Shown here: positions 1 to 64,000 of the stretch, in pieces | Numbering within the stretch: position 1 is the first letter of the stretch | How the letters are laid out: every line of letters starts with the position of its first letter | Source: a phage | Reading direction: 5' to 3' (one strand) | Sequence record: PZ166176.1 | DNA length: 64,000 bases | Made by a program: the position numbers and the translations under genes | Notes under the pieces: generated by a model | Told to the model about the DNA's origin: nothing | Seen by the model: only the letters and a program-made list of their open reading frames with translations | The model's database searches: none

Positions 1-258
1 ATTCGTTTAAGGTGGAACACTAGGGACGAGTCTTGGCAATGTCAGATGGGATTATCTGGAGATGATCCAAGTATAAGTTTCAAAGTTACAAATGGTTTAG
101 ATCTTCTTAAACCTTATAAATATCTTGAAAGTGTTCCAGATGGTCAATTGTATATAGTAGATACAGTTAAGATTAATGGTCGTCCTGGGTATACAACTAC
201 AGGTCGAGATAAACGTTTTGTATTGGTTTATATTGATAACAAACCTAATCAGGCGTAA
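1..258 (+). CDS. 3' end of a CDS that begins upstream of the window (probable virion structural protein)
   Basis: Frame of the 46..258 ORF stays open back to position 1; sits at the head of the baseplate module. Confidence 0.4.
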   Translation: MRLRWNTRDESWQCQMGLSGDDPSISFKVTNGLDLLKPYKYLESVPDGQLYIVDTVKINGRPGYTTTGRDKRFVLVYIDNKPNQA

Positions 259-267
259 GGAGATAAT

Positions 268-1278
268 ATGGCAGAAAGAGAGTATACAAAAGCTCCTGCC
301 CCTAATTTAAACAGGGCATACAAATTATTAATTGGTTCTGCCACAAACACAATACAGAAGAGAACTAAGAACTCGGCATTTAAATCTACAGTAGATTTGG
401 ATACCAAGTTAGGGACAACAGAAAAATCCTCTTCTAATTTGTATTTGTTGCAAGACCATCAAATAACCTTCAGCATTAAGAAAGATAATAACAAAGATCC
501 TAACCAAGCAGAGATTGTAGTTTATAACCTTTCGGATGATACTGTTAATTATATAAACCGTGGTATCCGAAATAACTTGGCTGTTGCTTTAGCGGTAGGA
601 TACGAAGGTGAAGAGTTGGTTATGATCTTCAAAGGAACTATCCAATGGGTTAGTGATACTTTTGACTCGGTAGACAGGAAAACCACTTTACACTGTTTGG
701 ATGGCGGTATTAACATTGCAGAAGCAAGAACAAGCCGCAGTTATCCAAAAGGAACTAAAATCAAACGTGTTGTGACAGATTTGGTAAAGGATTTAGGAAC
801 TACAGAAGGTAATATACACGTAGATAATGATCAAACCTTATCTTCAGCAACAGCTATGTGTGGAAACACTTCACATTACCTAGAACATATTTGTAAAAGT
901 ATTGATCACAATGTGTCAATACAAGATGGATCTGTTTATGTTACTCCTCGTTCACAAATGTCTAGTGCACGTAGCGCCTATATTAGCCCTGAAACTGGTC
1001 TGATAGGAAGTCCAGAACCATTCCACAACGATATAAAACCTACTAAAAAAGTTACCAAGTCCTCTAAGAAGGCAAAGAAACCTACAGATGGTGTTAAATT
1101 CAAATGCCAAATGAATGGTGCAATATTACCAGAAAAAACAATCTGGTTAAAAAGCCGAGATTATGACGGTCCATTTAAAGTTGTTTCTGTTTCTCACAAT
1201 GGTGATAAAGAGGGTAAAGAGTGGGTTACTGAAGTGGAGTGTGTATCCGTGTCTGAAATAATGACTAAGGAGAAATAA
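268..1278 (+). CDS. putative baseplate hub / tail structural protein
   Basis: 336 aa ORF with AGGAG RBS, immediately upstream of the spike gene; no diagnostic motif seen, function is from position only. Confidence 0.4.
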   Translation: MAEREYTKAPAPNLNRAYKLLIGSATNTIQKRTKNSAFKSTVDLDTKLGTTEKSSSNLYLLQDHQITFSIKKDNNKDPNQAEIVVYNLSDDTVNYINRGIRNNLAVALAVGYEGEELVMIFKGTIQWVSDTFDSVDRKTTLHCLDGGINIAEARTSRSYPKGTKIKRVVTDLVKDLGTTEGNIHVDNDQTLSSATAMCGNTSHYLEHICKSIDHNVSIQDGSVYVTPRSQMSSARSAYISPETGLIGSPEPFHNDIKPTKKVTKSSKKAKKPTDGVKFKCQMNGAILPEKTIWLKSRDYDGPFKVVSVSHNGDKEGKEWVTEVECVSVSEIMTKEK

Positions 1279-2012
1279 TGGATGCATTGAATTTTGTCAC
1301 AGCAATGCGTGGCTTAATGACAGAACAATTAGCAGAAGTCCATACAGCCTTGCCAGTCCGTGTGACTGGTGTTAATTATGGTGCTAAAACTGTCACTTTA
1401 GAATCTATTGTTAAAAACACACGATCTAGTGAAGATGAAATAGATTATCCAACTTTCGAAGATGTTCCTTTCATGGTTAATGGTGGTGGGACAGGAAGAA
1501 TCTCATTCCCTATTAAAGCTGGCGATTTAGGAACTGTTATATTTTCTGAAAGAGATCCTTCTAATGCACTGCAAACTAGTGGGGAAACCTCTTCATCATC
1601 CACTTTTATGCAGCCTTGTGGATTATACCCTATTTGTTTTATTCCCAAAATAGCTACAGGAACAGATTCAACAGAAGCTGTAGATTCTGAAAAGGTAGTT
1701 ATTTCTAATAACAAAAACACGTACGCTTCTTTCGACCCTACAGGTAATATTTCAATATGGAATAGTCAAGGGATGAAAATAGATATTACTACCTCCGGTA
1801 TTACTATTACAGATGGCACAGGAACTTTGGATCTAAAAGGTGGTAATTTAACTTTCAAAGGCGGCGTGGCAGATATCAATGGTCTTAAAATAGACCAGAA
1901 CGGTTTGATGACAGATGGTAATGGCATCGGATTCCATACTCACACGCACACGGTTCGTAACATTCAGAGCGGTAACTCAAGTGCCGAGTCCTTAAAACCA
2001 ACAGGAGCCTAA
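1278..2012 (+). CDS. baseplate central spike protein (P2 gpV / phi92 gp138-like) with His-rich tip
   Basis: 244 aa; TAATG overlap with the upstream gene; C-terminal GIGFHTHTHTVRN resembles the HxH metal-binding tip of membrane-piercing spikes. Confidence 0.55.
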   Translation: MDALNFVTAMRGLMTEQLAEVHTALPVRVTGVNYGAKTVTLESIVKNTRSSEDEIDYPTFEDVPFMVNGGGTGRISFPIKAGDLGTVIFSERDPSNALQTSGETSSSSTFMQPCGLYPICFIPKIATGTDSTEAVDSEKVVISNNKNTYASFDPTGNISIWNSQGMKIDITTSGITITDGTGTLDLKGGNLTFKGGVADINGLKIDQNGLMTDGNGIGFHTHTHTVRNIQSGNSSAESLKPTGA

Positions 2013-2013
2013 C

Positions 2014-2637
2014 ATGGGAATCCCTTTTGACTTAAAGCTTGGACCAAACAACGACCTCATCATGGACGATGGGGATTTGGTCCTCACCACAACCAGAACA
2101 GAAATTGCAGCACAAACTCTTGGGATAACTCTGAACACGTATCGTGGAGAGTGGTTTTTAAATACTAACTTCGGTGTTCCTTACTTACAAGAGATTATTG
2201 GTGTTGCTAGAAAGAAAGATATTGTAGACAGAATATTTTTAGCGGAGATTGCCAAAAACGTTTACATAGATACAATAAACAGTTATAAATCTGCTTACGA
2301 CATGGACCAACGTTATTACTCAATGACAGTTATGGTGACAGTTGGAGCAGATACAGTAACATCCATATTCAATACTCAACCTTCTGAAGAGTTTATTTAC
2401 CCTGAAGCTGGTGAAGACAATGCAGCGATCATTTGTGAAGCTTACAGTATTGTTGAGAATTCGAATAGACTTTATCGCTTTATCAACTTTGTTGGTTTGC
2501 CACGTGATACCTACTCTACTTGGTGGAATGAATGGTCTACAGAGTCAGCAGGGGAAAGAATCATGGTTAACGAAAAAGGTGATGCATTAGCTACAAACAA
2601 TAATTTCGGTATAACAGCTATGACAGGAGTAGAATAA
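2014..2637 (+). CDS. baseplate wedge protein (gp25 / gpW / XkdS-like)
   Basis: N-terminal FDLKLGPNNDLIMDDGDLVLTT...EIAAQTLGITLNTYRGEWFLNTNFGVPYLQEI fits the DL-x-GDL...GEW pattern of gp25/W-like baseplate proteins. Confidence 0.45.
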   Translation: MGIPFDLKLGPNNDLIMDDGDLVLTTTRTEIAAQTLGITLNTYRGEWFLNTNFGVPYLQEIIGVARKKDIVDRIFLAEIAKNVYIDTINSYKSAYDMDQRYYSMTVMVTVGADTVTSIFNTQPSEEFIYPEAGEDNAAIICEAYSIVENSNRLYRFINFVGLPRDTYSTWWNEWSTESAGERIMVNEKGDALATNNNFGITAMTGVE

Positions 2638-3110
2638 TGGCAGATTTAACTACGATCAAAGTTTCTGATCTTACACAAACAACCTCTGTATCTGATACAG
2701 ATTTCTTTGTAACAGATCAGGCTGGAATAACAAAGAAGACTTCTTTGAAAGTGCTGTTGAGTGGTGCAGGGGTAACTAGAAACCGTTTAAATGCACGTGG
2801 AACAGTAACTAGCACCTTGGCATTAGATATTAGTTCAGCAGAATATTTTTCGGCAACTTTATCTTCTGCAACATGCACAATTAGTTTTACTAATATTCCA
2901 GTAGCAACGAATGCAGTTTTAAACTTTACTTTAGCTTTGCGTCAAGGAAGTGGCGCAAATAAAGTCGTATGGCCTTCTTCTGTAAAATGGAGTTTTGGTC
3001 GTTCCCCAGTTTTGAGTTATCGTCAAGGTGCAACAGACACTTTTGAGTTTATCAGTTATGATAATGGTGCAACTTGGACAGGTAGCTTAGTTTTAGCAGG
3101 AGTTATTTAA
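2637..3110 (+). CDS. hypothetical virion protein
   Basis: 157 aa ORF with ATGA-type overlap inside the baseplate operon. Confidence 0.45.
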   Translation: MADLTTIKVSDLTQTTSVSDTDFFVTDQAGITKKTSLKVLLSGAGVTRNRLNARGTVTSTLALDISSAEYFSATLSSATCTISFTNIPVATNAVLNFTLALRQGSGANKVVWPSSVKWSFGRSPVLSYRQGATDTFEFISYDNGATWTGSLVLAGVI

Positions 3111-5986
3111 TGTCAAGAGTTAAGCACAATATTGACAACACGTTTCAGTTGATTGAAGGGTTGGTTCAGTTTTTGGAAAGAAATACTGGGCTTACCATAG
3201 ATCCTACGGTTCAGCATTACATTATCAACCCACAAAACGTATTGGCGAACAACAGACACTTTATTAACTGGACAGCGCAGGAAGGGCAACCAAACGGTGA
3301 CGCTACTACCGAAGGTCAATCTGTGCTTATCACTGGTTTTGCTTATGCATATTTGGCTACAGGGGATAAAAAATATCTTGAATCTGCCGAGAAGTATTGG
3401 CAAGCCTATATAGATCACTTCTTCGGGGGCCAACCTATTCCTGATCCTCCGGCTAAGTATCGTCCCAACTGGATCATCAATGGTAAAGAACCACGTTTAG
3501 CACATTACCCTCTCACAGATGATGGGTATCCTACGCACGGTGGGTTCAAAGGTAGCATGATGACTTGGATTAACGGAAGGACTGTTATTCCTAAAGGTGC
3601 ACCGCATTGGGGGGAATACTTAGATAAAGCTTGGTTTGCTTTCAATGGCAATCTTGGTTGGAACTCCGTTAACGCAACAGTTTATGCAACTAATCCAGAT
3701 GGTTCAACCAACTGGAAAGAATATGGAGATCAGTGGGACGTTGAATGGATTATAGATCGTCTAGGACGTAAAGTTGATTGGGATGGTAACATTTTATCTA
3801 CAGATCACAGCTTCGCAGAATATGGAACAGTGCAACTTAAAAATGCTTCTGTGAACGGTGATTATAAATTCAACTACGCTACATGCAACCCTGTAGAACA
3901 CGGTGGATATCTGCTTAAGCGTAATGAGATGTGGCATAACCGTCCTGTAAACGTTCCGGTAGAGTTAGGTTATCAAGATAATGCTTCCGATGCTGAAACG
4001 TGGTGGTGTGATGCAAACTACTTGATGTATCAGATCACAGGAGAGAGAAAATACTGGCTTTGCTGGCAATCTTCTTTATTGTTGTGTCAAGACTACTCAA
4101 ACATCGATATGTTTGATAAATTCTTCCGTAGATCTACGACAGCAATAATTCCTTTTACAGATGGTATCTCGTATGATTACTCATACCCATCTACAGCAAT
4201 ACCTAAATATTCTCGTGACGAATTAGGATACACAGTAATTCGCCAAGATGTTTCAGCACAAACAACTCTAGAACAACAGGCAGTTTGGTTCAGAGTAGAT
4301 CAGAATTCAAAACTGCGTATTGAGTTTCAAGGTGTAGATGATGCAGGGGAAGGTGTTCTTTTCCGTCCAGAGCTAGAATTAAGCAAAACTAAGAGTGAAA
4401 CAGACACAGTGACATATCGTTGTGGCTTACCTCTTGGTGCAGCTAATATGACTAAGATGGATATACCTTTATCTAGTTTTATGCGCACCGAACCTCCTGG
4501 AGGTGGTGTATATATTATTGCTGAACCCAGAATTATTGTTGACTGGGGAAGCAATACTGTGATACAATATAAATATGCAACTGGTATTGCTGGGACAAAT
4601 AGTGATCAGATAGTTTCTGCTAATATGGATTCAGATGGTGGTTTTACTGTTGGGTTTTGGTTAACACCAACTAAAACAGCCAATTTAAAATCTATTACAT
4701 ATCGTTCATACGCAGATGATTTTAACATCACTATTACGGATTCCGCAGGTTGGAGATGGTGGGCCATGTTAGAAAAAACAAATTCTGCATGGGTTACTAA
4801 AGCTTTAAGTCCTGCTGATTTCAAATTAAGCACTTGGCAACCCAATCATAACGACACAGAGACAAAACCTTCGTCAATAAACCTGACTGCTGTTGATCAG
4901 ATCAACATTGCATTGGATTCTGAACCTGCAAATGGCTTGACAGGGGCAATCGATTTTTATTGTGTTAACGATATCCCATCTTTGTATTCTTCAGCCGCTG
5001 GTGATGATTACACAATGTATTTCAGGGTTACAGTTTCATCTGAAAATCCTTATACAGCAAAACTTGGAGATTGTACAATACTGGACTATAAACTTGACAG
5101 TTTGAATTATACTCCAGGAATCATTCCATTTTCCAATATTAGTGATCCTAACACAGCATTATATGACGGTTGGCGTGGTATTCCTTACCCAGGTTATCAA
5201 TACCCATCCTTATATTGTTTTAAAGGGAGAGATATTGACTGGGTTCGTATGAACAACAGTATAGACTTTTTATATGATTCACAAATGTGGTTTTATAATA
5301 AGTTTGCCCCTGTAATGCCTGGGCCAATGGCACAAGCTTATGTTTGGGATCGTTGGGATGCTCATAAATATGGAAACAAAAATGAGTTCACAATGTATCA
5401 TTGGAACGATAAAGCTTGGGATGGTTATGAAGCACGAGCATTCTTCTGTGCGTGTCATACGGTATACGAACTAAAGCGACGAGGAGCCGAAGTTCCTGAA
5501 AAACTTTTAACAGTTTGTAAAAACTGGATCAACTACCTGAAGTGGTTCCAAGATAACAACGAAGGAAGAACACCAACAATATTTTATCCCAACGGAGAAG
5601 TGGCTGCGCCTGTAGATGACTTTACAAGTCACATGTCTGCGCTCTTTATGGCGGGATGTGCTATAATGGGGATGGCTGGATATGATTCAGAAATTCCTAA
5701 CATTAAAATAGTAGCAGACCGCTGTTTTGAACTTATTCAGGAAAACTATATTGTTCTTGGTCCTAATCACGTTATGAATGGTTGTTGGAGTGCTGCTCCT
5801 AGACCAGACAGTGATAACGGAGTCTTCTTTGGCTTCCACGCTGGAGAGTTGTTACGTGGTTTTGGGTTGTATGCTTTATACAAAAAACTTAATCCCCAAA
5901 ATGCATTACCTGTTTTGGATTCGAGCAATATTCCTGCACTTACTGTTTTGACAATGGCAAACATTAGTGTGGACGTTACCGAGTAA
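3110..5986 (+). CDS. large baseplate/tail structural protein
   Basis: 958 aa uninterrupted ORF, translationally coupled to neighbours; rich in Trp, Tyr and Asn as in phage fibre and wedge proteins. Confidence 0.55.
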   Translation: MSRVKHNIDNTFQLIEGLVQFLERNTGLTIDPTVQHYIINPQNVLANNRHFINWTAQEGQPNGDATTEGQSVLITGFAYAYLATGDKKYLESAEKYWQAYIDHFFGGQPIPDPPAKYRPNWIINGKEPRLAHYPLTDDGYPTHGGFKGSMMTWINGRTVIPKGAPHWGEYLDKAWFAFNGNLGWNSVNATVYATNPDGSTNWKEYGDQWDVEWIIDRLGRKVDWDGNILSTDHSFAEYGTVQLKNASVNGDYKFNYATCNPVEHGGYLLKRNEMWHNRPVNVPVELGYQDNASDAETWWCDANYLMYQITGERKYWLCWQSSLLLCQDYSNIDMFDKFFRRSTTAIIPFTDGISYDYSYPSTAIPKYSRDELGYTVIRQDVSAQTTLEQQAVWFRVDQNSKLRIEFQGVDDAGEGVLFRPELELSKTKSETDTVTYRCGLPLGAANMTKMDIPLSSFMRTEPPGGGVYIIAEPRIIVDWGSNTVIQYKYATGIAGTNSDQIVSANMDSDGGFTVGFWLTPTKTANLKSITYRSYADDFNITITDSAGWRWWAMLEKTNSAWVTKALSPADFKLSTWQPNHNDTETKPSSINLTAVDQINIALDSEPANGLTGAIDFYCVNDIPSLYSSAAGDDYTMYFRVTVSSENPYTAKLGDCTILDYKLDSLNYTPGIIPFSNISDPNTALYDGWRGIPYPGYQYPSLYCFKGRDIDWVRMNNSIDFLYDSQMWFYNKFAPVMPGPMAQAYVWDRWDAHKYGNKNEFTMYHWNDKAWDGYEARAFFCACHTVYELKRRGAEVPEKLLTVCKNWINYLKWFQDNNEGRTPTIFYPNGEVAAPVDDFTSHMSALFMAGCAIMGMAGYDSEIPNIKIVADRCFELIQENYIVLGPNHVMNGCWSAAPRPDSDNGVFFGFHAGELLRGFGLYALYKKLNPQNALPVLDSSNIPALTVLTMANISVDVTE

Positions 5987-5994
5987 GGGGTAAA

Positions 5995-8148
5995 ATGAAA
6001 CAAGCTATATTTACTGTCACGCGAGACAAGAGAGTAAATGCGAGTTCATTTAACTACACGACTGTTGACGGAACAGCAGTCGCTGGTAGAGATTATATTG
6101 CAAAATCGGGAACACTTGTGTTCCCTGATGATGCGGATTCTGCTACTATTGTGGTTGAAGTATTTGAACGACCAAAGAACTCAATAGATCTTAACTTCTC
6201 CCTCCAAGTTTCAGGGATTAGTCAAAATAACATGATGGTTGAAACGACCATTAATTGTATTATAACTACTATCCAAGAAAATACTACTCCAATAACTTGG
6301 ACTACAAAAGACGTTAAAATGTTCTCTCCTATGTATTGGACAATAGATTCTCAAGCAACGGAAAGTTGTTCTATTGTATCTCATGGAGACTCTTTTACTG
6401 CAAGATTTGTAAACAGAACAACAGCAGGTTTGGCAGGGGTTATCTGGAGCACAGTTGACAAATATGACCATAAAGGTGTTGGGTATTTGCCTCACACAGA
6501 TTTAAGTTCAGAGAAACTTTGGTTTAAAATGGAAATTAGTCAAAACATGCCAGGTTTTAAAGAAGAACCTTTGGTGCCGACTTTGACTGTAACTCTCCTG
6601 GATAAAAGTGTTCATTATGTCAGTTTAGGATTCTACGCTTCAGATATTTCAGAAGATGGTAAAACAGCCACAATAAAGTTAGATTTTGGTAATATCTTTT
6701 CTGGCCCTAATAATGATATTCCTTTGGATATGAGTGCTGTAGATAATATTTTCTTCTCTTTGATTACAGCAAGGTATGAAGAAATAGAAGAGATTATACC
6801 TATTGCCAGTCAAGAGGCTTGGTTTACTTTCACTCTTCTTGAACCTACTTCTGGTTACAGTATGATGAAAGTCAGCAACCTTGTCCAGCCTGAACATGAT
6901 ATTCGCATGTGCACATCTTATGATGATATGTATAACCTGACTCCAGAGAGAGTTATTTATAATACATATGCACTAGGTTATCGTGGAATGATTAACCATT
7001 ACAACGGAATGTCTCACTATTATGAGTTCTCATGGAACGGAACATCTTGGGCTTTAAATAGATCTGTTTTCCTGAATCCGGCTACAGAAGCTTGGCTTAA
7101 CAGTTTCCATTCTATAGCTAATGAAAATGGCTACACAATAATGAACTCTTTGAGTTTTGAGTTGATGAGCACAGTTTGTCCTGTTGAATGGGTCCAGCAT
7201 GATTGGAACGATGCTCTTGCAGCAACAGGGTATAAGCCTCCTAGTTACGTGTTGTCTCCAACTATTGACGAAGGCATGGAATATTTGCAAAATGTTATTA
7301 ACAAAATAGCATCTATTTCTCAAGCTAATAACATTCCAGTCGTAATTCAAATTGGTGAACCTTGGTGGTGGTATAATACAGCAAGTAAAATGCCTTGTAT
7401 ATATGATTACACTACCAAACTGGCATTCAATACAGAAACAGGCTTATTTGCACAAGACGCAGGAACAATAGATAATTATAAAACAGGAACACCATTTGAC
7501 GAATACTATGCATTTTTGTCTCGTAAACTAGGGTTAAGAGTTACAAAGTTTGCAACAGACACCAGAGCAACTTATCCTGGAGCTAAAGTAACATTGCTTC
7601 CGTTCTTACCGTCAATTATTGGCAACGGTTTGATGGAGAAAGTTAACTTCCCGTCTGATTACTACATTCCTGAAGCTTTTGATTTTTACTGTTCAGAGTG
7701 TTACGACTGGCTTCTGGAAGGTAAAATGATGAAAGCATTCGATGCAATTACCATACCACATGAAAAATTAGGTTTTGAATATTCTGATATTCACTATCTT
7801 TCGGGTTTTGTTCCAGATGCTACTCTTGCACCTTTGTATGGCTTCGATCCTGAATCAAACTACCGCACGTATCTTTGGAAAATGATTATAGGTAATATAG
7901 TGTTGAACGCCAATAAGTTCAATGGGCTTACACAATATATATGGGCCTATCCTCAAATAATGCATGATTCCATCACGGTAGTTAATTCTCAATCCCAAGT
8001 TTTCTATATGGGTAATGTGCCTTTGAATTGTTATTTGCAAGATATCACTCTTAAACAAGCAAATGTTGAGATTGCTACCATAAGTGGAATTACATTAGCT
8101 ACTAAATCTGGAGAAGATTTAGTAACAACACAAAAATTTTATATATAG
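5995..8148 (+). CDS. structural protein with N-terminal Calx-beta domain
   Basis: 717 aa; N-terminus TVTRDKRVNASSFNYTTVDGTAVAGRDYIAKSGTLVFPDDADSATIVVEVFERP matches the Calx-beta signature (T-x-DGTA-x-DY...G-x-L-x-F). Confidence 0.55.
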   Translation: MKQAIFTVTRDKRVNASSFNYTTVDGTAVAGRDYIAKSGTLVFPDDADSATIVVEVFERPKNSIDLNFSLQVSGISQNNMMVETTINCIITTIQENTTPITWTTKDVKMFSPMYWTIDSQATESCSIVSHGDSFTARFVNRTTAGLAGVIWSTVDKYDHKGVGYLPHTDLSSEKLWFKMEISQNMPGFKEEPLVPTLTVTLLDKSVHYVSLGFYASDISEDGKTATIKLDFGNIFSGPNNDIPLDMSAVDNIFFSLITARYEEIEEIIPIASQEAWFTFTLLEPTSGYSMMKVSNLVQPEHDIRMCTSYDDMYNLTPERVIYNTYALGYRGMINHYNGMSHYYEFSWNGTSWALNRSVFLNPATEAWLNSFHSIANENGYTIMNSLSFELMSTVCPVEWVQHDWNDALAATGYKPPSYVLSPTIDEGMEYLQNVINKIASISQANNIPVVIQIGEPWWWYNTASKMPCIYDYTTKLAFNTETGLFAQDAGTIDNYKTGTPFDEYYAFLSRKLGLRVTKFATDTRATYPGAKVTLLPFLPSIIGNGLMEKVNFPSDYYIPEAFDFYCSECYDWLLEGKMMKAFDAITIPHEKLGFEYSDIHYLSGFVPDATLAPLYGFDPESNYRTYLWKMIIGNIVLNANKFNGLTQYIWAYPQIMHDSITVVNSQSQVFYMGNVPLNCYLQDITLKQANVEIATISGITLATKSGEDLVTTQKFYI

Positions 8149-8156
8149 GAGTAAAA

Positions 8157-10103
8157 ATGTCAACTACAATTACTAATTTACCCGAAACATCAAAAGTTAA
8201 TGGTTCTGATTACCTAGTTTTAGACCAATCTGATAAGACCGTTAAAAGCACAGTTTCTAACTTTCTTGCTGACACTGGGGTGGTTTTAGCCACCCAGTTG
8301 AAAGATACAAATGGAGCAGATTTAATACAATCCTCAAATGGTAATACTGTTCAGGAAGAGTTGAATAACAATCTTCTTAATGATCGTGAACAGTGGTGTC
8401 GTAGTCTTGCTGAGGCAGGGTTAACCCTTGTCAACGGTAGCTTTGAAGAAGGCGCTACATTAAATAATAAGACCGATGCTGTTTGGTATATTGCAGGCGG
8501 TCAGTGTTATTCATGGGATGGTGCACTACCTAAAGAAGTTCCAAATGGCTCAACTCCAGAAACATCTGGTGGTGTTGGTCTGGGTGCGTGGGTTAGTGTT
8601 GGTGATGCATCGTTGCGCACTGAACTTTCCTCTTTATCAGGGGCTAATCTTGTTGGGTATAGCGTTTCCATGAGATATAATGAAGAGACTGTTGGGTGGA
8701 TGTTAGAAAATCTCACCGACAGAGCTTTATCATCAAGTGATTTCCCTGGAGACGATGCCGGAGAACAAATAAATAACGGTCTTGATTTTTTACGCTCCCA
8801 GAATGAGAAATATAGACAAGGGGGAACATTAAACCTACCCAGAGAAACACTGAATGTATCGACACCGATTACACTCGACAGAACTCCAAGCGGTGCGCCA
8901 GATGAAAATGATGAATATACAATATCTGGCTCTGGAAAAGGAGGGACAGTACTGATAGCGGGTAATAGCTTCCCACCAGATAAAGCGGTTTTAACAACTA
9001 ACTCTGCTAATGGTAATGCGGTTCAAGGTTTTAAATTAAAAGACTTTTCCATCAGGGGTGGCAAAAACGGACTTCGTATTGAAACCGCATCAAGAAGTAT
9101 AATAGACAGCATCAAAGTTTCGGGATCAGGTTCGGACGGTATTTATGTAGGTAATAGCTGGGTCAATCTTTATAGTCAGGTGCTTGTAGATTCAAGCGGT
9201 GGTAATGGAATTACGTTCGATAATAGTCTACAAAAAACAAGCACAACAGTACTTTCAGGATACCAGTTAAAAAACAAGGGGTCAGGTTGGGATTTTGGTT
9301 TTATGAACTATTCAGTGGCAATTGCCACTGCTTCAGATCAGAACTCACAACATGGCTATAAAATATCAAGGTCGGAAGGATTTGTTCTTATATCTCCGGG
9401 AGCGGAAAGCAACGGGGGTGCTGGTATATTAGCTGAGGCATCAACATCTTTAGGGGAAAACAAGAGCGTCCTAATTCAAGGAGCTTTTTGCCACAATAAT
9501 AATAAGATAGGTACTTACGCGAATCTTTTATATGCGGTGAGTACTGCTAACACAATAAACCGTGTAAAAATAACAGATAGCACAGCACATTCCAGCCCTG
9601 TAGGTTCTCCAGATGTTGTTGCTGATGGGAACGAATGCGTTGTCACAATAGATAACTGCGTACTACCTAACGGCTGGGAATCCAGAAATGGTGGATATAT
9701 TGACTGGGTTCATCATACCCTATATGTACAGAAACCAGGAATCACAGGGGCAACAGCCATATGCAACTTAAGAGGAACTCAGGGGCACGGTAGAAATGAA
9801 GCTTCTGCTTCTGATAGTTTTGCTGGGGAAGTAACCATAGTAGCAAGTCCATTAGCGCCTTCAACAGCGACAAGACGACTTGCTATCTATAAACTTTTTA
9901 TTTGCGTAGCAGCGGATACCGGCGTTCAATGCGAAGTGATAAAACAATTGGGTTACGTATCTGGAAATGTTCCAGGTTCGCCAAGTTTCACATGGAGCAT
10001 CGGTTCATCTCATGAATTGATAGCAACCCCAATAGGGTCTACAGCCGGAACGTTCTATTTTGAAATCACAACGGATTCGCAAGTTGTAGCCCTCAAAAGA
10101 TAA
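8157..10103 (+). CDS. tailspike/tail fibre protein with right-handed beta-helix (depolymerase-like)
   Basis: 648 aa; N-terminal fibre-attachment motif (PNGSTPETSGGVGLGAWVSVGD) shared with ORFs 14789 and 17904; Gly/Asn/Ser-rich beta-helix-like repeats; hairpin terminator follows. Confidence 0.6.
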   Translation: MSTTITNLPETSKVNGSDYLVLDQSDKTVKSTVSNFLADTGVVLATQLKDTNGADLIQSSNGNTVQEELNNNLLNDREQWCRSLAEAGLTLVNGSFEEGATLNNKTDAVWYIAGGQCYSWDGALPKEVPNGSTPETSGGVGLGAWVSVGDASLRTELSSLSGANLVGYSVSMRYNEETVGWMLENLTDRALSSSDFPGDDAGEQINNGLDFLRSQNEKYRQGGTLNLPRETLNVSTPITLDRTPSGAPDENDEYTISGSGKGGTVLIAGNSFPPDKAVLTTNSANGNAVQGFKLKDFSIRGGKNGLRIETASRSIIDSIKVSGSGSDGIYVGNSWVNLYSQVLVDSSGGNGITFDNSLQKTSTTVLSGYQLKNKGSGWDFGFMNYSVAIATASDQNSQHGYKISRSEGFVLISPGAESNGGAGILAEASTSLGENKSVLIQGAFCHNNNKIGTYANLLYAVSTANTINRVKITDSTAHSSPVGSPDVVADGNECVVTIDNCVLPNGWESRNGGYIDWVHHTLYVQKPGITGATAICNLRGTQGHGRNEASASDSFAGEVTIVASPLAPSTATRRLAIYKLFICVAADTGVQCEVIKQLGYVSGNVPGSPSFTWSIGSSHELIATPIGSTAGTFYFEITTDSQVVALKR

Positions 10104-10106
10104 AAA

Positions 10107-10133
10107 CAACCCCGCTTCGGCGGGGGGTTCTTA
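10107..10133 (+). terminator. rho-independent terminator candidate
   Basis: CCCCGC-TTCG-GCGGGG hairpin followed by TTCTT, just after the stop at 10103. Confidence 0.55.
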
Positions 10134-10152
10134 GAAAAACAAAGAGGTACTT

Positions 10153-10464
10153 ATGAACGAGATGTTCTCACAAGGTGGTAAAGGTTCAACTGGAATCTTA
10201 ACCAATAAACAAGCAGTAGCCCGTCACTTTGGAGTTAAACAATCTGAGGTTGTTTACTTCTCAGTTGGTGCACTGCTTGATGGGTACAAAGTTATCTATG
10301 ATAAGGAGACGCAAAGGGCGTATTCCCTACCTGCTGATATTGCCCCAGGTACTATTGCCATTAGTCTTAGTGCTGCCGGAGTATTAGTTCACTCTGCGGG
10401 TAATGTGGACCTTGGGGAATTAGCTGTATCTCGTGATTTAAAAAGTAATGAGAACGCACTATGA
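10153..10464 (+). CDS. hypothetical protein
   Basis: 103 aa ORF with RBS, between tailspike and baseplate genes. Confidence 0.4.
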   Translation: MNEMFSQGGKGSTGILTNKQAVARHFGVKQSEVVYFSVGALLDGYKVIYDKETQRAYSLPADIAPGTIAISLSAAGVLVHSAGNVDLGELAVSRDLKSNENAL

Positions 10465-10703
10465 GAAAATTTTTAATAGGTATGTTCTGTACATATCCTG
10501 ATAATAAAGTCAGTTCTACGAAAGTCTGGAACGCTGTAGGCATGTCGGTTATGACAGGCATGTTTATCTTTTTAGGAATAGAAAAAGAAATTCCTGAATG
10601 GATGGGTTGGGCTTTTGTTTTCATGATAACTCCTTCTCGCCTCATGAAAAATCTTATTGATTTACGCTGGGGCAGATCACAATCTACCAAAGAGGATGAC
10701 TAA
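10461..10703 (+). CDS. hypothetical small membrane protein
   Basis: 80 aa with a hydrophobic segment (GMSVMTGMFIFLGI); ATGA overlap with the upstream ORF. Confidence 0.4.
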   Translation: MRKFLIGMFCTYPDNKVSSTKVWNAVGMSVMTGMFIFLGIEKEIPEWMGWAFVFMITPSRLMKNLIDLRWGRSQSTKEDD

Positions 10704-12190
10704 TGGACGAATATGGTTTGACAGATGCGGGATTTGTAATCCCGACTTTTGACGATGTTTTAAACAACTACATGACAGCAGTAAAAAACACATTTGGTGC
10801 AGATGCAGCCACTTCGGAAGATACTGTGATCGGACAACTGTTTAGAATAATTGCATACACAGATTACACATTGTGGGAAGGTATGCAAGGTGTTTACAAT
10901 ACTCAAACACTGGATGGTGCAGAAGGTATTTATCTTGATGAAATCTTTTCTAAACGCGGTTTCTATCGAGCAGGGGCAGCAGCAAGTACAGGTTATGCAT
11001 ATGTTAAGAGTAATAACAAAGCAGCTTGGACTTATGAGCTAGGCACGGATATTTACTTCAACTCTGATAGTGATATGAACTACTATGTTAGCACACCAAC
11101 TATGTTGAATGCTAAGATTGCAGCTTATCAAATCTCTCGTGCTAATGCAACTGCTACAGGTGTTCCAAATATTACTTTTTATGCACAAAGTGCGGTGGAT
11201 GGAGGACTAAACAGTAAAACACTTGCACCTGGTTCTTCTACATTTATAACCGATCTTGAAACTTTTATCAAGGCGAATTTAACAGAAGCTGATCGTAGTC
11301 TTGTATTTTCTGATTCAGGTAACTTATCAATTGGTTTTACTTCTTTAACCAGCGATACTCCAGTGGGACTAGTAACTCCTATCAAATTTTATGCCAGTGT
11401 TCCAGTTGGAACCAAATGGAGTGAAATTCCAGTAGTTGCAGCAGAGAAAGGATACAATCCTGTTGGTGTGGAGTCTATTACAGGGATATCTTCTACCTTT
11501 ACAGGTTATCTTGACAGTGGTAACTTTTATTCATTTTCTCCTGGTCGGGATGTTGAGACAGATGCAGAATTCCGCTCTCGTTTCAATGACAACGTTGATG
11601 AAGCTAACGCAGGGACACGAGCAGCTATTGTGAAAGCTCTGTTACTTACAGATGGTGTTACTAAGGTGAAGATTTATGATAACCCTACGTTACATGATCA
11701 AGAACACGCTCCAGCTATGACTTTCCAGACTATAGTTTATGGTGGCAGTGCAGAAGAAATTGCAAATGTTATCTATAAAACCAAACCAATCAACACTTTG
11801 ACACACGGAACAACTAACATAACAGTTACAACAGAAGATGGAGGACAAGAAATTATTCGCTTCTCTCCTGGTGCTTCTGCTATGTATTCCGTAAAACTTG
11901 TTTATCAAACTGTCAACGGAACAACTTTAAGTGGAACAGAAAAACAAAACATCGTAGAAGCTTTACAAAACCTGCAAGCTTACTTTGAGTTAGGTTCTTC
12001 AGTAACGAACGATCAAATCAAAGGTGTTATTTATGCAGCACTTGCTTTTGGACGCTTGACTTCTCTTCGTGTTTATGTTAAACTTAATACTGAGGATGAC
12101 AGTAAATATACAGAGAATAATATAGTTCCTGCTTATAATGTTGTCCCTTCTTTTGACCTTGATAACATTTCTTACGAGTATGGAGTGTAA
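10703..12190 (+). CDS. baseplate wedge protein, gpJ / gp6-like
   Basis: 495 aa; N-terminal region and gene order (followed by a gpI-like protein and a fibre) resemble the baseplate J family. Confidence 0.45.
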   Translation: MDEYGLTDAGFVIPTFDDVLNNYMTAVKNTFGADAATSEDTVIGQLFRIIAYTDYTLWEGMQGVYNTQTLDGAEGIYLDEIFSKRGFYRAGAAASTGYAYVKSNNKAAWTYELGTDIYFNSDSDMNYYVSTPTMLNAKIAAYQISRANATATGVPNITFYAQSAVDGGLNSKTLAPGSSTFITDLETFIKANLTEADRSLVFSDSGNLSIGFTSLTSDTPVGLVTPIKFYASVPVGTKWSEIPVVAAEKGYNPVGVESITGISSTFTGYLDSGNFYSFSPGRDVETDAEFRSRFNDNVDEANAGTRAAIVKALLLTDGVTKVKIYDNPTLHDQEHAPAMTFQTIVYGGSAEEIANVIYKTKPINTLTHGTTNITVTTEDGGQEIIRFSPGASAMYSVKLVYQTVNGTTLSGTEKQNIVEALQNLQAYFELGSSVTNDQIKGVIYAALAFGRLTSLRVYVKLNTEDDSKYTENNIVPAYNVVPSFDLDNISYEYGV

Positions 12191-12192
12191 AA

Positions 12193-12822
12193 ATGGCAGT
12201 GAGTGTTGACCATGTAACAACTTGGGCCAGTATCAATGAAGATGTTAAAAACCTTCTGATTGAAGATTTTAAATCTTCTCCTAACATTGTCAAGCTCCTC
12301 TACATCGTATCCAGTGAAAAGCAAAAGATAGATCAGGCAATGATCTATCTTGCTAAACACCGCTTGATCTCTACAGCCACAGGCAAATACCTAGATATTC
12401 TAGGGGAAGAAATGGGGATCGAACGTAATGGCTCTGATGATGAAGAGTATAGAACAATATTAAAAATCAGGGCTTACCGCGTAGCCTCATCGGGGACTCG
12501 TGGTGACATAATTGATATCTTCGCCCGTTTCACAGGAACAGAGCGTGAAACGCTTAATACTTACGTAGGTTTGAATAAAACCTTTGATGTGTTTTTCTAC
12601 AACCTGTGTCTTCAATCTGATCAAGCTTTAGAGCAGTTGCTAAGTGTTTTCCCTATTATTAGTAGCTACCGTCTTGGAGCAAAAGCAGGATCAGCTTTTG
12701 GTTTTAGTTCTTATTATGCTACCAAACCGCCTCATGGTATTGGTGGTTTAGGTTCCCTGTACATGGAATCTACTGGGGATGAAACAGGACGCATGTGTAC
12801 GCTTCTCAAGCAAATAGATTAA
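12193..12822 (+). CDS. baseplate/tail protein, P2 gpI-like
   Basis: 209 aa; GKYLDILGEEMGIERNGSDDEEYRTILKIRAYRVASSGT resembles the conserved core of tail protein I family; sits directly after the J-like gene. Confidence 0.4.
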   Translation: MAVSVDHVTTWASINEDVKNLLIEDFKSSPNIVKLLYIVSSEKQKIDQAMIYLAKHRLISTATGKYLDILGEEMGIERNGSDDEEYRTILKIRAYRVASSGTRGDIIDIFARFTGTERETLNTYVGLNKTFDVFFYNLCLQSDQALEQLLSVFPIISSYRLGAKAGSAFGFSSYYATKPPHGIGGLGSLYMESTGDETGRMCTLLKQID

Positions 12823-12831
12823 GGAGTTTAA

Positions 12832-13893
12832 ATGGCGAAGCCAATATATTATCCTGACTGGGCTACACAAACTGTAACGCTCCCAGGAACTTTAAACACA
12901 AACAAAATTAGACCTAAAGAAACCATCCGCACAGTTGGTATGGATTATGGTCAAATCATGACTTGCGAAGAAATGAACTGGATTCTTAATAATATCGGTT
13001 TATGGATTCGCTATTTGGTGGATGACTTTCTTCCAACTTTGCCTGATACTTACTTGCCTTTAGTGGGAACTAAGATTACAATGGCTGGTGACGCTACTGG
13101 TGAGGCTACTTGGAATGGTAACAAAGAAGTTACTTTATCTATCCAGGTTCAAGATAACAGTCATAATCACTTGTCGGCAAACATTACAGATGCCACTAGT
13201 TCAACAGTAACACCAAACGTGCTGGTAAAACGTGATGCGGGTGGTGCTATTTATGGTGGCGATGTTTATGTTAACGGTACTTCCACAACAGATCCTGCAA
13301 CACTGTTCTTCAAAAACTTTGCAGGACAAACAAATGGTGAGATTTCTGCCGAGTATCAAAGCGGAGGTCAGCTTTATATTTATCGTAGAAATCCTAGCAC
13401 AGGTAGTGTATCGGCAGGTGTTCGTTTATATGATGCAGGTTATGTTCTAATAGATAATCCAAGATCAAACAGTGGACAAGATACTTCTAACGGAAATGCT
13501 TTAGTTCGTTTAGATTATCTGAACTCTCGTTTGACTTCCCTTCAGAACACATTGCAGACGAATATTAACACTGTTCAAAATAACTTGAATAATGTTAACA
13601 GCAACCTTTCTTCCCGTATAAACAATGTAGAAAGTAATCATCAAAGTCAGATTACAAATAACTACAATTATGCTAACGGAACCTTTGTAAGAGATATTCG
13701 TTATACTAGCCAAGGTGTGTATTATCCACCAGGGAACGAGGTTTCTTGGACTTATATCTGTTCTTCTGGTTATGTTCTTTCTGGTATTATCGTACAGGAA
13801 ACAGGACGTAGTTCTGCGGATAACATCGGTGGGGTTTATTTCAAACGCCTCCAGCGCAACGTTAACGGAAACTGGTACGATATCGGAGGCTAG
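12832..13893 (+). CDS. tail fibre protein with Asn-rich coiled-coil
   Basis: 353 aa; heptad-like segment LDYLNSRLTSLQNTLQTNINTVQNNLNNVNSNLSSRINNVESN. Confidence 0.5.
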   Translation: MAKPIYYPDWATQTVTLPGTLNTNKIRPKETIRTVGMDYGQIMTCEEMNWILNNIGLWIRYLVDDFLPTLPDTYLPLVGTKITMAGDATGEATWNGNKEVTLSIQVQDNSHNHLSANITDATSSTVTPNVLVKRDAGGAIYGGDVYVNGTSTTDPATLFFKNFAGQTNGEISAEYQSGGQLYIYRRNPSTGSVSAGVRLYDAGYVLIDNPRSNSGQDTSNGNALVRLDYLNSRLTSLQNTLQTNINTVQNNLNNVNSNLSSRINNVESNHQSQITNNYNYANGTFVRDIRYTSQGVYYPPGNEVSWTYICSSGYVLSGIIVQETGRSSADNIGGVYFKRLQRNVNGNWYDIGG

Positions 13894-13894
13894 A

Positions 13895-14440
13895 ATGAGA
13901 TTTACAAATTTTAAAAGATATATTCCCGAAGATCCCGAACTAAAAGAATTGGTAGAAGTAGAGAACATTCTTTTTCTTCGTTGCGATCAAGGTTACGATT
14001 GGTATGATTTACGTAGCACAGAATTCAATAACGATAAAATGAAAGTCGTTTTTGACGATCAAAATCGTATTGTGTTTTGGAATACTGATCCTACACTACT
14101 TTGCCCTGAAGATCTTTCTATAGCACAAGTAGACTTTAATATAGATACTTTTGAGGATATTAGGAACAAGGTTCTGGATTTAGAAACCTTAACTCTTAAG
14201 GATAAAGAGTATTCCCGTGAAGAGTTGATGACACAAGCTAGTGCAAAAATTCGCTCTTTACAAGAAACAGCGGTAGCACTTATAACACCTTTACAGTATG
14301 CTAAAGATTTAGAAATGGCTACTGAAGACGAATTAGCTTATCTTAAAAATCTTCAAGTTTATGTAGTTAAACTAAATCGTGTTCCGCTTCAAAAAGACTA
14401 TCCTTACGCTATAGATTGGCCTACATTACCGACAGAATAA
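13895..14440 (+). CDS. putative tail fibre assembly protein / chaperone
   Basis: Start moved to the ATG right after the upstream stop (track start 13715 overlaps the fibre gene); position and size fit a Tfa-like chaperone. Confidence 0.4.
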   Translation: MRFTNFKRYIPEDPELKELVEVENILFLRCDQGYDWYDLRSTEFNNDKMKVVFDDQNRIVFWNTDPTLLCPEDLSIAQVDFNIDTFEDIRNKVLDLETLTLKDKEYSREELMTQASAKIRSLQETAVALITPLQYAKDLEMATEDELAYLKNLQVYVVKLNRVPLQKDYPYAIDWPTLPTE

Positions 14441-14449
14441 GGGATCACT

Positions 14450-14785
14450 ATGGAATTTCAAGAAGCATGGGGACTTGCAAAGGATGCAATAATCCCTTTA
14501 ATCGGAGTCATCTGGTTCTTTTTCAAACAAAAAATGGATAAATTCGGCTCTGATCTTGAGGAAATGGAGGAGAAAAGTCGAGAGCTAGAGAAGAAGTTGG
14601 TCTTTGTTGAATCAACTTATGCAACTAAAGCCGAACTTACCCAGATGCTAAATCAAATTAACTCTACATTAATGGCAAATAATAACACCCTTGAGCAAAA
14701 AATTGAAAAGATTATGGACCTCAAGAATGCGACTATCCAAATGATGCTAGATGACATAGTTAAACGTACACAGAATAAGGGGTAA
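14450..14785 (+). CDS. membrane-anchored coiled-coil protein
   Basis: 111 aa; N-terminal hydrophobic helix (AIIPLIGVIWFFF) then a charged coiled-coil. Confidence 0.4.
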   Translation: MEFQEAWGLAKDAIIPLIGVIWFFFKQKMDKFGSDLEEMEEKSRELEKKLVFVESTYATKAELTQMLNQINSTLMANNNTLEQKIEKIMDLKNATIQMMLDDIVKRTQNKG

Positions 14786-14788
14786 TTA

Positions 14789-17700
14789 ATGGCAACATTC
14801 CCAACATATCCAGCAACGTCTCTCGAACAGGGCGTAGACCTGGTTATTTTCTCATCTAACCAACTCCATGATGTTATTAATGGAAGTGCTACAGAGAGTA
14901 TTGAAACAGAATCAGGGTTGATACCAACCCTGAGAAAAGCCCTTGTTGACAACTTTTTCTTTAAAAGCCCATTGGATTGGGCGCAAGGCACAAACGAAAC
15001 AGTTTTTAACCAACTTCGTTATTTCCAGAATGGAGTATTGAGCGGTTATTACTATGCCCCTAACGCTACATTGGTTAACCCAATCCCTATGCAAGGGACT
15101 CCAGTAGGAGATAACAACTGGGTATTGTGGGGACTGAAGACAGAACAATTGGCAACAGAAGTCACCCCTTGGGTATATTCTGGTGCAACTGGTTATGAAA
15201 CAGTAATTAGTCCTCCTTACATCTTTGATAGTGCTATTGTTACGATCAATGGTGTTATTCAGGTTCTGGGGGAAGCTTTCCGTATAGAAGACAGTAAGAT
15301 CATCTTATCTGAACCTTTGGGACACGATCCTGCAACAGGACTGCCAAACAAGCTTTTTGCTTATATTGGTAAAATCGTAGCTTCAGCAGATACAGATCCT
15401 AATCTAGAGAACCGTCTTGTTAGTTTAGAAACAAAAACGGAAGAACTAACAGAAAGCATGGATAAAGTCCCTCTGCAAGCTATTGCTCGTAAGTATGGTT
15501 TGTTAGATGATGAGGTGGCTTACGCAACAGCAGGTCAATCGTTAACAGGGATTAAAGCTCTGTATGATCCGGTAGCACAGTCTTCCTACACATTACCTCC
15601 TAACATCACAGGAACTTTAACATCCTTATCTGTTTCTGGAGTAATGACTTATTCTGGAGGATCTGTAGACCTTTCTGCACTGGCTGTTGAGCGTGGACAG
15701 TTTGTTCATTTGCCTACAAGCTTTGGTAATAACGTAACTCTGACAGCTAAAAATCAGACGATTGGACGTGGTGCTGGTCGTTATCGTTGGGCTGGAAGTT
15801 TACCAAAAAGTATTTTGGCCTCTGATACATTGGAGACAAGCGGAGGATTAGGTCCAAATGCATGGGTTCTGACTAATACAGAAGGACTGTTAACCCCTCG
15901 TGGTGGAACATACAACGATCTATTCGATGTTGTCTACTTGTCAGAATTTGCTAACAATACAACTACCTATACCACACCAGAAGCAGCTTTCCAGGCGGCA
16001 CTGTTAGCAGCAAAAGCTTCGAAAAGCAAGATTCTCGATGCTTACGGTTGCGACATGACTTTCACGACAAGCTCTTTTGATATTCAAGATATCACTTTGC
16101 GTGGTGGTGTGTTCCGTGGTCAACGCGACTATCGTGTGCAGAATGCTACAGTAGAAGGCACAACTTTCCGTAACTCTCGTGTTATGTATTGGGGTGGTGC
16201 TGTGCGCATGTTCGATTGTTTGTGGGACGGTGCTCCTCGCGCAGGTCAAGTTGGTAGCTTGGTATTCCAAGGCAACCCAATATCAGGTACTTTTGAAATT
16301 GATAATTGTACTTTTAAAAACGGGTTATATGGCATTCTTCAACAAGGAACAGGGGAACCAGTAACACGCGGTGTCTTCCGTAACCTTACCTTCATGGACA
16401 TGCAAGGTGATGCAATAGAACTGAACGTCATCAATAAACATTATGACGATGGTTGTGTGATTGAGAATATTTACCTGTCTAATATCGATGGGACTAACGC
16501 TCCTATTCCTCTGTCCAACTGGGGTATCGGTATCGGTGTAGCTGGTAAAGGACCATATGGTTACGGAATCCCTGATGATCAATATTGTAAGAACATTACA
16601 ATTCGTAACGTTTTTGCAAAACGTTGTCGTCAGATTGTCCACGTAGAAGTTGGTCGTAATATCTCTATCGAAAACATTCATGGCGATCCAGATCAAACCG
16701 TATCTGTTGGGACAGGTTTGGCAACTGGCGCAGTTGTAATGTATGGAAGTAAAGACTTTACGATTGATGGTGTTTATGGAGAGCCTAAAACAGACGGTAG
16801 CACACTTGCAAGTAATATCCGTATGATTTACTTGGAGTGGGGAACTAACGCAGTTCTGGATGAAGAGGGTAATCCGGTAGTTCCGGCACAGGGCAGACCT
16901 TCAAACCCATGCTTTAACTATTCTGTTCGTAACATTCACACCAAAACTGGGCGTGTTTTTGCGGGAGTTTCCGCTGGGCCAGGTTATGAAAACAGAGTTA
17001 GCTTTGAAAATATTCGTTGCGCTGCCTTGCAGTTGTTCGGTATAGCTTCTTGGCTTTCAATGTCTAACATCACCTGTAATATCTTCGATTGTGTTGGTCA
17101 ACCTGAATCTGGTCCAGGGACATTTTATGATGGATTCTTCCGTAGAGAAAAATCTGTTCTTGAAATGGTTAACGTAAACTGTTACCCAGATGGCAAGACG
17201 ATGGTTACTGGTCGTCCACAGTGGAGCCGTTGCCGTTACTCGGATATTCATCGTGTCAACTGTAATGTTGAAGCTAATATGTATACCAATATCGCAGGTG
17301 GTATTGGAGCTATTGTAGGGACAACGGGCAAAGTTTATTACTTAGAGCCTAATCCTAGTCGAAACATTGATGGAATGCATTTCCCAACAGGGAAAGAGTT
17401 TGACAAAGGGGATATGATAGTCAAGGCGGATAATACGTTCTTCCTTGTAACAACAAGTGGGGCATATATTCCAGATATCCCAGCTTTCGGTATTCGAGCT
17501 ACACAGGCAGGAGATACCTTCCTGACACAGAACTTGACTCCTAACGGGACAGCAACAAATGCTTCTTGGTTGTATCATTACCCTCTGTCAGCAGGGACAC
17601 GTATCCGTATTCCTGGCGCTGGTGTAGGTGGAGCAGATTTGGACACAGTTATTACTCGTGCACCTTATCAAGATAATGATACGTGGACTAACCCAGTTAA

Positions 17701-17842
17701 AATAGACATTGCAGATCCAATTGTAACGCCTACAAGTGCTGGAGTTAGAATTAAAACCATACCTAATGATTCCAGTAATGTTTCTGTAGGTAATACTGCG
17801 GTTATTCGCCCAACGCCAGTAGTAGATGTGCCAACAACCTAA
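14789..17842 (+). CDS. tailspike protein with beta-helix (candidate polysaccharide depolymerase)
   Basis: 1017 aa; shares the SDTLETSGGLGPNAWV motif with the other fibre genes; long Gly/Asn/Val-rich repeats typical of pectate-lyase-like folds. Confidence 0.6.
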   Translation: MATFPTYPATSLEQGVDLVIFSSNQLHDVINGSATESIETESGLIPTLRKALVDNFFFKSPLDWAQGTNETVFNQLRYFQNGVLSGYYYAPNATLVNPIPMQGTPVGDNNWVLWGLKTEQLATEVTPWVYSGATGYETVISPPYIFDSAIVTINGVIQVLGEAFRIEDSKIILSEPLGHDPATGLPNKLFAYIGKIVASADTDPNLENRLVSLETKTEELTESMDKVPLQAIARKYGLLDDEVAYATAGQSLTGIKALYDPVAQSSYTLPPNITGTLTSLSVSGVMTYSGGSVDLSALAVERGQFVHLPTSFGNNVTLTAKNQTIGRGAGRYRWAGSLPKSILASDTLETSGGLGPNAWVLTNTEGLLTPRGGTYNDLFDVVYLSEFANNTTTYTTPEAAFQAALLAAKASKSKILDAYGCDMTFTTSSFDIQDITLRGGVFRGQRDYRVQNATVEGTTFRNSRVMYWGGAVRMFDCLWDGAPRAGQVGSLVFQGNPISGTFEIDNCTFKNGLYGILQQGTGEPVTRGVFRNLTFMDMQGDAIELNVINKHYDDGCVIENIYLSNIDGTNAPIPLSNWGIGIGVAGKGPYGYGIPDDQYCKNITIRNVFAKRCRQIVHVEVGRNISIENIHGDPDQTVSVGTGLATGAVVMYGSKDFTIDGVYGEPKTDGSTLASNIRMIYLEWGTNAVLDEEGNPVVPAQGRPSNPCFNYSVRNIHTKTGRVFAGVSAGPGYENRVSFENIRCAALQLFGIASWLSMSNITCNIFDCVGQPESGPGTFYDGFFRREKSVLEMVNVNCYPDGKTMVTGRPQWSRCRYSDIHRVNCNVEANMYTNIAGGIGAIVGTTGKVYYLEPNPSRNIDGMHFPTGKEFDKGDMIVKADNTFFLVTTSGAYIPDIPAFGIRATQAGDTFLTQNLTPNGTATNASWLYHYPLSAGTRIRIPGAGVGGADLDTVITRAPYQDNDTWTNPVKIDIADPIVTPTSAGVRIKTIPNDSSNVSVGNTAVIRPTPVVDVPTT

Positions 17843-17848
17843 TGGAAT

Positions 17849-17873
17849 AGAGGGGGATTCCCCCTCTTCTTCC
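17849..17873 (+). terminator. rho-independent terminator candidate
   Basis: AGAGGGGG-ATT-CCCCCTCT hairpin followed by TCTTCC, after the stop at 17842. Confidence 0.5.
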
Positions 17874-17903
17874 AATAGAATGGTCTAATGATAGGAGAGA
17901 TAA

Positions 17904-19928
17904 ATGAATTTAACAAGACCTAATAGTGCGATAGCCGATCTGGTAGAAGCTACTTATCGAAAACGTCGCAGCTTTGAGGCAGGTTTTACATTACGTAATT
18001 CCCGTGAAGTTTTGCTGTTAGCAGCAGAAGGGAATTATTACCAATGGAAAGGAACTTTTCCTAAAGTTGTTCCAGCAAACTCTACGCCAGCCACCACAGG
18101 TGGTATTTCTTCCCTTGCATGGCAAAGTGTTGGGACCGCTGATGATATAGCAATTATCAATGCCAAGTTTACGGCAATGCAGCAACAGATTGATGATCTG
18201 TCGGAAACAATACCTGAAGCTGGTAAATCGGCTTATCAGATCGCACTTGATAATGGTTTTGTTGGAACAGAAGCACAATGGCTTGCTTCTTTGAAAGGGG
18301 ATACTGGTGCTCAACTTAATATTAAAGGATCATTAGCAAACACTAGTGAACTACCATCCACAGGTAACGTTGCAGGGGATGGTTATATCGTAGGTGATGT
18401 AATCTACGCTTGGGATGGTTCTGTTTGGAAACTTATTTCTTCTCTTGGGCCAGAAGGTAAATCAGCTTACGAGGTATGGTTGGCAGATGGTAATACAGGA
18501 TCTGTTTATGATTTTCTTACCTCTATAAAAGGTGATAAAGGTGATGTTGGTCCTACAGGGCCACAGGGAGCACCTGGTGTTAACGCCAACGGTTTTGATT
18601 ATCGTGGGGATTTGCCTTCTACAAGTAACTTACCACAACCAAACTCTGAAAACGTAAGTCAAGCTTATTCTATCAATGGTAATCTTTATGTCTCTAATGG
18701 GACAGCTTGGGTCAACATGGGTAATATTGTTGGTCCTCAAGGTCCACAAGGTGAGGCAGGTAAAGACGGTCTTGATGGAACAGATGGAGATGAAGGGAAG
18801 TCTGCATATCAAAGTTGGCTGGATGCTGGTAATGAAGGGACAGAAGTAGATTTTATTGCCTCACTTAAAGGTCCAAAAGGAGACAAAGGTGATCAAGGAG
18901 AGCGAGGTCCACAAGGTGAACTAGGTCCACAAGGACCAGTGGGTGCAACAGGATCAGGCTTAGATATTATCGGGGTTCTGAACAGTGAAGCTGAACTTCC
19001 TCCTACCGGAGAAGTAGGTGATGCATATAAAATTAATAATGATTTATATGTTTGGGTTCAAGATGCTACGGAATGGATGAATGTTGGCAGTCTTGGAGGA
19101 ACATCAATTACAGCTAAAGGTCATGTTCCGAACAGTGAAGCTCTCCCTGTTTATAATAACTATGGCGATGCCTACTTAACTGAAGACACTAGTAATCTTT
19201 ACATCTATACCTACGATCAAGACACCAATTCCGCATCTTTTGTTGACATGGGAAGTATTAAAGGCGACAAAGGTGAAAAAGGGGATAAAGGAGATAAGGG
19301 TGATCCTGGAACAAACGGAACCAACGGTACTGATGGGACCAACGGTAAGGACGGCGCACAGTGGTTTGTAGCAACAACTAATCCAGTCGCAGGAGACGGT
19401 GTTATCAATGATTACGCCTTCAATACTACCACTGGAGCAGTGTTCAAGAAAACAGATTCTTCTACTTGGACACTTATAGGAACTCTTCCTAGTATACCAG
19501 AAGCACCTCAAGACGGCTTGACGTATGGTCGTTCTGATGGGAACTGGATTGAAATATCAGGATCAGATCCTACGGAAGCTATAACACCAACTAGAGTTAC
19601 AGCAGGTTTCATGGAACTTGAAACAACTACTGCCAACTCTGGAGCATCTTGGACCCCTTCTGGAACTTCCAATATGTATGTTGTTACAGTAACTGACGCT
19701 CTGACAGTTGGAGCATGGCCTGGTGTCACTGGCTCTACAAAGCCTAAAGCGTTTTCAGCAATGATTTATTTGATTCAAGATACAACGGGACACACGGTTA
19801 CACTAGATGCGTCTTATGGAGCACTGAATGATACAGAAATAGCAACTACTGCTAACGCAGTAACAATTTTGCAATTAACGTATCCTGGTGTGGGTAATGT
19901 CGTGGACATGGTTGTTGTAACACGATAA
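17904..19928 (+). CDS. tail fibre protein with phage tail-fibre repeats and collagen-like Gly-X-Y tracts
   Basis: 674 aa; three copies of GKSAY-x-WL-x-GN-x-G...SLKG-x-KGD and Gly-X-Y runs (GPQGPQGEAGKDGLDGTDGDEG; GDKGEKGDKGDKGDPGTNGTNGTDGTNGKDG). Confidence 0.7.
   Translation: MNLTRPNSAIADLVEATYRKRRSFEAGFTLRNSREVLLLAAEGNYYQWKGTFPKVVPANSTPATTGGISSLAWQSVGTADDIAIINAKFTAMQQQIDDLSETIPEAGKSAYQIALDNGFVGTEAQWLASLKGDTGAQLNIKGSLANTSELPSTGNVAGDGYIVGDVIYAWDGSVWKLISSLGPEGKSAYEVWLADGNTGSVYDFLTSIKGDKGDVGPTGPQGAPGVNANGFDYRGDLPSTSNLPQPNSENVSQAYSINGNLYVSNGTAWVNMGNIVGPQGPQGEAGKDGLDGTDGDEGKSAYQSWLDAGNEGTEVDFIASLKGPKGDKGDQGERGPQGELGPQGPVGATGSGLDIIGVLNSEAELPPTGEVGDAYKINNDLYVWVQDATEWMNVGSLGGTSITAKGHVPNSEALPVYNNYGDAYLTEDTSNLYIYTYDQDTNSASFVDMGSIKGDKGEKGDKGDKGDPGTNGTNGTDGTNGKDGAQWFVATTNPVAGDGVINDYAFNTTTGAVFKKTDSSTWTLIGTLPSIPEAPQDGLTYGRSDGNWIEISGSDPTEAITPTRVTAGFMELETTTANSGASWTPSGTSNMYVVTVTDALTVGAWPGVTGSTKPKAFSAMIYLIQDTTGHTVTLDASYGALNDTEIATTANAVTILQLTYPGVGNVVDMVVVTR
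18213..19352 (+). repeat. in-frame coding repeats (tail-fibre repeat units and collagen-like triplets)
   Basis: Repeated peptide units seen in the translation of 17904..19928; the antisense ORF 19217..19408 is an artefact of this repeat. Confidence 0.6.
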
Positions 19929-19930
19929 CA

Positions 19931-19958
19931 GAAGCCCCGAAAGGGGCTTTCTTTTTAT
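19931..19958 (+). terminator. rho-independent terminator
   Basis: AAGCCCC-GAAA-GGGGCTT hairpin followed by TCTTTTTAT. Confidence 0.7.
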
Positions 19959-19969
19959 GGAGGGTTTAA

Positions 19970-22642
19970 ATGTTTCCAATTCCAATATTTACTATTATGA
20001 CCAGCACTGGTGTCGTTCCTCTGCCAGCAGGTATTGTTAAAAAAGTAATTACTTTAGATTACCCAGATAATGCTGGTAATTCTAACAGCAGTTTAGCAAT
20101 TTTGCTTAATGATGGTAGATTGTTTACTCAAGGCGCAAACCTCTTTGGTGAGATTGCAGATGGAACTCGTAGTGCACGATTCAATAATTTCCACTTAGCT
20201 TCTACTGTAGTAGCGGATGTGTTTACCGCAGATCGTTGTTTTGTTATTAAAACTAACAGTGGGGGATGGCAATATTCAGGATTGACAGCAGGGTTAGTAG
20301 GATCTATAGCAGCAGGTGGTACGGATGCATGTGTAACTACTTGGACCAGCTTTCCATCTGTAATAACAGGGACTATCTCTTTAGCCAATCTTAAAGAGGT
20401 TAAGGGAGGATATAACAACACTCTCTGGTTAATGAATAGTGGTGTTCTTTATGGATCGGGTCAAAACACAGTAGGTAGTTTAGGTGCAAGCACTACTAAC
20501 GAAGTTTCTACTCCTCGTCAGATAACAAGTTCAGCAGTTGCTTTTGATGCAGGTTACAACCAATGCTCTTATGTCAACAATGTGGGAACCTTGCGTGTTT
20601 GTGGAGCTAGTAAAGGTTTAGCAGGTAATAATAACACAACAACAGCTTTTGTCAATGCCAAGATATCCGCTACTGAAACAGTGTATGTCAAAGATTACAT
20701 CAATACAGTTTCCCAGACAATAGTTGTAGGAGATACCTCCGGTGGCACGGGTACAGTAAACTACTTATATGTCAGGTCTAATACAGAAACAACCTACACT
20801 AAACTGGATACCTTTGCAGCAGGTTTCTCAACATGGAAATTTCCACCAAGCCGCCACTCTTTTTTCGTTGGGATCAACAATTCCTTGTGGGCTATTGGTA
20901 AGAACTACACTGCAAACTTAGGTTTGGGGTATGATTCTGCGAGCGGAGATCCACTCCAAGTGGGAAAACCAGTTAAACCTGAAGGAGTGGGTTCTTGGGA
21001 TATAAACAAGCTCACAAGCGTTCATACGCTGAATATGGATATTACTAACCAATTAGGTTATCAAGGAACCTTTTTCGTTTATAACGGGGATATGTATTAT
21101 TCCGGTATTTGGAAAGATGGGAAAGCCTCGTATCTGTTCAACAGTGGTCTAAATTATAATAAATTCACACCGATAGCAAGCTCTGTGATTACGGGTGATA
21201 TTCTGGCAACTGGTTTAACTACAGATTCTTTAGGAATTTGTATTGTAGGTGGAACTAAACAGTTGACACATTCTGTTAGCCCAGAAGGAGGTAAACTTTT
21301 CAATATTAAATACACTTCTTCTGCCCCTGCAAACATGACAATATCATCCACTGGTTTAATGACTTTCCATGCAGAAGGTGGTTTTGATGCAGGTATGACA
21401 GCCTTAAACGCTGAAGGAACAACTTTATCAGATACCTCTGGAGGATATGCTTCAACATTGAGTGTTTACACCCCTAGCTTATCTGCGATGGATGTAGGAA
21501 CAACACAAACAATGGTAGCAGAAATAACGCCAACAGGAGCAGCAAGCTTACCTGGTATGGTTGTTGAGTATACAACTACAGATCCTAATGTTGCTACAGT
21601 AGATCCTACAACTGGTGTAATAACTGGTGTTGGTGATGGTGGTTGTAGAATTGGTTGCACAGCTACGTATCAAGGTGTTGTTACCGCTTCTGATAGTTCT
21701 TATTTAACGGTGAACGCTGTTGCGGGAAAGGAGTTAGCTCCATCTCCGAGTAGTAGTTTAACGGTTCTAAACGGATATTTCAACCACTCGGCAGATGGGG
21801 CAATTACGTTCCCAATTTTATCGGGTACTGTCACACCAGCTAACTTTGTAGTTAAGGTGGATGACGTTGTAATACCTTCAAATAAAGTAATATTTAGAAA
21901 TAAAGCTTTCTCTACAGTGGATAGTTATCCAGCAGGAGAATATAGACTGGCTATTGAATTTGCAAGTGCTTCAGTAGTGAATAGTGTTGATGTGTCTATG
22001 GAAGCAAATCCAGATCTTTTAGAATTATGGGGCGGCAACAGAATTGGTTATTCTACAAGCCCAGCCTCACAATTCTTAAAAGGTTGTGCTAACTTAAGAC
22101 GAATAACTTCTGATTGTTTTAGTAACACATCTTACACCGGAACATCTATAAGTGGTATCTTCTCTGGCTGTACAAGTTTGACAGCTATCCCTGAAGGATT
22201 ATTCAGTGATGCTTTATTTCCTTCAATGACAACAATGTCAAGCACGTTTGAAGGTTGTACATCTTTAACATCTATTCCTTCAGATTTATTTAAGAATCTA
22301 TCAAAAGTTACAAGATATTCTTACACCTTTAAAGATTGCACCTCTCTTGCAGAAGTTCCAGCAGGAATGTTTGATAATATTCCAACGAAAGTGACCTCTT
22401 TAACAGCTACATTCCAAGGTTGTTTAGCACTTACAGATTTTAATAAAATCTTTAATGACAACCCAGGGTTAACGGTTTGTGGTCAACGTGGAGCATTATC
22501 TTCTTTCTTTAGTGGATGCACAAATCTTACAGGAACAGGAGTAACATTAACAAGCACATTAGGTGGAGCAGCTAATAGTTACCTATTCAGGTATTGCACA
22601 AAACTTTCTGATTATAACAATATTCCTTCGGGTTATAAATAA
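19970..22642 (+). CDS. distal tail fibre / receptor-binding protein with Big_2-like domain and BspA-type leucine-rich repeats
   Basis: 890 aa; Big_2-like segment (MDVGTTQTMVAEITPTGAASLPGMVVEYTTTDPNVATVDPTTGVITGVGDGG); C-terminal repeats of F-x-GCTSLT-x-IP-x-x-LF. Confidence 0.55.
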   Translation: MFPIPIFTIMTSTGVVPLPAGIVKKVITLDYPDNAGNSNSSLAILLNDGRLFTQGANLFGEIADGTRSARFNNFHLASTVVADVFTADRCFVIKTNSGGWQYSGLTAGLVGSIAAGGTDACVTTWTSFPSVITGTISLANLKEVKGGYNNTLWLMNSGVLYGSGQNTVGSLGASTTNEVSTPRQITSSAVAFDAGYNQCSYVNNVGTLRVCGASKGLAGNNNTTTAFVNAKISATETVYVKDYINTVSQTIVVGDTSGGTGTVNYLYVRSNTETTYTKLDTFAAGFSTWKFPPSRHSFFVGINNSLWAIGKNYTANLGLGYDSASGDPLQVGKPVKPEGVGSWDINKLTSVHTLNMDITNQLGYQGTFFVYNGDMYYSGIWKDGKASYLFNSGLNYNKFTPIASSVITGDILATGLTTDSLGICIVGGTKQLTHSVSPEGGKLFNIKYTSSAPANMTISSTGLMTFHAEGGFDAGMTALNAEGTTLSDTSGGYASTLSVYTPSLSAMDVGTTQTMVAEITPTGAASLPGMVVEYTTTDPNVATVDPTTGVITGVGDGGCRIGCTATYQGVVTASDSSYLTVNAVAGKELAPSPSSSLTVLNGYFNHSADGAITFPILSGTVTPANFVVKVDDVVIPSNKVIFRNKAFSTVDSYPAGEYRLAIEFASASVVNSVDVSMEANPDLLELWGGNRIGYSTSPASQFLKGCANLRRITSDCFSNTSYTGTSISGIFSGCTSLTAIPEGLFSDALFPSMTTMSSTFEGCTSLTSIPSDLFKNLSKVTRYSYTFKDCTSLAEVPAGMFDNIPTKVTSLTATFQGCLALTDFNKIFNDNPGLTVCGQRGALSSFFSGCTNLTGTGVTLTSTLGGAANSYLFRYCTKLSDYNNIPSGYK

Positions 22643-22643
22643 G

Positions 22644-22668
22644 AAAAGGAGCCAAATGGCTCCTTTCT
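22644..22668. terminator. bidirectional terminator at the convergence of the + and - blocks
   Basis: AAAGGAGCC-AAAT-GGCTCCTTT hairpin with T-rich flank on the + strand, between convergent genes ending at 22642 and 22670. Confidence 0.65.
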
Positions 22669-22669
22669 T

Positions 22670-23164
22670 TTATTCAGCGTTCAACCCTTCCCCATGTTCT
22701 TGATGCCAAGCTTCATGGTGCAGAGGACACAGCCATAGAACATCTAACGGTTTATCATAATCACAATGATGAGCATGAACATCAACAGACCCACACACTT
22801 GGCAAGGTTGTTTTACTAACTTTCCATCTCGGAGTGCGTTACCTACAGCTATATGAGCAGAACGTTTTTTCGGATTCTTTTCGATGTAACGTTTCTTAGC
22901 TTCATTAGCCTTATCTTTACCTTTCCCTTTTGCGTAAGCCTCTTTCAAAGCTTTGCGCTCTGGGGTCTGATCTCTGCTTTTATCATACTCTTTGTAATAT
23001 TCAGATTTATCTTTACGATTCTGTTTAACATCTTTCTTATTACATTCCTTGCATTTATTGACGTGACCGTCAGCCATAGCTTTATGTTTGTAAAATTCAG
23101 TGAGGGGCTTTAACACCCCACACTTGAAACAAACCTTAGAAGCAATGCAGGAAGTTTCGACCAT
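22670..23164 (-). CDS. HNH homing endonuclease
   Basis: C-terminal CQVCGSVDVHAHHCDYDKPLDVLWLCPLHHEAWH is an HNH motif; N-terminal Cys pairs (CFKCG...CKEC). Start moved to the internal ATG (MVETS) because the track start runs far into the SSB gene. Confidence 0.6.
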   Translation of the reverse strand: MVETSCIASKVCFKCGVLKPLTEFYKHKAMADGHVNKCKECNKKDVKQNRKDKSEYYKEYDKSRDQTPERKALKEAYAKGKGKDKANEAKKRYIEKNPKKRSAHIAVGNALRDGKLVKQPCQVCGSVDVHAHHCDYDKPLDVLWLCPLHHEAWHQEHGEGLNAE

Positions 23165-24068
23165 ATTGCAGTCCAATAGGGGCAAATGGAATATCATCAT
23201 CGAAGTCCATTGGAGGTTCTTCTTGATTACTTGGAGTTGGTTCTGGTTGTGGTTCAGGCTTCTTAACTTCTTTCTTCTCTTCTTTCTTAGGTTGTTCTGC
23301 GGAACCACGGATGGCAGCAGCAACTTTATCAGACAGAGCCAGAACTTTACGAGCAGAGTCAATCAGATCTTCTACAGATACAGTCTTAATGGTATGGTCT
23401 TTACAAGCATTGAGGATAGCGTGACCAACAGATGCCCCAAGATCATAATCATTAATATCAACGCCACGAGATTCAGCAATTTCCGATTTCAGTGTGACAG
23501 TTGCAGATTGAACAACCCCAGCGATATCGAAAGCATCGCCTTTAACACCATTACGAATCAGTTCCAGTGCACCATTTACTGCGTGACCAGTTTCCAGACC
23601 TACAGTATCACGTTTTTTATAGGATTGCTTAGGAGCAGCATCGTTGGAACCTTTATTGCCAGAAGATTTGTTAGACTTCTGAACACCATCGGTAGACAAT
23701 ACTGTAATACGAGATTTTTTAGTATTGTAGTAAGTTTTACCGCCTTTATTATCAACGCGATCAATATCAATACTTACTTCTACACCTTTTTCAATAGTGA
23801 TCCAATTATCACCTTCTTTGACTTGCAGGTTTTCATAACCTTCTTTCAGTTCAATGTCACCAAGAGAAATCCAAACACCTTTCTCATCTGGTTTAGCACC
23901 TTTCTCTTTCAGAACAAGAGAAGCTCGGTGAGTTGAAACAATCGTTTTTCCTTCCCAATGAAAAGTTTTAGGTTCAGCGAATTTATCCAGTTTAACGTAG
24001 TCTACGATACCAGTTGCATAAGTTACGGTTTTGCCTTTACGATCAGTTTCAGTATTAATTACGGACAT
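23136..24068 (-). CDS. ssb: single-stranded DNA-binding protein (SSB-like), C-terminally extended
   Basis: 310 aa; Pro/Glu/Lys-rich linker then MDFDDDIPF, the acidic tip of bacterial-type SSB, followed here by 15 extra residues (APIGLQYGRNFLHCF). Confidence 0.55.
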   Translation of the reverse strand: MSVINTETDRKGKTVTYATGIVDYVKLDKFAEPKTFHWEGKTIVSTHRASLVLKEKGAKPDEKGVWISLGDIELKEGYENLQVKEGDNWITIEKGVEVSIDIDRVDNKGGKTYYNTKKSRITVLSTDGVQKSNKSSGNKGSNDAAPKQSYKKRDTVGLETGHAVNGALELIRNGVKGDAFDIAGVVQSATVTLKSEIAESRGVDINDYDLGASVGHAILNACKDHTIKTVSVEDLIDSARKVLALSDKVAAAIRGSAEQPKKEEKKEVKKPEPQPEPTPSNQEEPPMDFDDDIPFAPIGLQYGRNFLHCF

Positions 24069-24084
24069 TATTATCTCCTCTACA

Positions 24085-24477
24085 TTACATTAATTTTGCA
24101 CAGAAAGAGCGGAGTCTTTCCATATCATCTTGCTCTAACAGGTATTTACCTTTACCTATTCCAACTCCAATTTCACCATTAGGGAAATGAACTATTTGCA
24201 CTGGAAAACCTCCGAGTTTAATTGTGGCAGCTTTGCCTTCTTCGTCTATAACGTTTCGGATTGTATCTTGCAGTGAAATGAATTCTTTGTTTGTAACAGT
24301 GGTTTCAATTATTTCAGATGTTTCAACACGAGCAGTTAGCTTCTTGTTTCCACCTTGAATAACCAAAATTTGAAAATAAAAAGAGTTGTCAAGACCTATA
24401 ACATTTTTCTCAACTAGTGTCAAACTGGTATAGTTTCCATAAACAGTTTCAACAGCTATCTTAGAACGTTCAGTCAT
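24085..24477 (-). CDS. hypothetical protein
   Basis: 130 aa ORF with RBS in the co-directional early block. Confidence 0.45.
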   Translation of the reverse strand: MTERSKIAVETVYGNYTSLTLVEKNVIGLDNSFYFQILVIQGGNKKLTARVETSEIIETTVTNKEFISLQDTIRNVIDEEGKAATIKLGGFPVQIVHFPNGEIGVGIGKGKYLLEQDDMERLRSFCAKLM

Positions 24478-24522
24478 TGAATGCTATCCTATCATAAAAT
24501 GTTTAATATTGTCAAGCTTTAA

Positions 24523-25116
24523 TTACCAAGGAATATCATCTTCTTCCAATCTGGCATCTACTTTAGGTGGACGTGGAACCTTAACCTCTTTCACAAAACG
24601 AAGATATGGGAAACGTGTAGCAATTTTAATAACATGTTTGGCATCTTCTCTAACATCTTTGTGCAAGAAGCAGATCCCTGTTTCCAAGGTTGTTTCAAAA
24701 TCTTTAGAATAATAACAGTCCTTCCCATCAAATGCAGCCTGGCAGATGGACAGATCGAACTCATTTAGAAAGGTTGTCATTACGCTTGGTTCCATAATCA
24801 TAAGGTTGCAAAGCTGACCATCACGTTCAAACTCAAAAACGTGTTTAAGACCAGTAACACCTTCATAATTGTCAGAAGCCTCTTTGTTTCCTAGTTTACG
24901 AATATTGGTTCCCATTAAAGCAGATGCAATTAATCCTTGTATTTGTTCTTCAGTCTGATGTGCAGGAAGGGATGTATAGAAATCCAGATCACGTCCAGCA
25001 ATATCAAGAATACGCCAATCACGAACAGCACCGCCAGCCAAGACAGAATTAGGATCAGCGATCTTTAATACGGTAAGAATCTCTTTGGCAATATTGATTT
25101 GTTTTGATTTAGTCAT
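24523..25116 (-). CDS. minimal Pol-beta superfamily nucleotidyltransferase (tRNA-NT head-like)
   Basis: LAGGAVRDW then DLD 13 residues later gives the GG-x(13)-DxD nucleotidyltransferase signature; GGAVRD matches the CCA-adding / poly(A) polymerase head. C-terminus ends EEDDIPW. Confidence 0.5.
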   Translation of the reverse strand: MTKSKQINIAKEILTVLKIADPNSVLAGGAVRDWRILDIAGRDLDFYTSLPAHQTEEQIQGLIASALMGTNIRKLGNKEASDNYEGVTGLKHVFEFERDGQLCNLMIMEPSVMTTFLNEFDLSICQAAFDGKDCYYSKDFETTLETGICFLHKDVREDAKHVIKIATRFPYLRFVKEVKVPRPPKVDARLEEDDIPW

Positions 25117-25327
25117 TGATACGCTCCACAGTTACTTTTACAACATCGTCCATATTAATCTCATCCCCCAAGACCTCAATAACACCTTCCTCATAAAGTC
25201 GAGCACATTCTTCCCACACTTCAGCTTCCGTCATTCCACCTGCAATCTTATTTGCAAGACCTTTAATAACATCTTCATTTTGTTCATCAACAAGAATTGA
25301 AACATTAAAGCTCACTAATTTACGCAT
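25109..25327 (-). CDS. hypothetical small acidic protein
   Basis: 72 aa ORF; RBS GGAGAAAACA upstream of the ATG. Confidence 0.45.
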   Translation of the reverse strand: MRKLVSFNVSILVDEQNEDVIKGLANKIAGGMTEAEVWEECARLYEEGVIEVLGDEINMDDVVKVTVERIND

Positions 25328-25337
25328 TGTTTTCTCC

Positions 25338-25505
25338 TTATACTTCTAAACGGAAAGTTTCTTTAGATACAAAATCGTATCCACCTTTTTCAAGCCAGTT
25401 ATTGTAAACCTCATCGGCTTGAGACTCTATCATAAAATACCGAGTGGTAACTTCGTCTCCGACAATACGCACAATTTTATAGCAAATCATGATACCATTT
25501 CCCAT
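25338..25505 (-). CDS. hypothetical small protein (55 aa, not in ORF track)
   Basis: My translation of the gap: MGNGIMICYKIVRIVGDEVTTRYFMIESQADEVYNNWLEKGGYDFVSKETFRLEV; GGAGGAAG RBS; TAATG overlap with the upstream gene; fills the gap exactly. Confidence 0.4.
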   Translation of the reverse strand: MGNGIMICYKIVRIVGDEVTTRYFMIESQADEVYNNWLEKGGYDFVSKETFRLEV

Positions 25506-25696
25506 TAATCTTCCTCCAGATCAATTTCATTGTAACAATGTATGCAGAAACCATCATTGTGCATATGTTGTTCATAAGACATATCTTTACCACAAGACCA
25601 ACAACGGATATCCCCATCGTCCCATTCACGTTCTTCTTCACCTTCAAATTCATCTGGTAGGTAAGGCATACCAAGACAATCTAAATCGTAATGCAT
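25505..25696 (-). CDS. small zinc-ribbon protein
   Basis: 63 aa with CWSCG...CIHC cysteine pairs; AGGAGG RBS. Confidence 0.5.
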   Translation of the reverse strand: MHYDLDCLGMPYLPDEFEGEEEREWDDGDIRCWSCGKDMSYEQHMHNDGFCIHCYNEIDLEED

Positions 25697-25703
25697 ATCT
25701 CCT

Positions 25704-25728
25704 CCTATAAAGGGGCAGAAGCCCCTTA
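25704..25728 (-). terminator. terminator candidate downstream of the DNA polymerase gene
   Basis: AGGGGC-AGAA-GCCCCT hairpin between 25745 and 25696; T-tract is weak. Confidence 0.4.
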
Positions 25729-25744
25729 TAAAACAATGAGTTAA

Positions 25745-28700
25745 CTAGTGACAGGACGCCCAGGAATTACCCACATCATACCCAGCAGTAAGCTGAACAT
25801 TAAGATTGTAAAATTCTCCAGCCTTAGTAACAGCTAAAGCAGCAAGTTCACCTGCCCGACTATAAGCTGTAAACCATCCACCTTTGGGAGATTCATGAAT
25901 GTTAGCCCAAATTTGCCCTGTCTCTTTTTCCTTATTATGCTTCCATTCTTCGACTTTAGCAAGGCATTCTTTATCAATTTTCTTTTGTTCTTCAGGATCG
26001 TCTACTTTCTTCCAACCTAATGATTCAGGTGAAAACCATTTAAATTCTACAAGGTTACGAGAAACTTCAAGCTGGGCTTCATCGTGATATGCAATCATTT
26101 GTTGCACGAAATCTTTATTCTTCCAGTCATCTTTAAAGAAGTCAACACTTAGCCCTTCTTCTTCGATCATGTCATCATAAATAACCATTGCACGTTTAGC
26201 ACAGATAACCCCACCGCTTTGGAACAGAGAGTTAAGAATCGCGTGAGCAGAACGAGTAGGAACCTTACGACCGTCAATACCCAAAACATATTGTTTACCA
26301 GTCTTAACCCAGAAATCGTTTAAACGTTCTTTAAGACGCGCCAATGGGAATGCAGCTTCCCAGAAAGCATCGAACACCAATTGCCCTGTAAACTTGTCGC
26401 TACCAATTGTTTTAGCAACCTTGTCGGCTTGTGCACCATAGGTAATACCATACTTAACAGATTTAGCAGGACTACGTTCAAATTTACGTCCAATAGTTTC
26501 AGTGATACGTTTTGCCATCATTGTGTGAACATCATTAGGTTTCTCTAACAACAGAGCGTTACAATATTCGTGTGGCTCCGGCTCGTACCGCCAACAGTTT
26601 CCTGTGATGGTAATGCAGTCTTTCTGACGCATGACCCACGTACCAAGTTCTGTTTGTGGACACCAAACATCCTCTACACCCCACTCTTCAATAGTCAAAC
26701 TTTGAACAGGAATGTGAGAGCGGTTAGTCAATGTTGCCACTTTTACTTTCTGCTCTTTTGTATTGAAAGCTACAGAGATATTGCCTCCATGCACCAGGTA
26801 CGAGGCAGTTAAAGCTGCTTCAAAAAGTTCACCTGGGTTCTGCGCCCAACGCCAAACAGGTTTTTGTTTATGTTCGTGCCAGTAACCATCTGCAATCAAG
26901 AAACCTTCCAAGAAAGCTACACGCTCGGCATGAGACATATTAACTACACGTTCTACCCACGGAACATCCCATTTACCTTGTTGAACAGAAGTTAAACTAT
27001 TTACCTGATCTTGTTCCATGTTAAATGGAGCATTACAAATAATGTTATCTCCTGTGCAAAGCTCGGCAGTTGTTCTGACTTTAGGCACATAAGTATTCCC
27101 TTTACTACGGGTATTAACATACCAACGGTGATCTGCTGTTGCACGGTAAGTGTGTGATTTCCCTTTAATCTCAAACGTCTTACTATTTTTATAGAAGACC
27201 TTACCTTTTACTTTAGTCCATTCTTTCAGACCTGTTTCAGCATTGTACCCTAAAATCTCATCCCCTTCCTTCAGGTCGTGATATCCTACCCAACCTTTAC
27301 GAGTCAAAGCTTGAGCATCCATCGGCACACAGTAATGCGATTCAATTTTTGCTTCCAAAGAGTCGAAGTCGTAGCCAATCTGGAAGTATTTAGGAACTTC
27401 TACACCAAACAAGTTACGCATCTCCCATCCAAACAAAGATGTGACACGAGGAATATTAGCTACAGATCTATGCTTCATACGAGAGGTTGCAGCATCACAT
27501 GTAGCGGCTGGGGTAGGAATACGCCCATCCGCCCTTACTGCGGCTAAGAAACCTTTATCGTATTCTTGATCTTCTTCATCTTCTTCCCAATCGGCACCGC
27601 CACCTAAAATAGAGTTCCTACGATGCTTATACGTTAAGTATTCTACAATCTGTGTAGCATAAGGAAACTTCTCACCCAAAGCTTGCAGGTTAGGACAAAT
27701 TTCTTTTTCCTGACCTTTGGTAAAACACGGGTTAGTCAATACTTTAAGACCGCGACCTTTACCTTTTGCTATACGCTCTTGAATCTTCCTTTCCAGGGTT
27801 TCCGGTGTGCACTCCAGATGATCACAACGATCCTGACAAAAATTAGAAGATAGGGTTTGCTCAACGTAAGCTCGAATACCTTTCTGAAGTTCTTCCTCGC
27901 TCTTTTTAATTTTGGTGCCAGATTTAAGCGTCAAGTCTTTATCTTTATATTCAGACGGTACCCAACCTAATCCTACGAGCCAGTTTTTAATATGGGTTGT
28001 ATCGTTCAATGTTGCAGGGATGTTAGGATCACATAGAGGCTCATCTGCTGCAACTGGTAGTTTCCACTCTTTCCCCAACATAACTAACCACCAATCGCCA
28101 TCCCTCTCTTCCAAATGACCATCATGTTTCTTAGCAAAATTGATCATATGGTTAGTTGGCTCTAAGTTCTTTTTAATTTGCAACTTAGGTGGAATAAAAG
28201 CCTTAAGATAACCTTTTGTTGCTGGTTTAGGTGGCAAAATAGGCTCAACGAGTAAACGAAGACGCTCCATTTCTGCATCCAAAAAAGCAAGGTTCTCTTC
28301 TGCTTGCTTCATGTTAAAAGCAAACCCACGGTGTTCCTGGCGTGTAATAATGTCTGCTACACGTTGTTCAAGTTCAAACGGACCTTCCCATTTATCATAA
28401 TCACCCCATTCTTCCATAAGGTAATTATATACGCTCGTATTGGCTTTGTTGTCATAGATACAGTAATAAAGCATGTCCGCAGCAAAAGTCTTAAATCGAT
28501 CCTCTTCTGGAATCTCTTTACGGAAATCTATTTTTACATCACCACCTGCCTTTCGAGAAAGTGCTGCCAAACTATGTCCTGATTTGCCCTCAATCTTTCG
28601 ATCTGGGTTTAACACTTTACTCAAAATCAAGGAGTCAATAAGTTTTACCTTATTTTTGCCCCACGTGTTATATTTAACACTGTAATCTAAGCCATAAAAC

Positions 28701-29077
28701 AGTTTTGTAGCCAACCAGTCGTAGTTGATACCGTTGTGAGCCACAGCCATTTCAACCAGATATTCAGGCTTATCTTTAAAATAACCTTCATGATTAATAA
28801 AGTCTGGGAAATCTTTTAGTTGAAAATGTGTGTAATCTTGCGCCACATACTCTTTAAGAACATATGTGTATTTGCCATCTGACTCTTCATAAGGACGCCC
28901 ATCAAAGATGTATTTAGGACCATCGTGGAAAGCTACTATTTCTCCTGTTTCATGGTTCTCTAAGACAATACAGTGCATTTGAAATGTGTCTTTGAGACGA
29001 TAAGGACTAGCTAAATAATCAATAGTGTCATTATTCAACAATCCGTTTGCTTCAATATCCCATGTAAACTTACTCAC
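25745..29077 (-). CDS. family A DNA polymerase (T7/Pol I-like) interrupted by an intein
   Basis: 1110 aa; exonuclease motif WDIEANGL; motif A YDFDSLEAKIESHY; motif B RSPAKSVKYGITYG; motif C YHDEAQLE; about 245 extra residues lie between motifs A and B. Confidence 0.85.
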   Translation of the reverse strand: MSKFTWDIEANGLLNNDTIDYLASPYRLKDTFQMHCIVLENHETGEIVAFHDGPKYIFDGRPYEESDGKYTYVLKEYVAQDYTHFQLKDFPDFINHEGYFKDKPEYLVEMAVAHNGINYDWLATKLFYGLDYSVKYNTWGKNKVKLIDSLILSKVLNPDRKIEGKSGHSLAALSRKAGGDVKIDFRKEIPEEDRFKTFAADMLYYCIYDNKANTSVYNYLMEEWGDYDKWEGPFELEQRVADIITRQEHRGFAFNMKQAEENLAFLDAEMERLRLLVEPILPPKPATKGYLKAFIPPKLQIKKNLEPTNHMINFAKKHDGHLEERDGDWWLVMLGKEWKLPVAADEPLCDPNIPATLNDTTHIKNWLVGLGWVPSEYKDKDLTLKSGTKIKKSEEELQKGIRAYVEQTLSSNFCQDRCDHLECTPETLERKIQERIAKGKGRGLKVLTNPCFTKGQEKEICPNLQALGEKFPYATQIVEYLTYKHRRNSILGGGADWEEDEEDQEYDKGFLAAVRADGRIPTPAATCDAATSRMKHRSVANIPRVTSLFGWEMRNLFGVEVPKYFQIGYDFDSLEAKIESHYCVPMDAQALTRKGWVGYHDLKEGDEILGYNAETGLKEWTKVKGKVFYKNSKTFEIKGKSHTYRATADHRWYVNTRSKGNTYVPKVRTTAELCTGDNIICNAPFNMEQDQVNSLTSVQQGKWDVPWVERVVNMSHAERVAFLEGFLIADGYWHEHKQKPVWRWAQNPGELFEAALTASYLVHGGNISVAFNTKEQKVKVATLTNRSHIPVQSLTIEEWGVEDVWCPQTELGTWVMRQKDCITITGNCWRYEPEPHEYCNALLLEKPNDVHTMMAKRITETIGRKFERSPAKSVKYGITYGAQADKVAKTIGSDKFTGQLVFDAFWEAAFPLARLKERLNDFWVKTGKQYVLGIDGRKVPTRSAHAILNSLFQSGGVICAKRAMVIYDDMIEEEGLSVDFFKDDWKNKDFVQQMIAYHDEAQLEVSRNLVEFKWFSPESLGWKKVDDPEEQKKIDKECLAKVEEWKHNKEKETGQIWANIHESPKGGWFTAYSRAGELAALAVTKAGEFYNLNVQLTAGYDVGNSWASCH
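26597..27331 (-). mobile_element. intein (Hint domain with LAGLIDADG-like motif) inside the DNA polymerase gene
   Basis: Residues 583-827: begins with Cys right after motif A, block-B-like TADH, FLEGFLIADGY (LAGLIDADG-like), ends ITGN followed by Cys +1; flanking sequence restores normal motif A to motif B spacing. Confidence 0.6.
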
Positions 29078-29871
29078 TATTCCTCCTTTCTAATGTTCTC
29101 CAGAACCCACTGAAGTTCTTTTAAACTTAAACTTCTTACTCCCGCAGTTTTACTAGCTTCAGCTTTAAGTAACGGGTAAGCCTCAATGATACGCGTTTTA
29201 AGATCAGAAGTCAAGGCTTTTAAAAAATAGGTAGATGCTTCAGATAAAGAATCTTCTTCTGATAACACTTTACCTGCACTTGCTCCCGCTCTCCTAACAG
29301 CTATATCGTAGTCTTTACTGTTACCTAATACGAACAGTCGATTCTCTCCTAAAACAACGGGAGAACGCTTCTCGTTGCGTTTAATCCATACTTGGAATAC
29401 ACAAGGAACATCCCAAGGTTCTCCATGAAGAATAAAAGATCCTTTTGGACATTCTTCTTCGTAAAGAAGATGCATATGGGGATTTAGTTTGTGTGCAAAA
29501 AAGATTTTTTGAAATGTGCGAGGCAAGATAAAACAAATACCACCTTCGTTATCCAGCATTTCAGCACAATGGTTAAAGAATTTAATGGCAAGACTAGCAT
29601 TTTTTCCAAATGGAGGATTACCGACAAAAGCAGTTACACTACCAACAGACTCAACAGATTGAGCTAAAAAATCTGCCTCAATACAATCTTCAAACTTAGG
29701 GTCAATATCAAAAGAAGTTATGTTTTTAAAACAAGAAGAGAAAGCTCCTTCTCCCGCAGATGGTTCTACGTAGTTAGCTTCCTCTCCAAAAATTTCTTTG
29801 ATCTTATCACATAAGAACCCCGCATAAGCGGGGTTAGTGTAATATTGATCAAGTGTGTTCAACTTGCTCAA
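29077..29871 (-). CDS. N6-adenine DNA methyltransferase (gamma-class, TaqI-like)
   Basis: DQYYTNP (target-base motif), VEPSAGEGAF (SAM-binding motif I) then NPPFG (motif IV) in gamma-class order. Confidence 0.75.
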   Translation of the reverse strand: MSKLNTLDQYYTNPAYAGFLCDKIKEIFGEEANYVEPSAGEGAFSSCFKNITSFDIDPKFEDCIEADFLAQSVESVGSVTAFVGNPPFGKNASLAIKFFNHCAEMLDNEGGICFILPRTFQKIFFAHKLNPHMHLLYEEECPKGSFILHGEPWDVPCVFQVWIKRNEKRSPVVLGENRLFVLGNSKDYDIAVRRAGASAGKVLSEEDSLSEASTYFLKALTSDLKTRIIEAYPLLKAEASKTAGVRSLSLKELQWVLENIRKEE

Positions 29872-29880
29872 TAGTCCTCC

Positions 29881-30312
29881 TTAGTTGTTAGCGAACTCAA
29901 TAGTGAGGTCAACTTTACCATCATCAGAAATAACCATGTTTTTAGTATTTTTAAAGATGATATCTACTTTACCTTCACTTACACGACAAAATGCAACACC
30001 ATCTGCAACTTTATCGATATAATATTTGTAAGAAAGAATACCCACTTTACTACGACCAGCACCTTTTGTGAAAGAAGGGCTTACATCGAAACGGAAACCT
30101 TTAGAAGAAACAACACGGTAAGAACGTCCAGTTGGGATATGTTCAATAACAGAAACATTGTTCTCAACAACTTTTACAGCAAACTCTTCAGGATGATCCT
30201 CAACAATCATATGTGGGATGGCAAATGCCAACGCTTGTTTGTGTTTAATAACACCAGCACCCAGAGCACCAGCAGCTTTAACTTTTGCATTCAGATCGAT
30301 TGTCATACGCAT
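29881..30312 (-). CDS. hypothetical protein
   Basis: 143 aa ORF with AGGAG RBS downstream of a sigma70-like promoter. Confidence 0.45.
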   Translation of the reverse strand: MRMTIDLNAKVKAAGALGAGVIKHKQALAFAIPHMIVEDHPEEFAVKVVENNVSVIEHIPTGRSYRVVSSKGFRFDVSPSFTKGAGRSKVGILSYKYYIDKVADGVAFCRVSEGKVDIIFKNTKNMVISDDGKVDLTIEFANN

Positions 30313-30345
30313 TTTTACTTCTCCTCTTGTTTGGTTGATGAGACA

Positions 30346-30374
30346 AGTATAAGTCCCTTCCGCAAAGTTGTCAA
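30346..30374 (-). promoter_or_regulatory. sigma70-like promoter (TTGACA-17 nt-TATACT)
   Basis: On the - strand: TTGACA, 17 nt spacer, TATACT, then AGGAG RBS and the ATG at 30312. Confidence 0.55.
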
Positions 30375-30380
30375 CAGGTA

Positions 30381-30406
30381 TTTTTAATAAAAGGGCCGAA
30401 GCCCTT
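30381..30406 (-). terminator. rho-independent terminator after primase-helicase
   Basis: GGGCTTCGGCCC hairpin overlapping the stop codon, followed on the - strand by TTTTATTAAAAAT. Confidence 0.6.
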
Positions 30407-32183
30407 AATAGTTGCTATCCGTAGGCAAATTAGCAGGATTGTTGAAATACTGCTCTTTGTCATGCAGAGTTGCAGTTCTAATGTCATAGTAAAACTGCCC
30501 TGCCGGACCAGTTTCCGAGAACTCACGGTTTTTTAGGATAAAGCAATGAGTCGTATTGCGTTCTACAGGGTCTTCAGCGGCTTTATCTCGTTCCAAAGCC
30601 AAGGTAATACCAGCACCTTTAGCCAAGAAACTACTACCCATTGCATCGTCCTCTGTTAAGTGTTCATTGCCACCATTAGCCGATTTCTTAACGTGTGAGA
30701 TGACGATAATAGTTATAGCATACTCTTTCATGATGCGCTTCAACCATGTTGCTAACTCTTCCTGGGCTTGAACATCCATACCAGAAAGCAAATCAGAATA
30801 AGGGTCGATAACAAGAATTGTTACTCCAAAATAGATGATCATCTCCAAAACTTTTTCTTTGATAGACTCCACATCTGCTCCACGATCATCACACACATAA
30901 AAACGTGGTGATCCATCTTCTCTTTCGTAAAAATCTAGGATTTTTTCTTTATTCTCTTCCAAGATTTGAAATTTCTCTTCCGGTGTTTTCCTGTGCAGAG
31001 GAATATGCAGGAACGAGGACAACAGGTTACGAGAGTATTTCTTATAAGTTGCTTCCAAGGACAGAATGCCGAGGGTATGTTCTGGGTGCGCAACAATAAT
31101 ATGTTTTGTGATCTCGTTCACCATCAAAGTTTTACCGATACTGGTCTTTGCTAGGATGACTGTAATCTCTTCCTCTACTAAACCACCACCCAGCATATTT
31201 GCAGCAACACGCATAAAAGGGGGCAAGGTAATCATCTTGGATTCCAAGCATTCTAATGCAGCTTCATACAAGACATTAGAAGCATAAACACCTGCTGGGG
31301 TGTATAGACGAGCACTCCAAAAAGCCTTTACGAAATCCTTTGCACGACCTTCTTCCAGATACTGATTGGCATCCTTAAGATCCATCTGCATACGGTAGAC
31401 TTTGTTACGAGGTAGCACCTTAACAATATTTTCAAATGCCTCATTACCTGCTTTGTCATTATCCATGCAAACAATAATCTTCTTAAATTTTTCAAAGAAA
31501 GGATATTGTGCCTGAACTTGTTTATACATACTGGTTTCACCAGTTGTGCCACTAACTACTGCTGGAAGTTCATATTTGTTGTCCAAGTTTTCAGACAGCA
31601 TTTGATAAGCTGCCAGAGCATCGTGTTCACCACCTGTAATTACCACAGTATGAGAACGGTCTGCAAAACGAATTTGTCCAAAAAGATCTACATCTTTACC
31701 TACTTGACCAATAGGTTTACTGAAATCTTTAGGATGAATACGACGCTTAAAACCAACCAATTCTTTACCGATGGTAGTTGGATATAAACAACTTTCTACT
31801 ACCATCTGATCCCCTTCCTGACGGTATTCATAACGAACACCATAGAAAGATGAAACTTTTTCTTTAATGCCTCGATAACCACGTGGGTTGGCTGATGTTT
31901 CTTGAACAATTTTACGATGAATCTGTTTATTAAATTCCGAACCCACAATCTCCTCCTCTTCTTCTAAAACTTCACCATTTTCTCGTAACCATTCTACGCT
32001 AGGAATAGTGTATTCACACGCAAAGCACTTAGCACCTTTATGCTCTCCATTAGAATCTAATCCATAAACCATCAGGTTATTACGAGAGCGATCCTTGCCA
32101 TTTTTCATGCAGCGCGGACAACCTGTATGCCCTTCCTTGCTAAGATCAACATCAAATCCATATTTAGTTATAATGTGCGACAC
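30405..32183 (-). CDS. bifunctional DNA primase/helicase (T7 gp4-like)
   Basis: N-terminal zinc finger (CPRC...CFAC), TOPRIM-like IVCMDNDKAGNEAF, DnaB-type Walker A (ILAKTSIGKT) and Walker B (LVIDPYSDL). Confidence 0.8.
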   Translation of the reverse strand: MSHIITKYGFDVDLSKEGHTGCPRCMKNGKDRSRNNLMVYGLDSNGEHKGAKCFACEYTIPSVEWLRENGEVLEEEEEIVGSEFNKQIHRKIVQETSANPRGYRGIKEKVSSFYGVRYEYRQEGDQMVVESCLYPTTIGKELVGFKRRIHPKDFSKPIGQVGKDVDLFGQIRFADRSHTVVITGGEHDALAAYQMLSENLDNKYELPAVVSGTTGETSMYKQVQAQYPFFEKFKKIIVCMDNDKAGNEAFENIVKVLPRNKVYRMQMDLKDANQYLEEGRAKDFVKAFWSARLYTPAGVYASNVLYEAALECLESKMITLPPFMRVAANMLGGGLVEEEITVILAKTSIGKTLMVNEITKHIIVAHPEHTLGILSLEATYKKYSRNLLSSFLHIPLHRKTPEEKFQILEENKEKILDFYEREDGSPRFYVCDDRGADVESIKEKVLEMIIYFGVTILVIDPYSDLLSGMDVQAQEELATWLKRIMKEYAITIIVISHVKKSANGGNEHLTEDDAMGSSFLAKGAGITLALERDKAAEDPVERNTTHCFILKNREFSETGPAGQFYYDIRTATLHDKEQYFNNPANLPTDSNY

Positions 32184-32195
32184 TTTGTTCTCCTG

Positions 32196-32474
32196 TTAAA
32201 ATGGTTCGTTAGTCTCCATCATATATTCTGCTTCTAGTTCTTCCATATGCTTTCTAAATTGGAAAGCAATTTCTGCTACAGTTACATTTAAATCTTTTTC
32301 AAAAACTTCTGTAGAGCCTTCATAAAAACGAATACCGTCAATTAAAAGCCCTCCGTGGTAATCCCAATCACTTTCACGAGAAAGCGGGTTAGGCTCTTCA
32401 TAATAGTAATCCACCTCCACAACTAAGGCTTTCCCGTTACGAGTGGTGTATTCAAAATCAAAAGTGTTAATCAT
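32196..32474 (-). CDS. hypothetical protein
   Basis: 92 aa acidic ORF. Confidence 0.4.
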   Translation of the reverse strand: MINTFDFEYTTRNGKALVVEVDYYYEEPNPLSRESDWDYHGGLLIDGIRFYEGSTEVFEKDLNVTVAEIAFQFRKHMEELEAEYMMETNEPF

Positions 32475-33418
32475 TATAGCTCCTCAAATAAAAGTCTACG
32501 ACGCTCATTCAACACATCAATGTGATAATGAGTCCTGACATACTTAGCTAATGCTAATCCTTTCTCCATGCAAACATCGGGAGCACTTAATAAGTATTCC
32601 GTAATATCTTTCCACTCGGAAGGTGTTTCAGCAAAGAATAACAAATCTTTAAACTCTTGTGTATGATAATTCTCACGAGGAGAACAGATCAAAGGTAAAC
32701 CCTTAGCACCTGCCTCAAGAATTTTAAGATTGCTTTTTGCATTATTAAACACGTTATCAATCAATGGCGCAAGACTGATTTGATGACCATCGTAAGATTC
32801 CATGTAGTTGGCATATGGTCTTACACCTTCATAAACACAAGTTGGTGCTACATTTTCTCTGATTACAGACCATTCACGACTACTTAAAACTTCAGAATCC
32901 CTACGAAAACCACATATTGTAAGATCTTTACCAAAATCGGGCAAGATAGCCAAATCTTGTTTATGTGTTTCACTTCCAGCCCAGACTAATGGAGTTTTGG
33001 AGTAGCGATCACGGGTCAACACAAATTGACCTTCATCATAAGGAAGTCCATTAGGGATTATGTGCACATTATCATTGTATTGTGAAAGTTCAACTTGCAA
33101 GGCAGGTGTCGTAGTTGTAACAAGATCACTGTGCTCTAAAAACCATTTTAAATGTTCACGAATACCTGATTCAAAAATACCTTCTAACATGTGTCCTTTT
33201 GGAATAACTAAAGAGTCATCCAAATCCATAACCATTTTAAAGCCTAGGTTTTTAAGGGCTAAAAAGCCCTCTTTACCTTTTGTTGGCACTCCGTTAAAAA
33301 CGAAAACGTTGTATTTAGGTTGTGAAGAGAACTGCCTTGAGTAAGGCAGCACTACCCTATGGAAATCGCAGACACTATAATTGATTCCGTTACGATTGTC
33401 AAGAATTATTTGTCCCAT
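32474..33418 (-). CDS. glycosyltransferase, GT-B-like (paralogue 1)
   Basis: 314 aa; paralogue of 33426..34373 (shared VWAG...SNLKILEAGAKG-x-P-x-CS); the LEAGAKG-P motif resembles the GT-B C-terminal motif. Confidence 0.45.
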   Translation of the reverse strand: MGQIILDNRNGINYSVCDFHRVVLPYSRQFSSQPKYNVFVFNGVPTKGKEGFLALKNLGFKMVMDLDDSLVIPKGHMLEGIFESGIREHLKWFLEHSDLVTTTTPALQVELSQYNDNVHIIPNGLPYDEGQFVLTRDRYSKTPLVWAGSETHKQDLAILPDFGKDLTICGFRRDSEVLSSREWSVIRENVAPTCVYEGVRPYANYMESYDGHQISLAPLIDNVFNNAKSNLKILEAGAKGLPLICSPRENYHTQEFKDLLFFAETPSEWKDITEYLLSAPDVCMEKGLALAKYVRTHYHIDVLNERRRLLFEEL

Positions 33419-33425
33419 ACTTCAC

Positions 33426-34373
33426 CTACAAACTTTCAATAACCTGGCGTCGCAACTCATTTGCATCTGCCAGATTATAATGTGTTCGAACATGTTCAGC
33501 CAAGAACAAGCCACGATCTTCCCGATAGTTTGGATTGCGAAGAAGCTTAACAATTTCGTAATGCCATTCTGCTTTGTTCTCTGCGTAAGCAACAGCACGA
33601 GCATCTACAGGGTTAAAATAAGGTAATACCTTAGAACAAACAATCGGAATACCCTTTGCTCCAGCTTCTAGGATTTTGAGATTACTTTTACAATTATTAA
33701 AATCATTATCTACCAAAGGAGCTATAGCAATAGCATGACTTTCGTAAACACTCATGTAATTATCTAAATCTTTTACAGCAGCTTTATATTTAGCATTTGG
33801 TAAATTTCTGCGAATCTTAATCCACTCTTGTCCCGTGATGCTCTGCGATGCTTCATATCCCGCAATAGTAAGAAGTTCATCATCGAAAGTATTAGAGACT
33901 AGTCGTAAATCGGGTTCGTGACTAGCACCGCCAGCCCATACAACAGGGGTACCGGATGAACGATCATTTGACAAAGTGAATTGTCCACTATCAAAAGGAA
34001 GTGCATTTCGGATCACAACAACATTCCTATTTAAGTGACGGATCTTATATGCCAAGTATTCCGTAGTCACAATAACCACATCAGCAAGCTTAACCATAGC
34101 CACAATAGCATGAGTGTTTGACTCGTATAAACTTGCTAAATAATGCTCTGGATTAAGTTGGTAAAAATCATCTAAATCTACAACAACCTTAACACCTTGA
34201 CGTTTCAAAGATAAAACGTATTCTGCACCTTTAGAGTGGATACGGTTAAACACAACAATATCTTTCTTAGGTTGAAAATTATTGTTGTTAAATGGCATAA
34301 CAATACGATGATAGTCACAACCGCTATGAGGTTTTGCATCAATTTTTAGTTTAGACCATTTTTTATTTGACAT
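33426..34373 (-). CDS. glycosyltransferase, GT-B-like (paralogue 2)
   Basis: 315 aa; co-linear similarity to 32474..33418 (HRIVMPFNN, VVDLDD, VWAGGASHEPDL, KSNLKILEAGAKGIPIVCS). Confidence 0.45.
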   Translation of the reverse strand: MSNKKWSKLKIDAKPHSGCDYHRIVMPFNNNNFQPKKDIVVFNRIHSKGAEYVLSLKRQGVKVVVDLDDFYQLNPEHYLASLYESNTHAIVAMVKLADVVIVTTEYLAYKIRHLNRNVVVIRNALPFDSGQFTLSNDRSSGTPVVWAGGASHEPDLRLVSNTFDDELLTIAGYEASQSITGQEWIKIRRNLPNAKYKAAVKDLDNYMSVYESHAIAIAPLVDNDFNNCKSNLKILEAGAKGIPIVCSKVLPYFNPVDARAVAYAENKAEWHYEIVKLLRNPNYREDRGLFLAEHVRTHYNLADANELRRQVIESL

Positions 34374-35046
34374 GTGCTAGTGCCTCCTCATAGGAAATTC
34401 GGATTTTCCCATTTTTAATATCCTCTAAAGATGCTTTATATTCTTCCCAGTTAATCCCGATAGCAGCTTCTTTCTCTTCTTTTGTCAGATTAGCAAAAGG
34501 CATAGGGTTGTTTCCAAAAACATCGTCTGGGTGGATATAAGCCATGATACGAAGTGGACAAGGTGTTGCCTGAATACCATGATTCAAACCAGCAGCTTTC
34601 AAACGGTGTCCCCATTCGGCATCTTCAAAACCATAACCGTGAGTGTAAGGGCGGAAATAACCCATCTTCTCAACAACGGCACGAGAATACATTGCAAATT
34701 GACACATTGCAAGTTCCCAGAGAATAACTTCTCCTTTGCTTCCAACAACTTTATCTTTGAAGTACTCCGGCATACCAAAGAAATCCCATCCTCCAGAAAC
34801 AGCTTGATCTACAAAGTATGTTTCCCATCCTTCCATGACTGGGTAGCAATCGTCGTCAAAAATAAACCAATAATCATAACCTTCTTCATAAAACTGGTGC
34901 ATAAGTTCATTCCTGGCATAAGCTACACCTTTACGGTCTGGATCGTTGAATACTCGAAAATCTGCACGTGGATCTGTTACAAGGTAGTCTTTAAGTGGGC
35001 GGACACCTACAGTGATAACACCCACTCCGATTTTAATATTTTCCAT
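34363..35046 (-). CDS. glycosyltransferase, GT-A-like
   Basis: 227 aa; acidic DxD-type region WFIFDDDCYP and YGFEDAEW. Confidence 0.4.
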   Translation of the reverse strand: MENIKIGVGVITVGVRPLKDYLVTDPRADFRVFNDPDRKGVAYARNELMHQFYEEGYDYWFIFDDDCYPVMEGWETYFVDQAVSGGWDFFGMPEYFKDKVVGSKGEVILWELAMCQFAMYSRAVVEKMGYFRPYTHGYGFEDAEWGHRLKAAGLNHGIQATPCPLRIMAYIHPDDVFGNNPMPFANLTKEEKEAAIGINWEEYKASLEDIKNGKIRISYEEALAHVK

Positions 35047-35054
35047 TTTCTCTC

Positions 35055-35618
35055 CTAAATAGTTTTACTGTGATCGTGACAGTGTAATAAATGATGTATA
35101 GACCGTTGAGGATTTGTTTGACCTAATCTGTAAATGTGAAACAGATACATTCCCCGCATCAATCCTAACCTCTTTCCTTTTTCATGTAAAGTGCGAGAGA
35201 AAATTAAGTCGAATTGGATAGATTTTTCTTCGAAATGAATTTCATTCCACAATGATTTTCTAAAAAGCAAAAAGAAACCTGCCAAAGGTGTTCCGAAAGG
35301 AACTTCTTCAACACTCACTTTATGATATTCTCTTGCAATCTTAGCATATTCTATATGGTTTAGAATATCTGGATCATCGTTAATTTGGTTAGAGAAAAGC
35401 TGATAACCACTGCCTAACCTGTTACAAGTTGCACCTATTACATCAAAAGGCGGGTTTGACATAACAAGCTCTTCAAGCATAGATGGTTGATCAGGTAGGA
35501 GGAACATTGTATCGGTATCTCTTAAACACACCCAACTATCATCTGGAAGAACGGCAATGGCTTCATTGATAGCCTTGCCGATATTTCCTGTCAGATAGGG
35601 AGTAATATAATAAATCAT
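35055..35618 (-). CDS. putative glycosyltransferase, GT-A-like
   Basis: 187 aa; LRDTDTMF DxD-like motif after a Rossmann-like N-terminus; weak. Confidence 0.3.
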   Translation of the reverse strand: MIYYITPYLTGNIGKAINEAIAVLPDDSWVCLRDTDTMFLLPDQPSMLEELVMSNPPFDVIGATCNRLGSGYQLFSNQINDDPDILNHIEYAKIAREYHKVSVEEVPFGTPLAGFFLLFRKSLWNEIHFEEKSIQFDLIFSRTLHEKGKRLGLMRGMYLFHIYRLGQTNPQRSIHHLLHCHDHSKTI

Positions 35619-35634
35619 TCTCCCCTCCGTTATA

Positions 35635-35826
35635 TTAACTGTCGGCTACAATCCCGCGTTTAATCATTTCCTGTTGGATTTGGATGACACGATCTCGTGC
35701 TTCCATGTATTCTTTAAAAGATTCTTGAAGATGGTCACGAGCTACGTCTCGTAGCTTAATCAGCTTGTCGTTTGTCACTTCTTGAAGAGAGATTTCGCCA
35801 GTTTCATTGGTCCCAAGCGTTTTCAT
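35635..35826 (-). CDS. hypothetical small protein
   Basis: 63 aa charged helical ORF. Confidence 0.4.
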   Translation of the reverse strand: MKTLGTNETGEISLQEVTNDKLIKLRDVARDHLQESFKEYMEARDRVIQIQQEMIKRGIVADS

Positions 35827-36034
35827 TTACAACCTCCTTAATAGCTACTGCACAGTTCTTACAAATACATTGACCTTTGTTCTTAGAAATTTCAATGTAA
35901 GGTTCATTTTCGTTTTCTCCGCGTCGTGAGTCGTATATTACTGTATTGAAGCAGACAACGCAAATGTTTTTAATAACGACATATTTTTGCACTTTCTGTT
36001 TAGTGCGAAAATTGACTTCAATGACTTCTCCCAT
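35804..36034 (-). CDS. small zinc-ribbon protein
   Basis: Start moved to the ATG overlapping the upstream stop (TGATG); CVVCF...CICKNC cysteine pairs. Confidence 0.4.
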   Translation of the reverse strand: MGEVIEVNFRTKQKVQKYVVIKNICVVCFNTVIYDSRRGENENEPYIEISKNKGQCICKNCAVAIKEVVNENAWDQ

Positions 36035-36318
36035 CAGTGAATCTCCCCTAAAATATTGTTTTGAGACATTACTGCGGAGCATTCTACAGCATCATGAGTC
36101 CTTGCAAAACGCTCCCACAACACAGCATCTACTTTAAGAACCATACAAGGATAAATACTGTCGTTGATCATGTCAATGCTATATTTATCTACATCCTTTT
36201 CATCTTCCATAAACAAAGTAGCGTATGCTTCTAAATGCTTACGGGTGTAGTATACATCCTCTTCAGTAAGACCGACAACCAGGTAACTTGCTACAACAAC
36301 AGTATTATCTTCTTGCAT
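36034..36318 (-). CDS. hypothetical protein
   Basis: Start moved to the internal ATG (MQEDNTVVV) one nt after the SleB-like stop, with an AGGGGAG RBS. Confidence 0.4.
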   Translation of the reverse strand: MQEDNTVVVASYLVVGLTEEDVYYTRKHLEAYATLFMEDEKDVDKYSIDMINDSIYPCMVLKVDAVLWERFARTHDAVECSAVMSQNNILGEIH

Positions 36319-36319
36319 T

Positions 36320-36841
36320 TTAACTCCCCTTTGGTAGATAGAAACCATGCACTTTATCTCGATAAACAAGACGCATATCACGTTCCCAGTGTGTCCTTAT
36401 ATTCCGTTTCTTGAAGTATAGAGCACCTTTAGTAACATCTAAAACAGACCGCAATTCAGGAAAATGTTTCTCTAAATAAAGTAAACGCTCCGCTATTGCT
36501 TTTGCTTCCTGCCACTTATCTTTCTCTGTTACGTTAAAAGTTTTCGCATATGAGAATTGTCCTTTCTGGAACAAGACTCCTCTGACTGTGTTAGGGAAGT
36601 AGGTATCATTTCTTCTGTTGATTACCACGTTCCCAACGGCATTCATTCCTTTTTTACCCAGACCGCGACCTTCTGCGTAAATTGCACAAGCTAATAGAAT
36701 TTTATCATTATATTGCTTTGTACATTTGTGAACTACTTTAGCGGTTTTTACGTTTGCAGCTTCGGCTTTCGCCACAACAGGTGTAAATGTAAAAGCAGTT
36801 AAGGATAGTAACGCAACTGTTACAAAGTTTTTTATCAGCAA
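36320..36841 (-). CDS. secreted cell-wall hydrolase, SleB / Hydrolase_2-like
   Basis: Signal peptide (LLSLTAFTFTPVVAKA) then LACAIYAEGRGLGKKGMNAVGNVVINRRNDTYFPNTVRGVLFQKGQFSY; apparent TTG start 7 nt after AAAGGAGG. Confidence 0.6.
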   Translation of the reverse strand: MLIKNFVTVALLSLTAFTFTPVVAKAEAANVKTAKVVHKCTKQYNDKILLACAIYAEGRGLGKKGMNAVGNVVINRRNDTYFPNTVRGVLFQKGQFSYAKTFNVTEKDKWQEAKAIAERLLYLEKHFPELRSVLDVTKGALYFKKRNIRTHWERDMRLVYRDKVHGFYLPKGS

Positions 36842-36873
36842 ATTTTGCCTCCTTTTTAAGTTAACGAATTTCT

Positions 36874-36902
36874 AGTATAGCACGATAGAGGCTTTATTGC
36901 AA
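36874..36902 (-). promoter_or_regulatory. sigma70-like promoter (TTGCAA-17 nt-TATACT)
   Basis: On the - strand: TTGCAA, 17 nt, TATACT, about 25 nt before the AAAGGAGG RBS; same -10 as the promoter at 30346. Confidence 0.5.
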
Positions 36903-36922
36903 GAGGGGTATTTCTCCCCCTC
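36903..36922 (-). terminator. hairpin downstream of the TerD gene (weak terminator candidate)
   Basis: GAGGGG-N8-CCCCTC hairpin between the TerD stop and the promoter; no clear T-tract. Confidence 0.3.
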
Positions 36923-36940
36923 AAAATCATTTGTTAATTA

Positions 36941-37543
36941 TTATGGACATTCATACCATTCTTTTTTACCACCGAAGGCCATCACCACATCACAAATATC
37001 CAGACCAGCTTTACCTACACCATATGCTTTCAGCTTCCATTCCCCATCTTCACGGACCAAGGAAGCCACGTGGCAGATTGTGTTGCCAGCTACTTCAGGA
37101 GCCAGGAAGTCAAAATCCAGAATTTCCACATTGCGCTCGGAGTCGAAGATTTTAAGCATACCTTCAGAAGCATGACCAAAACGTTTCAGACCTGTATCAT
37201 CATCAATGGTCAGAACAAAGGCAATCTCTTGTGCATCAGGAGAGATTTTAGCTAGAGTAATATCAATCTGCTCCATGCTGCCAGTTCCATCACGAACATC
37301 GTCACCAGCGAAGGTAGAACGTTCAGGATCAAACTTGTTAGCATAGCAAACCAGATGACGTGCAGACAGCATTTCAGGATTGCCAGCGGCATTGTGACGA
37401 CAAACCAGTGCACTTACATCCAGATCCAGTTTAGAATCAGATTTCCAAGAGAATTCAAGGCGCAGTTCTTTCAGAGCCGGAGCAACTTTCTTCAGGGAAA
37501 TTTTTTCGCTAGAGCCTTTTTTCAGGGAAATTTTATCAGTCAT
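36941..37543 (-). CDS. terD: TerD-domain protein (tellurite resistance TerD/TerE/TerZ family)
   Basis: 200 aa; co-linear with E. coli TerD as recalled from memory: ISLKKG...ISLKK vs VSLSKGGNVSLSK; LDLDVSAL vs FDLDASAF; GDDVRDGTG...IAFVLTI vs GDNRTGEGDG...IIFVVTI; EDGEWKLKAYGVG vs HNGEWKFRAVGQG. Confidence 0.85.
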   Translation of the reverse strand: MTDKISLKKGSSEKISLKKVAPALKELRLEFSWKSDSKLDLDVSALVCRHNAAGNPEMLSARHLVCYANKFDPERSTFAGDDVRDGTGSMEQIDITLAKISPDAQEIAFVLTIDDDTGLKRFGHASEGMLKIFDSERNVEILDFDFLAPEVAGNTICHVASLVREDGEWKLKAYGVGKAGLDICDVVMAFGGKKEWYECP

Positions 37544-37558
37544 CTTTTGTCTCCTCTA

Positions 37559-37828
37559 TTATTTAAGTGTAATACCAGTTACAGTCAATTCTACTTCCAA
37601 AAGCTTAGATGTGTTTTGGATTGATACTAATTGTGCATGATGGTTTAGTTCTACAGCAGAACAATCATTTTCCCCATCATCTACTTTTAAATAAACAATG
37701 ATTTCACTAAGGTCTAAACCATTTTCGTCAAATGCATTTTCATAGACGAAAGTATCTCCTACATCCAAATCTTTAATGGTAAGGCATCGTTTATTTACTT
37801 TTTGCTCATCAATTTCGAAGTTTAACAC
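37559..37828 (-). CDS. hypothetical protein (paralogue of 38850..39194)
   Basis: 89 aa; shares DLDVGDTFVYENAFDENGLD and a C-terminal LEVELTVTGITLK with the 114 aa ORF. Confidence 0.45.
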   Translation of the reverse strand: MLNFEIDEQKVNKRCLTIKDLDVGDTFVYENAFDENGLDLSEIIVYLKVDDGENDCSAVELNHHAQLVSIQNTSKLLEVELTVTGITLK

Positions 37829-38057
37829 TTCTTCCTCCTAATGTTATCTCCGGTTTGTATATACGAAGAATTATAGCATTTTCATTTTCTTTGTCAACCC
37901 ATTCTTCATAATCGGGCCATACATGAATCTCTACTCTACTTACAATATCTTCCATTCGCACAGTCCCAATGAAATACTCTTTGAGACTGCGCATAATGAA
38001 AGCTTCTCTCTCGCGCCAATAATTTTCTATGACTTGAGAGGCAAGCTCGTCGATCAT
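37809..38057 (-). CDS. hypothetical protein
   Basis: 82 aa ORF, ATGA-coupled. Confidence 0.4.
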   Translation of the reverse strand: MIDELASQVIENYWREREAFIMRSLKEYFIGTVRMEDIVSRVEIHVWPDYEEWVDKENENAIILRIYKPEITLGGRSVKLRN

Positions 38058-38848
38058 TTTTTAGCACCTACTTTAACAACCCACTCTCCGAACTCTTCAG
38101 ATAAGAGTTTGTCATAAAGCTCTGAATCTGTCAAGTCTAAATCTTTAATGCCAATAAAACCAACATTATCATAAGCATTTGCCAGTTCTTTCAGGAAGCC
38201 GAACTTCTCATTACCAACGCCAACCATGAACCAATAAATAGGTTTATTCTTATTCTCTTCGATAAGACGACGAACAGCACTAGGATCACCATTCTCACCA
38301 TCCGTCTGGAAGAATACAACACCAGGGGTAACGTCAGCACCTGGTTCAGATACAGCTACAACTTTTTCACGCTCTACAGACACTGTTTCAGTTTTACCAA
38401 GCAGACGATTAAAGAAGCCTTTCTTTGGAGCCTCCTCTTGTACCACTTGTTTAGTGGTAATATATTTAGTAACAGTGCCAAAATACTCATCGTAGATATC
38501 CGCCATTACAGGGGCGTAATTTGTTCCACCTCCGATACGAACATTACGCATACATTTGCCAACATAGTCATCGTAAACATCTGCTGTTGCTGGAGTAAGC
38601 TCTTGGGAACTCGTATTGAAGGCCCACATATCAATTTGTTGATTATCGTCGAACAGCATACCAAAAGGAAGCAGTTTACCTACAAAATCACTCACTACCC
38701 CACTAGAATATAGACCATGCATACTACCAGAAATATCTAGAGCACATGCTACACGAAGAACAATCTTACCTTCATTCAGGTTCTTATTCTTTTTCAGAGA
38801 GAAAGCAAGGTTTTCTTGACGTTTTTTCAGGCTGATTTTCTCGGACAT
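38054..38848 (-). CDS. von Willebrand factor A domain protein (TerY-like)
   Basis: 264 aa; MIDAS motif ACALDISGSM and FFQTDGENGD; N-terminus MSEKISLKK echoes the TerD N-terminus. Confidence 0.6.
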   Translation of the reverse strand: MSEKISLKKRQENLAFSLKKNKNLNEGKIVLRVACALDISGSMHGLYSSGVVSDFVGKLLPFGMLFDDNQQIDMWAFNTSSQELTPATADVYDDYVGKCMRNVRIGGGTNYAPVMADIYDEYFGTVTKYITTKQVVQEEAPKKGFFNRLLGKTETVSVEREKVVAVSEPGADVTPGVVFFQTDGENGDPSAVRRLIEENKNKPIYWFMVGVGNEKFGFLKELANAYDNVGFIGIKDLDLTDSELYDKLLSEEFGEWVVKVGAKK

Positions 38849-38849
38849 A

Positions 38850-39194
38850 TTATTTCTCCTTCTTAAGTGTAATATTGGTAACTTCTAAATCTACTTCCAC
38901 CATATTTGTATCTGGTGGGATGCAATGAGTATAGCCTCGTTGTGCTAGTGATCCATTAATACAAATCGCACTGTTTGTGGAATTTTTAATGAACACCAAG
39001 TTACGGTAGGTATCCAACCCTGCGTCTTCATAGGCATCATAATACATGAATGTGGCCCCTACGTCAAGATCTTCGAAAGCAATAGGTAAATCCTGACTTT
39101 TTTCTTCTTGAATATTGAATCTAAACACGCATACCTCCTCTACCAATTTTGAAGCCCAAATCGTAAGCTTCCTTAGTGATCTTTTGTAACTCAC
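38850..39194 (-). CDS. hypothetical protein (paralogue of 37559..37828)
   Basis: 114 aa; DLDVGATFMYYDAYEDAGLD and VDLEVTNITLKKEK; start uncertain (overlaps the upstream ORF). Confidence 0.4.
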   Translation of the reverse strand: MSYKRSLRKLTIWASKLVEEVCVFRFNIQEEKSQDLPIAFEDLDVGATFMYYDAYEDAGLDTYRNLVFIKNSTNSAICINGSLAQRGYTHCIPPDTNMVEVDLEVTNITLKKEK

Positions 39195-39684
39195 TTATAG
39201 GAAGTGTTACAAGAGGATCATCTTCTTCAATTTCCATCTTGTCATCTTCTGTTTCAATGAGAGTATTATGCACTTTGTGATAAGGGTTGTCAACACGTTT
39301 AAACTTATTCTTTTCTGTGCTGAAAAAACAATCTGGATCTTCTTCACCATCACCCCAACCTTGGTTAGGATCTCCGTCAGATTGTTCTGTAGGGATTTCA
39401 CCTGTAAAGTACTCTTCCAGCACCATAGCAATACCGTCCCTTGGATTTGAGGAATGCATTAAATCACAAACCTTACCCCAATCCATAGCCCATTCGAACC
39501 GTTCACGAACGCCATTTTCATCCTCCTTTCCAGAGAAAACACAACCATAACTATCATAGTTGCCATACATCTCTTCAATAACAACACCGTCCTTCAAAAG
39601 AAAGAGGTAGCAAGGTGATCCGTCGAAAGAAGTAGAAAGGGCAGCTTTGCCCGATTCTTTGCACAAAAAGCTAAAACAACCCAT
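39121..39684 (-). CDS. hypothetical protein
   Basis: 187 aa acidic ORF. Confidence 0.45.
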   Translation of the reverse strand: MGCFSFLCKESGKAALSTSFDGSPCYLFLLKDGVVIEEMYGNYDSYGCVFSGKEDENGVRERFEWAMDWGKVCDLMHSSNPRDGIAMVLEEYFTGEIPTEQSDGDPNQGWGDGEEDPDCFFSTEKNKFKRVDNPYHKVHNTLIETEDDKMEIEEDDPLVTLPISELQKITKEAYDLGFKIGRGGMRV

Positions 39685-39887
39685 TACAAACCCTCCTTCA
39701 GATTATCAAGAGCTACAGTGGTTTCACAAGAGTCTCCATAAGTTTTATGATGTTCCAGAAAAGCTTCGGGTCCACCCCAGTCATTATCTTGTGTATTCCA
39801 GCCATCAATAAAAGCATCTTCAATGATTGTGATCAGTTCTTGTCGGGTTAACTGGATAATATTAGGATCGTTATCGTAGTTAAACAT
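39684..39887 (-). CDS. hypothetical small protein
   Basis: 67 aa ORF. Confidence 0.4.
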   Translation of the reverse strand: MFNYDNDPNIIQLTRQELITIIEDAFIDGWNTQDNDWGGPEAFLEHHKTYGDSCETTVALDNLKEGL

Positions 39888-40053
39888 CTTCTTCCTCCTC
39901 TAAAATATGGAACCCGTAATTACAATAATCCTGAAAGGTTTCGTGCGCAAGATCTTCTATATCCTCTTGAGACATATCATCTTCAATTTCGATATCCACA
40001 ACCTCATTGCATCCACACCAAGCAGTTTCAATATTCACTCGTAATGTTTTCAT
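39880..40053 (-). CDS. hypothetical small acidic protein (57 aa, not in ORF track)
   Basis: My translation: MKTLRVNIETAWCGCNEVVDIEIEDDMSQEDIEDLAHETFQDYCNYGFHILEEEEDV; GGAGGAGGAG RBS; ATG overlaps the upstream stop; fills the gap. Confidence 0.4.
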   Translation of the reverse strand: MKTLRVNIETAWCGCNEVVDIEIEDDMSQEDIEDLAHETFQDYCNYGFHILEEEEDV

Positions 40054-40250
40054 TACTCCTCCTCCTCATTGAAGTCAATATCTGCAAGGAGTTCGAATTT
40101 ACGGAAGTTACGACAACCTTCATAAATATAACAATCACGACAAACTGCTAGAACACTTGCGGGATATATACCTCCCATCGGTGCGAATCGTTTTTCGTCA
40201 TCATAACGGACACCAATGTCTTCATCAATTATATAGATACGGATTCTCAT
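40053..40250 (-). CDS. hypothetical small protein
   Basis: 65 aa with Cys pair CRDC...C. Confidence 0.4.
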   Translation of the reverse strand: MRIRIYIIDEDIGVRYDDEKRFAPMGGIYPASVLAVCRDCYIYEGCRNFRKFELLADIDFNEEEE

Positions 40251-41359
40251 TTACCAAGCCCTCGTTTCACAGCAGCTACCATCCCGTCTTCCAGAGATTG
40301 AACTTCATTAATATAATCAACACGAGCAGCACGGGCTTCCGTATTGATGCGGTTAGTTTCTTCCAACATCTTAACCAAGTTTTCCTGATCGTGACGCAGA
40401 GTTTCAATATCCAACACTTGACGGTTAGCCAGTGCTGCTGCTTCGATCTGATTCTGTGTGGCAAGATCGCTACCCAGTTTAATTGCCAGGTTAAATTCAT
40501 CAAGAACGTTATTCTGCGTCTCTGCTGCTTTCATTTGACGTAAGCTCTCGATATACATTGAGAAGTTAGCAGAGTAAGCAGGAATAACATTATTTACTAT
40601 GTTACGCGCAGATCGCATTAAGCTTGCAGAAACTTTTTGCATACCTTGTACACGCGGTCCCATTTGGACACACAGTAGGCGCAATGCTTTTAAATCTGCA
40701 ATACGAATCTCCAGAAGATCCAAAGTATCTCGGATCACTTGTCGCTGTTCTACTGCATCTTCTGGAAGAGCAGCCAAAGCTTGTTCTTCTTTTTCATAGG
40801 TTGCTGTTAGAAGCTGCATATCTCGGTTCAAACTTGCAGCATATTGTCCAATAGCTTGATGCAGCTTTTCAAGATATACCAAGGAATCTTCTTCTTTGCG
40901 AATATCCATTTGAAGGTTCTTTACCAACTCTTCAATACGGTTATTAACATTATCAAACTCCCCGAACAGGTCTTCTTTCATACCCATAACTTTTTTAATG
41001 AGTTTAGTAATACCCTTGCTTTGTTTAATAGAGTTTGGATCAAGTTGTTTTGCCTGTTTAATCAAAGCTGTGAGTCGTTCACTCATCTGATCGCCTTGAT
41101 TACTACGTTGATGTTTTAACACCTCGGCATTCAAGGAACGCAAGGTTGTTCCTGCCTCTGCCCCAATCTCTTCAATCTCTTGTCGGGTCATAGAAGGCAA
41201 AACTGGAACTTCTTGCGGTGCCGCTGGTGCATAAACAGGACTGGCATCTAACACGCTTGGAGCGAATACAGATTTACTTGCATCTGTTGTTGCAGCGAAT
41301 ACACTCATTTCAGACTTCTTCTGACCACCAGTAGCTGCTTTTAAAAATGGACTTGTCAT
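40247..41359 (-). CDS. TelA-like toxic anion resistance family protein (candidate)
   Basis: 370 aa all-helical protein; segments LIKQAKQLDPNS, QMGPRVQGMQ...NVIPAYSANFSMYI and LDIETLRHDQENL resemble TelA/KlaB as I recall them; same strand as TerC and TerD. Confidence 0.45.
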   Translation of the reverse strand: MTSPFLKAATGGQKKSEMSVFAATTDASKSVFAPSVLDASPVYAPAAPQEVPVLPSMTRQEIEEIGAEAGTTLRSLNAEVLKHQRSNQGDQMSERLTALIKQAKQLDPNSIKQSKGITKLIKKVMGMKEDLFGEFDNVNNRIEELVKNLQMDIRKEEDSLVYLEKLHQAIGQYAASLNRDMQLLTATYEKEEQALAALPEDAVEQRQVIRDTLDLLEIRIADLKALRLLCVQMGPRVQGMQKVSASLMRSARNIVNNVIPAYSANFSMYIESLRQMKAAETQNNVLDEFNLAIKLGSDLATQNQIEAAALANRQVLDIETLRHDQENLVKMLEETNRINTEARAARVDYINEVQSLEDGMVAAVKRGLGK

Positions 41360-41946
41360 TCTTCATTCTCCTCTTCTGCATCTCTTATATATGGTGAAAC
41401 ACCGTACTCTTTAGCTACTTTAACCCAATCATCCCATTTATACAACCATAATTTTCCTTCAGTTCCTTCTTTATCTGATTTCAACCACATGTTAGGTTGC
41501 TTGCCTGGGTACATGCGATTAGGTTTACGATTATAACCTCTAACACATCTTGTCGCAAACCTATCTACCAGAACAAGAACATATTTATATTCGTGGTTCA
41601 ACGGCTCTTTGGAAGTGGCTTTAGGATTAGCCCCTAACTCTGCTGCCAGTTTTTGCCAATGAGCACCGTGTCTACTAAACTTACCCATACAACCATCAAT
41701 AGCATGAGCAATTTCGTGCTTCATTGTATCCACGATCATATCTCTTGTGGAGTTCTTATGCAAGTGCCAATTTACAACAACAATTTTATCTCGGTAGTTG
41801 CACCAACCGAAAGAGTTATTCACTTTGTTTCTAACACAAGCTTTATATCCTGCTTCACGTAACATGTTGTAGTAAACAGGAAAATCTTCTTTTATTTCCT
41901 GCATCACTTCCCACCACAAGAGTTGCAAGTCTCTCTCGGTATGCAT
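41356..41946 (-). CDS. SprT-like zinc metallopeptidase domain protein
   Basis: 196 aa; HEIAHAIDG...HGAHW zinc-binding motif after an N-terminal helical region. Confidence 0.5.
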   Translation of the reverse strand: MHTERDLQLLWWEVMQEIKEDFPVYYNMLREAGYKACVRNKVNNSFGWCNYRDKIVVVNWHLHKNSTRDMIVDTMKHEIAHAIDGCMGKFSRHGAHWQKLAAELGANPKATSKEPLNHEYKYVLVLVDRFATRCVRGYNRKPNRMYPGKQPNMWLKSDKEGTEGKLWLYKWDDWVKVAKEYGVSPYIRDAEEENEE

Positions 41947-41949
41947 AAC

Positions 41950-42543
41950 TTACACCTTAAAAGCGAAATGCGTGGTCGTGGCTTCAAAATCAGGGCCAGA
42001 TAAACTTGCACTGAAATCTGAAATATTTGTAATTAAAAAGCTTTTATGCATACCTAACACAGCCACGCTTTCAATATCTTCTACTAACATTTCAATCATG
42101 TTAGAAACATGGCTGAACGTATAGTTTTGTTTTTTGATGGTGTAGAAAGAAAGACTCCCACCTGCTGTATAAGATACCTCTTCAAAATCTTTAATCGTAT
42201 ATTGTGTGCCATCAGTAAAGAAAATGGTAGCTTTATTAGTAGCACGTTTCTTGTTTTTTGGTCCTTTTTTACGTTTACTGCGAGTAGGCAAACCGTTTGG
42301 AAATACTGTAGCTACAAATTCTTCAGGAGAAACCTCCTTACCGAAATCATAACCGTAAGAAACAGCGTCTATAAACTCGTCGTCTTCATTTTTAAAATAA
42401 TGAAAATAGGGCCAATTTGAGAGATTATCGAGCATCTTATGCTCATCCACAGCAGAGAACGTATCCCTCAAAGCACGTGTGATTTGCAAAGCATTAGGCA
42501 AACTTTTAACACCTGTAATGGAAGTACGAATAGAAATTGTCAT
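41950..42543 (-). CDS. hypothetical protein
   Basis: 197 aa with a basic Lys/Arg patch (RSKRKKGPKNKKR). Confidence 0.45.
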   Translation of the reverse strand: MTISIRTSITGVKSLPNALQITRALRDTFSAVDEHKMLDNLSNWPYFHYFKNEDDEFIDAVSYGYDFGKEVSPEEFVATVFPNGLPTRSKRKKGPKNKKRATNKATIFFTDGTQYTIKDFEEVSYTAGGSLSFYTIKKQNYTFSHVSNMIEMLVEDIESVAVLGMHKSFLITNISDFSASLSGPDFEATTTHFAFKV

Positions 42544-42557
42544 TGTTTTTCTCCTTA

Positions 42558-42995
42558 TTAACGTCGCTTGCTACGAGATGAACTCTTTTTACTTAAAGGG
42601 CTATTGTAAGATTTACGAGTTGTATAGCTACTATTTGTTTTAAAAGTTTGTCTCGGCTTTTCATAAGTTTTTATCTCTTGTTTAGGCTTACCATAAAAAT
42701 TAGTTTTCGGTTTAGGTGTATTATAATGCTTATTAATAATCGTTCTGTTATCGTTATAATCCCCACTGTTACGATTACTACCACCACTCATCATATGCCC
42801 TAACAACATACCTGTAGCAAACTCACCAACACCGCTACTACTAGAACCGCCACCATTGTTGATAATAGTTGTATCTCCGTCAGATCCTTGTTGAGCGTAT
42901 TGTTGAGGAGGTTGTTGGTATTGTGCAGGATTTGTTTCATCCTCGCAAGCTGTTAAAAAGATACAACCAATTAAAATCAGGGCTAGTTTTTTCAT
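42558..42995 (-). CDS. putative lipoprotein with Gly/Ser-rich region
   Basis: MKKLALILIGCIFLTAC gives signal peptide plus lipobox (LTAC); start moved to that ATG (alternative ATG at 43010). Confidence 0.5.
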   Translation of the reverse strand: MKKLALILIGCIFLTACEDETNPAQYQQPPQQYAQQGSDGDTTIINNGGGSSSSGVGEFATGMLLGHMMSGGSNRNSGDYNDNRTIINKHYNTPKPKTNFYGKPKQEIKTYEKPRQTFKTNSSYTTRKSYNSPLSKKSSSRSKRR

Positions 42996-43182
42996 ATTTG
43001 CTTTCCTCATTTTGACTATTAATACATCTGTGTTTGAAATCTCCAGAGAAGCAATAAAGTTGCTCTCCATCTCGGTATAAACTCACTTTACTGCCGTTGA
43101 TTACGCTTGTCAATACAAAAATTACAACAAACAACCCTATTGCAAAACAAATATTTTCAAACACAATCAACAAGTATTTCAT
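42937..43182 (-). CDS. small membrane protein
   Basis: 81 aa; N-terminal TM helix (LLIVFENICFAIGLFVVIFVLTSVI); 3' end overlaps the lipoprotein start in another frame. Confidence 0.4.
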   Translation of the reverse strand: MKYLLIVFENICFAIGLFVVIFVLTSVINGSKVSLYRDGEQLYCFSGDFKHRCINSQNEESKYEKTSPDFNWLYLFNSLRG

Positions 43183-43529
43183 TTTAAAAATACCTCATCA
43201 TCAGTTTCATTATCCCAGAAGAACAAATCCCAACCATTCGGATCATTCCATTTGGCTGCTGGAGAAGTCCATATTTGTTCGATATCAATATTCAAAACTT
43301 CACCGTTTCGTTTTGAAACAGCTTTAGTTAATTCCCAACGAGATACAGGCTCTACTTCCCCTGAACCACTCCCACAACAAGCTACCACGTTAGGAGGCAA
43401 ATTAATTGGATCTTTGGTCACGATCATAACGCTTACCCCAGGGTAAACTTTTGAAAGATAATCTAAAACGTAATCCACATCACCAGATAAATCCCAAACA
43501 AGTTCTTGAATTTCATCAAAATTATTCAT
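43179..43529 (-). CDS. hypothetical protein
   Basis: 116 aa acidic ORF with GGAGAG RBS. Confidence 0.45.
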   Translation of the reverse strand: MNNFDEIQELVWDLSGDVDYVLDYLSKVYPGVSVMIVTKDPINLPPNVVACCGSGSGEVEPVSRWELTKAVSKRNGEVLNIDIEQIWTSPAAKWNDPNGWDLFFWDNETDDEVFLK

Positions 43530-43536
43530 AAGTCTC

Positions 43537-43566
43537 TCCTATAAAATAGCCTCCCGAAGGAGGCTC
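43537..43566 (-). terminator. rho-independent terminator after the TerC gene
   Basis: GCCTCC-TTCG-GGAGGC hairpin followed on the - strand by TATTTTATA. Confidence 0.55.
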
Positions 43567-43571
43567 ATCTA

Positions 43572-44546
43572 TTAAACAGCAGCTTCTTCTTTTTCAGGGA
43601 AGATAAAGCTTGCAATAACACCAAGAGCTAATGTGCTTAGAACAATCATCAGACTTACGTTAGGGGAAATATCATGCGGGAGGAATGACCATTTGGCATG
43701 AAGTGTTTCACCGAACGGGTGATACATAAGTTTAGCACCGACAAACACCAGAACCACAGCAACAGCTTTCTCTAAGTGAACCAGATATTTCACAGCTACA
43801 CTTAACACAAAGAAAAGTGCACGTAAACCAAGAACAGCCATCAGCATTGCAGAATAAACTAGCAGAGGTTCTTGTGTCACACCGATCACAGCCGGAACTG
43901 AATCAAAAGAGAAGACAATATCTGTAAGCTCAATAACAAACACACAAAGAAGAGCAGGAGTTGCATATTTAATACCATTCTTAATGGTGATGAACTTTTC
44001 ACCATCCAGTGCATTGTGCACAGGCAGAACTTTACCTACTAAACGAACAGCCCAATGCTTAGAGTAATCAATATCCTCTTCTTCGTCACCACCTTTGATG
44101 ATAGCCACGGCAGACCAAGCTACAATCAAACCGAACAACACTTGGACCGACCAATGAAGGTTAAACAAAGCGGTCCCTGCTGCAACAAAAATACCTCGGA
44201 AGACAATGGCTCCTGCAATCCCCCAAAGTAAAATCTTATGTTGGAGATGTGTGCTCTTAATTCCAAAGCTTGCAAAAATTGCCATGAACACCATCAGGTT
44301 ATCTACAGAAAGACTCTTTTCCAACACATAGCCACTTAGGAAAAGCGCGGCAAACTCTTTACCATGTTCTACCCAAATGAATGCGTAATATCCTAAAGCT
44401 AAAGCAATCCAAAAAACAGACCAAAGCAAAGCAGATTTAATTCCAATTTCTTTATTCTCTTTATGACCAAAGAAATCGATACCAATAGACAATGCCAAAA
44501 TACCAACTAAAACAACTACATCAATAATTGGGAAACCAAGTTGCAT
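43572..44546 (-). CDS. terC: TerC family integral membrane protein
   Basis: 324 aa, multiple TM helices; LEKSLSVDNLMVFMAIF and ELTDIVFSFDSVPAVIGVT...LGLRALFFVL match the two TerC-family signature blocks. Confidence 0.8.
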   Translation of the reverse strand: MQLGFPIIDVVVLVGILALSIGIDFFGHKENKEIGIKSALLWSVFWIALALGYYAFIWVEHGKEFAALFLSGYVLEKSLSVDNLMVFMAIFASFGIKSTHLQHKILLWGIAGAIVFRGIFVAAGTALFNLHWSVQVLFGLIVAWSAVAIIKGGDEEEDIDYSKHWAVRLVGKVLPVHNALDGEKFITIKNGIKYATPALLCVFVIELTDIVFSFDSVPAVIGVTQEPLLVYSAMLMAVLGLRALFFVLSVAVKYLVHLEKAVAVVLVFVGAKLMYHPFGETLHAKWSFLPHDISPNVSLMIVLSTLALGVIASFIFPEKEEAAV

Positions 44547-44563
44547 TCTTTTCTCCTCTCTTT

Positions 44564-44582
44564 GCGGGGAACTATTCCCCGC
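44564..44582 (-). promoter_or_regulatory. 5' UTR stem-loop upstream of the TerC gene
   Basis: GCGGGGA-ACTAT-TCCCCGC hairpin between a putative promoter and the TerC RBS; no T-tract follows. Confidence 0.35.
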
Positions 44583-44594
44583 TTCATGTGATAC

Positions 44595-44622
44595 ATCTTA
44601 CTCTTTTTAAGAACTATGTCAA
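44595..44622 (-). promoter_or_regulatory. sigma70-like promoter candidate (TTGACA-16 nt-TAAGAT)
   Basis: On the - strand: TTGACA, 16 nt, TAAGAT, just after the stop of the 73 aa ORF and before the TerC gene. Confidence 0.4.
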
Positions 44623-44625
44623 CAC

Positions 44626-44847
44626 TTATTTTGTTGAATGAGAGGAAAAGATTCCTCGTAATACAGCCAGAATAAACGAAACACAAACCACGGTCCAGAA
44701 GGTTACTGGGACAGTGATATCTGCATGACCCATAACTTCAGCAACATAGTTGTAAGCCAGCAACAGTAACCAAGCTGGAATCAAACTAAGCATAAAAGCA
44801 ATAACAAAAAAGCTTACCACTGCAACAATACCTGCAAAAACACCCAT
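44626..44847 (-). CDS. small membrane protein
   Basis: 73 aa with two hydrophobic helices. Confidence 0.45.
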   Translation of the reverse strand: MGVFAGIVAVVSFFVIAFMLSLIPAWLLLLAYNYVAEVMGHADITVPVTFWTVVCVSFILAVLRGIFSSHSTK

Positions 44848-44859
44848 ACTAATCTCCTC

Positions 44860-45333
44860 TTAAAGTTTATAAATAGTCACATCGTGACCTGTTTTTACTA
44901 AAGTTTCTTCAATCATCACTTGGATGATAGCCCAATTACCTCCAGCATATCCAGCGCCAATCATAGGTAAGCCGATCTTACATTTTTTGTCACGGAGAAG
45001 CAAATCGTTAGCCATAGCTATTAGTGCATCGTAAAGTGCATCATAGTCCAACTGACGACCTTTAGCATTATATCCGTAACGGTATTGCCCGTATAGATTA
45101 TATACCAAAGGGTCTGATTGTTCGTCTGGCACCCCTAAACTAAAAGAACCTAACTTACTTTGATCACCAGCCATTGTGTCTAAATCTGCCGCATATGCAT
45201 AAGGGAATGCTCGTTTAATTTGCGGAGCAATTCCTGCTCCCATATTACACATACAATTGCAACAATGAGCAATAACAGTTACTTCACCTGCTTTAGCGGC
45301 ATCAATAAGATTACCTGTTTTCATTTTAAGCAT
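44860..45333 (-). CDS. macro domain protein (ADP-ribose binding/processing)
   Basis: Start moved to the ATG 6 nt after AAGGAG; GNLIDAAKAGEVTVIAHCCNCMCNMGAGIA and IGLPMIGAGYAGGNW match the macro domain Gly-rich blocks. Confidence 0.6.
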   Translation of the reverse strand: MLKMKTGNLIDAAKAGEVTVIAHCCNCMCNMGAGIAPQIKRAFPYAYAADLDTMAGDQSKLGSFSLGVPDEQSDPLVYNLYGQYRYGYNAKGRQLDYDALYDALIAMANDLLLRDKKCKIGLPMIGAGYAGGNWAIIQVMIEETLVKTGHDVTIYKL

Positions 45334-45346
45334 TTTTAGCTCCTTA

Positions 45347-46174
45347 TTACAGAATGTGTTGTTTTGTGTAACGATCCAAGAATTCAAAGTTTTCAGCATA
45401 CTTTGAAATTCGGTTGTAACCTTCTCCCAAACATCCGAAGAAAAGTTGCTCTACATAGTAGTGTGGCAATTGGCTAAGAATGATTTTGAAGTCTTCGTGA
45501 TTTTGGCCCATAAGATACTTAATAGGACGAACAAGGCACTGTGCATCACGTTCTTCATTAATCATTTTAACAAACGCTTCTGGTGTATTAATGTAGTTAA
45601 AATTCAGTTTAGCTTCTGTATCTGCTTGATTACCTTCATATTTTGCAAAATATAAGAAGTAAACATCATTTTTAACTTGATTTTCATCAAGGATCTCAAT
45701 CAGTTTGTCTTCATGAGTTCCAGTGATATTTACATCATCAATAAACACAAGCTTCTTATCACCCCAGAATTCTTTGTTGCAGTAGAATGTATCCCCATCA
45801 ATAAGTTTCTTACGACTAGCTTTATCCAAGAAACCATAATCGTTGATATAGCTAACTTTACGATGAATAATATCCAGTTCTGCTGAACGACCTTGATCAT
45901 ATTGTGATTGCAACATATTAAAGTAATTAATAAAATGATCTGTCATCATTGTTGCAGCATTATGCACATGGTTGTAAGGAGAAGGGATGATAACAAATTG
46001 TTCCCCAATATGTTTCATTGCCACTTGAGCAAAAAACTGAAGTGCCAATTCTTTACCCATACGACGCGCAGCCTGGTTACTACCAAATTTCAATTTTGAA
46101 TAATCTTTGATATCAAAAGTAGCAGTTTCCAGGTCATCAAATTTATTTGCAAAAATTTGAGTTTGATTACGCAT
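45347..46174 (-). CDS. phosphoribosyltransferase-domain protein (type I PRTase fold)
   Basis: 275 aa; KKLVFIDDVNITGTHEDK matches the type I PRT motif (hydrophobic x4-DD-x3-TGxT). Confidence 0.55.
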   Translation of the reverse strand: MRNQTQIFANKFDDLETATFDIKDYSKLKFGSNQAARRMGKELALQFFAQVAMKHIGEQFVIIPSPYNHVHNAATMMTDHFINYFNMLQSQYDQGRSAELDIIHRKVSYINDYGFLDKASRKKLIDGDTFYCNKEFWGDKKLVFIDDVNITGTHEDKLIEILDENQVKNDVYFLYFAKYEGNQADTEAKLNFNYINTPEAFVKMINEERDAQCLVRPIKYLMGQNHEDFKIILSQLPHYYVEQLFFGCLGEGYNRISKYAENFEFLDRYTKQHIL

Positions 46175-46823
46175 TTACAATTTCTCCTTTTTTAAGTTTC
46201 TCTAGTAAGTCGTTAGGGTTCTTAATATGACAGAAGTTAAATCCTAAGTCAACACATTTTCCATCATATTCTTCACTATCGCCTACGTGCAATACTTCGT
46301 GCCCTAACAGAGGGATCGGAGAATACGTGAGCGTGCGAGCAAAGAATCGCGGATCTGGTTTACAAAGTAAAGCTTCATCCGAGAAATGGGTGAACTCAAA
46401 ACAATTCCAACTATCAAACTTACAAGCACGACGCAGGATATCCCCTGATATGAAGTTGGTATTGCTCTTAATACTCAAATCATAACGCCCCGAAAGATAC
46501 AGCAAGTACATCGGCAGATCCACGGCTACGTGTGGTGGAAACTTAAGGAACCACTGTTCACACTCGAAACGAAGCTTTGCAGACTTCCAAGGCGTTATCC
46601 CAAGTTCAGAACCAAGTCTTTCCCAGGCGTATGCTGCACACTCGGCTTTGCCTTGAAGTGCTGCATTATCCAGTTCCTTTTTGATCTTCTTATAAGCTGC
46701 TCTTGCTTCCACTTCCGTAATATCTCCATATTTTGCGATAGTCCAGGCTCGCATATCTGCGTAATTGGAGTTTGCTGTGATCAGTGTGTTCCATACATCA
46801 AAAGAGATATGTTTAATAGTCAT
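46167..46823 (-). CDS. HAD-superfamily hydrolase (phosphatase-like)
   Basis: 218 aa; motif I ISFDVWNTL, KPDP motif and motif IV HVGDSEEYD. Confidence 0.5.
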   Translation of the reverse strand: MTIKHISFDVWNTLITANSNYADMRAWTIAKYGDITEVEARAAYKKIKKELDNAALQGKAECAAYAWERLGSELGITPWKSAKLRFECEQWFLKFPPHVAVDLPMYLLYLSGRYDLSIKSNTNFISGDILRRACKFDSWNCFEFTHFSDEALLCKPDPRFFARTLTYSPIPLLGHEVLHVGDSEEYDGKCVDLGFNFCHIKNPNDLLEKLKKGEIVNA

Positions 46824-46824
46824 A

Positions 46825-47430
46825 TTAAGCCCACCATGCGTCTAAGTTAAGATTACTGTCCACTACCACTTGTTCTATGTGGTAGCCTTTTATCTGTATC
46901 CCACTGTTCAAGAGCATATCATACGCTTCATTGAAACGCAACTTATCTTCTGCGGAATATAAGCGAGCATTATAAAATCGGTAATCAATTTCTTCAGCAT
47001 TAGAAGAAATACGGAAGAAGTTTGTTTCTACTTCGGGATCACTTGCTGAAGTCTTAATGTGAACTTCTCCGTAATTTTCTTTACTTAGATCCATGAAAAG
47101 AACACAGGCAACATGTTTAAACATTCGTTCCAGTTTGTAACGAACAACATTGAAACCTGCATTCTCAAGTTTTTCTACACACTGCAACATTAAAGTAGTG
47201 TCGAGATCGCTTTGATACTTTGTTAACATACGATCACGTTGAGACTTTGTATCCCGATATAAATCAATTGTTGTGCATTTGGCACCAATAATCTTAGCTG
47301 CTTTCATCAACTCTTCAGAACTAACGTTAGATAAAGTAAGATGAAAATGGGCTTTCCACACTTTTTTAGCAGGGACACCAAAAGAGTTATCTCCGCTGTT
47401 CGGCATGTTGACTACTACACTATGTTGCAT
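46825..47430 (-). CDS. hypothetical protein
   Basis: 201 aa ORF translationally coupled to the HAD gene; no motif assigned. Confidence 0.45.
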   Translation of the reverse strand: MQHSVVVNMPNSGDNSFGVPAKKVWKAHFHLTLSNVSSEELMKAAKIIGAKCTTIDLYRDTKSQRDRMLTKYQSDLDTTLMLQCVEKLENAGFNVVRYKLERMFKHVACVLFMDLSKENYGEVHIKTSASDPEVETNFFRISSNAEEIDYRFYNARLYSAEDKLRFNEAYDMLLNSGIQIKGYHIEQVVVDSNLNLDAWWA

Positions 47431-47445
47431 TACTTATCTCCTCAC

Positions 47446-47637
47446 TTAAAATGGAAGTCTTTGAAGTTCATCTCCTCCGATATCAAGTAATTTAGCAACA
47501 TCTCGATCAGAAAGCAACTCTTTTCTTTGTAAAATATCCACAAGGGTTGCAAGAATCTCCTTAACGTCCCGATCACTGTTCTTCAACAGTTCTCCTGCCG
47601 TCCCTACTCTATCTCCTACAGCAAAATATGTAACCAT
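47446..47637 (-). CDS. hypothetical small protein
   Basis: Start moved to the ATG 4 nt after AGGAGG (track start overlaps nrdG). Confidence 0.4.
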   Translation of the reverse strand: MVTYFAVGDRVGTAGELLKNSDRDVKEILATLVDILQRKELLSDRDVAKLLDIGGDELQRLPF

Positions 47638-47650
47638 GAAACCTCCTAAG

Positions 47651-48121
47651 TTAATCTGATTGCCAACCACTTGCCGTTTTGGTCCATAATCTTTGATTAT
47701 CTGACCCTCTGAAAGGTTTTGTAGTTGGATTGTTTATTTCGTACTTTCCGTCTACAATAATGTCAACAAGATTTTTAATATACAAAGGCACTTCCTCAAA
47801 AGTATATCCTGTATACACCATTATATCTTTGCTTGACCCATAAACATCTCTAACCTTTTCTATAAGGCTTTTAACATTGTGAATATTCTGTGGATCTAAT
47901 GGTTCTCCTCCTAAAATTGTTAAACCTTTTACAAATGGTCTTGACAAATCTTTTAAAACTTGCTCTACATTTTCATCAGTAAACGGTTTCCCATAAGAAT
48001 AAGACCAGGCTTTCTGGTTAAAACAGCCACGACAACCGTGGCTACAACCGCTAACCCAGAGGGAGCACCTAACTCCCTCGCCATTAATAAGATCTACAGG
48101 TTCATATCCTGCAAAATTCAA
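47651..48121 (-). CDS. nrdG: anaerobic ribonucleotide reductase activating protein (radical SAM)
   Basis: 156 aa; CSHGCRGC radical-SAM cluster motif; directly downstream of nrdD. Confidence 0.8.
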   Translation of the reverse strand: MNFAGYEPVDLINGEGVRCSLWVSGCSHGCRGCFNQKAWSYSYGKPFTDENVEQVLKDLSRPFVKGLTILGGEPLDPQNIHNVKSLIEKVRDVYGSSKDIMVYTGYTFEEVPLYIKNLVDIIVDGKYEINNPTTKPFRGSDNQRLWTKTASGWQSD

Positions 48122-49932
48122 AGATGTTTCTCCCTTTGCAAAACTTCCTGCATTTTACCTTTGTTGTAAGGGCGTGAATTGGGGGCAGAAAGATACCCTG
48201 ACACACGTCTAACTACAGAAATAGTTTCTTCTTCATGGTTGCCACAATCAGGACACTCAAACCCTTTAGCCGTTGCCTTAAATTCTCCATGAAAACCACA
48301 CTTAAAGCATTGATCCACGGGCTGATTAATACCAAAATAGTGAATATGTTCATAAGCGTAGTCTACTAAAGTCTCCAAAGCTTCTAAGTTATTCTTTAAG
48401 TTTGGTGTTTCGACATAACTTATGTTACCGCCATTACTAATCTGTGCAAAACCTGCTTCATAATCCCATTTTTCAAAAGGATTTGTTACCAACCATACAG
48501 GTTGATGAAAAGAGTTAGTAAGATAATCTCTTTCTACCAGACCTGGATATTTTTCATTTAAAGCTGTTGCAAACTTATAGCACAAGGATTCTGCCGGAGT
48601 TCCATAGAGACTAAATGCCAGCTTAGATCGCTCTTTAAACACAGCACACACATCTTTCATATGTTGCAGAATGTTTTTACCTAGCTCCTTTTTATCTTTT
48701 TCTTCTGGATAAAGGATTTCCAAAGCTTCAGCAAGACCTACATAACCAATACTAATAGAAGCATAACCATCTTCAAACAAAACACCAATTTCATCGTTGG
48801 TATTTAAACGCGCTAAAGCCCCTTCCATGAAAAGAATAGGGTTTTCAGATGCTTTGGTATGTTTAATACGGTTTACACGTAACATGTGAGCATCGTAGGC
48901 TATCTCCATATGTTTATTAAGGAGGTCGGTGAAAGATTCTCCTTTACTTCTCGCTTCCGCAGCAATCAGAGGCAAGTTGATAGAAACTACTCCAAGGTTG
49001 AATCGTCCATCATATTTTTCTCCTTGTTCGGTGGCATAGTACGACAAAAAGGAGCGACAACCCATACTCGTAACAGTACCATCTGCTGATCCCGTAACTT
49101 CTTTGTTCAAAGGAACAGAAATAAAATCTGGATAAATGCGATCAGCACAACATGCCAAAGCTTGTTGCTTAAGGTCATAGTTAGGATCACTAGGTTTCAT
49201 GTTAACACCTTCTTGTAAAAAGAAAATAACTTTAGGAAATACAGGTGTTACATGATCTTTGCCTAGACCATTACTATGCACTTTAAGATAGTTAGCTGTG
49301 ATCATTCTGCCAAAAACAGAGGTATCCAGACCCATACTGATTGTAATAAAAGGAGATTGTCCATTTACACTCATTAAAGTATTAACCTGATACAAGAGAG
49401 TTTGCATAGCATCATATACATCTTGTTCGGTCATTTCTAGGGCTTCTTTCCTTGCATAACAACCGTAGCGACGTTTAGTTATCTCCATGTTTTTAAGGAA
49501 ACTAGCTTCAACATAAGGACTAAGACCTTTATCAATGTGCGCACACGTCTGACCTCCATACTGACTGGAGGCAACAGCTTGAATGATTTGAGTTAGCACT
49601 GTAGTAGCTACCCCAATAGATTTTGGTTTTTCTATTTGTGCGGCTCCGATCTTAAAACCATTCTCTAGCATATCTTGATAATTAACAAGACAACAGTTTG
49701 TAAGAGGAGAGAGTAGATAATCCAAGTCGTGAATATGTCCAAAACCTTCTGTATGCCATTCTGACAAGTTTTTTGGCAGTATCTGTGTCATTGCCATATG
49801 TTTGCTTAAAATCCCCGCCAAGAGATCCCTGTGCGTGTTAACGAGGTGGGAAGGTTTGTTTGCATTCTCTCTAGTGTATGTTTCTGAAGTGCGATCTAAA
49901 AAAGAAAAAACATCTTGGTACAAATCTTTCAT
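48118..49932 (-). CDS. nrdD: anaerobic ribonucleoside-triphosphate reductase
   Basis: 604 aa; C-terminal zinc ribbon (CFKCGFHGEF...CPDCGN) and glycyl-radical motif RRVSGYLS. Confidence 0.85.
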   Translation of the reverse strand: MKDLYQDVFSFLDRTSETYTRENANKPSHLVNTHRDLLAGILSKHMAMTQILPKNLSEWHTEGFGHIHDLDYLLSPLTNCCLVNYQDMLENGFKIGAAQIEKPKSIGVATTVLTQIIQAVASSQYGGQTCAHIDKGLSPYVEASFLKNMEITKRRYGCYARKEALEMTEQDVYDAMQTLLYQVNTLMSVNGQSPFITISMGLDTSVFGRMITANYLKVHSNGLGKDHVTPVFPKVIFFLQEGVNMKPSDPNYDLKQQALACCADRIYPDFISVPLNKEVTGSADGTVTSMGCRSFLSYYATEQGEKYDGRFNLGVVSINLPLIAAEARSKGESFTDLLNKHMEIAYDAHMLRVNRIKHTKASENPILFMEGALARLNTNDEIGVLFEDGYASISIGYVGLAEALEILYPEEKDKKELGKNILQHMKDVCAVFKERSKLAFSLYGTPAESLCYKFATALNEKYPGLVERDYLTNSFHQPVWLVTNPFEKWDYEAGFAQISNGGNISYVETPNLKNNLEALETLVDYAYEHIHYFGINQPVDQCFKCGFHGEFKATAKGFECPDCGNHEEETISVVRRVSGYLSAPNSRPYNKGKMQEVLQREKHL

Positions 49933-49994
49933 TATTAATCCTTATTTTGTGAGTAGAACTATTATTCTACCTCTTCCAACCGAAAAAAGCTTTG

Positions 49995-50028
49995 AGGAAA
50001 ATCAAAAAAGGCGCAAAGTGCGCCTTTA
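49995..50028 (-). terminator. rho-independent terminator
   Basis: AAAGGCGCA-CTTT-GCGCCTTT hairpin followed on the - strand by TTTTTTGATTTT, between the stop at 50033 and nrdD. Confidence 0.65.
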
Positions 50029-50032
50029 AGTT

Positions 50033-51382
50033 TTATTGTTTGGAGAGGAATTGTCTTCCCATGATCTTACCGTTCTTTACAGCGGTCCCATCATGTCCAT
50101 TATAATCCCAAGTTCCATCGATATTACGCAAGAAGCTATCACGAACAGTGTAGGCTTTACCGTTCTCTATTTTACTTTCTTCCACAATGATCGCCATAAC
50201 AAGCTTATTTTCAATTTCGGTAGTAACCGATTCTTTGATACCCTCTGTAACTTCACGATCATATTGGATATAAACTCGCTCCTCAGTCACTTGCACGTCT
50301 ACCACATTTTTAAATGTGTAGGTCTGTTGTGTAGTGTAGAGGACACGAACGACACTCTTCTTACCTACTGGCGGCTTCTGACGACGTTTGCGGTAACGTG
50401 GAGACGGGTTAAGTTTAATATAACCTACAATGTCTGATCCATCTCCAGAGTGGCTCCAATAAAGTGTCTCTGCCGACAAACCTTTTCCTTGGTCCCCATT
50501 TCGAAAAAGAACATCAACAGGACCATCACAAGGGCGTTTACCTCCGATGTGGGCTTGGTATTTTGCTGTTCTTGGGAGAACAAAATATTCTTCAATCTGC
50601 CATTCACTATCGTATTTCTCCCATTCAAAGTGGTTGGCTTTGCATACTTCTAAAACACCATTTTTGTAACGGACTTGAACAAAGTCCTCACAAGGTTGAA
50701 TACCTGTATTAGGAATATAGGTAGGCTCTGTGTCTTCTGGTTCAAAAGTCTCTTTTTGTTGTTCCACATCTTCCACTTTTCTTACATGTTTAGTATAAAA
50801 CATATCTTTAAACTCCTGTGCTTCAACCTCAACTGCAAATTCATGTTCTCTGACAGCCGGAGGCACAAGGCTTCCACACTCAAGATGTAGGGCATCCAGA
50901 CCTGCCATTTTATCGTAAAAGATAACTTTTCGATACTTCTTACCGTCTTCTGGGATAGCAGGGTCTACTCGTTTAAGACGGGAAGCATCGTTTTTAGTCC
51001 AAAAACTCTTCCCTGTTGTATTATTGAAAGTAGTAATCATTTCTCCAATTTCTTCTTCAGAAAGGTTACTAGTGTCTGTGTAAACATCTTCAATTTTTAG
51101 CATTTTAGTTTTCTTAAAAATTAAATCTAGCATTGCATCTCCTGTAAAACGTAGTTCATTATCTCCTACTGTCGGCTCTCCAGAAAATTCATCGGTCCCG
51201 ACTGTGTGACAGATGTATGGAAAATTTGTGCAACCGTGTAAAAGAGCATATTGTCCTGTAAGTTTAGGATCTGTCTCTTTAGTCCAACCATATGCAATCT
51301 CAATAGCTTTGCAAAGCCTATCGAACAAGCCCCGATTGTTTGCCGCTGTTACCAAATCTTGCTTATGTGCATATACATTCAT
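50033..51382 (-). CDS. hypothetical protein
   Basis: 449 aa ORF; no confident motif. Confidence 0.5.
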   Translation of the reverse strand: MNVYAHKQDLVTAANNRGLFDRLCKAIEIAYGWTKETDPKLTGQYALLHGCTNFPYICHTVGTDEFSGEPTVGDNELRFTGDAMLDLIFKKTKMLKIEDVYTDTSNLSEEEIGEMITTFNNTTGKSFWTKNDASRLKRVDPAIPEDGKKYRKVIFYDKMAGLDALHLECGSLVPPAVREHEFAVEVEAQEFKDMFYTKHVRKVEDVEQQKETFEPEDTEPTYIPNTGIQPCEDFVQVRYKNGVLEVCKANHFEWEKYDSEWQIEEYFVLPRTAKYQAHIGGKRPCDGPVDVLFRNGDQGKGLSAETLYWSHSGDGSDIVGYIKLNPSPRYRKRRQKPPVGKKSVVRVLYTTQQTYTFKNVVDVQVTEERVYIQYDREVTEGIKESVTTEIENKLVMAIIVEESKIENGKAYTVRDSFLRNIDGTWDYNGHDGTAVKNGKIMGRQFLSKQ

Positions 51383-51933
51383 AATAACCCTCCTCGTTTT
51401 ATTGCAATAGATGCCCTAGGCTCTGCGATACCAGTGGCGTATAAATATGGATGACCTTGTGGAGAAGTTCTCATCCCAAACGAACCTAATTCTAACCCAT
51501 ACATATCTTCCACGTCAAGACCAATATCTGTCTCTATGATTTGAGTTTGAACTTTGTAATACGTCCAAAAGAAATAGCGCATAGTTTCGGCATATTCTTT
51601 GACGGACGCTCCTGGATAAAACTCAATAATTTCCAACTTTAAGAAAATGTTAAAATGAGCATCATCTAACTCTTCTTCTGTTCGGTAGCAAGGTGTTAGA
51701 GCCATATAAGGATGATCTGTTGAAAATTCAAACCCATCTTTCTCCATCTGGAGGAAAGACTGCTCTGCACTGGCTACGTAGAACTTACCATTAGGATGCC
51801 CCAAGGGGCGATCCTCTTTACCTTCTGGTAATGTATATGCAAGGATATCCGCATCTACAAGATAAGGGACTTCCAACATCTCCGCAAATCGCCCGTAGTA
51901 ATCAATAGCTTGAGCAATAACAGCTACGTTCAT
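51379..51933 (-). CDS. hypothetical protein
   Basis: 184 aa ORF, ATGA-coupled. Confidence 0.45.
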   Translation of the reverse strand: MNVAVIAQAIDYYGRFAEMLEVPYLVDADILAYTLPEGKEDRPLGHPNGKFYVASAEQSFLQMEKDGFEFSTDHPYMALTPCYRTEEELDDAHFNIFLKLEIIEFYPGASVKEYAETMRYFFWTYYKVQTQIIETDIGLDVEDMYGLELGSFGMRTSPQGHPYLYATGIAEPRASIAIKRGGLL

Positions 51934-52181
51934 GATCTTCCTCCTGTGCGGAAAGCGCGTTTAGTAATGTTGGACATAATGATTAAGTCTTGTAAAGTCA
52001 TATCTGGGAACTGTTGTTCTAAAACTCCCTCGACAGCACCTATAATATCTGATAATTCCACAAGTTGCATTATTTTGCAATCCTGTTCAACAGCATCAAA
52101 AAGTTCTTCTACTTCCTCTTTAATCTTTTCTATGCTGCCATAAGGTTGTTTCTTAATGTCTGTTATGTGATACCCCGCCAT
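51930..52181 (-). CDS. hypothetical protein
   Basis: 83 aa acidic helical ORF. Confidence 0.4.
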   Translation of the reverse strand: MAGYHITDIKKQPYGSIEKIKEEVEELFDAVEQDCKIMQLVELSDIIGAVEGVLEQQFPDMTLQDLIIMSNITKRAFRTGGRS

Positions 52182-53774
52182 TTAACGATCCTCTCTGATT
52201 TGATTAATCTTACGAGCAAGGGCAGCTATAAGCTTATCTTCTTCGGATACAGGAGCCGTGCTCTTACCTAAACGATGCATGTCTAGAATCTCTTGAACAG
52301 TCCGGTTCCATTGTAGACATTTAATACAACGTGTATGTGCAACATACAGAAGATTTCGTTCTGATTCTTCAAGACCTACCCATTCACCCTTCTTATCATA
52401 ATTAGAAGGGAAGTCATTTGCAACAATAACCTGATCCCATTCCAAACCTTTTGATTTGTGGGCTGTAGTTAAAGTAACTTTAGCCGTTGGAGAGTTACGG
52501 TGCATACGTAAAGTGTATGCAATATTATTAGCTTTACCAGAAACAACAATGTTTAAAAGTCGTTTTGCATCAGGATCTGATTCTGCACACTCTACAAATT
52601 CTTCCCAAGAAGTGTAAGGTAGAACTGTCTCATGCTTAACTTTGTCCAAATCACCTCTACGTAAAGCATTAACACTATCAACCATAGAAATGAAATCTTT
52701 GGTATCTACGTTAATAATAATCTCTTCTCCGTTAGCGATTCGATCCATAGCTTCGAGCAACAGGGTCAAATTCTTACGGAAAATAATGGTGTAAGGTTTA
52801 CTATAATCTACCACATCAGAATGAAAACTTCCAGTGACAGTATCATAACCTTTGCCTACCAGCGGATGCTTCAGAGGTGAGCGATCAGAAAGGATCGCAT
52901 TAGCAATGTCCGCAACTTTAGGACCAAAGCGAAAACAAGCTGTCAGAGGCAACTCAACCCCATATGTAGCCGTTTGCTTCATCATGTTCTGGCTTCCACG
53001 GAACTGATAAATACTCTGAAATTCATCACCCACAACAACAATACGTTTAGCCGATTTAGCATTGCGAAGGATAGACAGGAATGCAGGGTTAACATCCTGG
53101 AATTCATCTCCAAAAATAATATCGTATCCTAAATCTTCTTTACTCAATTCAAAGAGTTTCACATAGGTGTCATGAGTCATAATGGTTTCTGATTTAGGAT
53201 CAATACGCTCACGCCAAAGTTGCTTCGCATATTTAACAACTTCGTTAATAAGTTTTTGTTCGTTGATGTTCTTACGTTTAAGATCTGACATATACACTTT
53301 AGGAAAATGTTTATGTCCAATATGTTCATCGTCAGAAAACTCATATTTAGCTAAAGTTTGTTTTACCATTAACCCGATCATTGCACGAGTCAGTAGCACT
53401 TTACCATTCTTATCAATCAAATTCTGAATCTTGAATTTTTTGGCAATCTCACTACCAGTTCCAGCTACGTTAACATATTGACCTTCTGGACGAGACAATT
53501 TGTGTCGAAGGTTTTGTGGAAGACGCTGGTAACAGATTGAATGTAGCGTTCGGCACATAACGTTAGGCGGCATTTTACGTCGAGCTTCCTCTGCCATACT
53601 TTTGTTAAACGCCAAATATAGAATACTATCATTTGTGCCATTAGCCAACATATATAGTGTTGACGTTTTACCTGATCCAGATTTAGCTTGAATTGTAACG
53701 AAACGATTTTCTTTATACCCGCTTTCAATAGCGTATTGTTCCTCGGTAGGTGTAAAACTCAATTGTGTAGACAC
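52182..53774 (-). CDS. UvrD/Rep-family (SF1) DNA helicase
   Basis: 530 aa; Walker A AKSGSGKTST and motif II IIFGDEFQDVN. Confidence 0.7.
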   Translation of the reverse strand: MSTQLSFTPTEEQYAIESGYKENRFVTIQAKSGSGKTSTLYMLANGTNDSILYLAFNKSMAEEARRKMPPNVMCRTLHSICYQRLPQNLRHKLSRPEGQYVNVAGTGSEIAKKFKIQNLIDKNGKVLLTRAMIGLMVKQTLAKYEFSDDEHIGHKHFPKVYMSDLKRKNINEQKLINEVVKYAKQLWRERIDPKSETIMTHDTYVKLFELSKEDLGYDIIFGDEFQDVNPAFLSILRNAKSAKRIVVVGDEFQSIYQFRGSQNMMKQTATYGVELPLTACFRFGPKVADIANAILSDRSPLKHPLVGKGYDTVTGSFHSDVVDYSKPYTIIFRKNLTLLLEAMDRIANGEEIIINVDTKDFISMVDSVNALRRGDLDKVKHETVLPYTSWEEFVECAESDPDAKRLLNIVVSGKANNIAYTLRMHRNSPTAKVTLTTAHKSKGLEWDQVIVANDFPSNYDKKGEWVGLEESERNLLYVAHTRCIKCLQWNRTVQEILDMHRLGKSTAPVSEEDKLIAALARKINQIREDR

Positions 53775-53788
53775 GTATTTCTCCTCTC

Positions 53789-54304
53789 TTAATAAAAACT
53801 CTTGACAATCCTCATCATTTCCTTAGCTCTGCTGGCATAAGGTTCTTTTAGATTAGGTGGCAAATGTGCATTAATGTACCCCATTTGTTTTTCCCATGTC
53901 CACTTATCTTTAAATCTTGGCATGGTGTCTCCTGCTAAACTGTTTTCTTTTCGTGTTTGAATGATCCAATTACATGGAAAATGCACACCACCTTTACGGA
54001 AGGGAATATAATGTCCCAATGTGAATGCCTTATTGTTCTTTAAACGTCCAGCTAAATTAAGATTAACAATAAGACTACGAAACACGTAGTATTGATAAAG
54101 ATTGTCAACAGTATATACAGAGTAGTATGCTCTAAGTGCATTATCTCTACTAAGATTACCAACATCCAAACTGCACCAGTTTAAATTACTTGGATCGTAG
54201 TTGTGATTATCAATCCATTCTTCTCTTTCCTCAAATTCTGCATTAACAGCAGACTGCCCTGCTGTAGATACAAAAAGAGAATTTGCATCAAAGAACATAC
54301 TCAC
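53789..54304 (-). CDS. hypothetical protein
   Basis: 171 aa ORF. Confidence 0.45.
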   Translation of the reverse strand: MSMFFDANSLFVSTAGQSAVNAEFEEREEWIDNHNYDPSNLNWCSLDVGNLSRDNALRAYYSVYTVDNLYQYYVFRSLIVNLNLAGRLKNNKAFTLGHYIPFRKGGVHFPCNWIIQTRKENSLAGDTMPRFKDKWTWEKQMGYINAHLPPNLKEPYASRAKEMMRIVKSFY

Positions 54305-54311
54305 TCCCCCT

Positions 54312-54722
54312 TTAGTTTACATCGTTTAGAGCATTACCAATCTTTAAGATAATAACATCATTAAGAGCTTCTTCTCCATTAAGACCAGAGAAAGCAGGAG
54401 TAACGAAAGTTACCATATAATAATGGTCTTCTTGTAGGATTGCGATAACGCCGTCTAGTTTAACATCTCCTGTGAAACGAAAAACTTTCAACTTTTGTTC
54501 TAAAGGAAGATCTCCTTCAACATTTAAAACCATATCTCCGACACCAAACTTTTCTGCCCCGATGTAGATGTAAGCTTGGTCATCTTTTTTATGATAATAC
54601 AATGTTGCTTGTTTGTCTTGTAGTGTTGTGATACCAAACACATCTACATCAATAATATTTTTCAAAAATTCTCCTCCCAAATCCAATAATTGTCTACATA
54701 AGTAGGATGCCTTTTGTCCCAC
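54312..54722 (-). CDS. hypothetical protein
   Basis: 136 aa ORF; start uncertain (track start overlaps the upstream gene by 61 nt). Confidence 0.4.
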   Translation of the reverse strand: MGQKASYLCRQLLDLGGEFLKNIIDVDVFGITTLQDKQATLYYHKKDDQAYIYIGAEKFGVGDMVLNVEGDLPLEQKLKVFRFTGDVKLDGVIAILQEDHYYMVTFVTPAFSGLNGEEALNDVIILKIGNALNDVN

Positions 54723-55030
54723 TCTTTTCTAGCCCAAGCTACGGCTGCTACCAATACATCTCCATGACAAGGTTGAGGCGAGCAGAAGCAAACTAAATCT
54801 TTTCCTTCTAACTCTAATAAATCTTCAAGAGTGATCTTACCACAACGAATTTGCTCCCACAACCACTCTTTATACCTTTGTATGGTTGATCCTCGTGGTT
54901 CATCATCTTTTAACTTAAAAGGATTTGCAAACTTAGAGGCTTTTAGTCCCATATGTGGCATTGCTCTACCAATATAAACAGCACCCTCTGGGATTGTTTT
55001 GCCTAAATGGTAAAAGTTTAATACCTTCAT
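54662..55030 (-). CDS. conserved small protein with Cys/His motif (possibly DUF4326-like)
   Basis: 122 aa; KFANPF...YKEWLWEQI...GKDLVCFCSPQPCHGDVL. Confidence 0.45.
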   Translation of the reverse strand: MKVLNFYHLGKTIPEGAVYIGRAMPHMGLKASKFANPFKLKDDEPRGSTIQRYKEWLWEQIRCGKITLEDLLELEGKDLVCFCSPQPCHGDVLVAAVAWARKEWDKRHPTYVDNYWIWEENF

Positions 55031-55031
55031 A

Positions 55032-55394
55032 TTAACCTAAACACATACGTGCGATCAGACCCTGGATGAGTTTATCTGCTTCTTCGCGATCATAGTCGGT
55101 ATCTTCTATACCACCATCTTCGTCACGATAAACTTTACCTTCTAGGTACCCAGCATCGATCAAACCAATAATCAAATCGAACTGCCAGCAAGAGTTACCG
55201 AAAGGGCGTTTTCCACTGAAGCTATCTTCTTCTTCCCAAAGTGTAGAGAGCAGTCGTCTGAAATATTCACGCACAGTAACAGTGCCAAGATCATCGTCTT
55301 CAAAAACAACATCTAAAGCATCCGGTTCAGCTTTCTCTACAACAGGCACATAACGTTGACCATTAATAACAACATCTACGATTGTTTCTCTCAT
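55032..55394 (-). CDS. hypothetical acidic protein
   Basis: 120 aa ORF. Confidence 0.45.
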   Translation of the reverse strand: MRETIVDVVINGQRYVPVVEKAEPDALDVVFEDDDLGTVTVREYFRRLLSTLWEEEDSFSGKRPFGNSCWQFDLIIGLIDAGYLEGKVYRDEDGGIEDTDYDREEADKLIQGLIARMCLG

Positions 55395-55753
55395 TTTTCC
55401 TCCTTTTTGTATTCAATGAACATATCTGCATAGTAAGCTTTACGTTCTTCAAATTTAGCAGGGTTTACCACAATGAACAACACCTTTCTATTGTCTTGTG
55501 GTTCTTTGACTGTAATATATAAATCTTTTGTGCAATAGAAACCTGTGGCTTTGTAAGCGTCACCCCAATTATCCACTCCACGATCTATACGATCAAACTT
55601 GCAGTTATACTTTTTATCATCCGCCTGGTAGACAGCTTCACCACCATACCAAGTGAAGAATTGGCTACCTTCCACCCCAATCTTGAAACCATCACGAGCG
55701 GCTGTAGCATTGGTGGCAATCATCAACATCAGGACACAAAGTAGCTTTTTCAT
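55391..55753 (-). CDS. secreted/periplasmic protein
   Basis: 120 aa; N-terminal signal peptide MKKLLCVLMLMIATNATAA. Confidence 0.5.
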   Translation of the reverse strand: MKKLLCVLMLMIATNATAARDGFKIGVEGSQFFTWYGGEAVYQADDKKYNCKFDRIDRGVDNWGDAYKATGFYCTKDLYITVKEPQDNRKVLFIVVNPAKFEERKAYYADMFIEYKKEEK

Positions 55754-56059
55754 TTAGAATTCCTCTTCAGTCTTCTGTCGGTTTTTGAAGAATACTACGT
55801 CATATACCTCTCCGTAACCATCGTTTACACAGAACATAATAAAACGATCATCTTCTGCTGTTGGTGCGCGATGTTCAAGTTCAAAACTTTCAATAAAACC
55901 GCGTGAATTTACGTAGTAGATTTCATCCTCACCAGAGAACATCCAATCCCTGTCTATCAGATAGAAAGCTAAACTCACAGGCGACAACTCATCCTTCACA
56001 GAATCATTGTACAGCATGTGGGCTGCAACTGCCAAACTTAAAGTCGTATTGTGCTGCAT
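55754..56059 (-). CDS. hypothetical protein (tandem paralogue A)
   Basis: 101 aa; shares LSLAV, YELEYRAP-x-EDD, IMF/YxVN-GxGE-x-VVF with 56059..56370. Confidence 0.45.
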   Translation of the reverse strand: MQHNTTLSLAVAAHMLYNDSVKDELSPVSLAFYLIDRDWMFSGEDEIYYVNSRGFIESFELEHRAPTAEDDRFIMFCVNDGYGEVYDVVFFKNRQKTEEEF

Positions 56060-56370
56060 TACATCTCCTCGTCGGACTTCAAGGCTTTAGAGAATACTAC
56101 ATTAAACGTTTCACCGCAACCATTATTAACATAATACATGATGTAATTGTCATCTTCGTCTACAGGCGCACGATACTCCAGTTCATAACTGTATAAATTA
56201 GAGTCACTTGTGCAACCCTGTGGATACCAAAAGTAAAGTTCACCACAAGATTCTACCCACTTAAGACCAGTTCTATCTTCAAACACCAATGTAGAAGGAT
56301 TTTCTGAATCTTTCACAGCTTCTTCATACTGTTGATGTACCATGACTGCTAATGATAATGTACTCATCAC
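56059..56370 (-). CDS. hypothetical protein (tandem paralogue B)
   Basis: 103 aa; paralogue of 55754..56059. Confidence 0.45.
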   Translation of the reverse strand: MMSTLSLAVMVHQQYEEAVKDSENPSTLVFEDRTGLKWVESCGELYFWYPQGCTSDSNLYSYELEYRAPVDEDDNYIMYYVNNGCGETFNVVFSKALKSDEEM

Positions 56371-56570
56371 GCCTCCAAATAGTGTTTACAAATGACAAAA
56401 CGCCATGTTTGTTTATAATAGTCTCTTTTTTCAAGAGCCTCTTTGTAAGAGGGTATACGTTGCGACAGAAGCATCCATTCACAATCTGCACCCATTCTTC
56501 CATAAAGCGCGTAACGGATGTTACTTTGTTTATCTCCCATAAATGCCTCCTTAATCTTGTTTACAAGCAT
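56367..56570 (-). CDS. hypothetical small protein
   Basis: 67 aa ORF. Confidence 0.4.
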   Translation of the reverse strand: MLVNKIKEAFMGDKQSNIRYALYGRMGADCEWMLLSQRIPSYKEALEKRDYYKQTWRFVICKHYLEA

Positions 56571-56583
56571 ACCCTCTAATTAG

Positions 56584-56781
56584 TTACACTTTTTCCCAAG
56601 TACCAAAAGCACAGGAAGGGTAGATTCCAACTTGAGGGTTTCCGTTATCATCTTTGAAAGTAAAACTGTTGTTGTCTTTATCAAGAACTGTAGAATAAAT
56701 CTTACCAACAGTAACGCAGTTGGAAGCTTGACCCAGTTCAGTGAGAGTAAGACATTTCATTTTCTGTTTCTTTGTAGCCAT
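56584..56781 (-). CDS. hypothetical small protein
   Basis: 65 aa ORF with AAGGAG RBS, downstream of a promoter candidate. Confidence 0.45.
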   Translation of the reverse strand: MATKKQKMKCLTLTELGQASNCVTVGKIYSTVLDKDNNSFTFKDDNGNPQVGIYPSCAFGTWEKV

Positions 56782-56811
56782 TTATAAAATCTCCTTAGTA
56801 AGTGAATCTTT

Positions 56812-56841
56812 ATTCTACACAAAGAGCTTTGCACATGTCAA
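56812..56841 (-). promoter_or_regulatory. sigma70-like promoter candidate (TTGACA-18 nt-TAGAAT)
   Basis: On the - strand: TTGACA, 18 nt, TAGAAT, about 30 nt upstream of the ATG at 56781. Confidence 0.45.
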
Positions 56842-56863
56842 GTAACTCTTTGTCAGATTAGTC

Positions 56864-57133
56864 TTAATGATTAGTGATGTTGATGACAATCTTAGTTTCA
56901 ACCTTAGCCCAACAGTAATCTGCTTCATTAAAACGACTAGTCACAATGTATTCTCCTGCACGAGAACCTGTTAAGCACACTGCACCTGTATCTGTAGCTA
57001 AGTAGTAGTCCCGTTCTTGTTCACTTACTTCTGAATCGTAGTAGTAGAAAACAGACATAGGTTCAATTTCAGATAAACGGTATAACTTTGGAACAGGGGA
57101 TTTCTCGATAAACTCAACAGAAGTTTTACTCAT
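56864..57133 (-). CDS. hypothetical small protein
   Basis: 89 aa ORF. Confidence 0.4.
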   Translation of the reverse strand: MSKTSVEFIEKSPVPKLYRLSEIEPMSVFYYYDSEVSEQERDYYLATDTGAVCLTGSRAGEYIVTSRFNEADYCWAKVETKIVINITNH

Positions 57134-57366
57134 TTGTTTTCTCCTAGATCTAAACTAATTAAGAAGTCACGAAGGATGATCATTTGTTCTGTAGACAATG
57201 ATAATACACCTTCTCCATAAATATCACCAGACCATTCAGCAGTTAGATCTAGTGTACCAGTACCAGGAAACCAATCAACAGTGATCTGATTACCATTAGA
57301 GTCAGGTAGTATTTCACTGACTAACATAACACACTCTCCTATTATTGTTCTTGATCTTACGATCAT
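57130..57366 (-). CDS. hypothetical small protein
   Basis: 78 aa ORF. Confidence 0.4.
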   Translation of the reverse strand: MIVRSRTIIGECVMLVSEILPDSNGNQITVDWFPGTGTLDLTAEWSGDIYGEGVLSLSTEQMIILRDFLISLDLGENK

Positions 57367-57503
57367 CTACCGATAAGAACAAGTACTTAAATCTCTGTTC
57401 TTCGAACATCTAACGATAGAGATTAATCTATTACATAATCTATACTCGCTATCGCTCGACCCTTCGGGGTTAGGGTAGCATATTTTTTGAAAAAAGTCAA
57501 CAC
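57367..57503 (-). promoter_or_regulatory. longest intergenic region of the early block, with dyad and direct repeats
   Basis: About 137 nt non-coding; repeated GATCATCTACCG / GAACATCTAACG, inverted GATAAGAAC / GTTCTTCGA, TTGACT-like -35 and a small CCC-TTCG-GGG hairpin. Confidence 0.4.
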
Positions 57504-57821
57504 TTATTTTTTGGTAAGTAGATAAATCAATTGTTCACCTGCTTCTGGTGCATATAGTGCTTTAGTATCGAAGTCAAAGAAGTGAGTGACTCCTGTTACT
57601 TTGGATGCATGAATAGATAATCGTGCAAGCTTAAGCAGATTATCCATTTCCGCAATCTTTGCACGAAATACTGCACGTGTAGTGTCAAAAGCTGCATGTG
57701 GCATGTATTTACGATTTAGACTACTACGTTTAAATTTACGATAATCTGCAATGATCCTGTTACGTTCTTTGTTCAAATGTTTTACCAGTGCAGTATATAC
57801 ATGTGGTTCTTTGTTAGCCAT
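57504..57821 (-). CDS. hypothetical basic protein
   Basis: Start moved to the internal ATG (MANKEPHVY); Lys/Arg-rich. Confidence 0.4.
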   Translation of the reverse strand: MANKEPHVYTALVKHLNKERNRIIADYRKFKRSSLNRKYMPHAAFDTTRAVFRAKIAEMDNLLKLARLSIHASKVTGVTHFFDFDTKALYAPEAGEQLIYLLTKK

Positions 57822-58026
57822 TGTTAATCTCCTCTTCATATGTTGGTAGTGCATGGTATGCGATCACAGGTGCCAAGTCAAAATAAAAATGACCATTGAT
57901 AACAGCTATCGTGCCATTGCGTGTTTTGTTAACTTCACAGAATCCCTTCTTGCCGTTTGCCATGATTACAAGCCACTCTCCGATAGGAACATCCTCGGTA
58001 CCAGATACTTTAATCCATCCACTCAC
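57814..58026 (-). CDS. hypothetical small protein
   Basis: 70 aa ORF. Confidence 0.4.
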   Translation of the reverse strand: MSGWIKVSGTEDVPIGEWLVIMANGKKGFCEVNKTRNGTIAVINGHFYFDLAPVIAYHALPTYEEEINNG

Positions 58027-58283
58027 TTTACTTCCCCTTTGTAATCGGACACTATACCAGGTCTTACTTTTGCCTTAAGATGTTTCAACTCTGCCATAGG
58101 AGTTGCCACTTGTATAAGGTTAATAATTTCAACCTCGTAGATAGTATACTCATAACCCGCATACTTCCCGATGGAATGCAGGTATTTGATAGCATGTTCA
58201 GGTGAATCTGCTTCAACATACCCCAAATCTTTTGTAGTGCGGCCTTCACAGTCGCCTTCTGTAGTTACGTGATAAAGTGTCAT
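58023..58283 (-). CDS. hypothetical small protein
   Basis: 86 aa ORF. Confidence 0.4.
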   Translation of the reverse strand: MTLYHVTTEGDCEGRTTKDLGYVEADSPEHAIKYLHSIGKYAGYEYTIYEVEIINLIQVATPMAELKHLKAKVRPGIVSDYKGEVK

Positions 58284-58429
58284 AAAACCTCCTCATAGTA
58301 AGGTAAAGCCTTGATCAGTTGTTCTGAAGTGCCATTTTGCACCCACGTAACACCCTTGTCAAGAGAAACATACCCTTTCTTATTGATAAATTTACGGAGA
58401 CAACCAGTGAACTTGTTTTTGTAGATCAT
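58280..58429 (-). CDS. hypothetical small protein (49 aa, not in ORF track)
   Basis: My translation: MIYKNKFTGCLRKFINKKGYVSLDKGVTWVQNGTSEQLIKALPYYEEVL; ATGA overlaps at both ends. Confidence 0.4.
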   Translation of the reverse strand: MIYKNKFTGCLRKFINKKGYVSLDKGVTWVQNGTSEQLIKALPYYEEVL

Positions 58430-58869
58430 TTCTTCTTTCCTTTCTTTAATTTGTTGTGACCTTTACCCTTATAAAGCTTGTGATTACGAGCAGACGGGTT
58501 ATTTTGGTTCTCCAGTCGGCTAACAGGTGTATTCCAAAGGTTTCCTGCTACAAAAGATGCTGCCACAAGTTCTTCCAGGTATACAAAATCCAAAGCAGGT
58601 ATCTTTGTTTCCCTCATCTCGCGTTCTACATTAGACAACACGCCTTCTTCCTTACTGTCTTCTTTTTCAATTACAGACCAACCCTCTTCCTGCCAAGCTT
58701 CCCCTCTGAACCAAGTTTCCATGTTATAACCTTGTTCGTCGAGAATAACACCATCTCGCATCTCAAACCATTCGCCACCACAAAAATGGCGGTGCTCAAC
58801 ACGTCTACCTTCCTTCATTGCTTCTTTAGCTTCGGGCCAAGTCAGTTTGATGTTTTGGATGTTTTGCAT
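58426..58869 (-). CDS. hypothetical early protein with Lys-rich C-terminal tail
   Basis: 147 aa; first gene after the divergent promoter region; ends KGKGHNKLKKGKKK. Confidence 0.45.
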   Translation of the reverse strand: MQNIQNIKLTWPEAKEAMKEGRRVEHRHFCGGEWFEMRDGVILDEQGYNMETWFRGEAWQEEGWSVIEKEDSKEEGVLSNVEREMRETKIPALDFVYLEELVAASFVAGNLWNTPVSRLENQNNPSARNHKLYKGKGHNKLKKGKKK

Positions 58870-58983
58870 TTGTTTTCTCCTTTTGTTTGGTAGGAGTTGA
58901 TCTTAACAAGATTAAAAAGTATGTCAATACTTGATCTGAAATTATTTTCAGGTATCATGTATGAACATTAACAAGAGAGGTAG
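58870..58983. promoter_or_regulatory. divergent promoter region between the - strand early block and the + strand block
   Basis: - strand TTGACA-16 nt-TAAGAT; + strand TTGATC-16 nt-TATCAT about 25 nt before the ATG at 58984. Confidence 0.45.
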
Positions 58984-59277
58984 ATGATGAACATTACTTT
59001 AGCAACTAAGAATATTTCTGAAACAATTAACGGTTTTGGTGTGATTGTAGCCTTGCACGGTAACAATGAGAAATGGTTGGCTTCTTTTGAAGAGGATCGT
59101 CAACACAACATTATTTTAGATGCCCCTATAAAAGTTATGCATATCGTTGGTGAAAGCAAAGTGCTCACTTCCTCCCGTTCAAAAGAACAAATTACAAATG
59201 AATTAGTAAAACTGCTTGACAATGTTCTTAACATGTTTGATAATGCACCCATCGATACAAAACGTGTCTTAATGTGA
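58984..59277 (+). CDS. hypothetical protein
   Basis: 97 aa ORF with GAGAGG RBS. Confidence 0.45.
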   Translation: MMNITLATKNISETINGFGVIVALHGNNEKWLASFEEDRQHNIILDAPIKVMHIVGESKVLTSSRSKEQITNELVKLLDNVLNMFDNAPIDTKRVLM

Positions 59278-59289
59278 GAGGAGAACAAA

Positions 59290-59577
59290 ATGTACTATTC
59301 ACAAGACGAAGTAGCAAACATTAAACTGGCAGTGGGCGATCTTATTGTGTCACCTAACTACTATTGGGATAACACAGATTTGGTTGAAGTAGTAACCTAT
59401 GTTGGAGTTGAAGGTATTGTGCTCTACACACTAGGTGGAGGTGTTGTTGGGGAAATGGAACGTTATACGACAACGAAGAAACTGGTAAGCTCTTATCACA
59501 TGTTTTTACACCAAGGTTCGGAAGAGTATACAGCTTTCTTGTTGAAATTAGATGCAGATCGGGAGAAGGCACGATGA
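59290..59577 (+). CDS. hypothetical protein
   Basis: 95 aa ORF with GAGAGGAG RBS. Confidence 0.45.
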   Translation: MYYSQDEVANIKLAVGDLIVSPNYYWDNTDLVEVVTYVGVEGIVLYTLGGGVVGEMERYTTTKKLVSSYHMFLHQGSEEYTAFLLKLDADREKAR

Positions 59578-59930
59578 AAATTGTACACGATGAAATTCAA
59601 ATAGAAGAAAGTGACCTGATGGATTTGGATGCAGCTTTGGGGAAGGTAATCTATGCAGGAATTAAAGCCTTCCGTGAGAAGGCAAACAATAGCACGTTTG
59701 TCATGATCCCCACTAAACTGATGCGTGTTTTGTATCCAAATAGAAGTGCGCCGTATACAGATGAAGAAGAGGAGACAGGTAGAAGAGAGTGGTTAAATAT
59801 TTTAGAAAAGATGGAGAATGCTTTTATTGATAGTGGTAATCCAGAAATCGTGTATGCTGAAGATCAAAGGAAGGCACGATTAGAAGGCCGTCTTTTATTC
59901 GCTAGTTATTTTGATAATCTTTGGAGCTAA
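59574..59930 (+). CDS. hypothetical protein
   Basis: 118 aa ORF, ATGA-coupled. Confidence 0.45.
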   Translation: MKIVHDEIQIEESDLMDLDAALGKVIYAGIKAFREKANNSTFVMIPTKLMRVLYPNRSAPYTDEEEETGRREWLNILEKMENAFIDSGNPEIVYAEDQRKARLEGRLLFASYFDNLWS

Positions 59931-59932
59931 AT

Positions 59933-60109
59933 ATGTCTGAATTCTTCACAATGGCTTTCTTAGGGATCTATCTGATTATTAGTGCTGTTGGCTTAATCAT
60001 GTCTCTAATAGAGGAAATGGGAATTAAGTGGAATTGTGCATTTGGTATAGCTCTTATGCTCACTCCGGTTTGGATCTACATCTGCAAAGCAGTTGAACTC
60101 ATTGGTTAA
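59933..60109 (+). CDS. small two-helix membrane protein
   Basis: Start moved to the ATG after the GGAG RBS (track uses upstream TTG); two hydrophobic segments. Confidence 0.4.
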   Translation: MSEFFTMAFLGIYLIISAVGLIMSLIEEMGIKWNCAFGIALMLTPVWIYICKAVELIG

Positions 60110-60119
60110 TGGAGGTAAT

Positions 60120-60458
60120 ATGTTTAGTAAAGAAATGAGAGAGGTGATCGCTACTCTGGTAGTAGATCATGGTGTTGAAGTTGAGCGTCACGTTTGGAAA
60201 GATGAGCCTCCTTTCTTTGATTTGGCATCACGGGCTAAAAGTCACATGTATCTCCTTGAAGATGATAAGGATTTTATTCTGCGTATGCGTTATGATCGAG
60301 AGTTTAGAATTCCTCTTGACACAGATCCTGATGATGTAGTATTGTGGTTGGCAGAGCATTTCGCATTTAACGCTCTACATGGAAGAAGTTTTGGTAATGA
60401 ACGTTGGGATACCATTTGTCGTAAACATAATATTGAACCAGAATACGGGAGTATGTAA
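60120..60458 (+). CDS. hypothetical protein
   Basis: Start moved to the ATG 4 nt after GGAGG. Confidence 0.45.
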   Translation: MFSKEMREVIATLVVDHGVEVERHVWKDEPPFFDLASRAKSHMYLLEDDKDFILRMRYDREFRIPLDTDPDDVVLWLAEHFAFNALHGRSFGNERWDTICRKHNIEPEYGSM

Positions 60459-60709
60459 TGTTAAGCGTTAAGCCTAAGATGATCAGTGAAGACCAGAAAG
60501 ATTTCATTTACAAGTGTGGACGAATCTGGAGAGAGTATACCAAGGGTAACAAGGTCGTGGTGGTTACTGAACACCAGATTGAAATCTCTGATCTTTTCGG
60601 TGATTATTTGCAAGTGATCAAATTAGGCATTGACAGAGGTTTGGTGCAGGTGTTAACATTATCCCAAGTTGAAGCAGAACACTTAGACAAAATCATTGTC
60701 GAGTTCTAA
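60458..60709 (+). CDS. hypothetical protein
   Basis: 83 aa ORF. Confidence 0.4.
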   Translation: MLSVKPKMISEDQKDFIYKCGRIWREYTKGNKVVVVTEHQIEISDLFGDYLQVIKLGIDRGLVQVLTLSQVEAEHLDKIIVEF

Positions 60710-60887
60710 GAGGAGAAAGAATATGATCTCTTTAGAATCAATAGCTTTTAAGAAAGGGTATACCGCAGGGTTCAAGTTTGGTATGTTTAATAAAGTAAAT
60801 CCATACTGTCCAATGACACACAAAAAGGAATTCGAAGAATGGGAAGATGGATTTTCTAAAGGCTACCAGGCAAAGGGTTGGTTGTAA
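60696..60887 (+). CDS. hypothetical small protein
   Basis: 63 aa ORF with GAGGAGAAAG RBS. Confidence 0.4.
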   Translation: MSSSKRRKNMISLESIAFKKGYTAGFKFGMFNKVNPYCPMTHKKEFEEWEDGFSKGYQAKGWL

Positions 60888-60896
60888 GGAGAGAAT

Positions 60897-61061
60897 ATGA
60901 TTTTAAACTTCATCATCAACTTGTGTTTGACATTGGGATTACTCTGTGCAATAGTATCCCCTCTGGTTGGTGAATATTGTTCTGAACTGGCGATGTTTAT
61001 AGTTCTTGGTGCGGCTATTGCTAATATGTTTGTCGCTGCGATTTGTATGTTGTGGGAATAG
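60897..61061 (+). CDS. small hydrophobic membrane protein (54 aa, not in ORF track)
   Basis: My translation: MILNFIINLCLTLGLLCAIVSPLVGEYCSELAMFIVLGAAIANMFVAAICMLWE; AAGGAGAG RBS. Confidence 0.4.
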   Translation: MILNFIINLCLTLGLLCAIVSPLVGEYCSELAMFIVLGAAIANMFVAAICMLWE

Positions 61062-61072
61062 GAGGGAAGTTT

Positions 61073-61429
61073 ATGAAAAAACTAATCTTAGCCACATTGC
61101 TGGCTACCGTAAGCTTCACCACTTACGCTCAAAAATTTGTAGCAGTTAAAACAGATATTGGTAAAGATGTTGTGATCACAGGCAACAAGTTTTACTATAC
61201 ACCTGGGAATGGTGTTCTAGAAGAGTGCAAAGATGTTGAGGCATATACAGGAAAAGAAGATAACACGGAACGTCCTTTTTATTCGATTATAGCTACTTGC
61301 AAAAATGAAATAGTAGCTATTAAACAATACAAAGATGCCCCTGGAGGAGAATACTTATTAGTCAAGAATATTAAGAGTGAAAAAACTGCAAAGTTTACAG
61401 TAATTATTTTAAAAGGAGAAACGTTCTAA
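61073..61429 (+). CDS. secreted protein
   Basis: Start moved to the ATG after GGAGGG; signal peptide MKKLILATLLATVSFTTYAQ. Confidence 0.5.
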   Translation: MKKLILATLLATVSFTTYAQKFVAVKTDIGKDVVITGNKFYYTPGNGVLEECKDVEAYTGKEDNTERPFYSIIATCKNEIVAIKQYKDAPGGEYLLVKNIKSEKTAKFTVIILKGETF

Positions 61430-62568
61430 TGAAATACACTATTTTTGGAGATGTGGCTGTTGTAAATAAGGAATATGGTGTTGAAGCTAATAAACTTCCT
61501 GCTGGAGTTTGGGTTGTCAACTGCGATCCGCACGGTAACTACTCTTTAGTGCGTGGCGAAAGTTTCTCTCTTCCGAACACTCTTTATGGGGAAACTAAAG
61601 ATCGCGCCGCACATGTTATTAAAACATTTGCTCGTCGTAGTAAAGAAGGTAAAAATACTGGGGTGTTACTGACAGGCACAAAAGGCAGTGGTAAGACGAT
61701 GTTAGCTAAACTAATTAGCATGTCCCTAATGTCCACAGAAGGTTTAGGTATTCCAACCATTTTGGTTACACAGCCTTACACAGATGCTGGATTCTTAGAG
61801 TTTATGAGTAAAATTACAGATCGTGCTGTTGTTTTATTTGACGAATTTGATAAAGTGTATGCTAAGAAAGAAGATCAGGAAGCACTGTTGACCTTGTTGG
61901 ATGGAACAGGAAGTGGGAATAAACTTTACATCCTCACTAAAAATAGTGGTTATATCTCGGAATATTTTGTAAACCGTCCTAGTCGTATCTATTACAGTTT
62001 CAATTACGATAAACTGTCTAGTGAAACTATGTTAGATTACTTGGATAAGAACTTGGTAAATAAAAAGCACGTAGATAACTTCCAACGTTTATGGGATGTT
62101 AGTACAGAGTTGTCTTTTGATGTTATTCAAGGTATTGTAGAAGAATTGAATTTCTATCCAAAAATGACTTTTAAAGAATGTCTGGAAATGATGGGTATTT
62201 CTTTAGGCAACGATGCTAAATGGAATGTGGCTTCTATCGTAGCTAATGGCAAAACGCTGAAGGTGAATTGGATCAATAACTGGCACGACTTCACCCCTAC
62301 TAAGTTTTTGTCGGGTGCTTGTTCCCTGAACATCTATCTGCAAAGCTTGAAAGATGATGAAGTTGAAGCAATGGAAACCAACAGTTATGTTATCCTGGAT
62401 GAAGATGGTGATCCACATATTGATCTATGTGCAACGGCGGATGGTCTAACTTGTGATCTGATTGAAGGTGGTAAGATTCTGGTTATGAGCACTACACCAG
62501 GAAACACTCTGCGAGTGGTGCTGGAGCCTGTAACACAACGTTCCACCACACTGGGTAGCGTGTTCTGA
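61429..62568 (+). CDS. AAA+ family ATPase
   Basis: 379 aa; Walker A GTKGSGKT and Walker B VVLFDEFD. Confidence 0.6.
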   Translation: MKYTIFGDVAVVNKEYGVEANKLPAGVWVVNCDPHGNYSLVRGESFSLPNTLYGETKDRAAHVIKTFARRSKEGKNTGVLLTGTKGSGKTMLAKLISMSLMSTEGLGIPTILVTQPYTDAGFLEFMSKITDRAVVLFDEFDKVYAKKEDQEALLTLLDGTGSGNKLYILTKNSGYISEYFVNRPSRIYYSFNYDKLSSETMLDYLDKNLVNKKHVDNFQRLWDVSTELSFDVIQGIVEELNFYPKMTFKECLEMMGISLGNDAKWNVASIVANGKTLKVNWINNWHDFTPTKFLSGACSLNIYLQSLKDDEVEAMETNSYVILDEDGDPHIDLCATADGLTCDLIEGGKILVMSTTPGNTLRVVLEPVTQRSTTLGSVF

Positions 62569-62584
62569 TACAGCACAAATAACT

Positions 62585-62612
62585 AAACCCGCTTCGGCGG
62601 GTTTTGTTATAT
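62585..62612 (+). terminator. rho-independent terminator
   Basis: AAACCCGC-TTCG-GCGGGTTT hairpin followed by TGTTATATT. Confidence 0.65.
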
Positions 62613-62650
62613 TGACTTCAGACTTGTAGGGAGAGAGAGGATAGATAAAG

Positions 62651-63853
62651 ATGGCGAAGACGTTAGAACAGTATATAGGAGAATGTAAACCAATAGCGGA
62701 AGCTAAAGGATATGAGATTATAGGGATTGTAGAGCCATTTAAAGGTGTGCACACGAAGATGATCAACTTCTGCCCTAATCATGGGGAGTGGAGAACATCC
62801 ACATTTGCCAATTTTAAACGTGGTAAATCTGGTTGCCCTGGGTGCAAAAATGAGAAAGCAAGACAAGACAACAGTAAAAACCTAGATTATTACCTTTCGG
62901 AATGTAAGCCCATTGCTGAAGCTAAGGGAATCGAGATTTTAGGCATTAATGGAGAGTTTATAGGTGTACATACAAAGATGATCAACCTTTGTCCTGAGCA
63001 CGGGGAATGGCGAACATTAACATTTCATAATCTTAAGGGTGGTAGTGGTTGTCCTAAATGCGGTAACAAAAGATCTAGGAATTCTAAAATACTCCCAGAC
63101 GATCAGCACATACAAGACTTCATTAATACAGGAAAGTTTAAAGAGGGTACAATCTTCACTAAAACAGATAAAAAACGAGGCCGCGATTCTTTATGGTGTG
63201 TAGAGTGTCCTGCCTGCTCTCACGATGAGTATGTGCAAGCTGGGGTGTGTGATGGTAAGTTTTATGTCGCAGGGAATGACCTTAAACAAGGGAAGATTCC
63301 TTGCCGTTGTGCAACTAACTGTCATTACACAGAAGCACAGATTACCTATAGGGTAAAAAAGGCAGTAGAAAGGAAAGGGTATATCTGGGTAGGTTGGATC
63401 GGGAAACCGTCTGTAAGATTAGGTAAGTTTAAATATGGATGTAAGAAACATGGGGTACAAATAGGACGTGCCAGTGGTTTGTTAAATCATGGCACTGGTT
63501 GTCCGCAATGTGCTAACCAGACACAACAACAATGTTACATTAACCACATTCATGATGAACAAGGTATTCTCTGTGCTTTGAAATTTGGAATTGCCAATAA
63601 TAGTGATCGCCGTATCAAAAAACAAAATAGTCGTAATGTGTTTACTATGAAACAGGTCCAAGTGTGGCACTTCCCTACTGTGAAGCAATGCAAAGATGCA
63701 GAGAAGCGTTGTAAGCGTGTCCTTCACACGGAAGCAGTGAGCAAATATGCTATGCCAGATGGCTACACAGAAACAGTAGAGTTATCTTGCATGGCCTCAA
63801 TACAAAACATTTATAAACTTTATGGTGGAACATTACAGGAGGAAACATGTTAG
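62651..63853 (+). CDS. zinc-ribbon repeat protein with internal tandem duplication (possible nuclease-associated DNA-binding protein)
   Basis: 400 aa; two near-identical modules (ECKPIAEAKG-x-EI-x-G...GVHTKMIN-x-CP-x-HGEWRT-x-TF...GCP-x-CGN) plus further CxxC pairs. Confidence 0.5.
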   Translation: MAKTLEQYIGECKPIAEAKGYEIIGIVEPFKGVHTKMINFCPNHGEWRTSTFANFKRGKSGCPGCKNEKARQDNSKNLDYYLSECKPIAEAKGIEILGINGEFIGVHTKMINLCPEHGEWRTLTFHNLKGGSGCPKCGNKRSRNSKILPDDQHIQDFINTGKFKEGTIFTKTDKKRGRDSLWCVECPACSHDEYVQAGVCDGKFYVAGNDLKQGKIPCRCATNCHYTEAQITYRVKKAVERKGYIWVGWIGKPSVRLGKFKYGCKKHGVQIGRASGLLNHGTGCPQCANQTQQQCYINHIHDEQGILCALKFGIANNSDRRIKKQNSRNVFTMKQVQVWHFPTVKQCKDAEKRCKRVLHTEAVSKYAMPDGYTETVELSCMASIQNIYKLYGGTLQEETC

Positions 63854-64000
63854 TTGACGTTCAAATTATGCGCAATGAAAGGATGGACTTCTTTGAAGCA
63901 GTAGAGAAACATCTGATTCGATGGGACTATGAATTTGTTCCTGCTGGATGTGGACCAGTAGAGCATTTAGCGGAAGACGACGATGTATACATGATCATTC
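63847..64000 (+). CDS. 5' part of a CDS running off the window end
   Basis: ATG at 63847 (MLVDVQIMRNERMDFFEAVEKH...) open to the window edge; overlaps the upstream stop. Confidence 0.3.
   Translation, partial: MLVDVQIMRNERMDFFEAVEKHLIRWDYEFVPAGCGPVEHLAEDDDVYMII

Follow-up and report, generated by a model that had tools for sequence, protein, structure and literature searches.

The open reading frame at 1278..2012 on the + strand of the phage DNA analysed here (the window, 64,000 nucleotides) raises two questions: whether its product is the central spike of a contractile-tail baseplate, and whether the His-Thr-His-Thr-His run near the end of that product would hold a metal ion at the spike tip. 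The ORF list of the window gives a product of 244 aa. The original prediction had taken the histidine-rich tip of this protein as support for a spike assignment. That assignment is borne out on broader evidence, as the protein is orthologous to the phi92 central spike over its full length, carries an invariant HxH and places this motif in register with the Fe ligands of P2 gpV. Judged from sequence, whole-protein homology gives the assignment far firmer ground than the motif. Orthology, domain composition and domain order, the invariance of H222 and H224, and gene context were all observed directly. The ORF at 1278..2012 almost certainly encodes the central membrane-piercing spike, orthologous to the phi92 spike and with an Fe-caged apex; its trimeric state, its metal and its piercing role would be those of the solved homologues.

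The gene and its surroundings are familiar. The first 8 kb of the window share 98-99% DNA identity with >60 GenBank records of phAPEC8-like E. coli myophages, and by sequence the window is assigned to such a phage of the genus Phapecoctavirus, subfamily Stephanstirmvirinae. Phages ESCO13, Schickermooser and EP57 encode exactly the same spike protein (100% identity), and the phAPEC8 copy (YP_007348534.1, G377_gp100), which RefSeq names 'baseplate spike', matches it at 99.6%. The spike gene had been annotated before and the structure of its apex motif has already been solved, making this a known system. A PHROGs scan of the spike returned no family at E<=0.01, though neighbouring genes were recognised. 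This result reflects a gap in the library and is not evidence contrary to the spike assignment.

The flanking genes encode other parts of the baseplate. The window opens within the C-terminal part of a Pam3 gp18-like baseplate plug protein (46..258, +), which is truncated by the window start. It is followed by the 336-aa baseplate hub, the seat of the spike (268..1278, +; PF22759; phrog_196). Downstream of the spike, the gene at 2014..2637 (+) matches a baseplate-wedge-subunit PHROG (hits phrog_4233 and phrog_120) and lies where phi92 has its sheath initiator gp139. The order of plug, hub, spike and next baseplate gene is that of phi92 gp136-gp139 (PMC13450770). Within 1276..1280, the last base of the TAA stop codon of the hub (1276-1278) is also the first base of the ATG that starts the spike (1278-1280), and this one-base overlap suggests that hub and spike are translationally coupled. 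The genes at 2637 and 3110 likewise abut or overlap their upstream neighbours.

The domain composition of the protein follows that of the phi92 spike from end to end. An N-terminal OB-fold domain, Pfam PF18352, covers aa 25-106 (1350..1595, +; E=8e-11, 42.3 bits vs a cutoff of 26.1), and a beta-helical trimerisation domain, Pfam PF21930, covers aa 140-216 (1695..1925, +; E=8.5e-32, 109.4 bits vs a cutoff of 27, profile positions 1-75 of 75). Both exceed their gathering cutoffs, which served as the Pfam threshold, and both are domains defined on the phi92 spike structure. The remainder, about aa 217-244 (1926..2009, +), corresponds to the apex domain as defined in PMC13450770. Searching the PDB by sequence gave a match to the phi92 central spike (3PQI, full length; 3PQH, a C-terminal fragment; 21VQ, cryo-EM) over aa 1-243 with E = 5e-117, with the HTHTH of the query aligned to the HTHTH of phi92; a profile search of the PDB gave the phi92 spike with E=1.7e-126. 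All sequence-level features that define the phi92-type spike family (PF18352, PF21930, end-to-end homology, HxH and gene position) are present, and the protein is accordingly classed, by homology, as a member of that family.

Structure prediction pointed in the same direction. The AlphaFold2 monomer model had a mean pLDDT of 70 and a pTM of 0.42. The beta-helix region was modelled as a series of short beta-strands with pLDDT 78-89, and the apex reached a pLDDT of only 41-54 (aa 221-244), too unreliable for cage geometry. When this model was used for a fold search with Foldseek, the top PDB match was 3PQI (E=3.6e-22). The next matches were all central spikes, namely those of PhiTE, SN Orf41, E217, Pa193, Pam3, R2 pyocin and P2 gpV, and VgrG structures appeared as remote fold matches only. 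With 71% identity to the trimeric phi92 crystal structure, the protein would form a homotrimeric needle.

The histidine motif lies where it had been predicted, with small corrections. FHTHTHTVRN is present at aa 219-228 (1932..1961, +) of the 244-aa protein, inside the span 1931-1975 originally given for it, although its first codon begins at 1932 and not at 1931. The protein had been said to end with this motif; instead, 16 further residues, IQSGNSSAESLKPTGA, lead to the C-terminus. The spike protein contains only four histidines (22, 220, 222 and 224), and three of these four fall inside the HTHTH run. Conservation was assessed in an alignment of 23 homologues, chosen from 42 found and with identities between 44% and 88%. 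All 23, including those at 44% identity, retain H222 and H224, whereas H220 is histidine in closer relatives only and gives way to N, D or A in others. The surrounding apex residues are mostly variable. Loss of histidine conservation had been named as an outcome that would refute the idea; the conservation held for two of the three histidines and failed for H220. The motif is not a chance feature, because two of its three histidines are invariant among homologues. Their invariance is conspicuous given the low identity of the apex to phi92 (about 53%, vs 71% for the whole protein).

Alignment with gpV, which had been proposed as a check, agreed with this picture. By hhalign, HTHTH was aligned with HTHKH of gpV, with H220, H222 and H224 in register with H195, H197 and H199, in an alignment that was weak overall (probability 25%). 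Since H222 and H224 are invariant and stand in register with the gpV Fe ligands H197 and H199, the conserved cage is best assigned to H222-T223-H224 (1941..1949, +), with H220 (1935..1937, +) outside it. The motif does lend support to the spike assignment, as a preprint regards a C-terminal HxH as usable for identifying a spike Apex domain (bioRxiv 10.1101/2023.02.25.529910). By analogy with the solved spikes, the His-Thr-His-Thr-His run probably represents the conserved metal-binding "histidine cage" of the spike tip, a real but ordinary feature.

Published structures provide the basis for a mechanism. In the crystal and cryo-EM structures of the phi92 spike, three HxH motifs coordinate an Fe ion at the apex (PMC13450770). 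The published Fe ligands of P2 gpV are H197 and H199, with three copies of this pair making up an octahedral cage (bioRxiv 10.1101/2023.02.25.529910). The phi92 structures 3PQI and 3PQH are from Browning et al. 2012 (Structure 20:326, cited in PMC13450770). Apex structure and metal binding were solved in 2012 for both phi92 and P2, and cryo-EM showed them again in 2026. Here, the phi92 ligands were assigned from the alignment, which puts H223 and H225 of phi92 opposite H222 and H224, together with the two later papers (PMC13450770; bioRxiv 10.1101/2023.02.25.529910). On the model of the solved homologues, three chains of the window protein would assemble into a needle. Their N-terminal OB-fold domains would be seated on the trimeric hub where the tail tube ends, their middle parts would intertwine into a triple beta-helix, and their last ~28 residues would form a conical apex. 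By homology, H222 and H224 of each chain would face the three-fold axis, where six imidazoles would hold one buried iron octahedrally; a single Fe ion at the apex is what PMC13450770 and Browning 2012 lead us to expect. The bound iron may make the tip stiffer and sharper. Upon sheath contraction, the spike would be pushed as a rigid body through the outer membrane, and after piercing it would dissociate and thereby open the tube (PMC13450770; Browning et al. 2012 cited there).

What the iron tip contributes to function is less certain than how it is built, because the apex and His cage of P2 are dispensable for infection under laboratory conditions (bioRxiv 10.1101/2023.02.25.529910). In that phage, efficiency of plating was halved only by an unfolded, bulkier tip (bioRxiv 10.1101/2023.02.25.529910). 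The two papers also differ in the oxidation state of the metal, which is Fe2+ in the P2 preprint (bioRxiv 10.1101/2023.02.25.529910) and 'ferric' in the phi92 paper (PMC13450770).

The alternative that survives best keeps the cage of H222 and H224 and gives H220 a role as well. All three histidines would then be used in the phAPEC8, phi92 and P2 lineages, with H220 forming a second axial site for an ion or water one layer above the Fe cage. Residues i, i+2 and i+4 of a beta-strand share one face, which would turn H220 towards the axis, and the window phage, phi92 and P2 gpV all have HxHxH, with H195 preceding H197 and H199 in gpV. However, N, D or A takes the place of H220 in many homologues, and both papers describe two histidines per chain and a six-His cage, and neither describes a second site that involves the first histidine (bioRxiv 10.1101/2023.02.25.529910; PMC13450770). 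We consider it unlikely that all three histidines serve in this way. The narrower proposal that H220 forms a second ion-binding layer on the axis, just above the Fe cage, in some lineages is rated slightly lower still. If true, such a layer would make for a two-metal or metal-plus-anion tip with differing stiffness or redox behavior.

In another reading, the spike would carry a PAAR-type protein as a separate cap, on the pattern of T4 gp5 or T6SS VgrG, and the His run would have a different function. PAAR caps are frequent on contractile-system spikes (general knowledge; bioRxiv 10.1101/2023.02.25.529910), but PAAR partners accompany spikes without a C-terminal HxH (bioRxiv 10.1101/2023.02.25.529910), and the spike here has one. 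Furthermore, the component list of the phi92 baseplate cryo-EM structure is without a PAAR protein (PMC13450770), and the apex of the window protein is collinear with that of phi92 up to the last residues. A capping protein is therefore very improbable here. The least credible reading takes HTHTH for an incidental low-complexity feature of CA-rich DNA ('cat act cac acg cac acg') that would lack any metal role. In its favor, positions 1935-1952 resemble an imperfect CAC/ACG repeat, and HxH alone occurred in 4.9% of 200,000 shuffles of the spike protein. Against it, HxHxH arose in only 0.04% of these shuffles, H222 and H224 stay unchanged across 23 homologues with identities as low as 44% while their neighbors vary, and in the solved phi92 and P2 structures the equivalent residues bind the metal (PMC13450770). 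This origin was rejected on the conservation of H222 and H224 and has next to no chance of being correct.

Near 22.7-25 kb, coding changes from the + to the - strand, and the tail module ends there. A tRNA scan of the 64 kb window (1..64000) found zero tRNA genes. The gene at 5995..8148 (+) encodes a 717-aa protein with Calx-beta, NCTSP_N and 'non-contractile tail sheath protein' TIM barrel domains, and these domains account for the odd 'non-contractile tail sheath' label in records of related myophages. Next to it, 8157..10103 (+) encodes a 648-aa tailspike with Tail_spike_N (PF18668), where the phAPEC8 counterpart at the same position is a 921-aa tail protein named 'putative endo-N-acetylneuraminidase'. 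The receptor-binding or depolymerase module seems unlike that of the type phage, which suggests a swap of the host-range module. Across 14 tail-module ORFs, HxH recurs only once, as SHNHL at aa 111-113 of a 353-aa tail fibre protein (12832..13893, +). By analogy with other phage fibres, it could form a putative fibre-type intermolecular His cage. Three more large tail fibre or tailspike genes occupy 14789..22642 (+). The first encodes 1017 aa with Tail_spike_N and matches the 'colanic acid degradation' gene of phAPEC8 by position and length, the second encodes 674 aa with Tail_spike_N and a collagen repeat, and the third encodes 890 aa with RCC1-like and Big_2 domains. Phi92-like phages are known for such a multi-fibre set, the 'Swiss army knife' arrangement.

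Herein, our analysis upholds the central spike gene call in the window phage and pins the metal ligands, by homology, to H222 and H224. The spike sequence brings no new biology, being identical to annotated GenBank proteins, and it does not advance the open question of the field, namely why the His cage is conserved despite its laboratory dispensability in P2. Spikes capped by PAAR, such as T4 gp5 and T6SS VgrG, lack an HxH apex of their own, in contrast to the spike here. The next-closest solved relative after phi92 is the PhiTE baseplate spike (PDB 9CUY chain Y), with a profile E=8e-25 and a Foldseek E=3.8e-12. It aligns to profile positions 20-224 and lacks HxH opposite the motif, reading 'GVDMDDFYQ' there, and the His cage is therefore not universal within the spike family.

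P2 gpV (PDB 3QR7/3QR8) shares the architecture of OB-fold, triple beta-helix and apex, with 3QR8 a fold match at E=5e-3. At 211 aa it is the shorter protein; its C-terminus, ...GKVLHTHKHPGDSGGTTGSPL, carries an LHTH.H run and extends 12 residues past the second cage histidine, vs 20 in the spike here. The window protein has no match to Pfam Phage_base_V, and gpV was absent from the PDB profile search. The spike works like gpV but lies outside the gpV sequence family, with the fold match and the weak apex alignment by hhalign as the links between them. At the other end of the scale, the 'baseplate spike' of phAPEC8-like phages (phAPEC8 YP_007348534.1, ESCO13, Schickermooser) is essentially the same gene, at 99.2-100% protein identity within a surrounding 8 kb of 98-99% DNA identity.

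The central spike of Escherichia phage phi92 (3PQI, 3PQH; cryo-EM 21VQ) is the closest solved counterpart. It is 245 aa long vs 244 here and collinear over aa 1-243, with a one-residue deletion in the beta-helix. Phi92 is a Justusliebigvirus and the window phage a Phapecoctavirus, placing them in the same subfamily and in different genera, and proteins of Justusliebigvirus (the phi92 group) are 71.4-71.8% identical to the spike by tblastn. The apex is more diverged: a hand count over aa 206-243 of the alignment gives about 53% identity, vs 71% for the whole protein. The two spikes nevertheless share both Pfam domains, the gene neighborhood and the HTHTH run, which reads GLHTHTHPVRG in phi92 and GFHTHTHTVRN in the spike described here.

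Follow-up and report, generated by a model that had tools for sequence, protein, structure and literature searches.

Background

The conserved "lateral tail fiber" of the Stephanstirmvirinae and Vequintavirinae, represented by phi92 gp142 and rV5 gp034, is a proposed NGR-binding receptor-binding protein (RBP). Phi92 gp142 has been named an NGR receptor-binding protein carrying a GMSHY motif, which NGR-targeting myoviruses and N4-like podoviruses are reported to share without exception and which has been linked to the NGR surface glycan (bioRxiv 10.64898/2026.04.02.716166). An N4 gp64-like "lateral tail fiber" is described in the BASEL paper, and the literature ties the N4-type sandwich/TIM-barrel module to recognition of the NGR exopolysaccharide. 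Published genetic evidence indicates that wecB and nfrB are required by Vequintavirinae, phi92-like phages and N4. The cryo-EM study of phi92 (PMC13450770) neither resolved nor assigned gp141 and gp142, and makes no mention of gp141, gp142, Calx or calcium.

Gene, genomic context and orthology

The window analyzed here is a 64,000-nucleotide stretch of phage DNA (sequence record PZ166176.1). It belongs to a Phapecoctavirus, a phAPEC8/phi92-like myovirus, and no tRNA genes were found in it. The ORF at 5995..8148 (+ strand) encodes a protein of 717 aa, and its immediate surroundings are as follows.

3110..5986, + strand: upstream tail protein, 958 aa, ortholog of phi92 gp141 (phrog_2871 "tail protein"; phi92 synteny)
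5985..5990, + strand: Shine-Dalgarno-like AAGGGG, read from the sequence, 4 nt 5' of the ATG at 5995
8157..10103, + strand: downstream tailspike at the phi92 gp143 position (Pfam PF18668; PDB matches to tailspikes)

The start at 5995 is firm, because it is preceded by the AAGGGG site (which overlaps the TAA stop of the upstream gene at 5984-5986), because an in-frame stop lies 10 codons 5' of the ATG, and because a scan of the sequence found no alternative start between the two. The gene is flanked by hub, spike and gp25-like genes on one side and by a Baseplate_J wedge gene on the other, wedge proteins being encoded at 10703-12190 and 12193-12822. From this position, the first-pass annotation was correct in describing the product as a baseplate-region structural protein. 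The gp141-like upstream protein exhibits no sequence match in Pfam or PDB. The downstream tailspike contains a Tail_spike_N domain (Pfam PF18668) at aa 92-150, and its first 45-57 aa are also conserved in phages whose spike bodies differ (tblastn with aa 1-90).

Orthologs of the 717-aa protein are phi92 gp142 and rV5 gp034. Identity extends over the full length, Calx-beta N-terminus included, amounting to 77% with phi92-like sequences and 43-48% with rV5-like sequences (tblastn, BLASTP), and the gene order is identical to that of phi92 from gp137 to gp147. Full-length similarity, synteny and the GMSHY motif, which together define the phi92 gp142 group, are all found here, and the hub-to-wedge gene order is the same as for phi92 gp142 and rV5 gp034. 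The window differs from phi92 in its genus and in the body of its downstream tailspike, which is unlike the phi92 endosialidase. Across more distant homologs the sheath-type module is retained and the N-terminal region depends on the lineage: prophage homologs from Acinetobacter have no Calx-beta domain, and a further homolog group, some of it annotated from Pseudomonadota metagenomes, exhibits DUF2460 in its place.

N4-type sheath module

The central part of the protein comprises two domains and the GMSHY motif.

6313..6870, + strand: N4 gp65/gp64-type beta-sandwich NCTSP_N, aa 107-292 (Pfam PF23844, 59.9 bits; PDB 9lc0_I alignment)
6889..7968, + strand: TIM barrel of N4 gp64/gp65 type, aa 299-658 (Pfam PF23845, 266 bits)
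7006..7020, + strand: GMSHY motif, aa 338-342, with G338, M339 and S340 invariant among 23 homologs

Both PF23844 and PF23845 score over their cut-offs, in that order along the chain, and the PDB chains that match best are N4 gp64 and gp65. The full-length AF2 model is of high confidence (pLDDT 90.7, pTM 0.88). The TIM barrel matches N4 gp64 (9lc0_M) with a phmmer E-value of 7.5e-30 and a Foldseek E-value of 2.5e-21. It exhibits a fold like that of glycoside hydrolases and of the PgaB C-terminal domain (4p7n/4p7l), with Cwp19 also matched by Foldseek, and retains invariant acidic and aromatic residues among the 23 homologs.

The beta-sandwich and the TIM barrel are homologous to those of the N4 gp65/gp64 sheath, in which gp65 is the major subunit and receptor-binding protein and gp64 the minor subunit, and both systems are tied to the NGR/NfrA pathway in the literature. 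However, N4 gp65 has no Calx-beta domain, consists of ten domains and wraps the podovirus tail as a six-fold heterodimeric sheath, whereas here a single chain is encoded in a contractile-tail baseplate gene cluster. Judged from the genes (gp25-like, Baseplate_J, hub and spike), the context is that of a myovirus baseplate and not of a sheath round a non-contractile podovirus tail. The record name "non-contractile tail sheath" is therefore misleading for this protein, being a misnomer in a myovirus.

A Calx-beta domain at the N-terminus

Residues 1-92 form a true Calx-beta beta-sandwich, of a degenerate subtype specific to phages.

5995..6270, + strand: N-terminal Calx-beta domain, aa 1-92 (Pfam PF03160, AF2 model, Foldseek)
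6058..6141, + strand: hallmark Calx-beta motif TTVDGTAVAGRDYIAKSGTLVFPDDADS, aa 22-49, the peptide cited in the first-pass annotation

Pfam PF03160 (Calx-beta) matches aa 4-82 with 42.2 bits (E = 9.2e-11). As only a single copy of the domain is present, with a modest score and coverage of just part of the profile (positions 24-104 of 119), one might suspect a chance motif in an ordinary Ig-like sandwich. The score nevertheless exceeds the Pfam gathering cut-off of 27. A profile built from six family N-termini matched the solved Calx-beta domains of CALX, NCX1 and integrin beta4 in the PDB, with E-values down to 1.9e-16 (CALX CBD12). The AF2 model of aa 1-104 (pLDDT 81.5) gave Calx-beta domains for all of its top 32 PDB matches (TM 0.61-0.81, Foldseek), the closest (TM 0.77-0.81) being the CALX CBD1, NCX1 and integrin beta4 structures, with integrin beta4 the best at 0.81. 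The hallmark D-G-T-A-x-A-G-x-D-Y ... G-x-L-x-F is present as VDGTAVAGRDYIAKSGTLVF (aa 24-43), and T23, T27, A28, A30, R32, D33, Y34 and G39 are the same in every family member, although identity within the family falls to 34-38%. A chance resemblance is effectively refuted by these results.

Two of the checks proposed in the first-pass annotation, a Pfam profile search and a structure prediction (where a different fold would have spoken against it), thus bear out its N-terminal Calx-beta domain. Its location was right as well, but the extent given there, 5995-6180, covers only the first two-thirds of a domain that runs from aa 1 to about 92 (5995-6270). Calx-beta in this protein family is already known, since Pfam detects it and GenBank names it: a near-identical protein is titled "Calx-beta domain protein". 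Among the tail glycanases of other phages, the Klebsiella SopranoGao and LASTA records read "CalX-like domain protein". The finding in itself adds little. In NCBIfam, the only match is a sub-threshold one to a sodium/calcium exchanger model.

The six-sequence profile also matched 49,270 cluster representatives at E<=0.001, of 1.84 billion representatives searched. The best 150 of the 49,270 are all giant proteins (1,372-7,524 aa) with 10-58 matched stretches each, a pattern typical of Calx-beta proteins with many repeats, so that this search confirms membership of the superfamily only and reveals no phage architectures.

The Calx-beta fold has seven strands (A-G), of which six (B-G) are modelled here, at residues 3-9, 17-25, 38-43, 49-56, 66-73 and 85-90. 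Strand A is absent because the chain begins 3-4 residues past the position equivalent to NCX1 E385. Two possible sources of the missing strand were rejected. An upstream extension or frameshift fusion is contradicted by the in-frame stop, by the lack of a start between it and the ATG, and by the upstream gene lying in another frame. Residues 101-108 are part of NCTSP_N and are shared with N4 gp65, which itself has no Calx-beta domain. The phage domain exhibits the same core fold (TM 0.77-0.81) and the same DG-x-A-x-AG-x-DY...G-x-l-x-F motif as NCX1/CALX CBD1, CBD2 and integrin beta4. In contrast to them, it lacks strand A, has a degenerate ligand cluster with R, H or K for D447, and is found once, at the very start of a virion protein.

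Calcium ligand positions

The Ca ligands of NCX1 CBD1 are E385, D421, D446, D447, I449, E451, E454, D498, D499 and D500, with E385 ligating three of the four Ca ions (PMC3386913). We mapped these positions by an ungapped HMMER alignment, anchored on the E454K substitution in 3us9. One loop is of particular relevance.

6166..6198, + strand: E-F loop ERPKNSIDLNF, aa 58-68, corresponding to the NCX1 D446-F456 loop (DDDIFEEDENF)

E385 has no counterpart, since the chain starts after strand A and the equivalent position falls before Met1. D447 corresponds to the basic R59, and is R, H or K in all six family members examined. Within the same loop E451 and E454 are replaced by S63 and L66, and further downstream D498 and D499 are replaced by I93 and Q94. 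In total, of the nine ligands with acidic side chains, six are missing or substituted, and an acidic ligand cluster of the NCX1/CALX CBD1 type is lacking in this domain. Only D33, E58 and E95 are still acidic; D33 belongs to the structural hallmark motif, and the residues at E58 and E95 vary among family members.

The first-pass annotation took the domain for a functional Ca2+-binding module that would make adsorption or baseplate assembly calcium-dependent. This reading can appeal to the fold shared with the NCX/CALX calcium sensors, to the three remaining acidic residues and to an acidic PDDADS loop. Residual or ancestral metal binding is also conceivable from the Calx-beta domains of phage GH48 proteins and of Parlo gp073 (see below), which keep DD at the D446/D447 positions. 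However, the PDDADS loop, like E58 and E95, is not conserved in rV5-like and other relatives, which read PSNALS, PKGEKS, EKGATS or EIGQKS in its place. The loss of E385 together with strand A, the family-wide reversal of D447 to a basic residue and the replacements at the other four positions speak directly against the proposed calcium-dependent adhesion or assembly, which accordingly finds no support here. There are Calx-beta domains that are not known to bind calcium, such as that of integrin beta4, the best structural match. We consider a functional calcium-binding module of this sort very improbable, and in calcium independence the phage domain probably resembles integrin beta4 rather than CBD1. 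Judging by sequence alone, the domain may still hold a non-canonical metal site. The label "Calx-beta" should not be taken as a sign of calcium dependence in this phage group.

Calx-beta domains on other phage tail glycanases

The first-pass annotation regarded the domain as unusual in virion proteins. This holds in so far as viral matches are few (six for the Calx-beta fold in BFVD, a set of viral proteins, at E<=1e-3), but the domain recurs on the tail glycanases of several phage groups. Henunavirus carries it on its GH48 protein (gp074) and, in addition, as a stand-alone 117-aa Calx-beta gene in the tail-fibre locus. Serratia phage Parlo has it at the N-termini of gp070 and gp073, and Erwinia phage S6 at that of gp094 (GH48). 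In these three cases Calx-beta is always at the extreme N-terminus, and the gene directly follows that of a large glycosidase tail protein. Where one phage has paralogous Calx-beta N-termini, about one residue in three is the same between them, as estimated from an alignment by eye.

The protein of the window resembles S6 gp094, Henunavirus gp074, Parlo gp070/gp073 and the SopranoGao/LASTA proteins in having Calx-beta at Met1, in the absence of strand A and in the glycan-active module that follows; the genes of these phage glycanases come immediately after that of a large glycosidase tail protein. Seven aligned phage N-terminal Calx-beta domains all start at or near the NCX1 G388 position. There are also differences: the bodies of the other phages' proteins are GH48 or sialidase-like, whereas the gp142 family has the N4-type sheath module, and at D446/D447 the gp142 family exhibits E-R, Q-H, E-K or P-H in place of the DD retained by Parlo gp073 and the GH48 proteins.

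Aligned from end to end, Calx-beta included, the GH48 protein of a myovirus and that of an N4-like podovirus show 64% identity. The GH5 partners encoded upstream of the two share their Ig and GH5 parts and differ in their N-termini; that of the Parlo partner has a Gp77 fibre-tail adaptor domain. Compared with the GH5 proteins that precede Calx-beta proteins in other phages, the gp141-like protein showed no similarity. The 157-aa gp140-like protein is likewise unrelated to the small "tail fiber" protein beside Parlo gp073.

Proposed role of the domain

On balance, we lean towards the view that this gp142/rV5 gp034 ortholog is a baseplate-associated receptor-binding and adaptor protein, in which Calx-beta is a docking module and not a Ca sensor. 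The working parts would be the N4 gp65-like beta-sandwich and the N4 gp64/gp65-like TIM barrel with its GMSHY motif, and Calx-beta would serve as the proximal structural module fixing this enzyme-like protein to the virion. The large gp141-like tail protein encoded just upstream (3110..5986) is the probable candidate for the docking partner. With the tailspike held at the other end (see below), the gp141-like protein, the gp142-like protein and the tailspike would form a chain. Because the gp141-like protein is unlike the GH5 partners found elsewhere, any docking surface shared with those phages would be hypothetical. In addition, the N-terminal domain is somewhat less conserved than what follows it (70% versus 77% with phi92-like sequences, 37% versus 48% with rV5-like sequences), which is not as expected of a strongly constrained anchor.

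Alternatively, Calx-beta could be an accessory glycan-binding or spacer module that helps the TIM barrel or glycosidase to engage exopolysaccharide, with no part in virion attachment. In phages, Calx-beta is without exception joined to modules that act on or bind glycans (GH48, sialidase-like, NCTSP TIM barrel), bacterial Calx-beta accompanies GH5 cellulases and CBM2 domains, and long stalks of Calx-beta repeats are seen in the giant proteins among the best 150 of the 49,270 profile matches. The GH48 and Calx-beta unit moved intact between myovirus and podovirus, which fits a domain owned by the enzyme better than a lineage-specific anchor. However, a location at the extreme N-terminus, starting from Met1 without strand A, is atypical of an autonomous binding module. 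The stand-alone 117-aa copy in a tail-fibre locus and the structural tail parts, such as DUF2460, found N-terminally in the homologs of other lineages also argue against this explanation, and we know of no Calx-beta domain with a glycan-binding function. We therefore regard it as rather doubtful, though deserving some weight.

A more specific form of the docking role is that the Calx-beta domain is a portable plug, its missing strand A being supplied by the upstream partner through donor-strand complementation, in a daisy chain from gp141 to gp142 to the tailspike. We think this unlikely as it stands. Were it true, phages of different morphotypes would hang monomeric glycan-active proteins on their tail appendages by a Calx-beta plug, and the chain of the Stephanstirmvirinae would consist of the gp141-like protein, the gp142-like protein (Calx-beta in, C-terminal tail out) and an exchangeable tailspike. 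Such a chain would explain the L-shaped arm of fibre I, so far unassigned in the cryo-EM maps of phi92 (PMC13450770), or else fibre II.

C-terminal tail and tailspike

The distal end of the protein provides a further element of the proposed adaptor function.

8044..8145, + strand: C-terminal tail, aa 684-717, predicted disordered from aa 695; putative tailspike-docking peptide

In the full-length AF2 model, aa 695-717 exhibit pLDDT values below 50. Some homologs are short forms that match aa 1-683 only. Among the five loci read gene by gene, the two with short forms have no downstream tailspike gene, and the three with long forms (the window, phi92 and KKE7M) all have one; the rest of the association comes from record counts and from three ESCO phages, ESCO32, ESCO8 and ESCO9 (PMC10269720). 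The co-occurrence of the tail with a downstream tailspike gene suggests that the protein is an adaptor too. We infer that the tail is a docking peptide, whose disordered C-terminal residues (about 30) would hold the exchangeable tailspike encoded directly downstream.

The phi92/phAPEC8/rV5-like phages are of interest for therapy, having a multivalent adsorption apparatus and a broad host range. A layout of proximal Calx-beta, central NGR-associated barrel and distal tail with a swappable tailspike suggests how this apparatus may be wired, and it matters for host-range engineering by tailspike exchange.

Calx-beta domain and its lost calcium ligands

The gp142-like protein (ORF 5995..8148, + strand, 717 aa) is the ortholog of phi92 gp142 and rV5 gp034. 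Its start codon is firmly placed: AAGGGG is found 4 nt 5' of it, an in-frame stop occurs 10 codons upstream with no intervening ATG, GTG or TTG, and the upstream gene (3110..5986) is read in a different frame. TTVDGTAVAGRDYIAKSGTLVFPDDADS represents aa 22-49. Three Pfam domains scored above their gathering scores (all on the + strand):

aa 4-82: Calx-beta (PF03160), profile positions 24-104 of 119, 42.2 bits, E-value = 9.2e-11
aa 107-292: NCTSP_N (PF23844), from the N4-type non-contractile tail sheath protein
aa 299-658: TIM-barrel_NCTSP (PF23845), 266 bits

A profile built from six family N-termini retrieved the calcium-binding domains of CALX and NCX1 and the integrin beta4 Calx-beta domain from the PDB (E-value down to 1.9e-16), and matched 49,270 cluster representatives in a large library. 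The AlphaFold2 model of the full-length protein is confident (pLDDT 90.7, pTM 0.88) and that of the isolated N-terminal domain is usable (pLDDT 81.5); the top 32 PDB neighbours of the latter are all Calx-beta domains (TM 0.61-0.81). Taken together, these results exclude a chance match. Thus the profile search and the structure prediction, both proposed as checks by the first-pass annotation, bear out the fold that it had assigned to 5995-6180. The start of that interval holds, but the domain extends further, to about aa 92 (nt 6270).

The same annotation suggested calcium-dependent adhesion or assembly. The ligands of CBD1, the first calcium-binding domain of NCX1, are E385, D421, D446, D447, I449 (backbone), E451, E454, D498, D499 and D500 (PMC3386913). 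They were mapped by aligning the family profile to NCX1 in HMMER; the alignment is ungapped in this region, and E454K in 3us9 anchors the register (offset +388). E385 would fall 3-4 residues before Met1 and has no counterpart. D421 corresponds to D33, which is invariant, yet part of the structural GxDY motif. D446 corresponds to E58 (E, E, E, Q, E and P in six family members), D447 to R59 (R, R, R, H, K and H, basic in all six), D448 to P60, E451 to S63, E454 to L66, and D498, D499 and D500 to I93, Q94 and E95, respectively. The E-F loop contains 1-3 acidic residues in the gp142 family versus seven in NCX1, and the acid-rich PDDADS loop varies among family members. The canonical NCX1-type calcium sites are therefore gone from the gp142-like domain, and the calcium-dependent reading is not supported. 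By analogy with the lysine of the E454K mutant, the basic residue that invariably replaces D447 may stand in for the charge of the metal.

Identity and proposed placement in the virion

The window is 96-98% identical in DNA to many Phapecoctavirus genomes (phAPEC8-like myoviruses of about 150 kb, subfamily Stephanstirmvirinae). Over the full length, including the Calx-beta domain, the protein shares 75-77% identity with Justusliebigvirus (phi92-like) homologs and about 43% with rV5-like ones. The gene order corresponds one to one to that of phi92:

gp137 equivalent: hub
gp138 equivalent: spike
gp139 equivalent: gp25-like sheath initiator
gp140 equivalent: 157-aa protein
gp141 equivalent, 3110-5986: 958-aa tail protein
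gp142 equivalent, 5995..8148, + strand: Calx-beta-bearing gene
gp143 position: tailspike, then small genes
gp145 equivalent: Baseplate_J wedge

The gp141-like protein exhibits no Pfam match and no PDB sequence match; the BASEL annotation of its ortholog is a lateral tail fibre containing several glycosidase domains.

Among solved structures, N4 gp64 (E-value = 7.5e-30) and gp65 are closest to the central and C-terminal regions of the gp142-like protein. These two form a six-fold non-contractile sheath, gp65 being the N4 receptor-binding protein (PMC13434306). In the comparison with PDB 9lc0, aa 101-164 and 272-344 of the single chain align with gp65 and aa 361-606 with gp64. The N4 heterodimer and the one-chain protein may be kin by gene fission, fusion or paralogy. 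Proteins 99% identical to ours are labelled 'non-contractile tail sheath', 'putative tail fiber protein', 'hypothetical protein' or 'Calx-beta domain protein' (PV191315.1); the first label, present in several GenBank records, is misleading for this myovirus protein. In structure comparisons the TIM barrel also comes close to glycoside hydrolases, Cwp19 and the PgaB C-terminal domain, a likeness probably behind the 'poly-GlcNAc deacetylase' label of earlier papers.

Homology of N4 gp64 to a lateral tail fibre conserved among Vequintavirinae and their relatives was pointed out in the BASEL study (PMC8594841). According to Sellner et al., wecB and nfrB, makers of the surface glycan NGR, are required by these myoviruses, by phi92-like phages and by N4 alike (PMC8669472). 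A 2026 preprint (bioRxiv 10.64898/2026.04.02.716166) identifies phi92 gp142 as the NGR-binding protein, with a perfectly conserved GMSHY motif; here GMSHY occupies aa 338-342, within a stretch of invariant positions. In the phi92 cryo-EM paper, fibre I is L-shaped with the endosialidase at the tip of its arm, and fibre II is left unassigned. The paper mentions neither gp141 nor gp142, which are natural candidates for the fibre density.

Phage relatives and the docking argument

The AlphaFold2 models contain six strands, B to G. When seven N-terminal Calx-beta domains from phages are aligned with NCX1 CBD1, all seven start at, or at most 9 residues from, the position of NCX1 G388, and hence lack strand A. 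The NCX1 strand-A stretch in this alignment is presumed, with a numbering consistent with K373 and H501 of PMC3386913. The following relatives were gathered by tblastn and structure search:

Erwinia Henunavirus phages: a stand-alone 117-aa Calx-beta protein
Erwinia Henunavirus phages: a GH48 glycoside hydrolase with Calx-beta
N4-like Erwinia phage S6 and its relatives: GH48 protein gp094 with Calx-beta
Serratia phage Parlo and related Klebsiella and Erwinia phages: two proteins, already annotated as 'CalX-like domain protein'
Pseudomonas phage Skulduggery: a Calx-beta relative

The view that such a domain is unusual in virion proteins is thus only partly true, given these N-terminal occurrences, some of them annotated; the Calx-beta domain and the protein family are themselves already known in public annotation. 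DD is retained at the D446/D447 position in the Calx-beta domains of Henunavirus, S6 and Parlo gp073, unlike in the gp142 family.

In all cases viewed at the gene level, a glycan-active tail protein carries Calx-beta at its very N-terminus, and its gene is preceded by that of a large glycosidase-type tail protein. The main alternative to docking, Calx-beta as a glycan-binding or spacer module of such proteins, seems to us less likely; the organization of the gene pairs points to docking. The GH48 proteins of a myovirus (Henunavirus) and a podovirus (S6) share 64% identity along their entire length, and their upstream GH5 partners have Ig and GH5 parts in common (51-59% identity) with different N-termini. 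The pair therefore moves as a cassette with its lineage-specific anchor in the upstream protein only, which in turn argues, as our main argument, that Calx-beta docks its own protein onto the upstream partner. Docking is also favoured by sheath-type module homologs elsewhere, which either lack an N-terminal domain (Acinetobacter prophages) or begin with DUF2460 (PF09343).

The two-gene cassette lies at 1323-6339 of the Erwinia Henunavirus locus (L002), 5637-10424 of S6 (L005) and 994-5856 of Parlo (L003), the second enzyme being different in Parlo. A GH5 cellulase with Ig-like domains comes first, followed by the glycan-active protein tagged by an N-terminal Calx-beta; the sole lineage-specific part is the N-terminus of the GH5 protein. 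The upstream GH5 protein of Parlo has a Gp77 fibre-tail adaptor domain.

C-terminal tail and downstream tailspike

Two neighbouring segments concern the C-terminal end of the protein:

8044-8145: C-terminal tail (aa 684-717)
8157-8327: conserved tailspike N-terminus

The AlphaFold2 model predicts disorder at about aa 695-717. The match of part of the Phapecoctavirus and Justusliebigvirus homologs is limited to aa 1-683 (short form), and both short-form genomes inspected (phAPEC8_ev052 and JohannJBalmer) lack a tailspike gene between the gp142-like and wedge genes. In long-form genomes (the window, phi92 and KKE7M) a tailspike gene starts 8-11 nt past the stop codon. Among these genomes, the disordered tail is confined to those in which a tailspike gene follows directly. 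The tail is present in 81 phage records. Over its first 45-57 aa the tailspike is at least 80% identical in about 79 records, even with differing spike bodies, and the tailspike match begins 12 nt past the end of the C-tail match among the rows checked. In the published comparison, the gp143 position is empty in ESCO32 and holds a spike or spike remnant in ESCO8 and ESCO9 (PMC10269720); in agreement, the gp142-like protein is short in ESCO32 and long in the other two. We infer that the C-terminal tail is a docking peptide for exchangeable tailspikes; the tail and the conserved tailspike N-terminus suggest a docking pair, with a recombination boundary near aa 683. Such a role of the tail would set the polarity of the protein, Calx-beta proximal and tail distal. 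On the whole, with somewhat better than even confidence, we regard a structural docking role within a multivalent adsorption apparatus as most likely.

Megablast matches of 5000-9000 to the closest Phapecoctavirus genomes end near 8600-8625, inside the tailspike (8157-10103), about 150 aa into the protein and just past Tail_spike_N (aa 92-150). Its receptor-binding body is therefore an allele differing from those of the nearest relatives.

Other genes in the window

Three further large appendage genes lie downstream:

14789-17842: 1017-aa protein at the phi92 gp150 colanidase position, Tail_spike_N at aa 302-361
17904-19928: 674-aa protein, Tail_spike_N at aa 12-77, collagen repeats at aa 454-485
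19970-22642: 890-aa protein, RCC1-like propeller and Big_2 domain

No tRNA gene was detected by ARAGORN anywhere in the window (1-64000, 64 kb). The mechanical ORF list contains a 241-aa GTG ORF at 13715-14440 that overlaps the end of 12832-13893, with a Caudo_TAP tail-fibre assembly match confined to aa 161-239. As a related record annotates a 181-aa gene at this site, the true start of the Caudo_TAP gene is probably just past 13893.

Follow-up and report, generated by a model that had tools for sequence, protein, structure and literature searches.

Three genes of one phage locus encode receptor-binding proteins that share a related segment, which raises the question of whether this segment is a common adaptor through which alternative proteins are attached, as a preliminary description proposed, or serves another purpose. 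The locus lies in a window of 64,000 nt of phage DNA (PZ166176.1), and all coordinates are those of the whole window. The window belongs to an E. coli myophage with 96-98% DNA identity to published isolates (over 81-87% of the region against dw-ec, Ro121c4YLVW, ETEC-TG and others, with identical gene order), and its nucleotide identity and synteny with type members place it in the genus Phapecoctavirus (Stephanstirmvirinae). The locus is the receptor-binding-protein and baseplate cluster of Phapecoctavirus, and the arrangement of ORFs 8157, 14789 and 17904 (Table 1) is kept across the genus. Multiple swappable receptor-binding proteins and a broad host range, both anticipated from the sequence, have been described in related phages of this group (PMC8594841, PMC10844046).

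Table 1 Features of the receptor-binding-protein cluster (positions in the window)
Feature	Coordinates	Strand	Remarks
ORF 8157	8157..10103	+	648 aa, hypervariable tailspike slot (phi92 gp143 position)
TD2/D2 of ORF 8157	8430..8606	+	aa 92-150, PF18668 E 1.3e-20
Variable receptor-binding body of ORF 8157	8664..10088	+	AlphaFold2 and Foldseek; right-handed beta-helix ~aa 170-550 and C-terminal domain aa 553-644
GC-rich hairpin CCCCGCTTCGGCGGGG	10110..10125	.	between ORF 8157 and orphan TD1 gene
Orphan TD1 gene	10153..10464	+	103 aa, TD1 head sub-domain only
ORF 14789	14789..17842	+	1017 aa, colanidase-type tailspike, phi92 gp150 homologue
Baseplate anchor of ORF 14789	14819..15169	+	aa 11-127, homologous to N-terminus of PhiTE long tail fibre gp241 (Pfam PF26208)
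T4 gp10-like (XD-type) domain of ORF 14789	15161..15328	+	~aa 125-180, profile search against PDB
Internal head of ORF 14789	15476..15895	+	TD1 aa 230-302, TD2 aa 302-369
Beta-helix colanidase body of ORF 14789	16064..17788	+	aa 426-1000, PDB 6e0v match
ORF 17904	17904..19928	+	674 aa, collagen-like trimeric fibre, phi92 gp151 homologue
TD2 of ORF 17904	17937..18134	+	aa 12-77, PF18668
Foldon-like element and distal tip of ORF 17904	19482..19916	+	fibritin foldon-like aa 527-552; tip aa 559-671
Terminator-like hairpin	19931..19950	+	after ORF 17904

The TD2 sub-domain in three receptor-binding proteins

The common segment of about 60 residues is Pfam PF18668 (Tail_spike_N, the TSP1/Gp66 head sub-domain), that is, the D2/TD2 sub-domain of the CBA120 and G7C tailspike heads, a helix-plus-beta-sandwich module. 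All three copies exceed the Pfam gathering cut-off of 25 bits (73.7 bits, E 1.3e-20 in ORF 8157; 37.6 bits, E 2.4e-9 for aa 302-361 of ORF 14789; 70.5 bits, E 1.3e-19 in ORF 17904), and the result was repeated on the isolated segments. Pairwise Smith-Waterman alignments picked the same segment, with z-scores against 200 shuffles of 8.7 (8157 v 14789), 9.4 (8157 v 17904) and, for the weakest pair, 3.5 (14789 v 17904). The relatedness noticed by eye was thereby confirmed as lying above chance. The literal motif proposed for it, G-S/N-TPETSGG-x-G-x-x-AW-x-x-VGD, is exact in ORF 8157 and only approximate in the other two, and the label "N-terminal" fits ORF 17904 but not ORFs 8157 and 14789, where 91 and 301 residues precede the module. 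Searching the six frames of the window with an HMM of the three copies gave no fourth, which leaves exactly three.

As a class, the proteins do not carry the CBA120/G7C-type head, in which TD1 stands directly upstream of TD2 as an N-terminal tandem. The TD1-TD2 pair occurs in ORF 14789 only, where it is internal, and TD1 was not found in ORF 8157 or ORF 17904. The head region that contains TD2 has been linked to tailspike assembly (PMC7506556, PMC8432352). The observation holds but is unremarkable: TD2 is an already catalogued tailspike "head" sub-domain, located here in each protein between an individual anchor and the part that binds the receptor, and a multivalent adsorption apparatus was likewise known before.

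The explanation that we favour, and consider probable as a whole, is that TD2 acts as a portable junction that connects the anchoring part of a receptor-binding protein, of whatever type, to the part that contacts the receptor, with three separate mounts and no acceptor common to all three, a branched 14789-17904 fibre and an exchangeable 8157 cassette. ORF 14789 would sit directly on the baseplate through its N-terminal region, an anchor like that of the PhiTE long tail fibre, which is followed by a gp10-like docking domain, the internal TD1-TD2 head and a beta-helix predicted to degrade colanic acid. The branched fibre would most likely arise by non-covalent docking of ORF 17904 on this gp10-like domain. 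For ORF 8157, the mount would be the ~90 N-terminal residues specific to its slot, with the products of the scaffold genes immediately upstream as probable partners.

It is unlikely that the segment is instead an adaptor that fits all three proteins to one type of baseplate socket and so makes them interchangeable. The three segments are homologous, but they begin at aa 92, 302 and 12; the regions upstream of them are unrelated to one another, each being conserved among proteins of its slot, and relatives of ORF 14789 do without the segment. It lies within the head region described as serving the assembly of CBA120 tailspikes (PMC7506556), yet CBA120 TSP2 lacks D2 (PMC7506556), and docking in that phage has been assigned to TD1 and the XD domains (PMC8432352). 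In favour of the adaptor, TD2 is the sole N-terminal element of ORF 17904; against it, the tailspike Sf11 gp13 is held in situ by N-terminal helices 4-59 and not by the domain (aa 65-125) (PMC12724387). The adaptor shared by all three N-termini that the preliminary description envisaged is not supported, in view of the three distances from the N-terminus, the unrelated upstream regions and the relatives without TD1-TD2.

Slightly less probable again is that TD2 is an accessory carbohydrate-binding module (CBM5/12-like) for surface glycans, present in all three proteins since each acts on cells with a polysaccharide coat. D2 of CBA120 TSP1 can be superposed on a chitin-binding domain, that of the chitinase of Bacillus circulans (rmsd 2.1 A over 38 residues), but according to the authors who solved it, polysaccharide binding has not been demonstrated for any head domain (PMC3966878), and no CBM family was detected in the TD2 segments even at E 10. 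The Pfam entry is titled "receptor binding N-terminal domain"; against such a role, TD2 is in the part of the protein nearest the virion, a long way from the substrate groove, and is missing from close relatives with the same enzyme body. A recent duplication within the genome, or a chance or compositional similarity devoid of functional meaning, is most improbable, since the z of only 3.5 for the weakest pair is outweighed by each copy passing the curated cut-off alone, by the copies being 31-47% identical mutually and up to 58% identical to TD2 of unrelated phages, hence no closer to each other than to those domains, and by the genus-wide conservation of the three genes.

The anchored colanidase-type tailspike and its neighbouring fibre

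The anchor of ORF 14789 matches the PhiTE long tail fibre (PDB 9cuy_g aa 14-132, E 2.7e-19; 39-41% identity to the in-situ PhiTE model by Foldseek), whose N-terminus, solved in situ, binds wedge 2A and the sheath initiator (PMC11972413). A gp10-like profile (A3, aa 105-205) matches 9k4a (2.9e-12), 8vbx and 23sh (1.7e-7) and 8es4 (4.4e-7) in the PDB, and also the 7y22 tail adaptor (1.8e-5) and aa 19-72 of CBA120 TSP2 (7e-4); a second gp10-like domain was not found in the window. With the order of anchor, gp10-like domain, TD1, TD2 and beta-helix, ORF 14789 is built like the primary protein of an "anchor-branch" system, in which the anchored protein carries a gp10-like domain; that domain is a candidate docking platform for a second receptor-binding protein. 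The internal head matches 4qnl, 4oj5 and 5w6f with E values of 1e-28 to 1e-30.

The beta-helix bodies predicted for the 648 aa and 1017 aa proteins were borne out by AlphaFold2 monomer models (pLDDT 74.4 and 73.2, respectively), for which the best Foldseek matches are tailspikes. By the fold of the central body, both fall among right-handed parallel beta-helix tailspikes and are putative depolymerases. Their supposed Gly/Asn richness holds for Gly (11.5-11.7% vs 8.1% in neighbouring structural proteins) but not for Asn (7.3% vs 6.9%). The top match of ORF 14789 is the phi92 gp150 colanidase tailspike (sequence E 1.1e-78; Foldseek E 2e-38, 30% identity, TM 0.66 on the target), and it matches phrog_6117, "colanic acid degradation", at E 1.7e-282. 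By sequence and modelled fold over the catalytic body, ORF 14789 is a phi92 gp150 colanidase homologue, and the activity is predicted accordingly from that likeness. A near-identical protein is already public (P0121; 100% and 99.7% in two comparisons). Five relatives of 803-806 aa (P0131-P0135) have no TD1-TD2 but have retained the first ~200 aa and, with a beta-helix, a homologous body; many proteins match ORF 14789 at aa 1-196 only, with other bodies.

ORF 17904 cannot have a longer N-terminus, since the codon before its ATG is a stop, and only the conserved peptide LTRPNSAIAD lies upstream of its TD2. This TD2 has a family-specific basic patch (YRKRRSF), and the N-terminal TD2 part is conserved in 27 homologues that differ in their distal parts. 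The foldon-like element matches 1v1h (E 0.003), and the distal tip is Pfam PF26209, the C-terminus of PhiTE gp241 (9cuy_g aa 679-790, E 1.1e-7). No terminator-like site was found between ORF 14789 and ORF 17904.

Gene-neighbourhood comparison suggests, without proving it, that ORF 17904 may dock on ORF 14789 by its N-terminal TD2. Where the PF26208 protein has a gp10-like domain, a gene starting with TD2 (five lineages) or TD1 (one) lies directly downstream in 6/6 lineages (the window, L003, L005, L013, L014, L015), whereas this is so in 0/4 lineages where it has none (L011, L012, L016, L017); the ten loci are not fully independent. L015 differs from L011 and L016, of the same lineage, in having the opposite states of both the gp10-like domain and the downstream gene. 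The PF26208 protein of L013 is a 232-aa adaptor with no body, and both a gp10-like domain and TD2 are absent from fibres fused into a single chain (PhiTE gp241, P0266). A docking role for TD2 is plausible only in ORF 17904, where TD2 forms the N-terminus.

Precedents for such docking are G7C gp66/gp63.1 and the XD3-TD1 contact of CBA120 (PMC6872550, PMC8432352), and in phi92 the base of fibre I is joined by fibre II (PMC13450770). Against branching, a 2026 phi92 cryo-EM study could not fit gp150/gp151 models into fibre II; the tip of fibre I was attributed to gp143 there. Against docking by TD2, the docking sub-domain of CBA120 is TD1 (PMC8432352). That ORFs 14789 and 17904 form one branched appendage, with the colanidase seated PhiTE-like on wedge and sheath initiator and its gp10-like domain carrying the fibre through the TD2 head, is a tentative proposal to which we give somewhat less than even chances. 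If true, it would be the first case of TD2, not TD1, as a docking head, and would assign proteins to fibre II and the base of fibre I in phi92-type phages.

Related anchor-branch and single-chain systems

CBA120 (Kuttervirus) TSP1-TSP4 have the same TD2 and the same TD1, as well as conserved N-termini with exchangeable bodies, and the domain order of ORF 14789 is like that of CBA120 TSP4 and G7C gp66. Unlike TSP4, ORF 14789 has the PhiTE long-tail-fibre type of anchor and a single detectable gp10-like domain, and the presumed secondary protein, ORF 17904, starts with TD2 instead of TD1 and is a collagen-like fibre, not a spike. PhiTE gp241 (9cuy) is homologous to ORF 14789 (aa 11-127) at its N-terminus and ORF 17904 (aa 559-671) at its C-terminus; both ends are on one polypeptide in PhiTE, but on two adjacent genes in the window. 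[quoted passage not shown] The anchors differ, the baseplate in the window is that of a myovirus, and docking is inferred here from comparative genomics only. Phi92 is of the same subfamily and has the same gene order, with ORF 14789 corresponding to gp150, ORF 17904 to gp151 and ORF 8157 to the gp143 slot. In contrast to the gp150-type relatives of 803-806 aa, ORF 14789 has the TD1-TD2 insert, and instead of an endosialidase, ORF 8157 has a different allele, a beta-helix, as its body.

The variable tailspike slot and its right-hand edge

ORF 8157 consists of a slot-specific N-terminal region, TD2, a neck, a beta-helix body and a C-terminal domain. Residues 1-56 have a pLDDT below 50 in the model, and no PDB relatives were found for them. 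The N-terminal ~167 aa are 76-90% identical across about 30 phapecoctavirus-type spikes, the bodies of which differ in Pfam family (beta-helix, pectate lyase, sialidase BNR, GDPD, GDSL lipase, peptidase S74). The top Foldseek matches of ORF 8157 are CBA120 TSP4, TSP3 and TSP1 and the Sf6 and HK620 tailspikes (E 2e-13 to 1e-7), and its C-terminal domain resembles the Acinetobacter phage P1 tailspike (6e1r, E 5e-9). The closest relatives of the body are 72-73% identical (P0001, P0002), 73% being the maximum among all matches found, and only one phage record, LHE287, matches it (67.6%). Judged by its sequence, the body is a new allele in a hypervariable tailspike slot.

Against Ro121c4YLVW, DNA identity drops across the ORF 8157 TD2 from 100% to 65-88%, and beyond 8616 no match is left; the identity decays in the TD2-coding region and in the orphan TD1 gene and is 100% outside both. 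Matches to this TD2 DNA, at 60-90% identity, occur in 591 phage records from many genera. N-terminal sharing among proteins stops at aa 148-207, mostly 159-175, and body sharing begins at aa 81-95 or aa 156-171. Together with the relatives of ORF 14789 that lack TD2, these breakpoints flanking TD2 suggest that it acts as a portable junction and recombination arm, and since its DNA is ~80% conserved across unrelated phages, it may also provide a homology arm for body swaps. The exchangeable host-range cassette would then begin where TD2 ends and reach as far as the hairpin; the orphan TD1 gene behind this hairpin marks the right-hand edge of the cassette.

This junction of body, GC hairpin, ribosome-binding site and TD1 is near-identical DNA to that of G7C gp66/gp63.1, with which the locus also shares the anchor-branch logic. 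The hairpin is homologous to the 16-bp repeat flanking G7C gp63.1, and the orphan gene corresponds to the first head sub-domain of a CBA120 TSP1/G7C gp63.1-type tailspike, with neither TD2 nor body. Unlike in G7C, the gene after the hairpin ends after TD1, so no second spike is made from it, and ORF 8157 has no detectable gp10-like domain. The orphan gene is missing from ETEC-TG and phAPEC8. Compared with the 5' ends in G7C and Kuttervirus, it has 86% amino acid identity and 82-83% nucleotide identity, upstream hairpin and ribosome-binding site included, and its dN/dS is 0.24-0.33 (two genera). The 103-aa protein could be a second, cargo-less occupant of a platform such as that of ORF 14789.

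The segment common to the three receptor-binding genes

The preliminary description had proposed that three fibre or tailspike genes, ORF 8157 (648 aa), ORF 14789 (1017 aa) and ORF 17904 (674 aa), share a conserved N-terminal module. All three ORFs are present as described, and the shared segment is confirmed by Pfam scores, pairwise alignments and an HMM scan. Each copy scored above the gathering cut-off of Pfam PF18668, "Tail spike TSP1/Gp66 receptor binding N-terminal domain". Local alignment recovered the same segment, with z-scores against shuffled sequences of 8.7, 9.4 and 3.5, and an HMM built from the three copies found no fourth in any frame of the window. The segment is N-terminal in ORF 17904 only; in ORF 8157 and ORF 14789 it lies further inside the protein.

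In the crystal structure of the CBA120 tailspike TSP1, the head consists of D1 (aa 12-96) and the chitin-binding-domain-like D2 (aa 97-154), each a helix followed by a beta-sandwich (PMC3966878). In the terms of Plattner et al. these are TD1 and TD2 (PMC7506556, PMC8432352), and the shared segment is TD2. TD1 was found in two places in the window: at aa 230-302 of ORF 14789 and by itself in a 103-aa ORF (the orphan TD1). Recent intragenomic duplication of TD2 was ruled out by the identity matrix, since the copies are 31-47% identical pairwise and no closer to each other than to TD2 of unrelated phages. Membership of a carbohydrate-binding-module family was also rejected, as the segment had no Pfam CBM match even at E 10.

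Features of the receptor-binding region and their positions
Feature	Window position	Strand	Residues	Description
TD2 of ORF 8157			92-150	PF18668, E 1.3e-20
TD2 of ORF 14789			302-361	PF18668, E 2.4e-9
TD2 of ORF 17904			12-77	PF18668, E 1.3e-19
Fibritin foldon-like element of ORF 17904	19482-19559		527-552	IPEAPQDGLTYGRSDGNWIEI
GC-rich hairpin	10110-10125			Upstream of orphan TD1
Orphan TD1	10153-10464	+	103 aa	TD1 sub-domain only, CBA120 TSP1/G7C gp63.1-type

The beta-helix bodies proposed for ORF 8157 and ORF 14789 were borne out. Residues 426-1000 of ORF 14789 are homologous to the phi92 gp150 colanidase tailspike (PDB 6e0v), with E 1.1e-78 by sequence and a Foldseek E of 2e-38. For ORF 8157, whose body has no Pfam match, an AlphaFold2 model (pLDDT 74.4) is a beta-helix with best structural matches to CBA120 TSP4, TSP3 and TSP1 and to the Sf6 and HK620 tailspikes. 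ORF 17904 is a fibre and not a spike, containing collagen repeats, a fibritin foldon-like element and a distal tip similar to the PhiTE long tail fibre. The foldon-like element (IPEAPQDGLTYGRSDGNWIEI) is internal to the fibre, directly before the distal tip domain; it is similar to the T4 fibritin foldon, matched PDB chains with a foldon at E 0.003-0.007, and has homologues in which Pfam Fibritin_C is found.

As first written, the finding changes little. Its domain has a Pfam entry, ORF 14789 and ORF 17904 are 99-100% identical to database proteins, and a description of the multivalent adsorption apparatus in phi92-like phages dates from 2012 (Schwarzer et al., J Virol 86:10384, cited in PMC8594841). 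All its parts belong to known kinds, namely a domain listed in Pfam, tailspikes of the beta-helix type and the phi92-like apparatus, described as a "Swiss army knife" (PMC8594841, PMC10844046). In a search of 5.8 billion proteins, the body of ORF 8157 had no match above 73% identity, and a single phage record matched it (67.6%). It is a new, previously unseen tailspike allele.

Docking regions and the variable tailspike cassette

Four lines of evidence speak against TD2 as a common adaptor for attaching the three proteins, as had been suggested. First, the regions preceding TD2 are unrelated between the three ORFs, and each is conserved within its own slot. Residues 11-127 of ORF 14789 match the PhiTE long tail fibre at its N-terminus (9cuy_g, E 2.7e-19), a part that an in-situ model places on wedge 2A and the sheath initiator (PMC11972413), and residues 1-196 are the sole part in common with about 50 proteins bearing other bodies. 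Similarly, residues 1-167 of ORF 8157 are 76-90% identical across about 30 spikes with diverse enzymatic bodies. Second, relatives of ORF 14789 of 803-806 aa (P0131-P0135) lack TD1-TD2 but retain the anchor along with a homologous beta-helix body. Third, docking in CBA120 is assigned to the TD1 and XD domains, and its TSP2 lacks D2 (PMC8432352, PMC7506556). Fourth, TD2 occupies aa 65-125 of the Sf11 tailspike, which in the virion structure is gripped by N-terminal helices 4-59 (PMC12724387). No candidate partner emerged for the N-terminus of ORF 8157: neither its residues 1-94 nor the 958-aa protein encoded upstream had PDB relatives, and the gp10-like domain of ORF 14789 (below) is the sole one in all frames of the window.

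In the ORF 8157 slot, TD2 may instead serve as a junction and as an arm for recombination. N-terminal similarity among homologues stops at aa 148-207, mostly 159-175, just past TD2 and the neck, and body similarity starts either at aa 81-95, before TD2, or at aa 156-171, just after it. Bodies of this type occur behind differing N-termini, including P22-type head-binding domains and TD1-TD2 heads. Up to 8376, DNA identity to phage Ro121c4YLVW is 95-100%, with most windows at 100%; it drops to 65-88% across the TD2-coding stretch, is absent at 8617-10122, becomes patchy (80-98%) within the orphan TD1 gene and returns to a near-uniform 100% (97-100%) from 10483. The TD2-coding DNA matched 591 phage records from many genera at 60-90% identity. 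For this genus, precise limits can be given to the exchangeable host-range cassette, from the end of TD2 (~8616) to the hairpin (~10122), and these limits are useful for engineering Phapecoctavirus host range.

The orphan TD1 marks the right edge of the variable cassette. Its product has 86% identity to residues 1-95 of CBA120 TSP1 and G7C gp63.1, and the gene together with its upstream hairpin and ribosome-binding site has 82-83% DNA identity to the 5' ends of the genes for those proteins. The gp66/gp63.1 junction of G7C is nearly identical to the hairpin and ribosome-binding site preceding the orphan, and the hairpin aligns to a 16-bp repeat flanking gp63.1. In the G7C locus, gp63.1 lies between two copies of this GC-rich hairpin repeat (4001-4016 and 6627-6642), in the manner of a discrete cassette.

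The protein encoded by the orphan TD1 could act as a cap or adaptor; alternatively, the gene could be a recombination scar that has been retained. Shorter remnants occur in some phages, and the gene is missing from ETEC-TG and phAPEC8. Decay as a pseudogene is not supported, as the ORF is intact in Phapecoctavirus and Justusliebigvirus, has a dN/dS of 0.24-0.33 and overlaps the start of the next gene with its stop. The idea that it forms half of a split head, with TD2-first ORF 17904 as the other half, was rejected because ETEC-TG has an ORF 17904 homologue of equal length and position without the orphan; phAPEC8 also lacks it.

A candidate branched fibre

A T4 gp10-like domain was detected at about aa 125-180 of ORF 14789, using a profile of aa 105-205. 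This profile matched a K1 depolymerase (2.9e-12) and the tail fibres gp47 and gp9 (1.7e-7), and more weakly a tail adaptor (1.8e-5) and CBA120 TSP2 aa 19-72 (7e-4); there was no second gp10-like domain in any frame of the window. Such domains are documented docking sites in G7C, K1-5 and CBA120 (PMC6872550). We compared loci encoding proteins of PF26208, the family of the PhiTE-type anchor (the window, L003, L005 and L011-L017). Where the gp10-like domain is present (the window, L003, L005, L013, L014 and L015), the gene immediately downstream is TD2-first in five of six, and in L015 it begins with TD1. Where the domain is absent (L011, L012, L016 and L017), none of the four loci has such a TD2- or TD1-first gene. 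L015 and L011/L016 are of one lineage, differing exactly in the gp10-like domain and the TD-first gene.

The PF26208 protein of L013 (7287-7985, 232 aa) is built only from a PhiTE-type anchor, a gp10-like domain and a coiled coil, and lacks a body. It is 58.5% identical to aa 1-227 of ORF 14789, is followed 15 nt later by a TD2-first fibre gene, and seems to be a naturally occurring, adaptor-only form of the primary receptor-binding protein. Single-chain fibres combining a PF26208 anchor with an ORF 17904-like part, as the shaft in P0266 or the C-terminal tip in PhiTE gp241, have neither the gp10-like domain nor TD2. TD2-first fibres have in common a conserved N-terminal peptide, LTRPNSAIAD in ORF 17904, and a basic patch, RKRR; the net charge of the gp10-like segment is -6.

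Pairing of the TD2 of ORF 14789 with that of ORF 17904 was considered and rejected, because the upstream PF26208 protein lacks TD2 in L003, L005, L013 and L014, where a TD2-first fibre is still next. From the domain and gene-order comparisons we infer that ORF 17904 would dock on ORF 14789, and a gp150/gp151-type branched complex with TD2 as docking head is possible. In phi92, fibre II reportedly joins fibre I at its base, with neither confidently assigned (PMC13450770). Docking of ORF 17904 on the anchor protein would provide a concrete, testable assignment for side fibres left unidentified in the 2026 phi92 cryo-EM study.

The locus in related phages

A nucleotide search with region 8157-19928 matched 226 phage records, of which 46 covered at least 80% of the region at 96-99% identity. 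Isolates of Phapecoctavirus (Stephanstirmvirinae) and their close relatives matched best, among them dw-ec, Ro121c4YLVW and ETEC-TG. The window agrees with annotated relatives in the order of its genes. These start with a non-contractile-sheath-like protein, a tailspike, a 103-aa "tail protein" and a membrane protein, continue with two wedge proteins (ORFs 10703 and 12193), a short tail fibre, a fibre assembly protein and a lipoprotein, and end with a "colanic acid degradation" protein, a tail fibre and a tail protein.

The first fibre module (2637-10464) comprises genes for 157-aa, 958-aa, 717-aa, 648-aa and 103-aa proteins. It is flanked by a small membrane-protein gene and a presumed sheath-initiator gene (2014-2637), a label that rests on position, with no Pfam match there. 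In related phages of ~135-155 kb (L003, L005, L013 and L014) the module is missing and its two flanking genes are adjacent, which suggests that it is an accessory insertion in Stephanstirmvirinae. Its 717-aa protein (5995-8148, + strand), named "colanic acid-degrading" in older records, contains a Calx-beta domain and the N-terminal and TIM-barrel domains of the N4 non-contractile tail sheath/gp64 family (PDB 9lc0, E 7.5e-30 and 1.4e-12), and looks like a further glycan-active or receptor-binding component of the module.

Downstream of the fibre gene, an 890-aa protein (19970-22642, + strand) combines an RCC1-like beta-propeller and a Big_2 domain with leucine-rich-type repeats at the C-terminus (FSGCTSLT...). 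It lacks TD2, is kept 3' of the fibre gene in relatives (L005) and may be an additional adhesin. Directly after a bidirectional terminator (22645-22666), where the GC skew switches sign, lies a 230-aa ORF (22670-23362, - strand) with a Cys/His-rich motif at its end, HNH endonuclease-like by eye.

Follow-up and report, generated by a model that had tools for sequence, protein, structure and literature searches.

Several described groups of proteins resemble the product of the last tail gene of the phage analysed here. The BspA/TpLRR surface proteins (LRR_5; 4fs7 BACOVA_04585 and 6mlx TpLRR) carry leucine-rich repeats (LRRs) of about 23 residues with the core motif AF-x-x-C-x-x-L ... I-P, and these repeats are often joined with Ig-like domains, as they are in the phage protein. 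The PARCEL proteins (DUF285/TIGR02167) are surface proteins with repeats of 26 residues (Roske et al. 2010, PMC2996958). A third group is found in Mu/P2-like prophages, where tail or baseplate proteins encoded beside fibre genes end distally in Big_2 followed by LRRs of the same type as in the phage protein (30-49% identity). These fusions begin with a wedge anchor (Tail_P2_I or Phage_Mu_Gp48), whereas the protein described here has an RCC1-like propeller at its N terminus. Their repeats are also more numerous and score above the LRR_5 cut-off. To our knowledge, none of the fusions that join a Mu/P2-like baseplate protein with Big_2 and LRRs has been functionally characterised. Finally, the modular receptor-binding proteins of rV5/phi92/CBA120-type phages are encoded in the same locus and gain new specificities through exchange of their C-terminal modules. 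They combine Tail_spike_N with beta-helix enzymatic or collagen-like parts, which the protein described here lacks, and the Tail_spike_N-anchored tailspikes and fibres of these myoviruses are trimeric.

The window, a stretch of 64,000 nucleotides (sequence record PZ166176.1), comes from an rV5-like E. coli phage of the genus Phapecoctavirus. The open reading frame for the 890-aa protein is real, and its coordinates are exactly those first given (Table 1). It is also, as proposed, the last gene of the structural block, being the final gene on the + strand before the coding strand changes, with SSB and replication genes beyond. The protein has been named TfpM1 (PMC12695924), and PHROG 11922, 'tail protein', matches it over its full length. 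Two Tail_spike_N proteins directly precede the gene. In Vequintavirus, the syntenic gene, again the last, is annotated as coding for a lateral tail fiber protein and has residues 1-190 in common with the window protein at about 40% identity. Synteny with lateral tail fibre genes extends across three phage lineages.

Table 1. Features of the 890-aa protein gene and its immediate surroundings.
Feature	Residues	Coordinates	Strand	Basis and remarks
Terminator-like hairpin (GAAGCCCCGAAAGGGGCTTT + T-run)		19931..19950	+	Pattern scan and sequence; between the 674-aa fibre gene and the 890-aa gene
Shine-Dalgarno-like ribosome-binding site, GGAGGG		19960..19965	+	4 nt 5' of the ATG; read from sequence
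CDS, 890 aa	1-890	19970..22642	+	ATG start; annotated 'tail protein' (ESCO5 gp226)
RCC1-like seven-bladed beta-propeller (predicted)	~7-400	19988..21169	+	Pfam RCC1, AF2, Foldseek
First Ig-like domain of the Big_2 tandem	~405-495	21182..21454	+	Big_2 profile, PHROG, model strands
Second Ig-like domain	~498-585	21461..21724	+	Best Big_2 match 505-565; conserved part ends here
Exchangeable cassette (linker + beta-sandwich + LRR)	586-890	21725..22639	+	Comparison with sister phages
Beta-sandwich	~598-686	21761..22027	+	AF2, block pLDDT mostly 81-96
Seven LRRs and C-terminal cap	696-890	22055..22639	+	Motif, AF2, family profiles
Bidirectional terminator-like hairpin		22645..22666	.	Both strands, pattern scan only; after the stop codon, where tail and replication modules converge

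The AF2 monomer model of the whole chain (pLDDT 86) has five separate, self-contained globular domains. From the N to the C terminus, these are predicted to be an RCC1-like propeller, two Big_2 Ig domains, a small beta-sandwich and an LRR tip. The propeller occupies the N-terminal ~400 residues and was overlooked in the original prediction. The region scores 23.8 bits against Pfam RCC1 (PF00415; cut-off 21.7) and also matches WD40_RLD at an E value of 5e-11, yet with only 42.9 bits against a cut-off of 150. It is all-beta in the model, with a block pLDDT mostly of ~80-95, and Foldseek matches it to UVR8, the HERC2 RLD and RCC1 (E 1e-13 to 1e-9, target-normalised TM ~0.7). Profile and predicted fold together identify it as an RCC1-like propeller, probably with seven blades.

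A Big_2-like Ig domain had been expected ahead of the repeats, and a Pfam profile search finds Big_2 (PF02368) there at 36.5 bits (cut-off 22.8) in two stretches. These correspond to two beta-sandwiches in the model, and PHROG matches span residues 401-585. The protein also matches PHROG 215, 'structural protein with Ig domain'. The third beta-sandwich is possibly PKD-like, judging from its homologues, which share the consensus D.GDG...GEY..I (A1/A4 alignments). The 890-aa protein keeps only the GEY..I half, and the domain alone has no match in Pfam.

The C-terminal repeats are more numerous than first claimed but less uniform. At least five copies of F-x-GCTSLT-x-IP-x-x-LF had been proposed, and seven repeats are present, starting with F-x(1,2)-[GDY]-C-[TAL]-x-L at residues 702, 731, 760, 787, 815, 846 and 873. 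Their C-to-C spacings are 28, 29, 27, 28, 32 and 26 residues (range 26-32). The full motif, CTSL[TA]x[IV]Pxx[LM]F, is confined to the repeats at 731, 760 and 787. The repeats are not a product of chance, because they have homologues in wide variety and align in register with a regular 27-residue family unit, F..C..LTSIPEGLF.NN..VT.F.... An indexed search with the C-terminal 300 residues matched 296 proteins, with E values down to 1e-49 outside the phage clade, and exhaustive phmmer returned 15,013 cluster representatives at E<=1e-3 (803 at E<=1e-30).

The AF2 model of the C-terminal part (pLDDT 91.3, pTM 0.89) places a short strand every ~27-28 residues. As anticipated, the predicted structure is an LRR solenoid, and not a beta-helix or other non-LRR fold. 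It fits the definition of the LRR fold, a right-handed solenoid with one short parallel strand per repeat of 20-30 residues and a conserved ladder of hydrophobic and Asn or Cys residues. Membership of the LRR superfamily is also indicated by matches to solved LRR proteins. Single-sequence phmmer finds the designed LRR protein 4psj at E 6e-6, and the family profile A3, which is narrower than the broad alignment A1 and includes the window sequence, matches LRRTM2 at 2e-36, variable lymphocyte receptors (VLRs) and repebodies at 1e-19 to 1e-11, and the BspA-like structures 4fs7 and 4gt6 at 2e-6.

The narrower description of the repeats as BspA-type holds for the family, some of whose members match LRR_5 and DUF285, and fails for the protein itself, which lies below both thresholds. 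The full protein has no match to Pfam LRR_5 (PF13306, cut-off 27.7 bits) at E<=1, and residues 591-890 have none at E<=1e-3. DUF285 (PF03382) reaches 13.3 bits (E 0.07; cut-off 25), and the NCBIfam model TIGR02167 (PARCEL) reaches 17.4 bits (cut-off 30). Since neither Pfam nor NCBIfam assigns the repeats directly, we used structure and family-level profiles instead. Among the 97 nearest homologues, LRR_5 matches 39 and DUF285 matches 24 at E<=1e-3. In addition, the paralogous cassettes that two other proteins (P0021, P0025) carry on a propeller-Ig scaffold match DUF285, TIGR02167 and Mbov_0838.

The solenoid most likely belongs to the cysteine-containing BspA/TpLRR-DUF285 ('PARCEL') superfamily. 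The likeness to BspA/TpLRR proteins lies in the (A)F-x-x-C-x-x-L core followed by I-P, and the F-x-x-C part of this TpLRR-type core is present in all seven repeats. However, the phage repeats have a period of 27-29 residues where BspA/TpLRR repeats are shorter. The phage protein also differs in that it is encoded in a tail locus and has no cell-anchoring domain in Pfam and NCBIfam scans. It resembles the PARCEL proteins in period (26-29 residues) and amphipathic pattern, although its scores fall below both curated cut-offs. The DNA hallmark of PARCEL, periodic palindromes, is absent in a repeat scan of the coding region. Between positions 21900 and 22642 there are no palindromic or tandem DNA repeats with the repeat period; the scan shows only short direct matches (12-18 nt, each in two copies) and a couple of small inverted pairs.

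The beta-sandwich and LRR tip form part of a cassette that is exchanged between close relatives. In the sister phages phAPEC8 (phAPEC8_ev052), ESCO13 and phiWec179, residues 1-584 are 98-99% identical to those of the window protein and are followed by a GTA_spike_fiber-like domain. The homologues P0008-10 show 99% identity over residues 1-400, 92-94% over residues 401-584 and no detectable similarity past residue 584-585. The two alleles have their scaffold (propeller and two Big_2 domains), locus and length class in common (888-891 residues in the sister allele), whereas the C-terminal 305 residues of the sister allele are unrelated, beta-rich and GTA-head-spike-fibre-like. The alternative cassette matches NCBIfam NF048003 (GTA_spike_fiber).

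Other combinations of these parts exist as well. In one contig (P0041; reads SRR10359460) the cassette continues the reading frame of a Tail_spike_N anchor, a fusion that may represent a deletion mutant. One natural variant (P0029) lacks any cassette, and another (P0042) has the Ig, sandwich and LRR unit and no propeller. The view that TfpM1 is absent from Justusliebigvirus is only partly right, as a syntenic 628-aa gene of that genus has the Big_2 tandem and a GTA-like cassette (~62% identity), without the propeller. This pattern of cassette exchange is probably that typical of receptor-binding modules. Among 13 alleles, a small set that yields a modest signal, outward positions flanking the strands have an entropy of 0.93 and the core F/C/L positions one of 0.47.

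Natural isolates also differ in which cassette they carry. The phages phiWec188 and phiWec190 have the LRR allele, as does tuntematon, and phiWec179 has the alternative one. The secondary factors needed by the phiWec179 and phiWec188/190 groups are reported to differ (PMC12695924). This correlation is confounded by differences in the second fibre gene, TfpL.

LRRs had been called uncommon in phage fibres, and the module indeed occurs in only 51 of 50,697 cultured-phage records. The LRR tip, as judged by sequence, is thus unusual for cultured phages but not unique. The broader suggestion of an unusual host-recognition mode fares less well, since the pairing of Big_2 with LRR_5 recurs on the Mu gp48/P2 gpI baseplate proteins of prophages. 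A Klebsiella prophage protein, 'tail protein I' of ST16-OXA48phi5.4, joins P2 gpI with Big_2, LRR_5 and DUF285. Two prophage-like IMG/VR contigs (L007, L008) encode Mu gp48 with Big_2 and LRR_5 at 78-121 bits, and their repeats are 47-49% identical to the window LRRs. Across the related prophage proteins, LRR_5 scores range from 41 to 121 bits. Among the papers searched for LRRs with phage tail fibres or BspA, none reports a tail protein with LRRs.

It had also been suggested that the domain was captured from a bacterial adhesin, but a close donor was not found. The best cellular relatives of the LRRs share ~50% identity with them over ~100 residues and come from gut Bacteroidales, Clostridia and Alphaproteobacteria MAGs, and there are no Enterobacteriaceae among the top 80 cellular matches. 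Recent horizontal capture was therefore rejected on the strength of these distant matches and an unremarkable G+C content.

On balance, we favour a model in which the protein is not a trimeric fibre of the classical kind but a modular, bead-on-a-string adhesin that is associated with the tail and ends in an LRR binding head open to exchange. Propellers, Ig domains and LRRs are usually single-chain folds, and the monomeric state that we propose is inferred only from the monomer models. The adhesin would be present on the virion and displayed at the baseplate periphery, with the two Big_2 Ig domains (405-585) serving as a spacer. LRR proteins generally bind ligand through the concave face of the beta-sheet, and the head might bind a host-surface ligand in this way. 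A swap between the LRR and the GTA-head-spike-fibre-like cassette would then change the ligand and so tune adsorption and host range. The LRR tip probably sets what the phage sticks to. Because there are variants without a cassette (P0029) or without a propeller (P0042, Justusliebigvirus), no single part is universally required, and such dispensable parts would fit an accessory role better than that of a primary receptor-binding protein.

The same variants speak for a second reading, in which the protein is an accessory environmental adhesin that is displayed on the virion and binds mucus glycans, the surfaces of other cells or the biofilm matrix, leaving host range unaffected. Ig-like decoration proteins have been proposed to hold phages where their hosts are, and both the Big_2 domains and the match to PHROG 215 are in keeping with such a role. 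The LRRs have their nearest relatives in surface proteins from gut Bacteroidales and Clostridia, and the terminator-like hairpin upstream hints at expression below that of the neighbouring fibre genes. Against it, phages that are otherwise nearly identical differ by an abrupt exchange of the cassette, as if recognition of specific hosts had been under selection, and LRRs of this type are also joined to baseplate wedge proteins beside fibre genes. We regard this reading as unlikely.

A bolder version of our favoured model seems to us similarly improbable. Here, the single-chain LRR head would act as a genuine receptor-binding module in an E. coli myovirus, with a ligand held at the concave face and a cassette swap that switches the secondary receptor. 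By analogy, internalins and VLRs might serve as models for recognition of a protein or glycan by such a head. A secondary-receptor switch is hinted at by the phiWec179 and phiWec188 groups.

We are more sceptical still of a classical distal fibre, that is, a homotrimer with its N terminus plugged into the baseplate or another fibre and a trimeric LRR tip as the primary receptor-binding domain. The gene does sit in the tail-fibre locus, annotation pipelines call its product 'tail protein' or 'tail fiber' (and TfpM1 in PMC12695924), and C-terminal allelic exchange is typical of fibres. Furthermore, phi92-type phages are reported to have three fibre types, each with six trimers and at least one of them unassigned (PMC13450770). 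Nevertheless, Pfam finds neither Tail_spike_N nor any other fibre or tail-spike anchor in the 890-aa protein, whereas both adjoining genes carry Tail_spike_N. A shaft of the collagen, coiled-coil or beta-helix kind was not detected either, and the AF2 model has no elongated shaft, so the protein lacks both a recognisable N-terminal anchor and the trimeric shaft of a trimeric fibre or tailspike. There is also no chaperone gene downstream among the window ORFs, and the monomer model is confident, with five globular domains. The designation of a distal tail fibre in the original prediction is thus not upheld.

Our literature search found no virion proteomics or microscopy that locates the 890-aa protein on the particle. 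In the 2026 phi92 structure (PMC13450770), the peripheral fibres I and II are shown without gene assignment. The orthologue goes unmentioned in the rV5 paper and in its supplements, and mass-spectrometry terms are absent from the text of the O177 'proteomics' paper. A non-virion protein that is expressed late, acts inside the cell or is released at lysis, and merely ends the tail operon would accord with this lack of proteomic support and with terminator-like hairpins on both sides, as for an independent unit, but it is very improbable given the synteny with lateral tail fibre genes in three phage lineages, the covalent fusion of homologous Ig and LRR modules to Mu gp48/P2 gpI baseplate proteins, and the contig in which the cassette is in frame with a Tail_spike_N anchor.

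Phapecoctaviruses have several fibre sets and, of the E. coli phages on trial for therapy and biocontrol, are among those with the broadest host range. Their last tail gene encodes a scaffold that carries one of two unrelated cassettes, and it is thus a concrete candidate for a host-range determinant. Near-isogenic natural pairs exist, such as ESCO5 (LRR) and ESCO13 (GTA-like). Should the protein prove to be no more than an accessory adhesin, the annotation of more than 60 deposited genomes could still be usefully corrected. Should the LRR head bind a defined ligand as a single chain, it would lend itself well to engineering as a recognition module, since repebodies, VLRs and similar LRR scaffolds already serve as binders. 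It would also bring a new fold class to the receptor-binding proteins of phages. A single-chain LRR receptor-binding protein would then represent an undescribed structural class, common to Mu- and P2-like prophages and many uncultured gut phages.

The window comes from an rV5-like myovirus of E. coli, a Phapecoctavirus in the subfamily Stephanstirmvirinae. As originally predicted, the ORF at 19970-22642 (+) codes for 890 aa and closes the plus-strand tail block, after which the opposite strand carries SSB and replication genes. Dozens of deposited phages match the 2,673-nt gene stretch at 96-98.6% identity, and in ESCO5 the gene corresponds to gp226, annotated as a tail protein. The gene lies between two terminator-like hairpins, with no sigma-70-like promoter found on the plus strand between them, which suggests attenuated expression by read-through relative to the upstream fibre genes. 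The two upstream Tail_spike_N proteins probably belong to a branched receptor-binding complex of the CBA120 kind, on which the 890-aa protein might be anchored. Further along, the DNA polymerase I ORF (25745-29077, minus strand) is longer than its counterpart in a related contig, L085 (1,110 versus 861 aa). By eye, the ~250 additional central residues resemble an intein or homing endonuclease, and the sole Pfam match of the ORF is DNA_pol_A at 845-1009.

Features of the gene, its neighbours and related proteins
Feature	Location	Strand	Description
All-beta propeller	aa ~7-400		full-length model
First Ig domain	aa 405-495		full-length model
Second Ig domain	aa 498-585		full-length model
Beta-sandwich	aa 598-686		full-length model
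LRR	aa 696-890		full-length model
1,017-aa protein	14789-17842	+	Tail_spike_N; PHROG annotated 'colanic acid degradation'; beta-helix match weak
674-aa fibre	17904-19928	+	Tail_spike_N and collagen-like repeats
Hairpin, G+C-rich	19931-19950		terminator-like; just upstream of the RBS
Ribosome-binding site	before 890-aa ORF	+	GGAGGG, from sequence
Hairpin, G+C-rich	22645-22666		terminator-like, bidirectional; just downstream of the stop
Syntenic variant P0029			propeller and two Big_2 only
Syntenic variant P0042			two Big_2, sandwich and LRR, without propeller
Syntenic variant, VEcB (Justusliebigvirus), 628 aa	L086:4956-6842		two Big_2 and GTA-like cassette
Syntenic gene, Vequintavirus, 1,877 aa			'lateral tail fiber protein with intimin domain'; only aa 1-190 in common
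Mu gp48-like baseplate proteins	L007:4078-7365; L008:3025-7365		with Big_2 and LRR

The full-length model (pLDDT 86.4) has a pTM of 0.55, as would be expected of independent domains. Its N-terminal domain, absent from the original prediction, is an RCC1-like propeller. Pfam RCC1 exceeds its cut-off there, and Foldseek matches UVR8, the HERC2 RLD and RCC1 (E 1e-13 to 1e-9, TM ~0.7), with no solved phage protein among the best 50 matches listed.

At the C-terminus, at least five BspA-type leucine-rich repeats had been proposed, and seven copies of F-x(1,2)-[GDY]-C-[TAL]-x-L are present (aa 702, 731, 760, 787, 815, 846 and 873), spaced 26-32 residues apart. The motif first quoted, F-x-GCTSLT-x-IP-x-x-LF, is complete in three; the others fit incompletely. 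An indexed search with the C-terminal 300 aa matched 296 proteins, and exhaustive phmmer matched 15,013 cluster representatives (E<=1e-3), many of them giant multi-repeat proteins. These matches, and alignment in register with a highly regular 27-residue unit (F..C..LTSIPEGLF.NN..VT.F...), show that the repeats are not due to chance. The encoding DNA consists of fully diverged copies, with no tandem or palindromic structure. An AF2 model of aa 591-890 (119 sequences; pLDDT 91.3, pTM 0.89) places a short strand every ~27-28 residues after the beta-sandwich at ~598-686. Thus, the predicted repeat region shows no beta-helix or other non-LRR fold, which supports the LRR reading.

Family assignment is looser. 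The protein itself has no LRR_5 match, and DUF285 (13.3 vs 25 bits) and TIGR02167 'PARCEL repeat' (17.4 vs 30 bits) fall below threshold; of its 97 nearest homologues, 39 match LRR_5, 24 DUF285 and 15 LRR_8 at E<=1e-3. The repeats share a cysteine-containing core motif with the BspA/TpLRR type and a 27-29-residue period with DUF285/PARCEL, and are placed as a divergent member of the cysteine-containing BspA/TpLRR-DUF285 superfamily, certified for neither Pfam family. The BspA-type label is acceptable only at superfamily level. On 24 and 8 aligned homologues, respectively, Pfam also gives short (12-residue) matches to PHD-1st_NSD and Zn_ribbon_FGT1_2; these are apparently produced by the periodic cysteine-containing repeat itself, so precomputed Pfam labels for this family may mislead.

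Three homologues (P0008-10) are 99% identical to the protein over aa 1-400 and 92-94% over aa 401-584, beyond which similarity is undetectable and their C-termini match NCBIfam GTA_spike_fiber. This allele occurs in phAPEC8_ev052, ESCO13 and phiWec179, with a ~62% identical version in Justusliebigvirus; the LRR allele is carried by 36 records of Phapecoctavirus type, among them ESCO5, tuntematon and phiWec188/190. Across the syntenic variants, the Big_2 tandem is the constant element, with tips and propeller optional. The reported absence of the protein, there named TfpM1, from Justusliebigvirus (PMC12695924) overlooks the syntenic 628-aa gene, with its Big_2 tandem (64% identity) and GTA-spike-fibre-like cassette (~62% identity). 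Separately, a Logan Phapecoctavirus contig (L002:8705-9895) carries a 396-aa in-frame fusion in which the Tail_spike_N anchor of the neighbouring 674-aa fibre (aa 1-74) is joined to residues 567-890 of the LRR protein, equivalent to deletion of window ~18126-21674, with ~9-nt microhomology (CAA[A/G]GTGTTG) at the joint. Its protein cluster has 11 member sequences. The fusion may have arisen by deletion in nature or by faulty assembly.

At E<=1e-5, the LRR segment occurs in only 51 of 50,697 cultured-phage records: the 36 Phapecoctavirus-type records, 14 Klebsiella P2-like prophages and one Erwinia jumbo phage. Such repeats are thus uncommon in cultured phages, as originally proposed, but they recur on prophage baseplate proteins. 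A Klebsiella P2-like protein (ST16-OXA48phi5.4, L003:4547-7573) combines Tail_P2_I, Big_2, LRR_5 and DUF285. In IMG/VR, 187 stretches were confirmed from a scan that used two narrow peptide patterns, and the top ones carry Phage_Mu_Gp48, Big_2 and LRR_5 (78-121 bits; 47-49% identity to the window LRR). These P2 gpI-like and Mu gp48-like wedge proteins, extended to 1,008-1,447 aa by Big_2 and long BspA-type arrays, form a class of LRR modules displayed on the baseplates of temperate phages that is not known to have been characterised. Homologues from metagenomes (375 and 468 aa; most of the set ~300-525 aa) lie on phage-like contigs. Together, these cases make the pairing of Ig domains with BspA-like LRRs, placed distally on a tail or baseplate protein, a recurrent architecture, of which a literature search found no published description. 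The closest cellular relatives (gut Bacteroidales, Clostridia and Alphaproteobacteria MAGs) are ~50% identical, and G+C content is unremarkable; a bacterial adhesin is not supported as the source of a recent capture.

We somewhat favour a tail-displayed, probably single-chain adhesin whose exchangeable cassette would bind a host-surface ligand and thereby tune adsorption or host range. This reading is favoured by the locus and its synteny with fibre genes, by exchange of the cassette behind a near-identical scaffold, and by bona fide baseplate proteins of other phages to which this module is fused. LRR proteins generally bind ligands through their concave face, and the sandwich and LRR would do likewise. 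The adhesin reading is also favoured by outward strand-flanking positions, which vary more (0.93 bits) than core positions (0.47 bits). Secondary requirements are also reported to differ between the phiWec179 group, with the alternative cassette, and the phiWec188 group, with the LRR cassette (PMC12695924), a correspondence confounded by a second fibre gene. In the 2026 phi92 structure, peripheral fibres could not be assigned (PMC13450770).

That the protein is instead an accessory environmental adhesin is unlikely. A classical trimeric fibre is more doubtful still, because the protein has neither a recognisable anchor nor a shaft and its domains are modelled as globular single chains; the 'distal tail fibre' label is not supported. 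A non-virion role is highly improbable. The original observation is confirmed. The gene is already known and widespread, but has been mis-described, and to recognise in it a propeller-Ig scaffold whose LRR or GTA-like heads can be exchanged is a modest yet testable advance.
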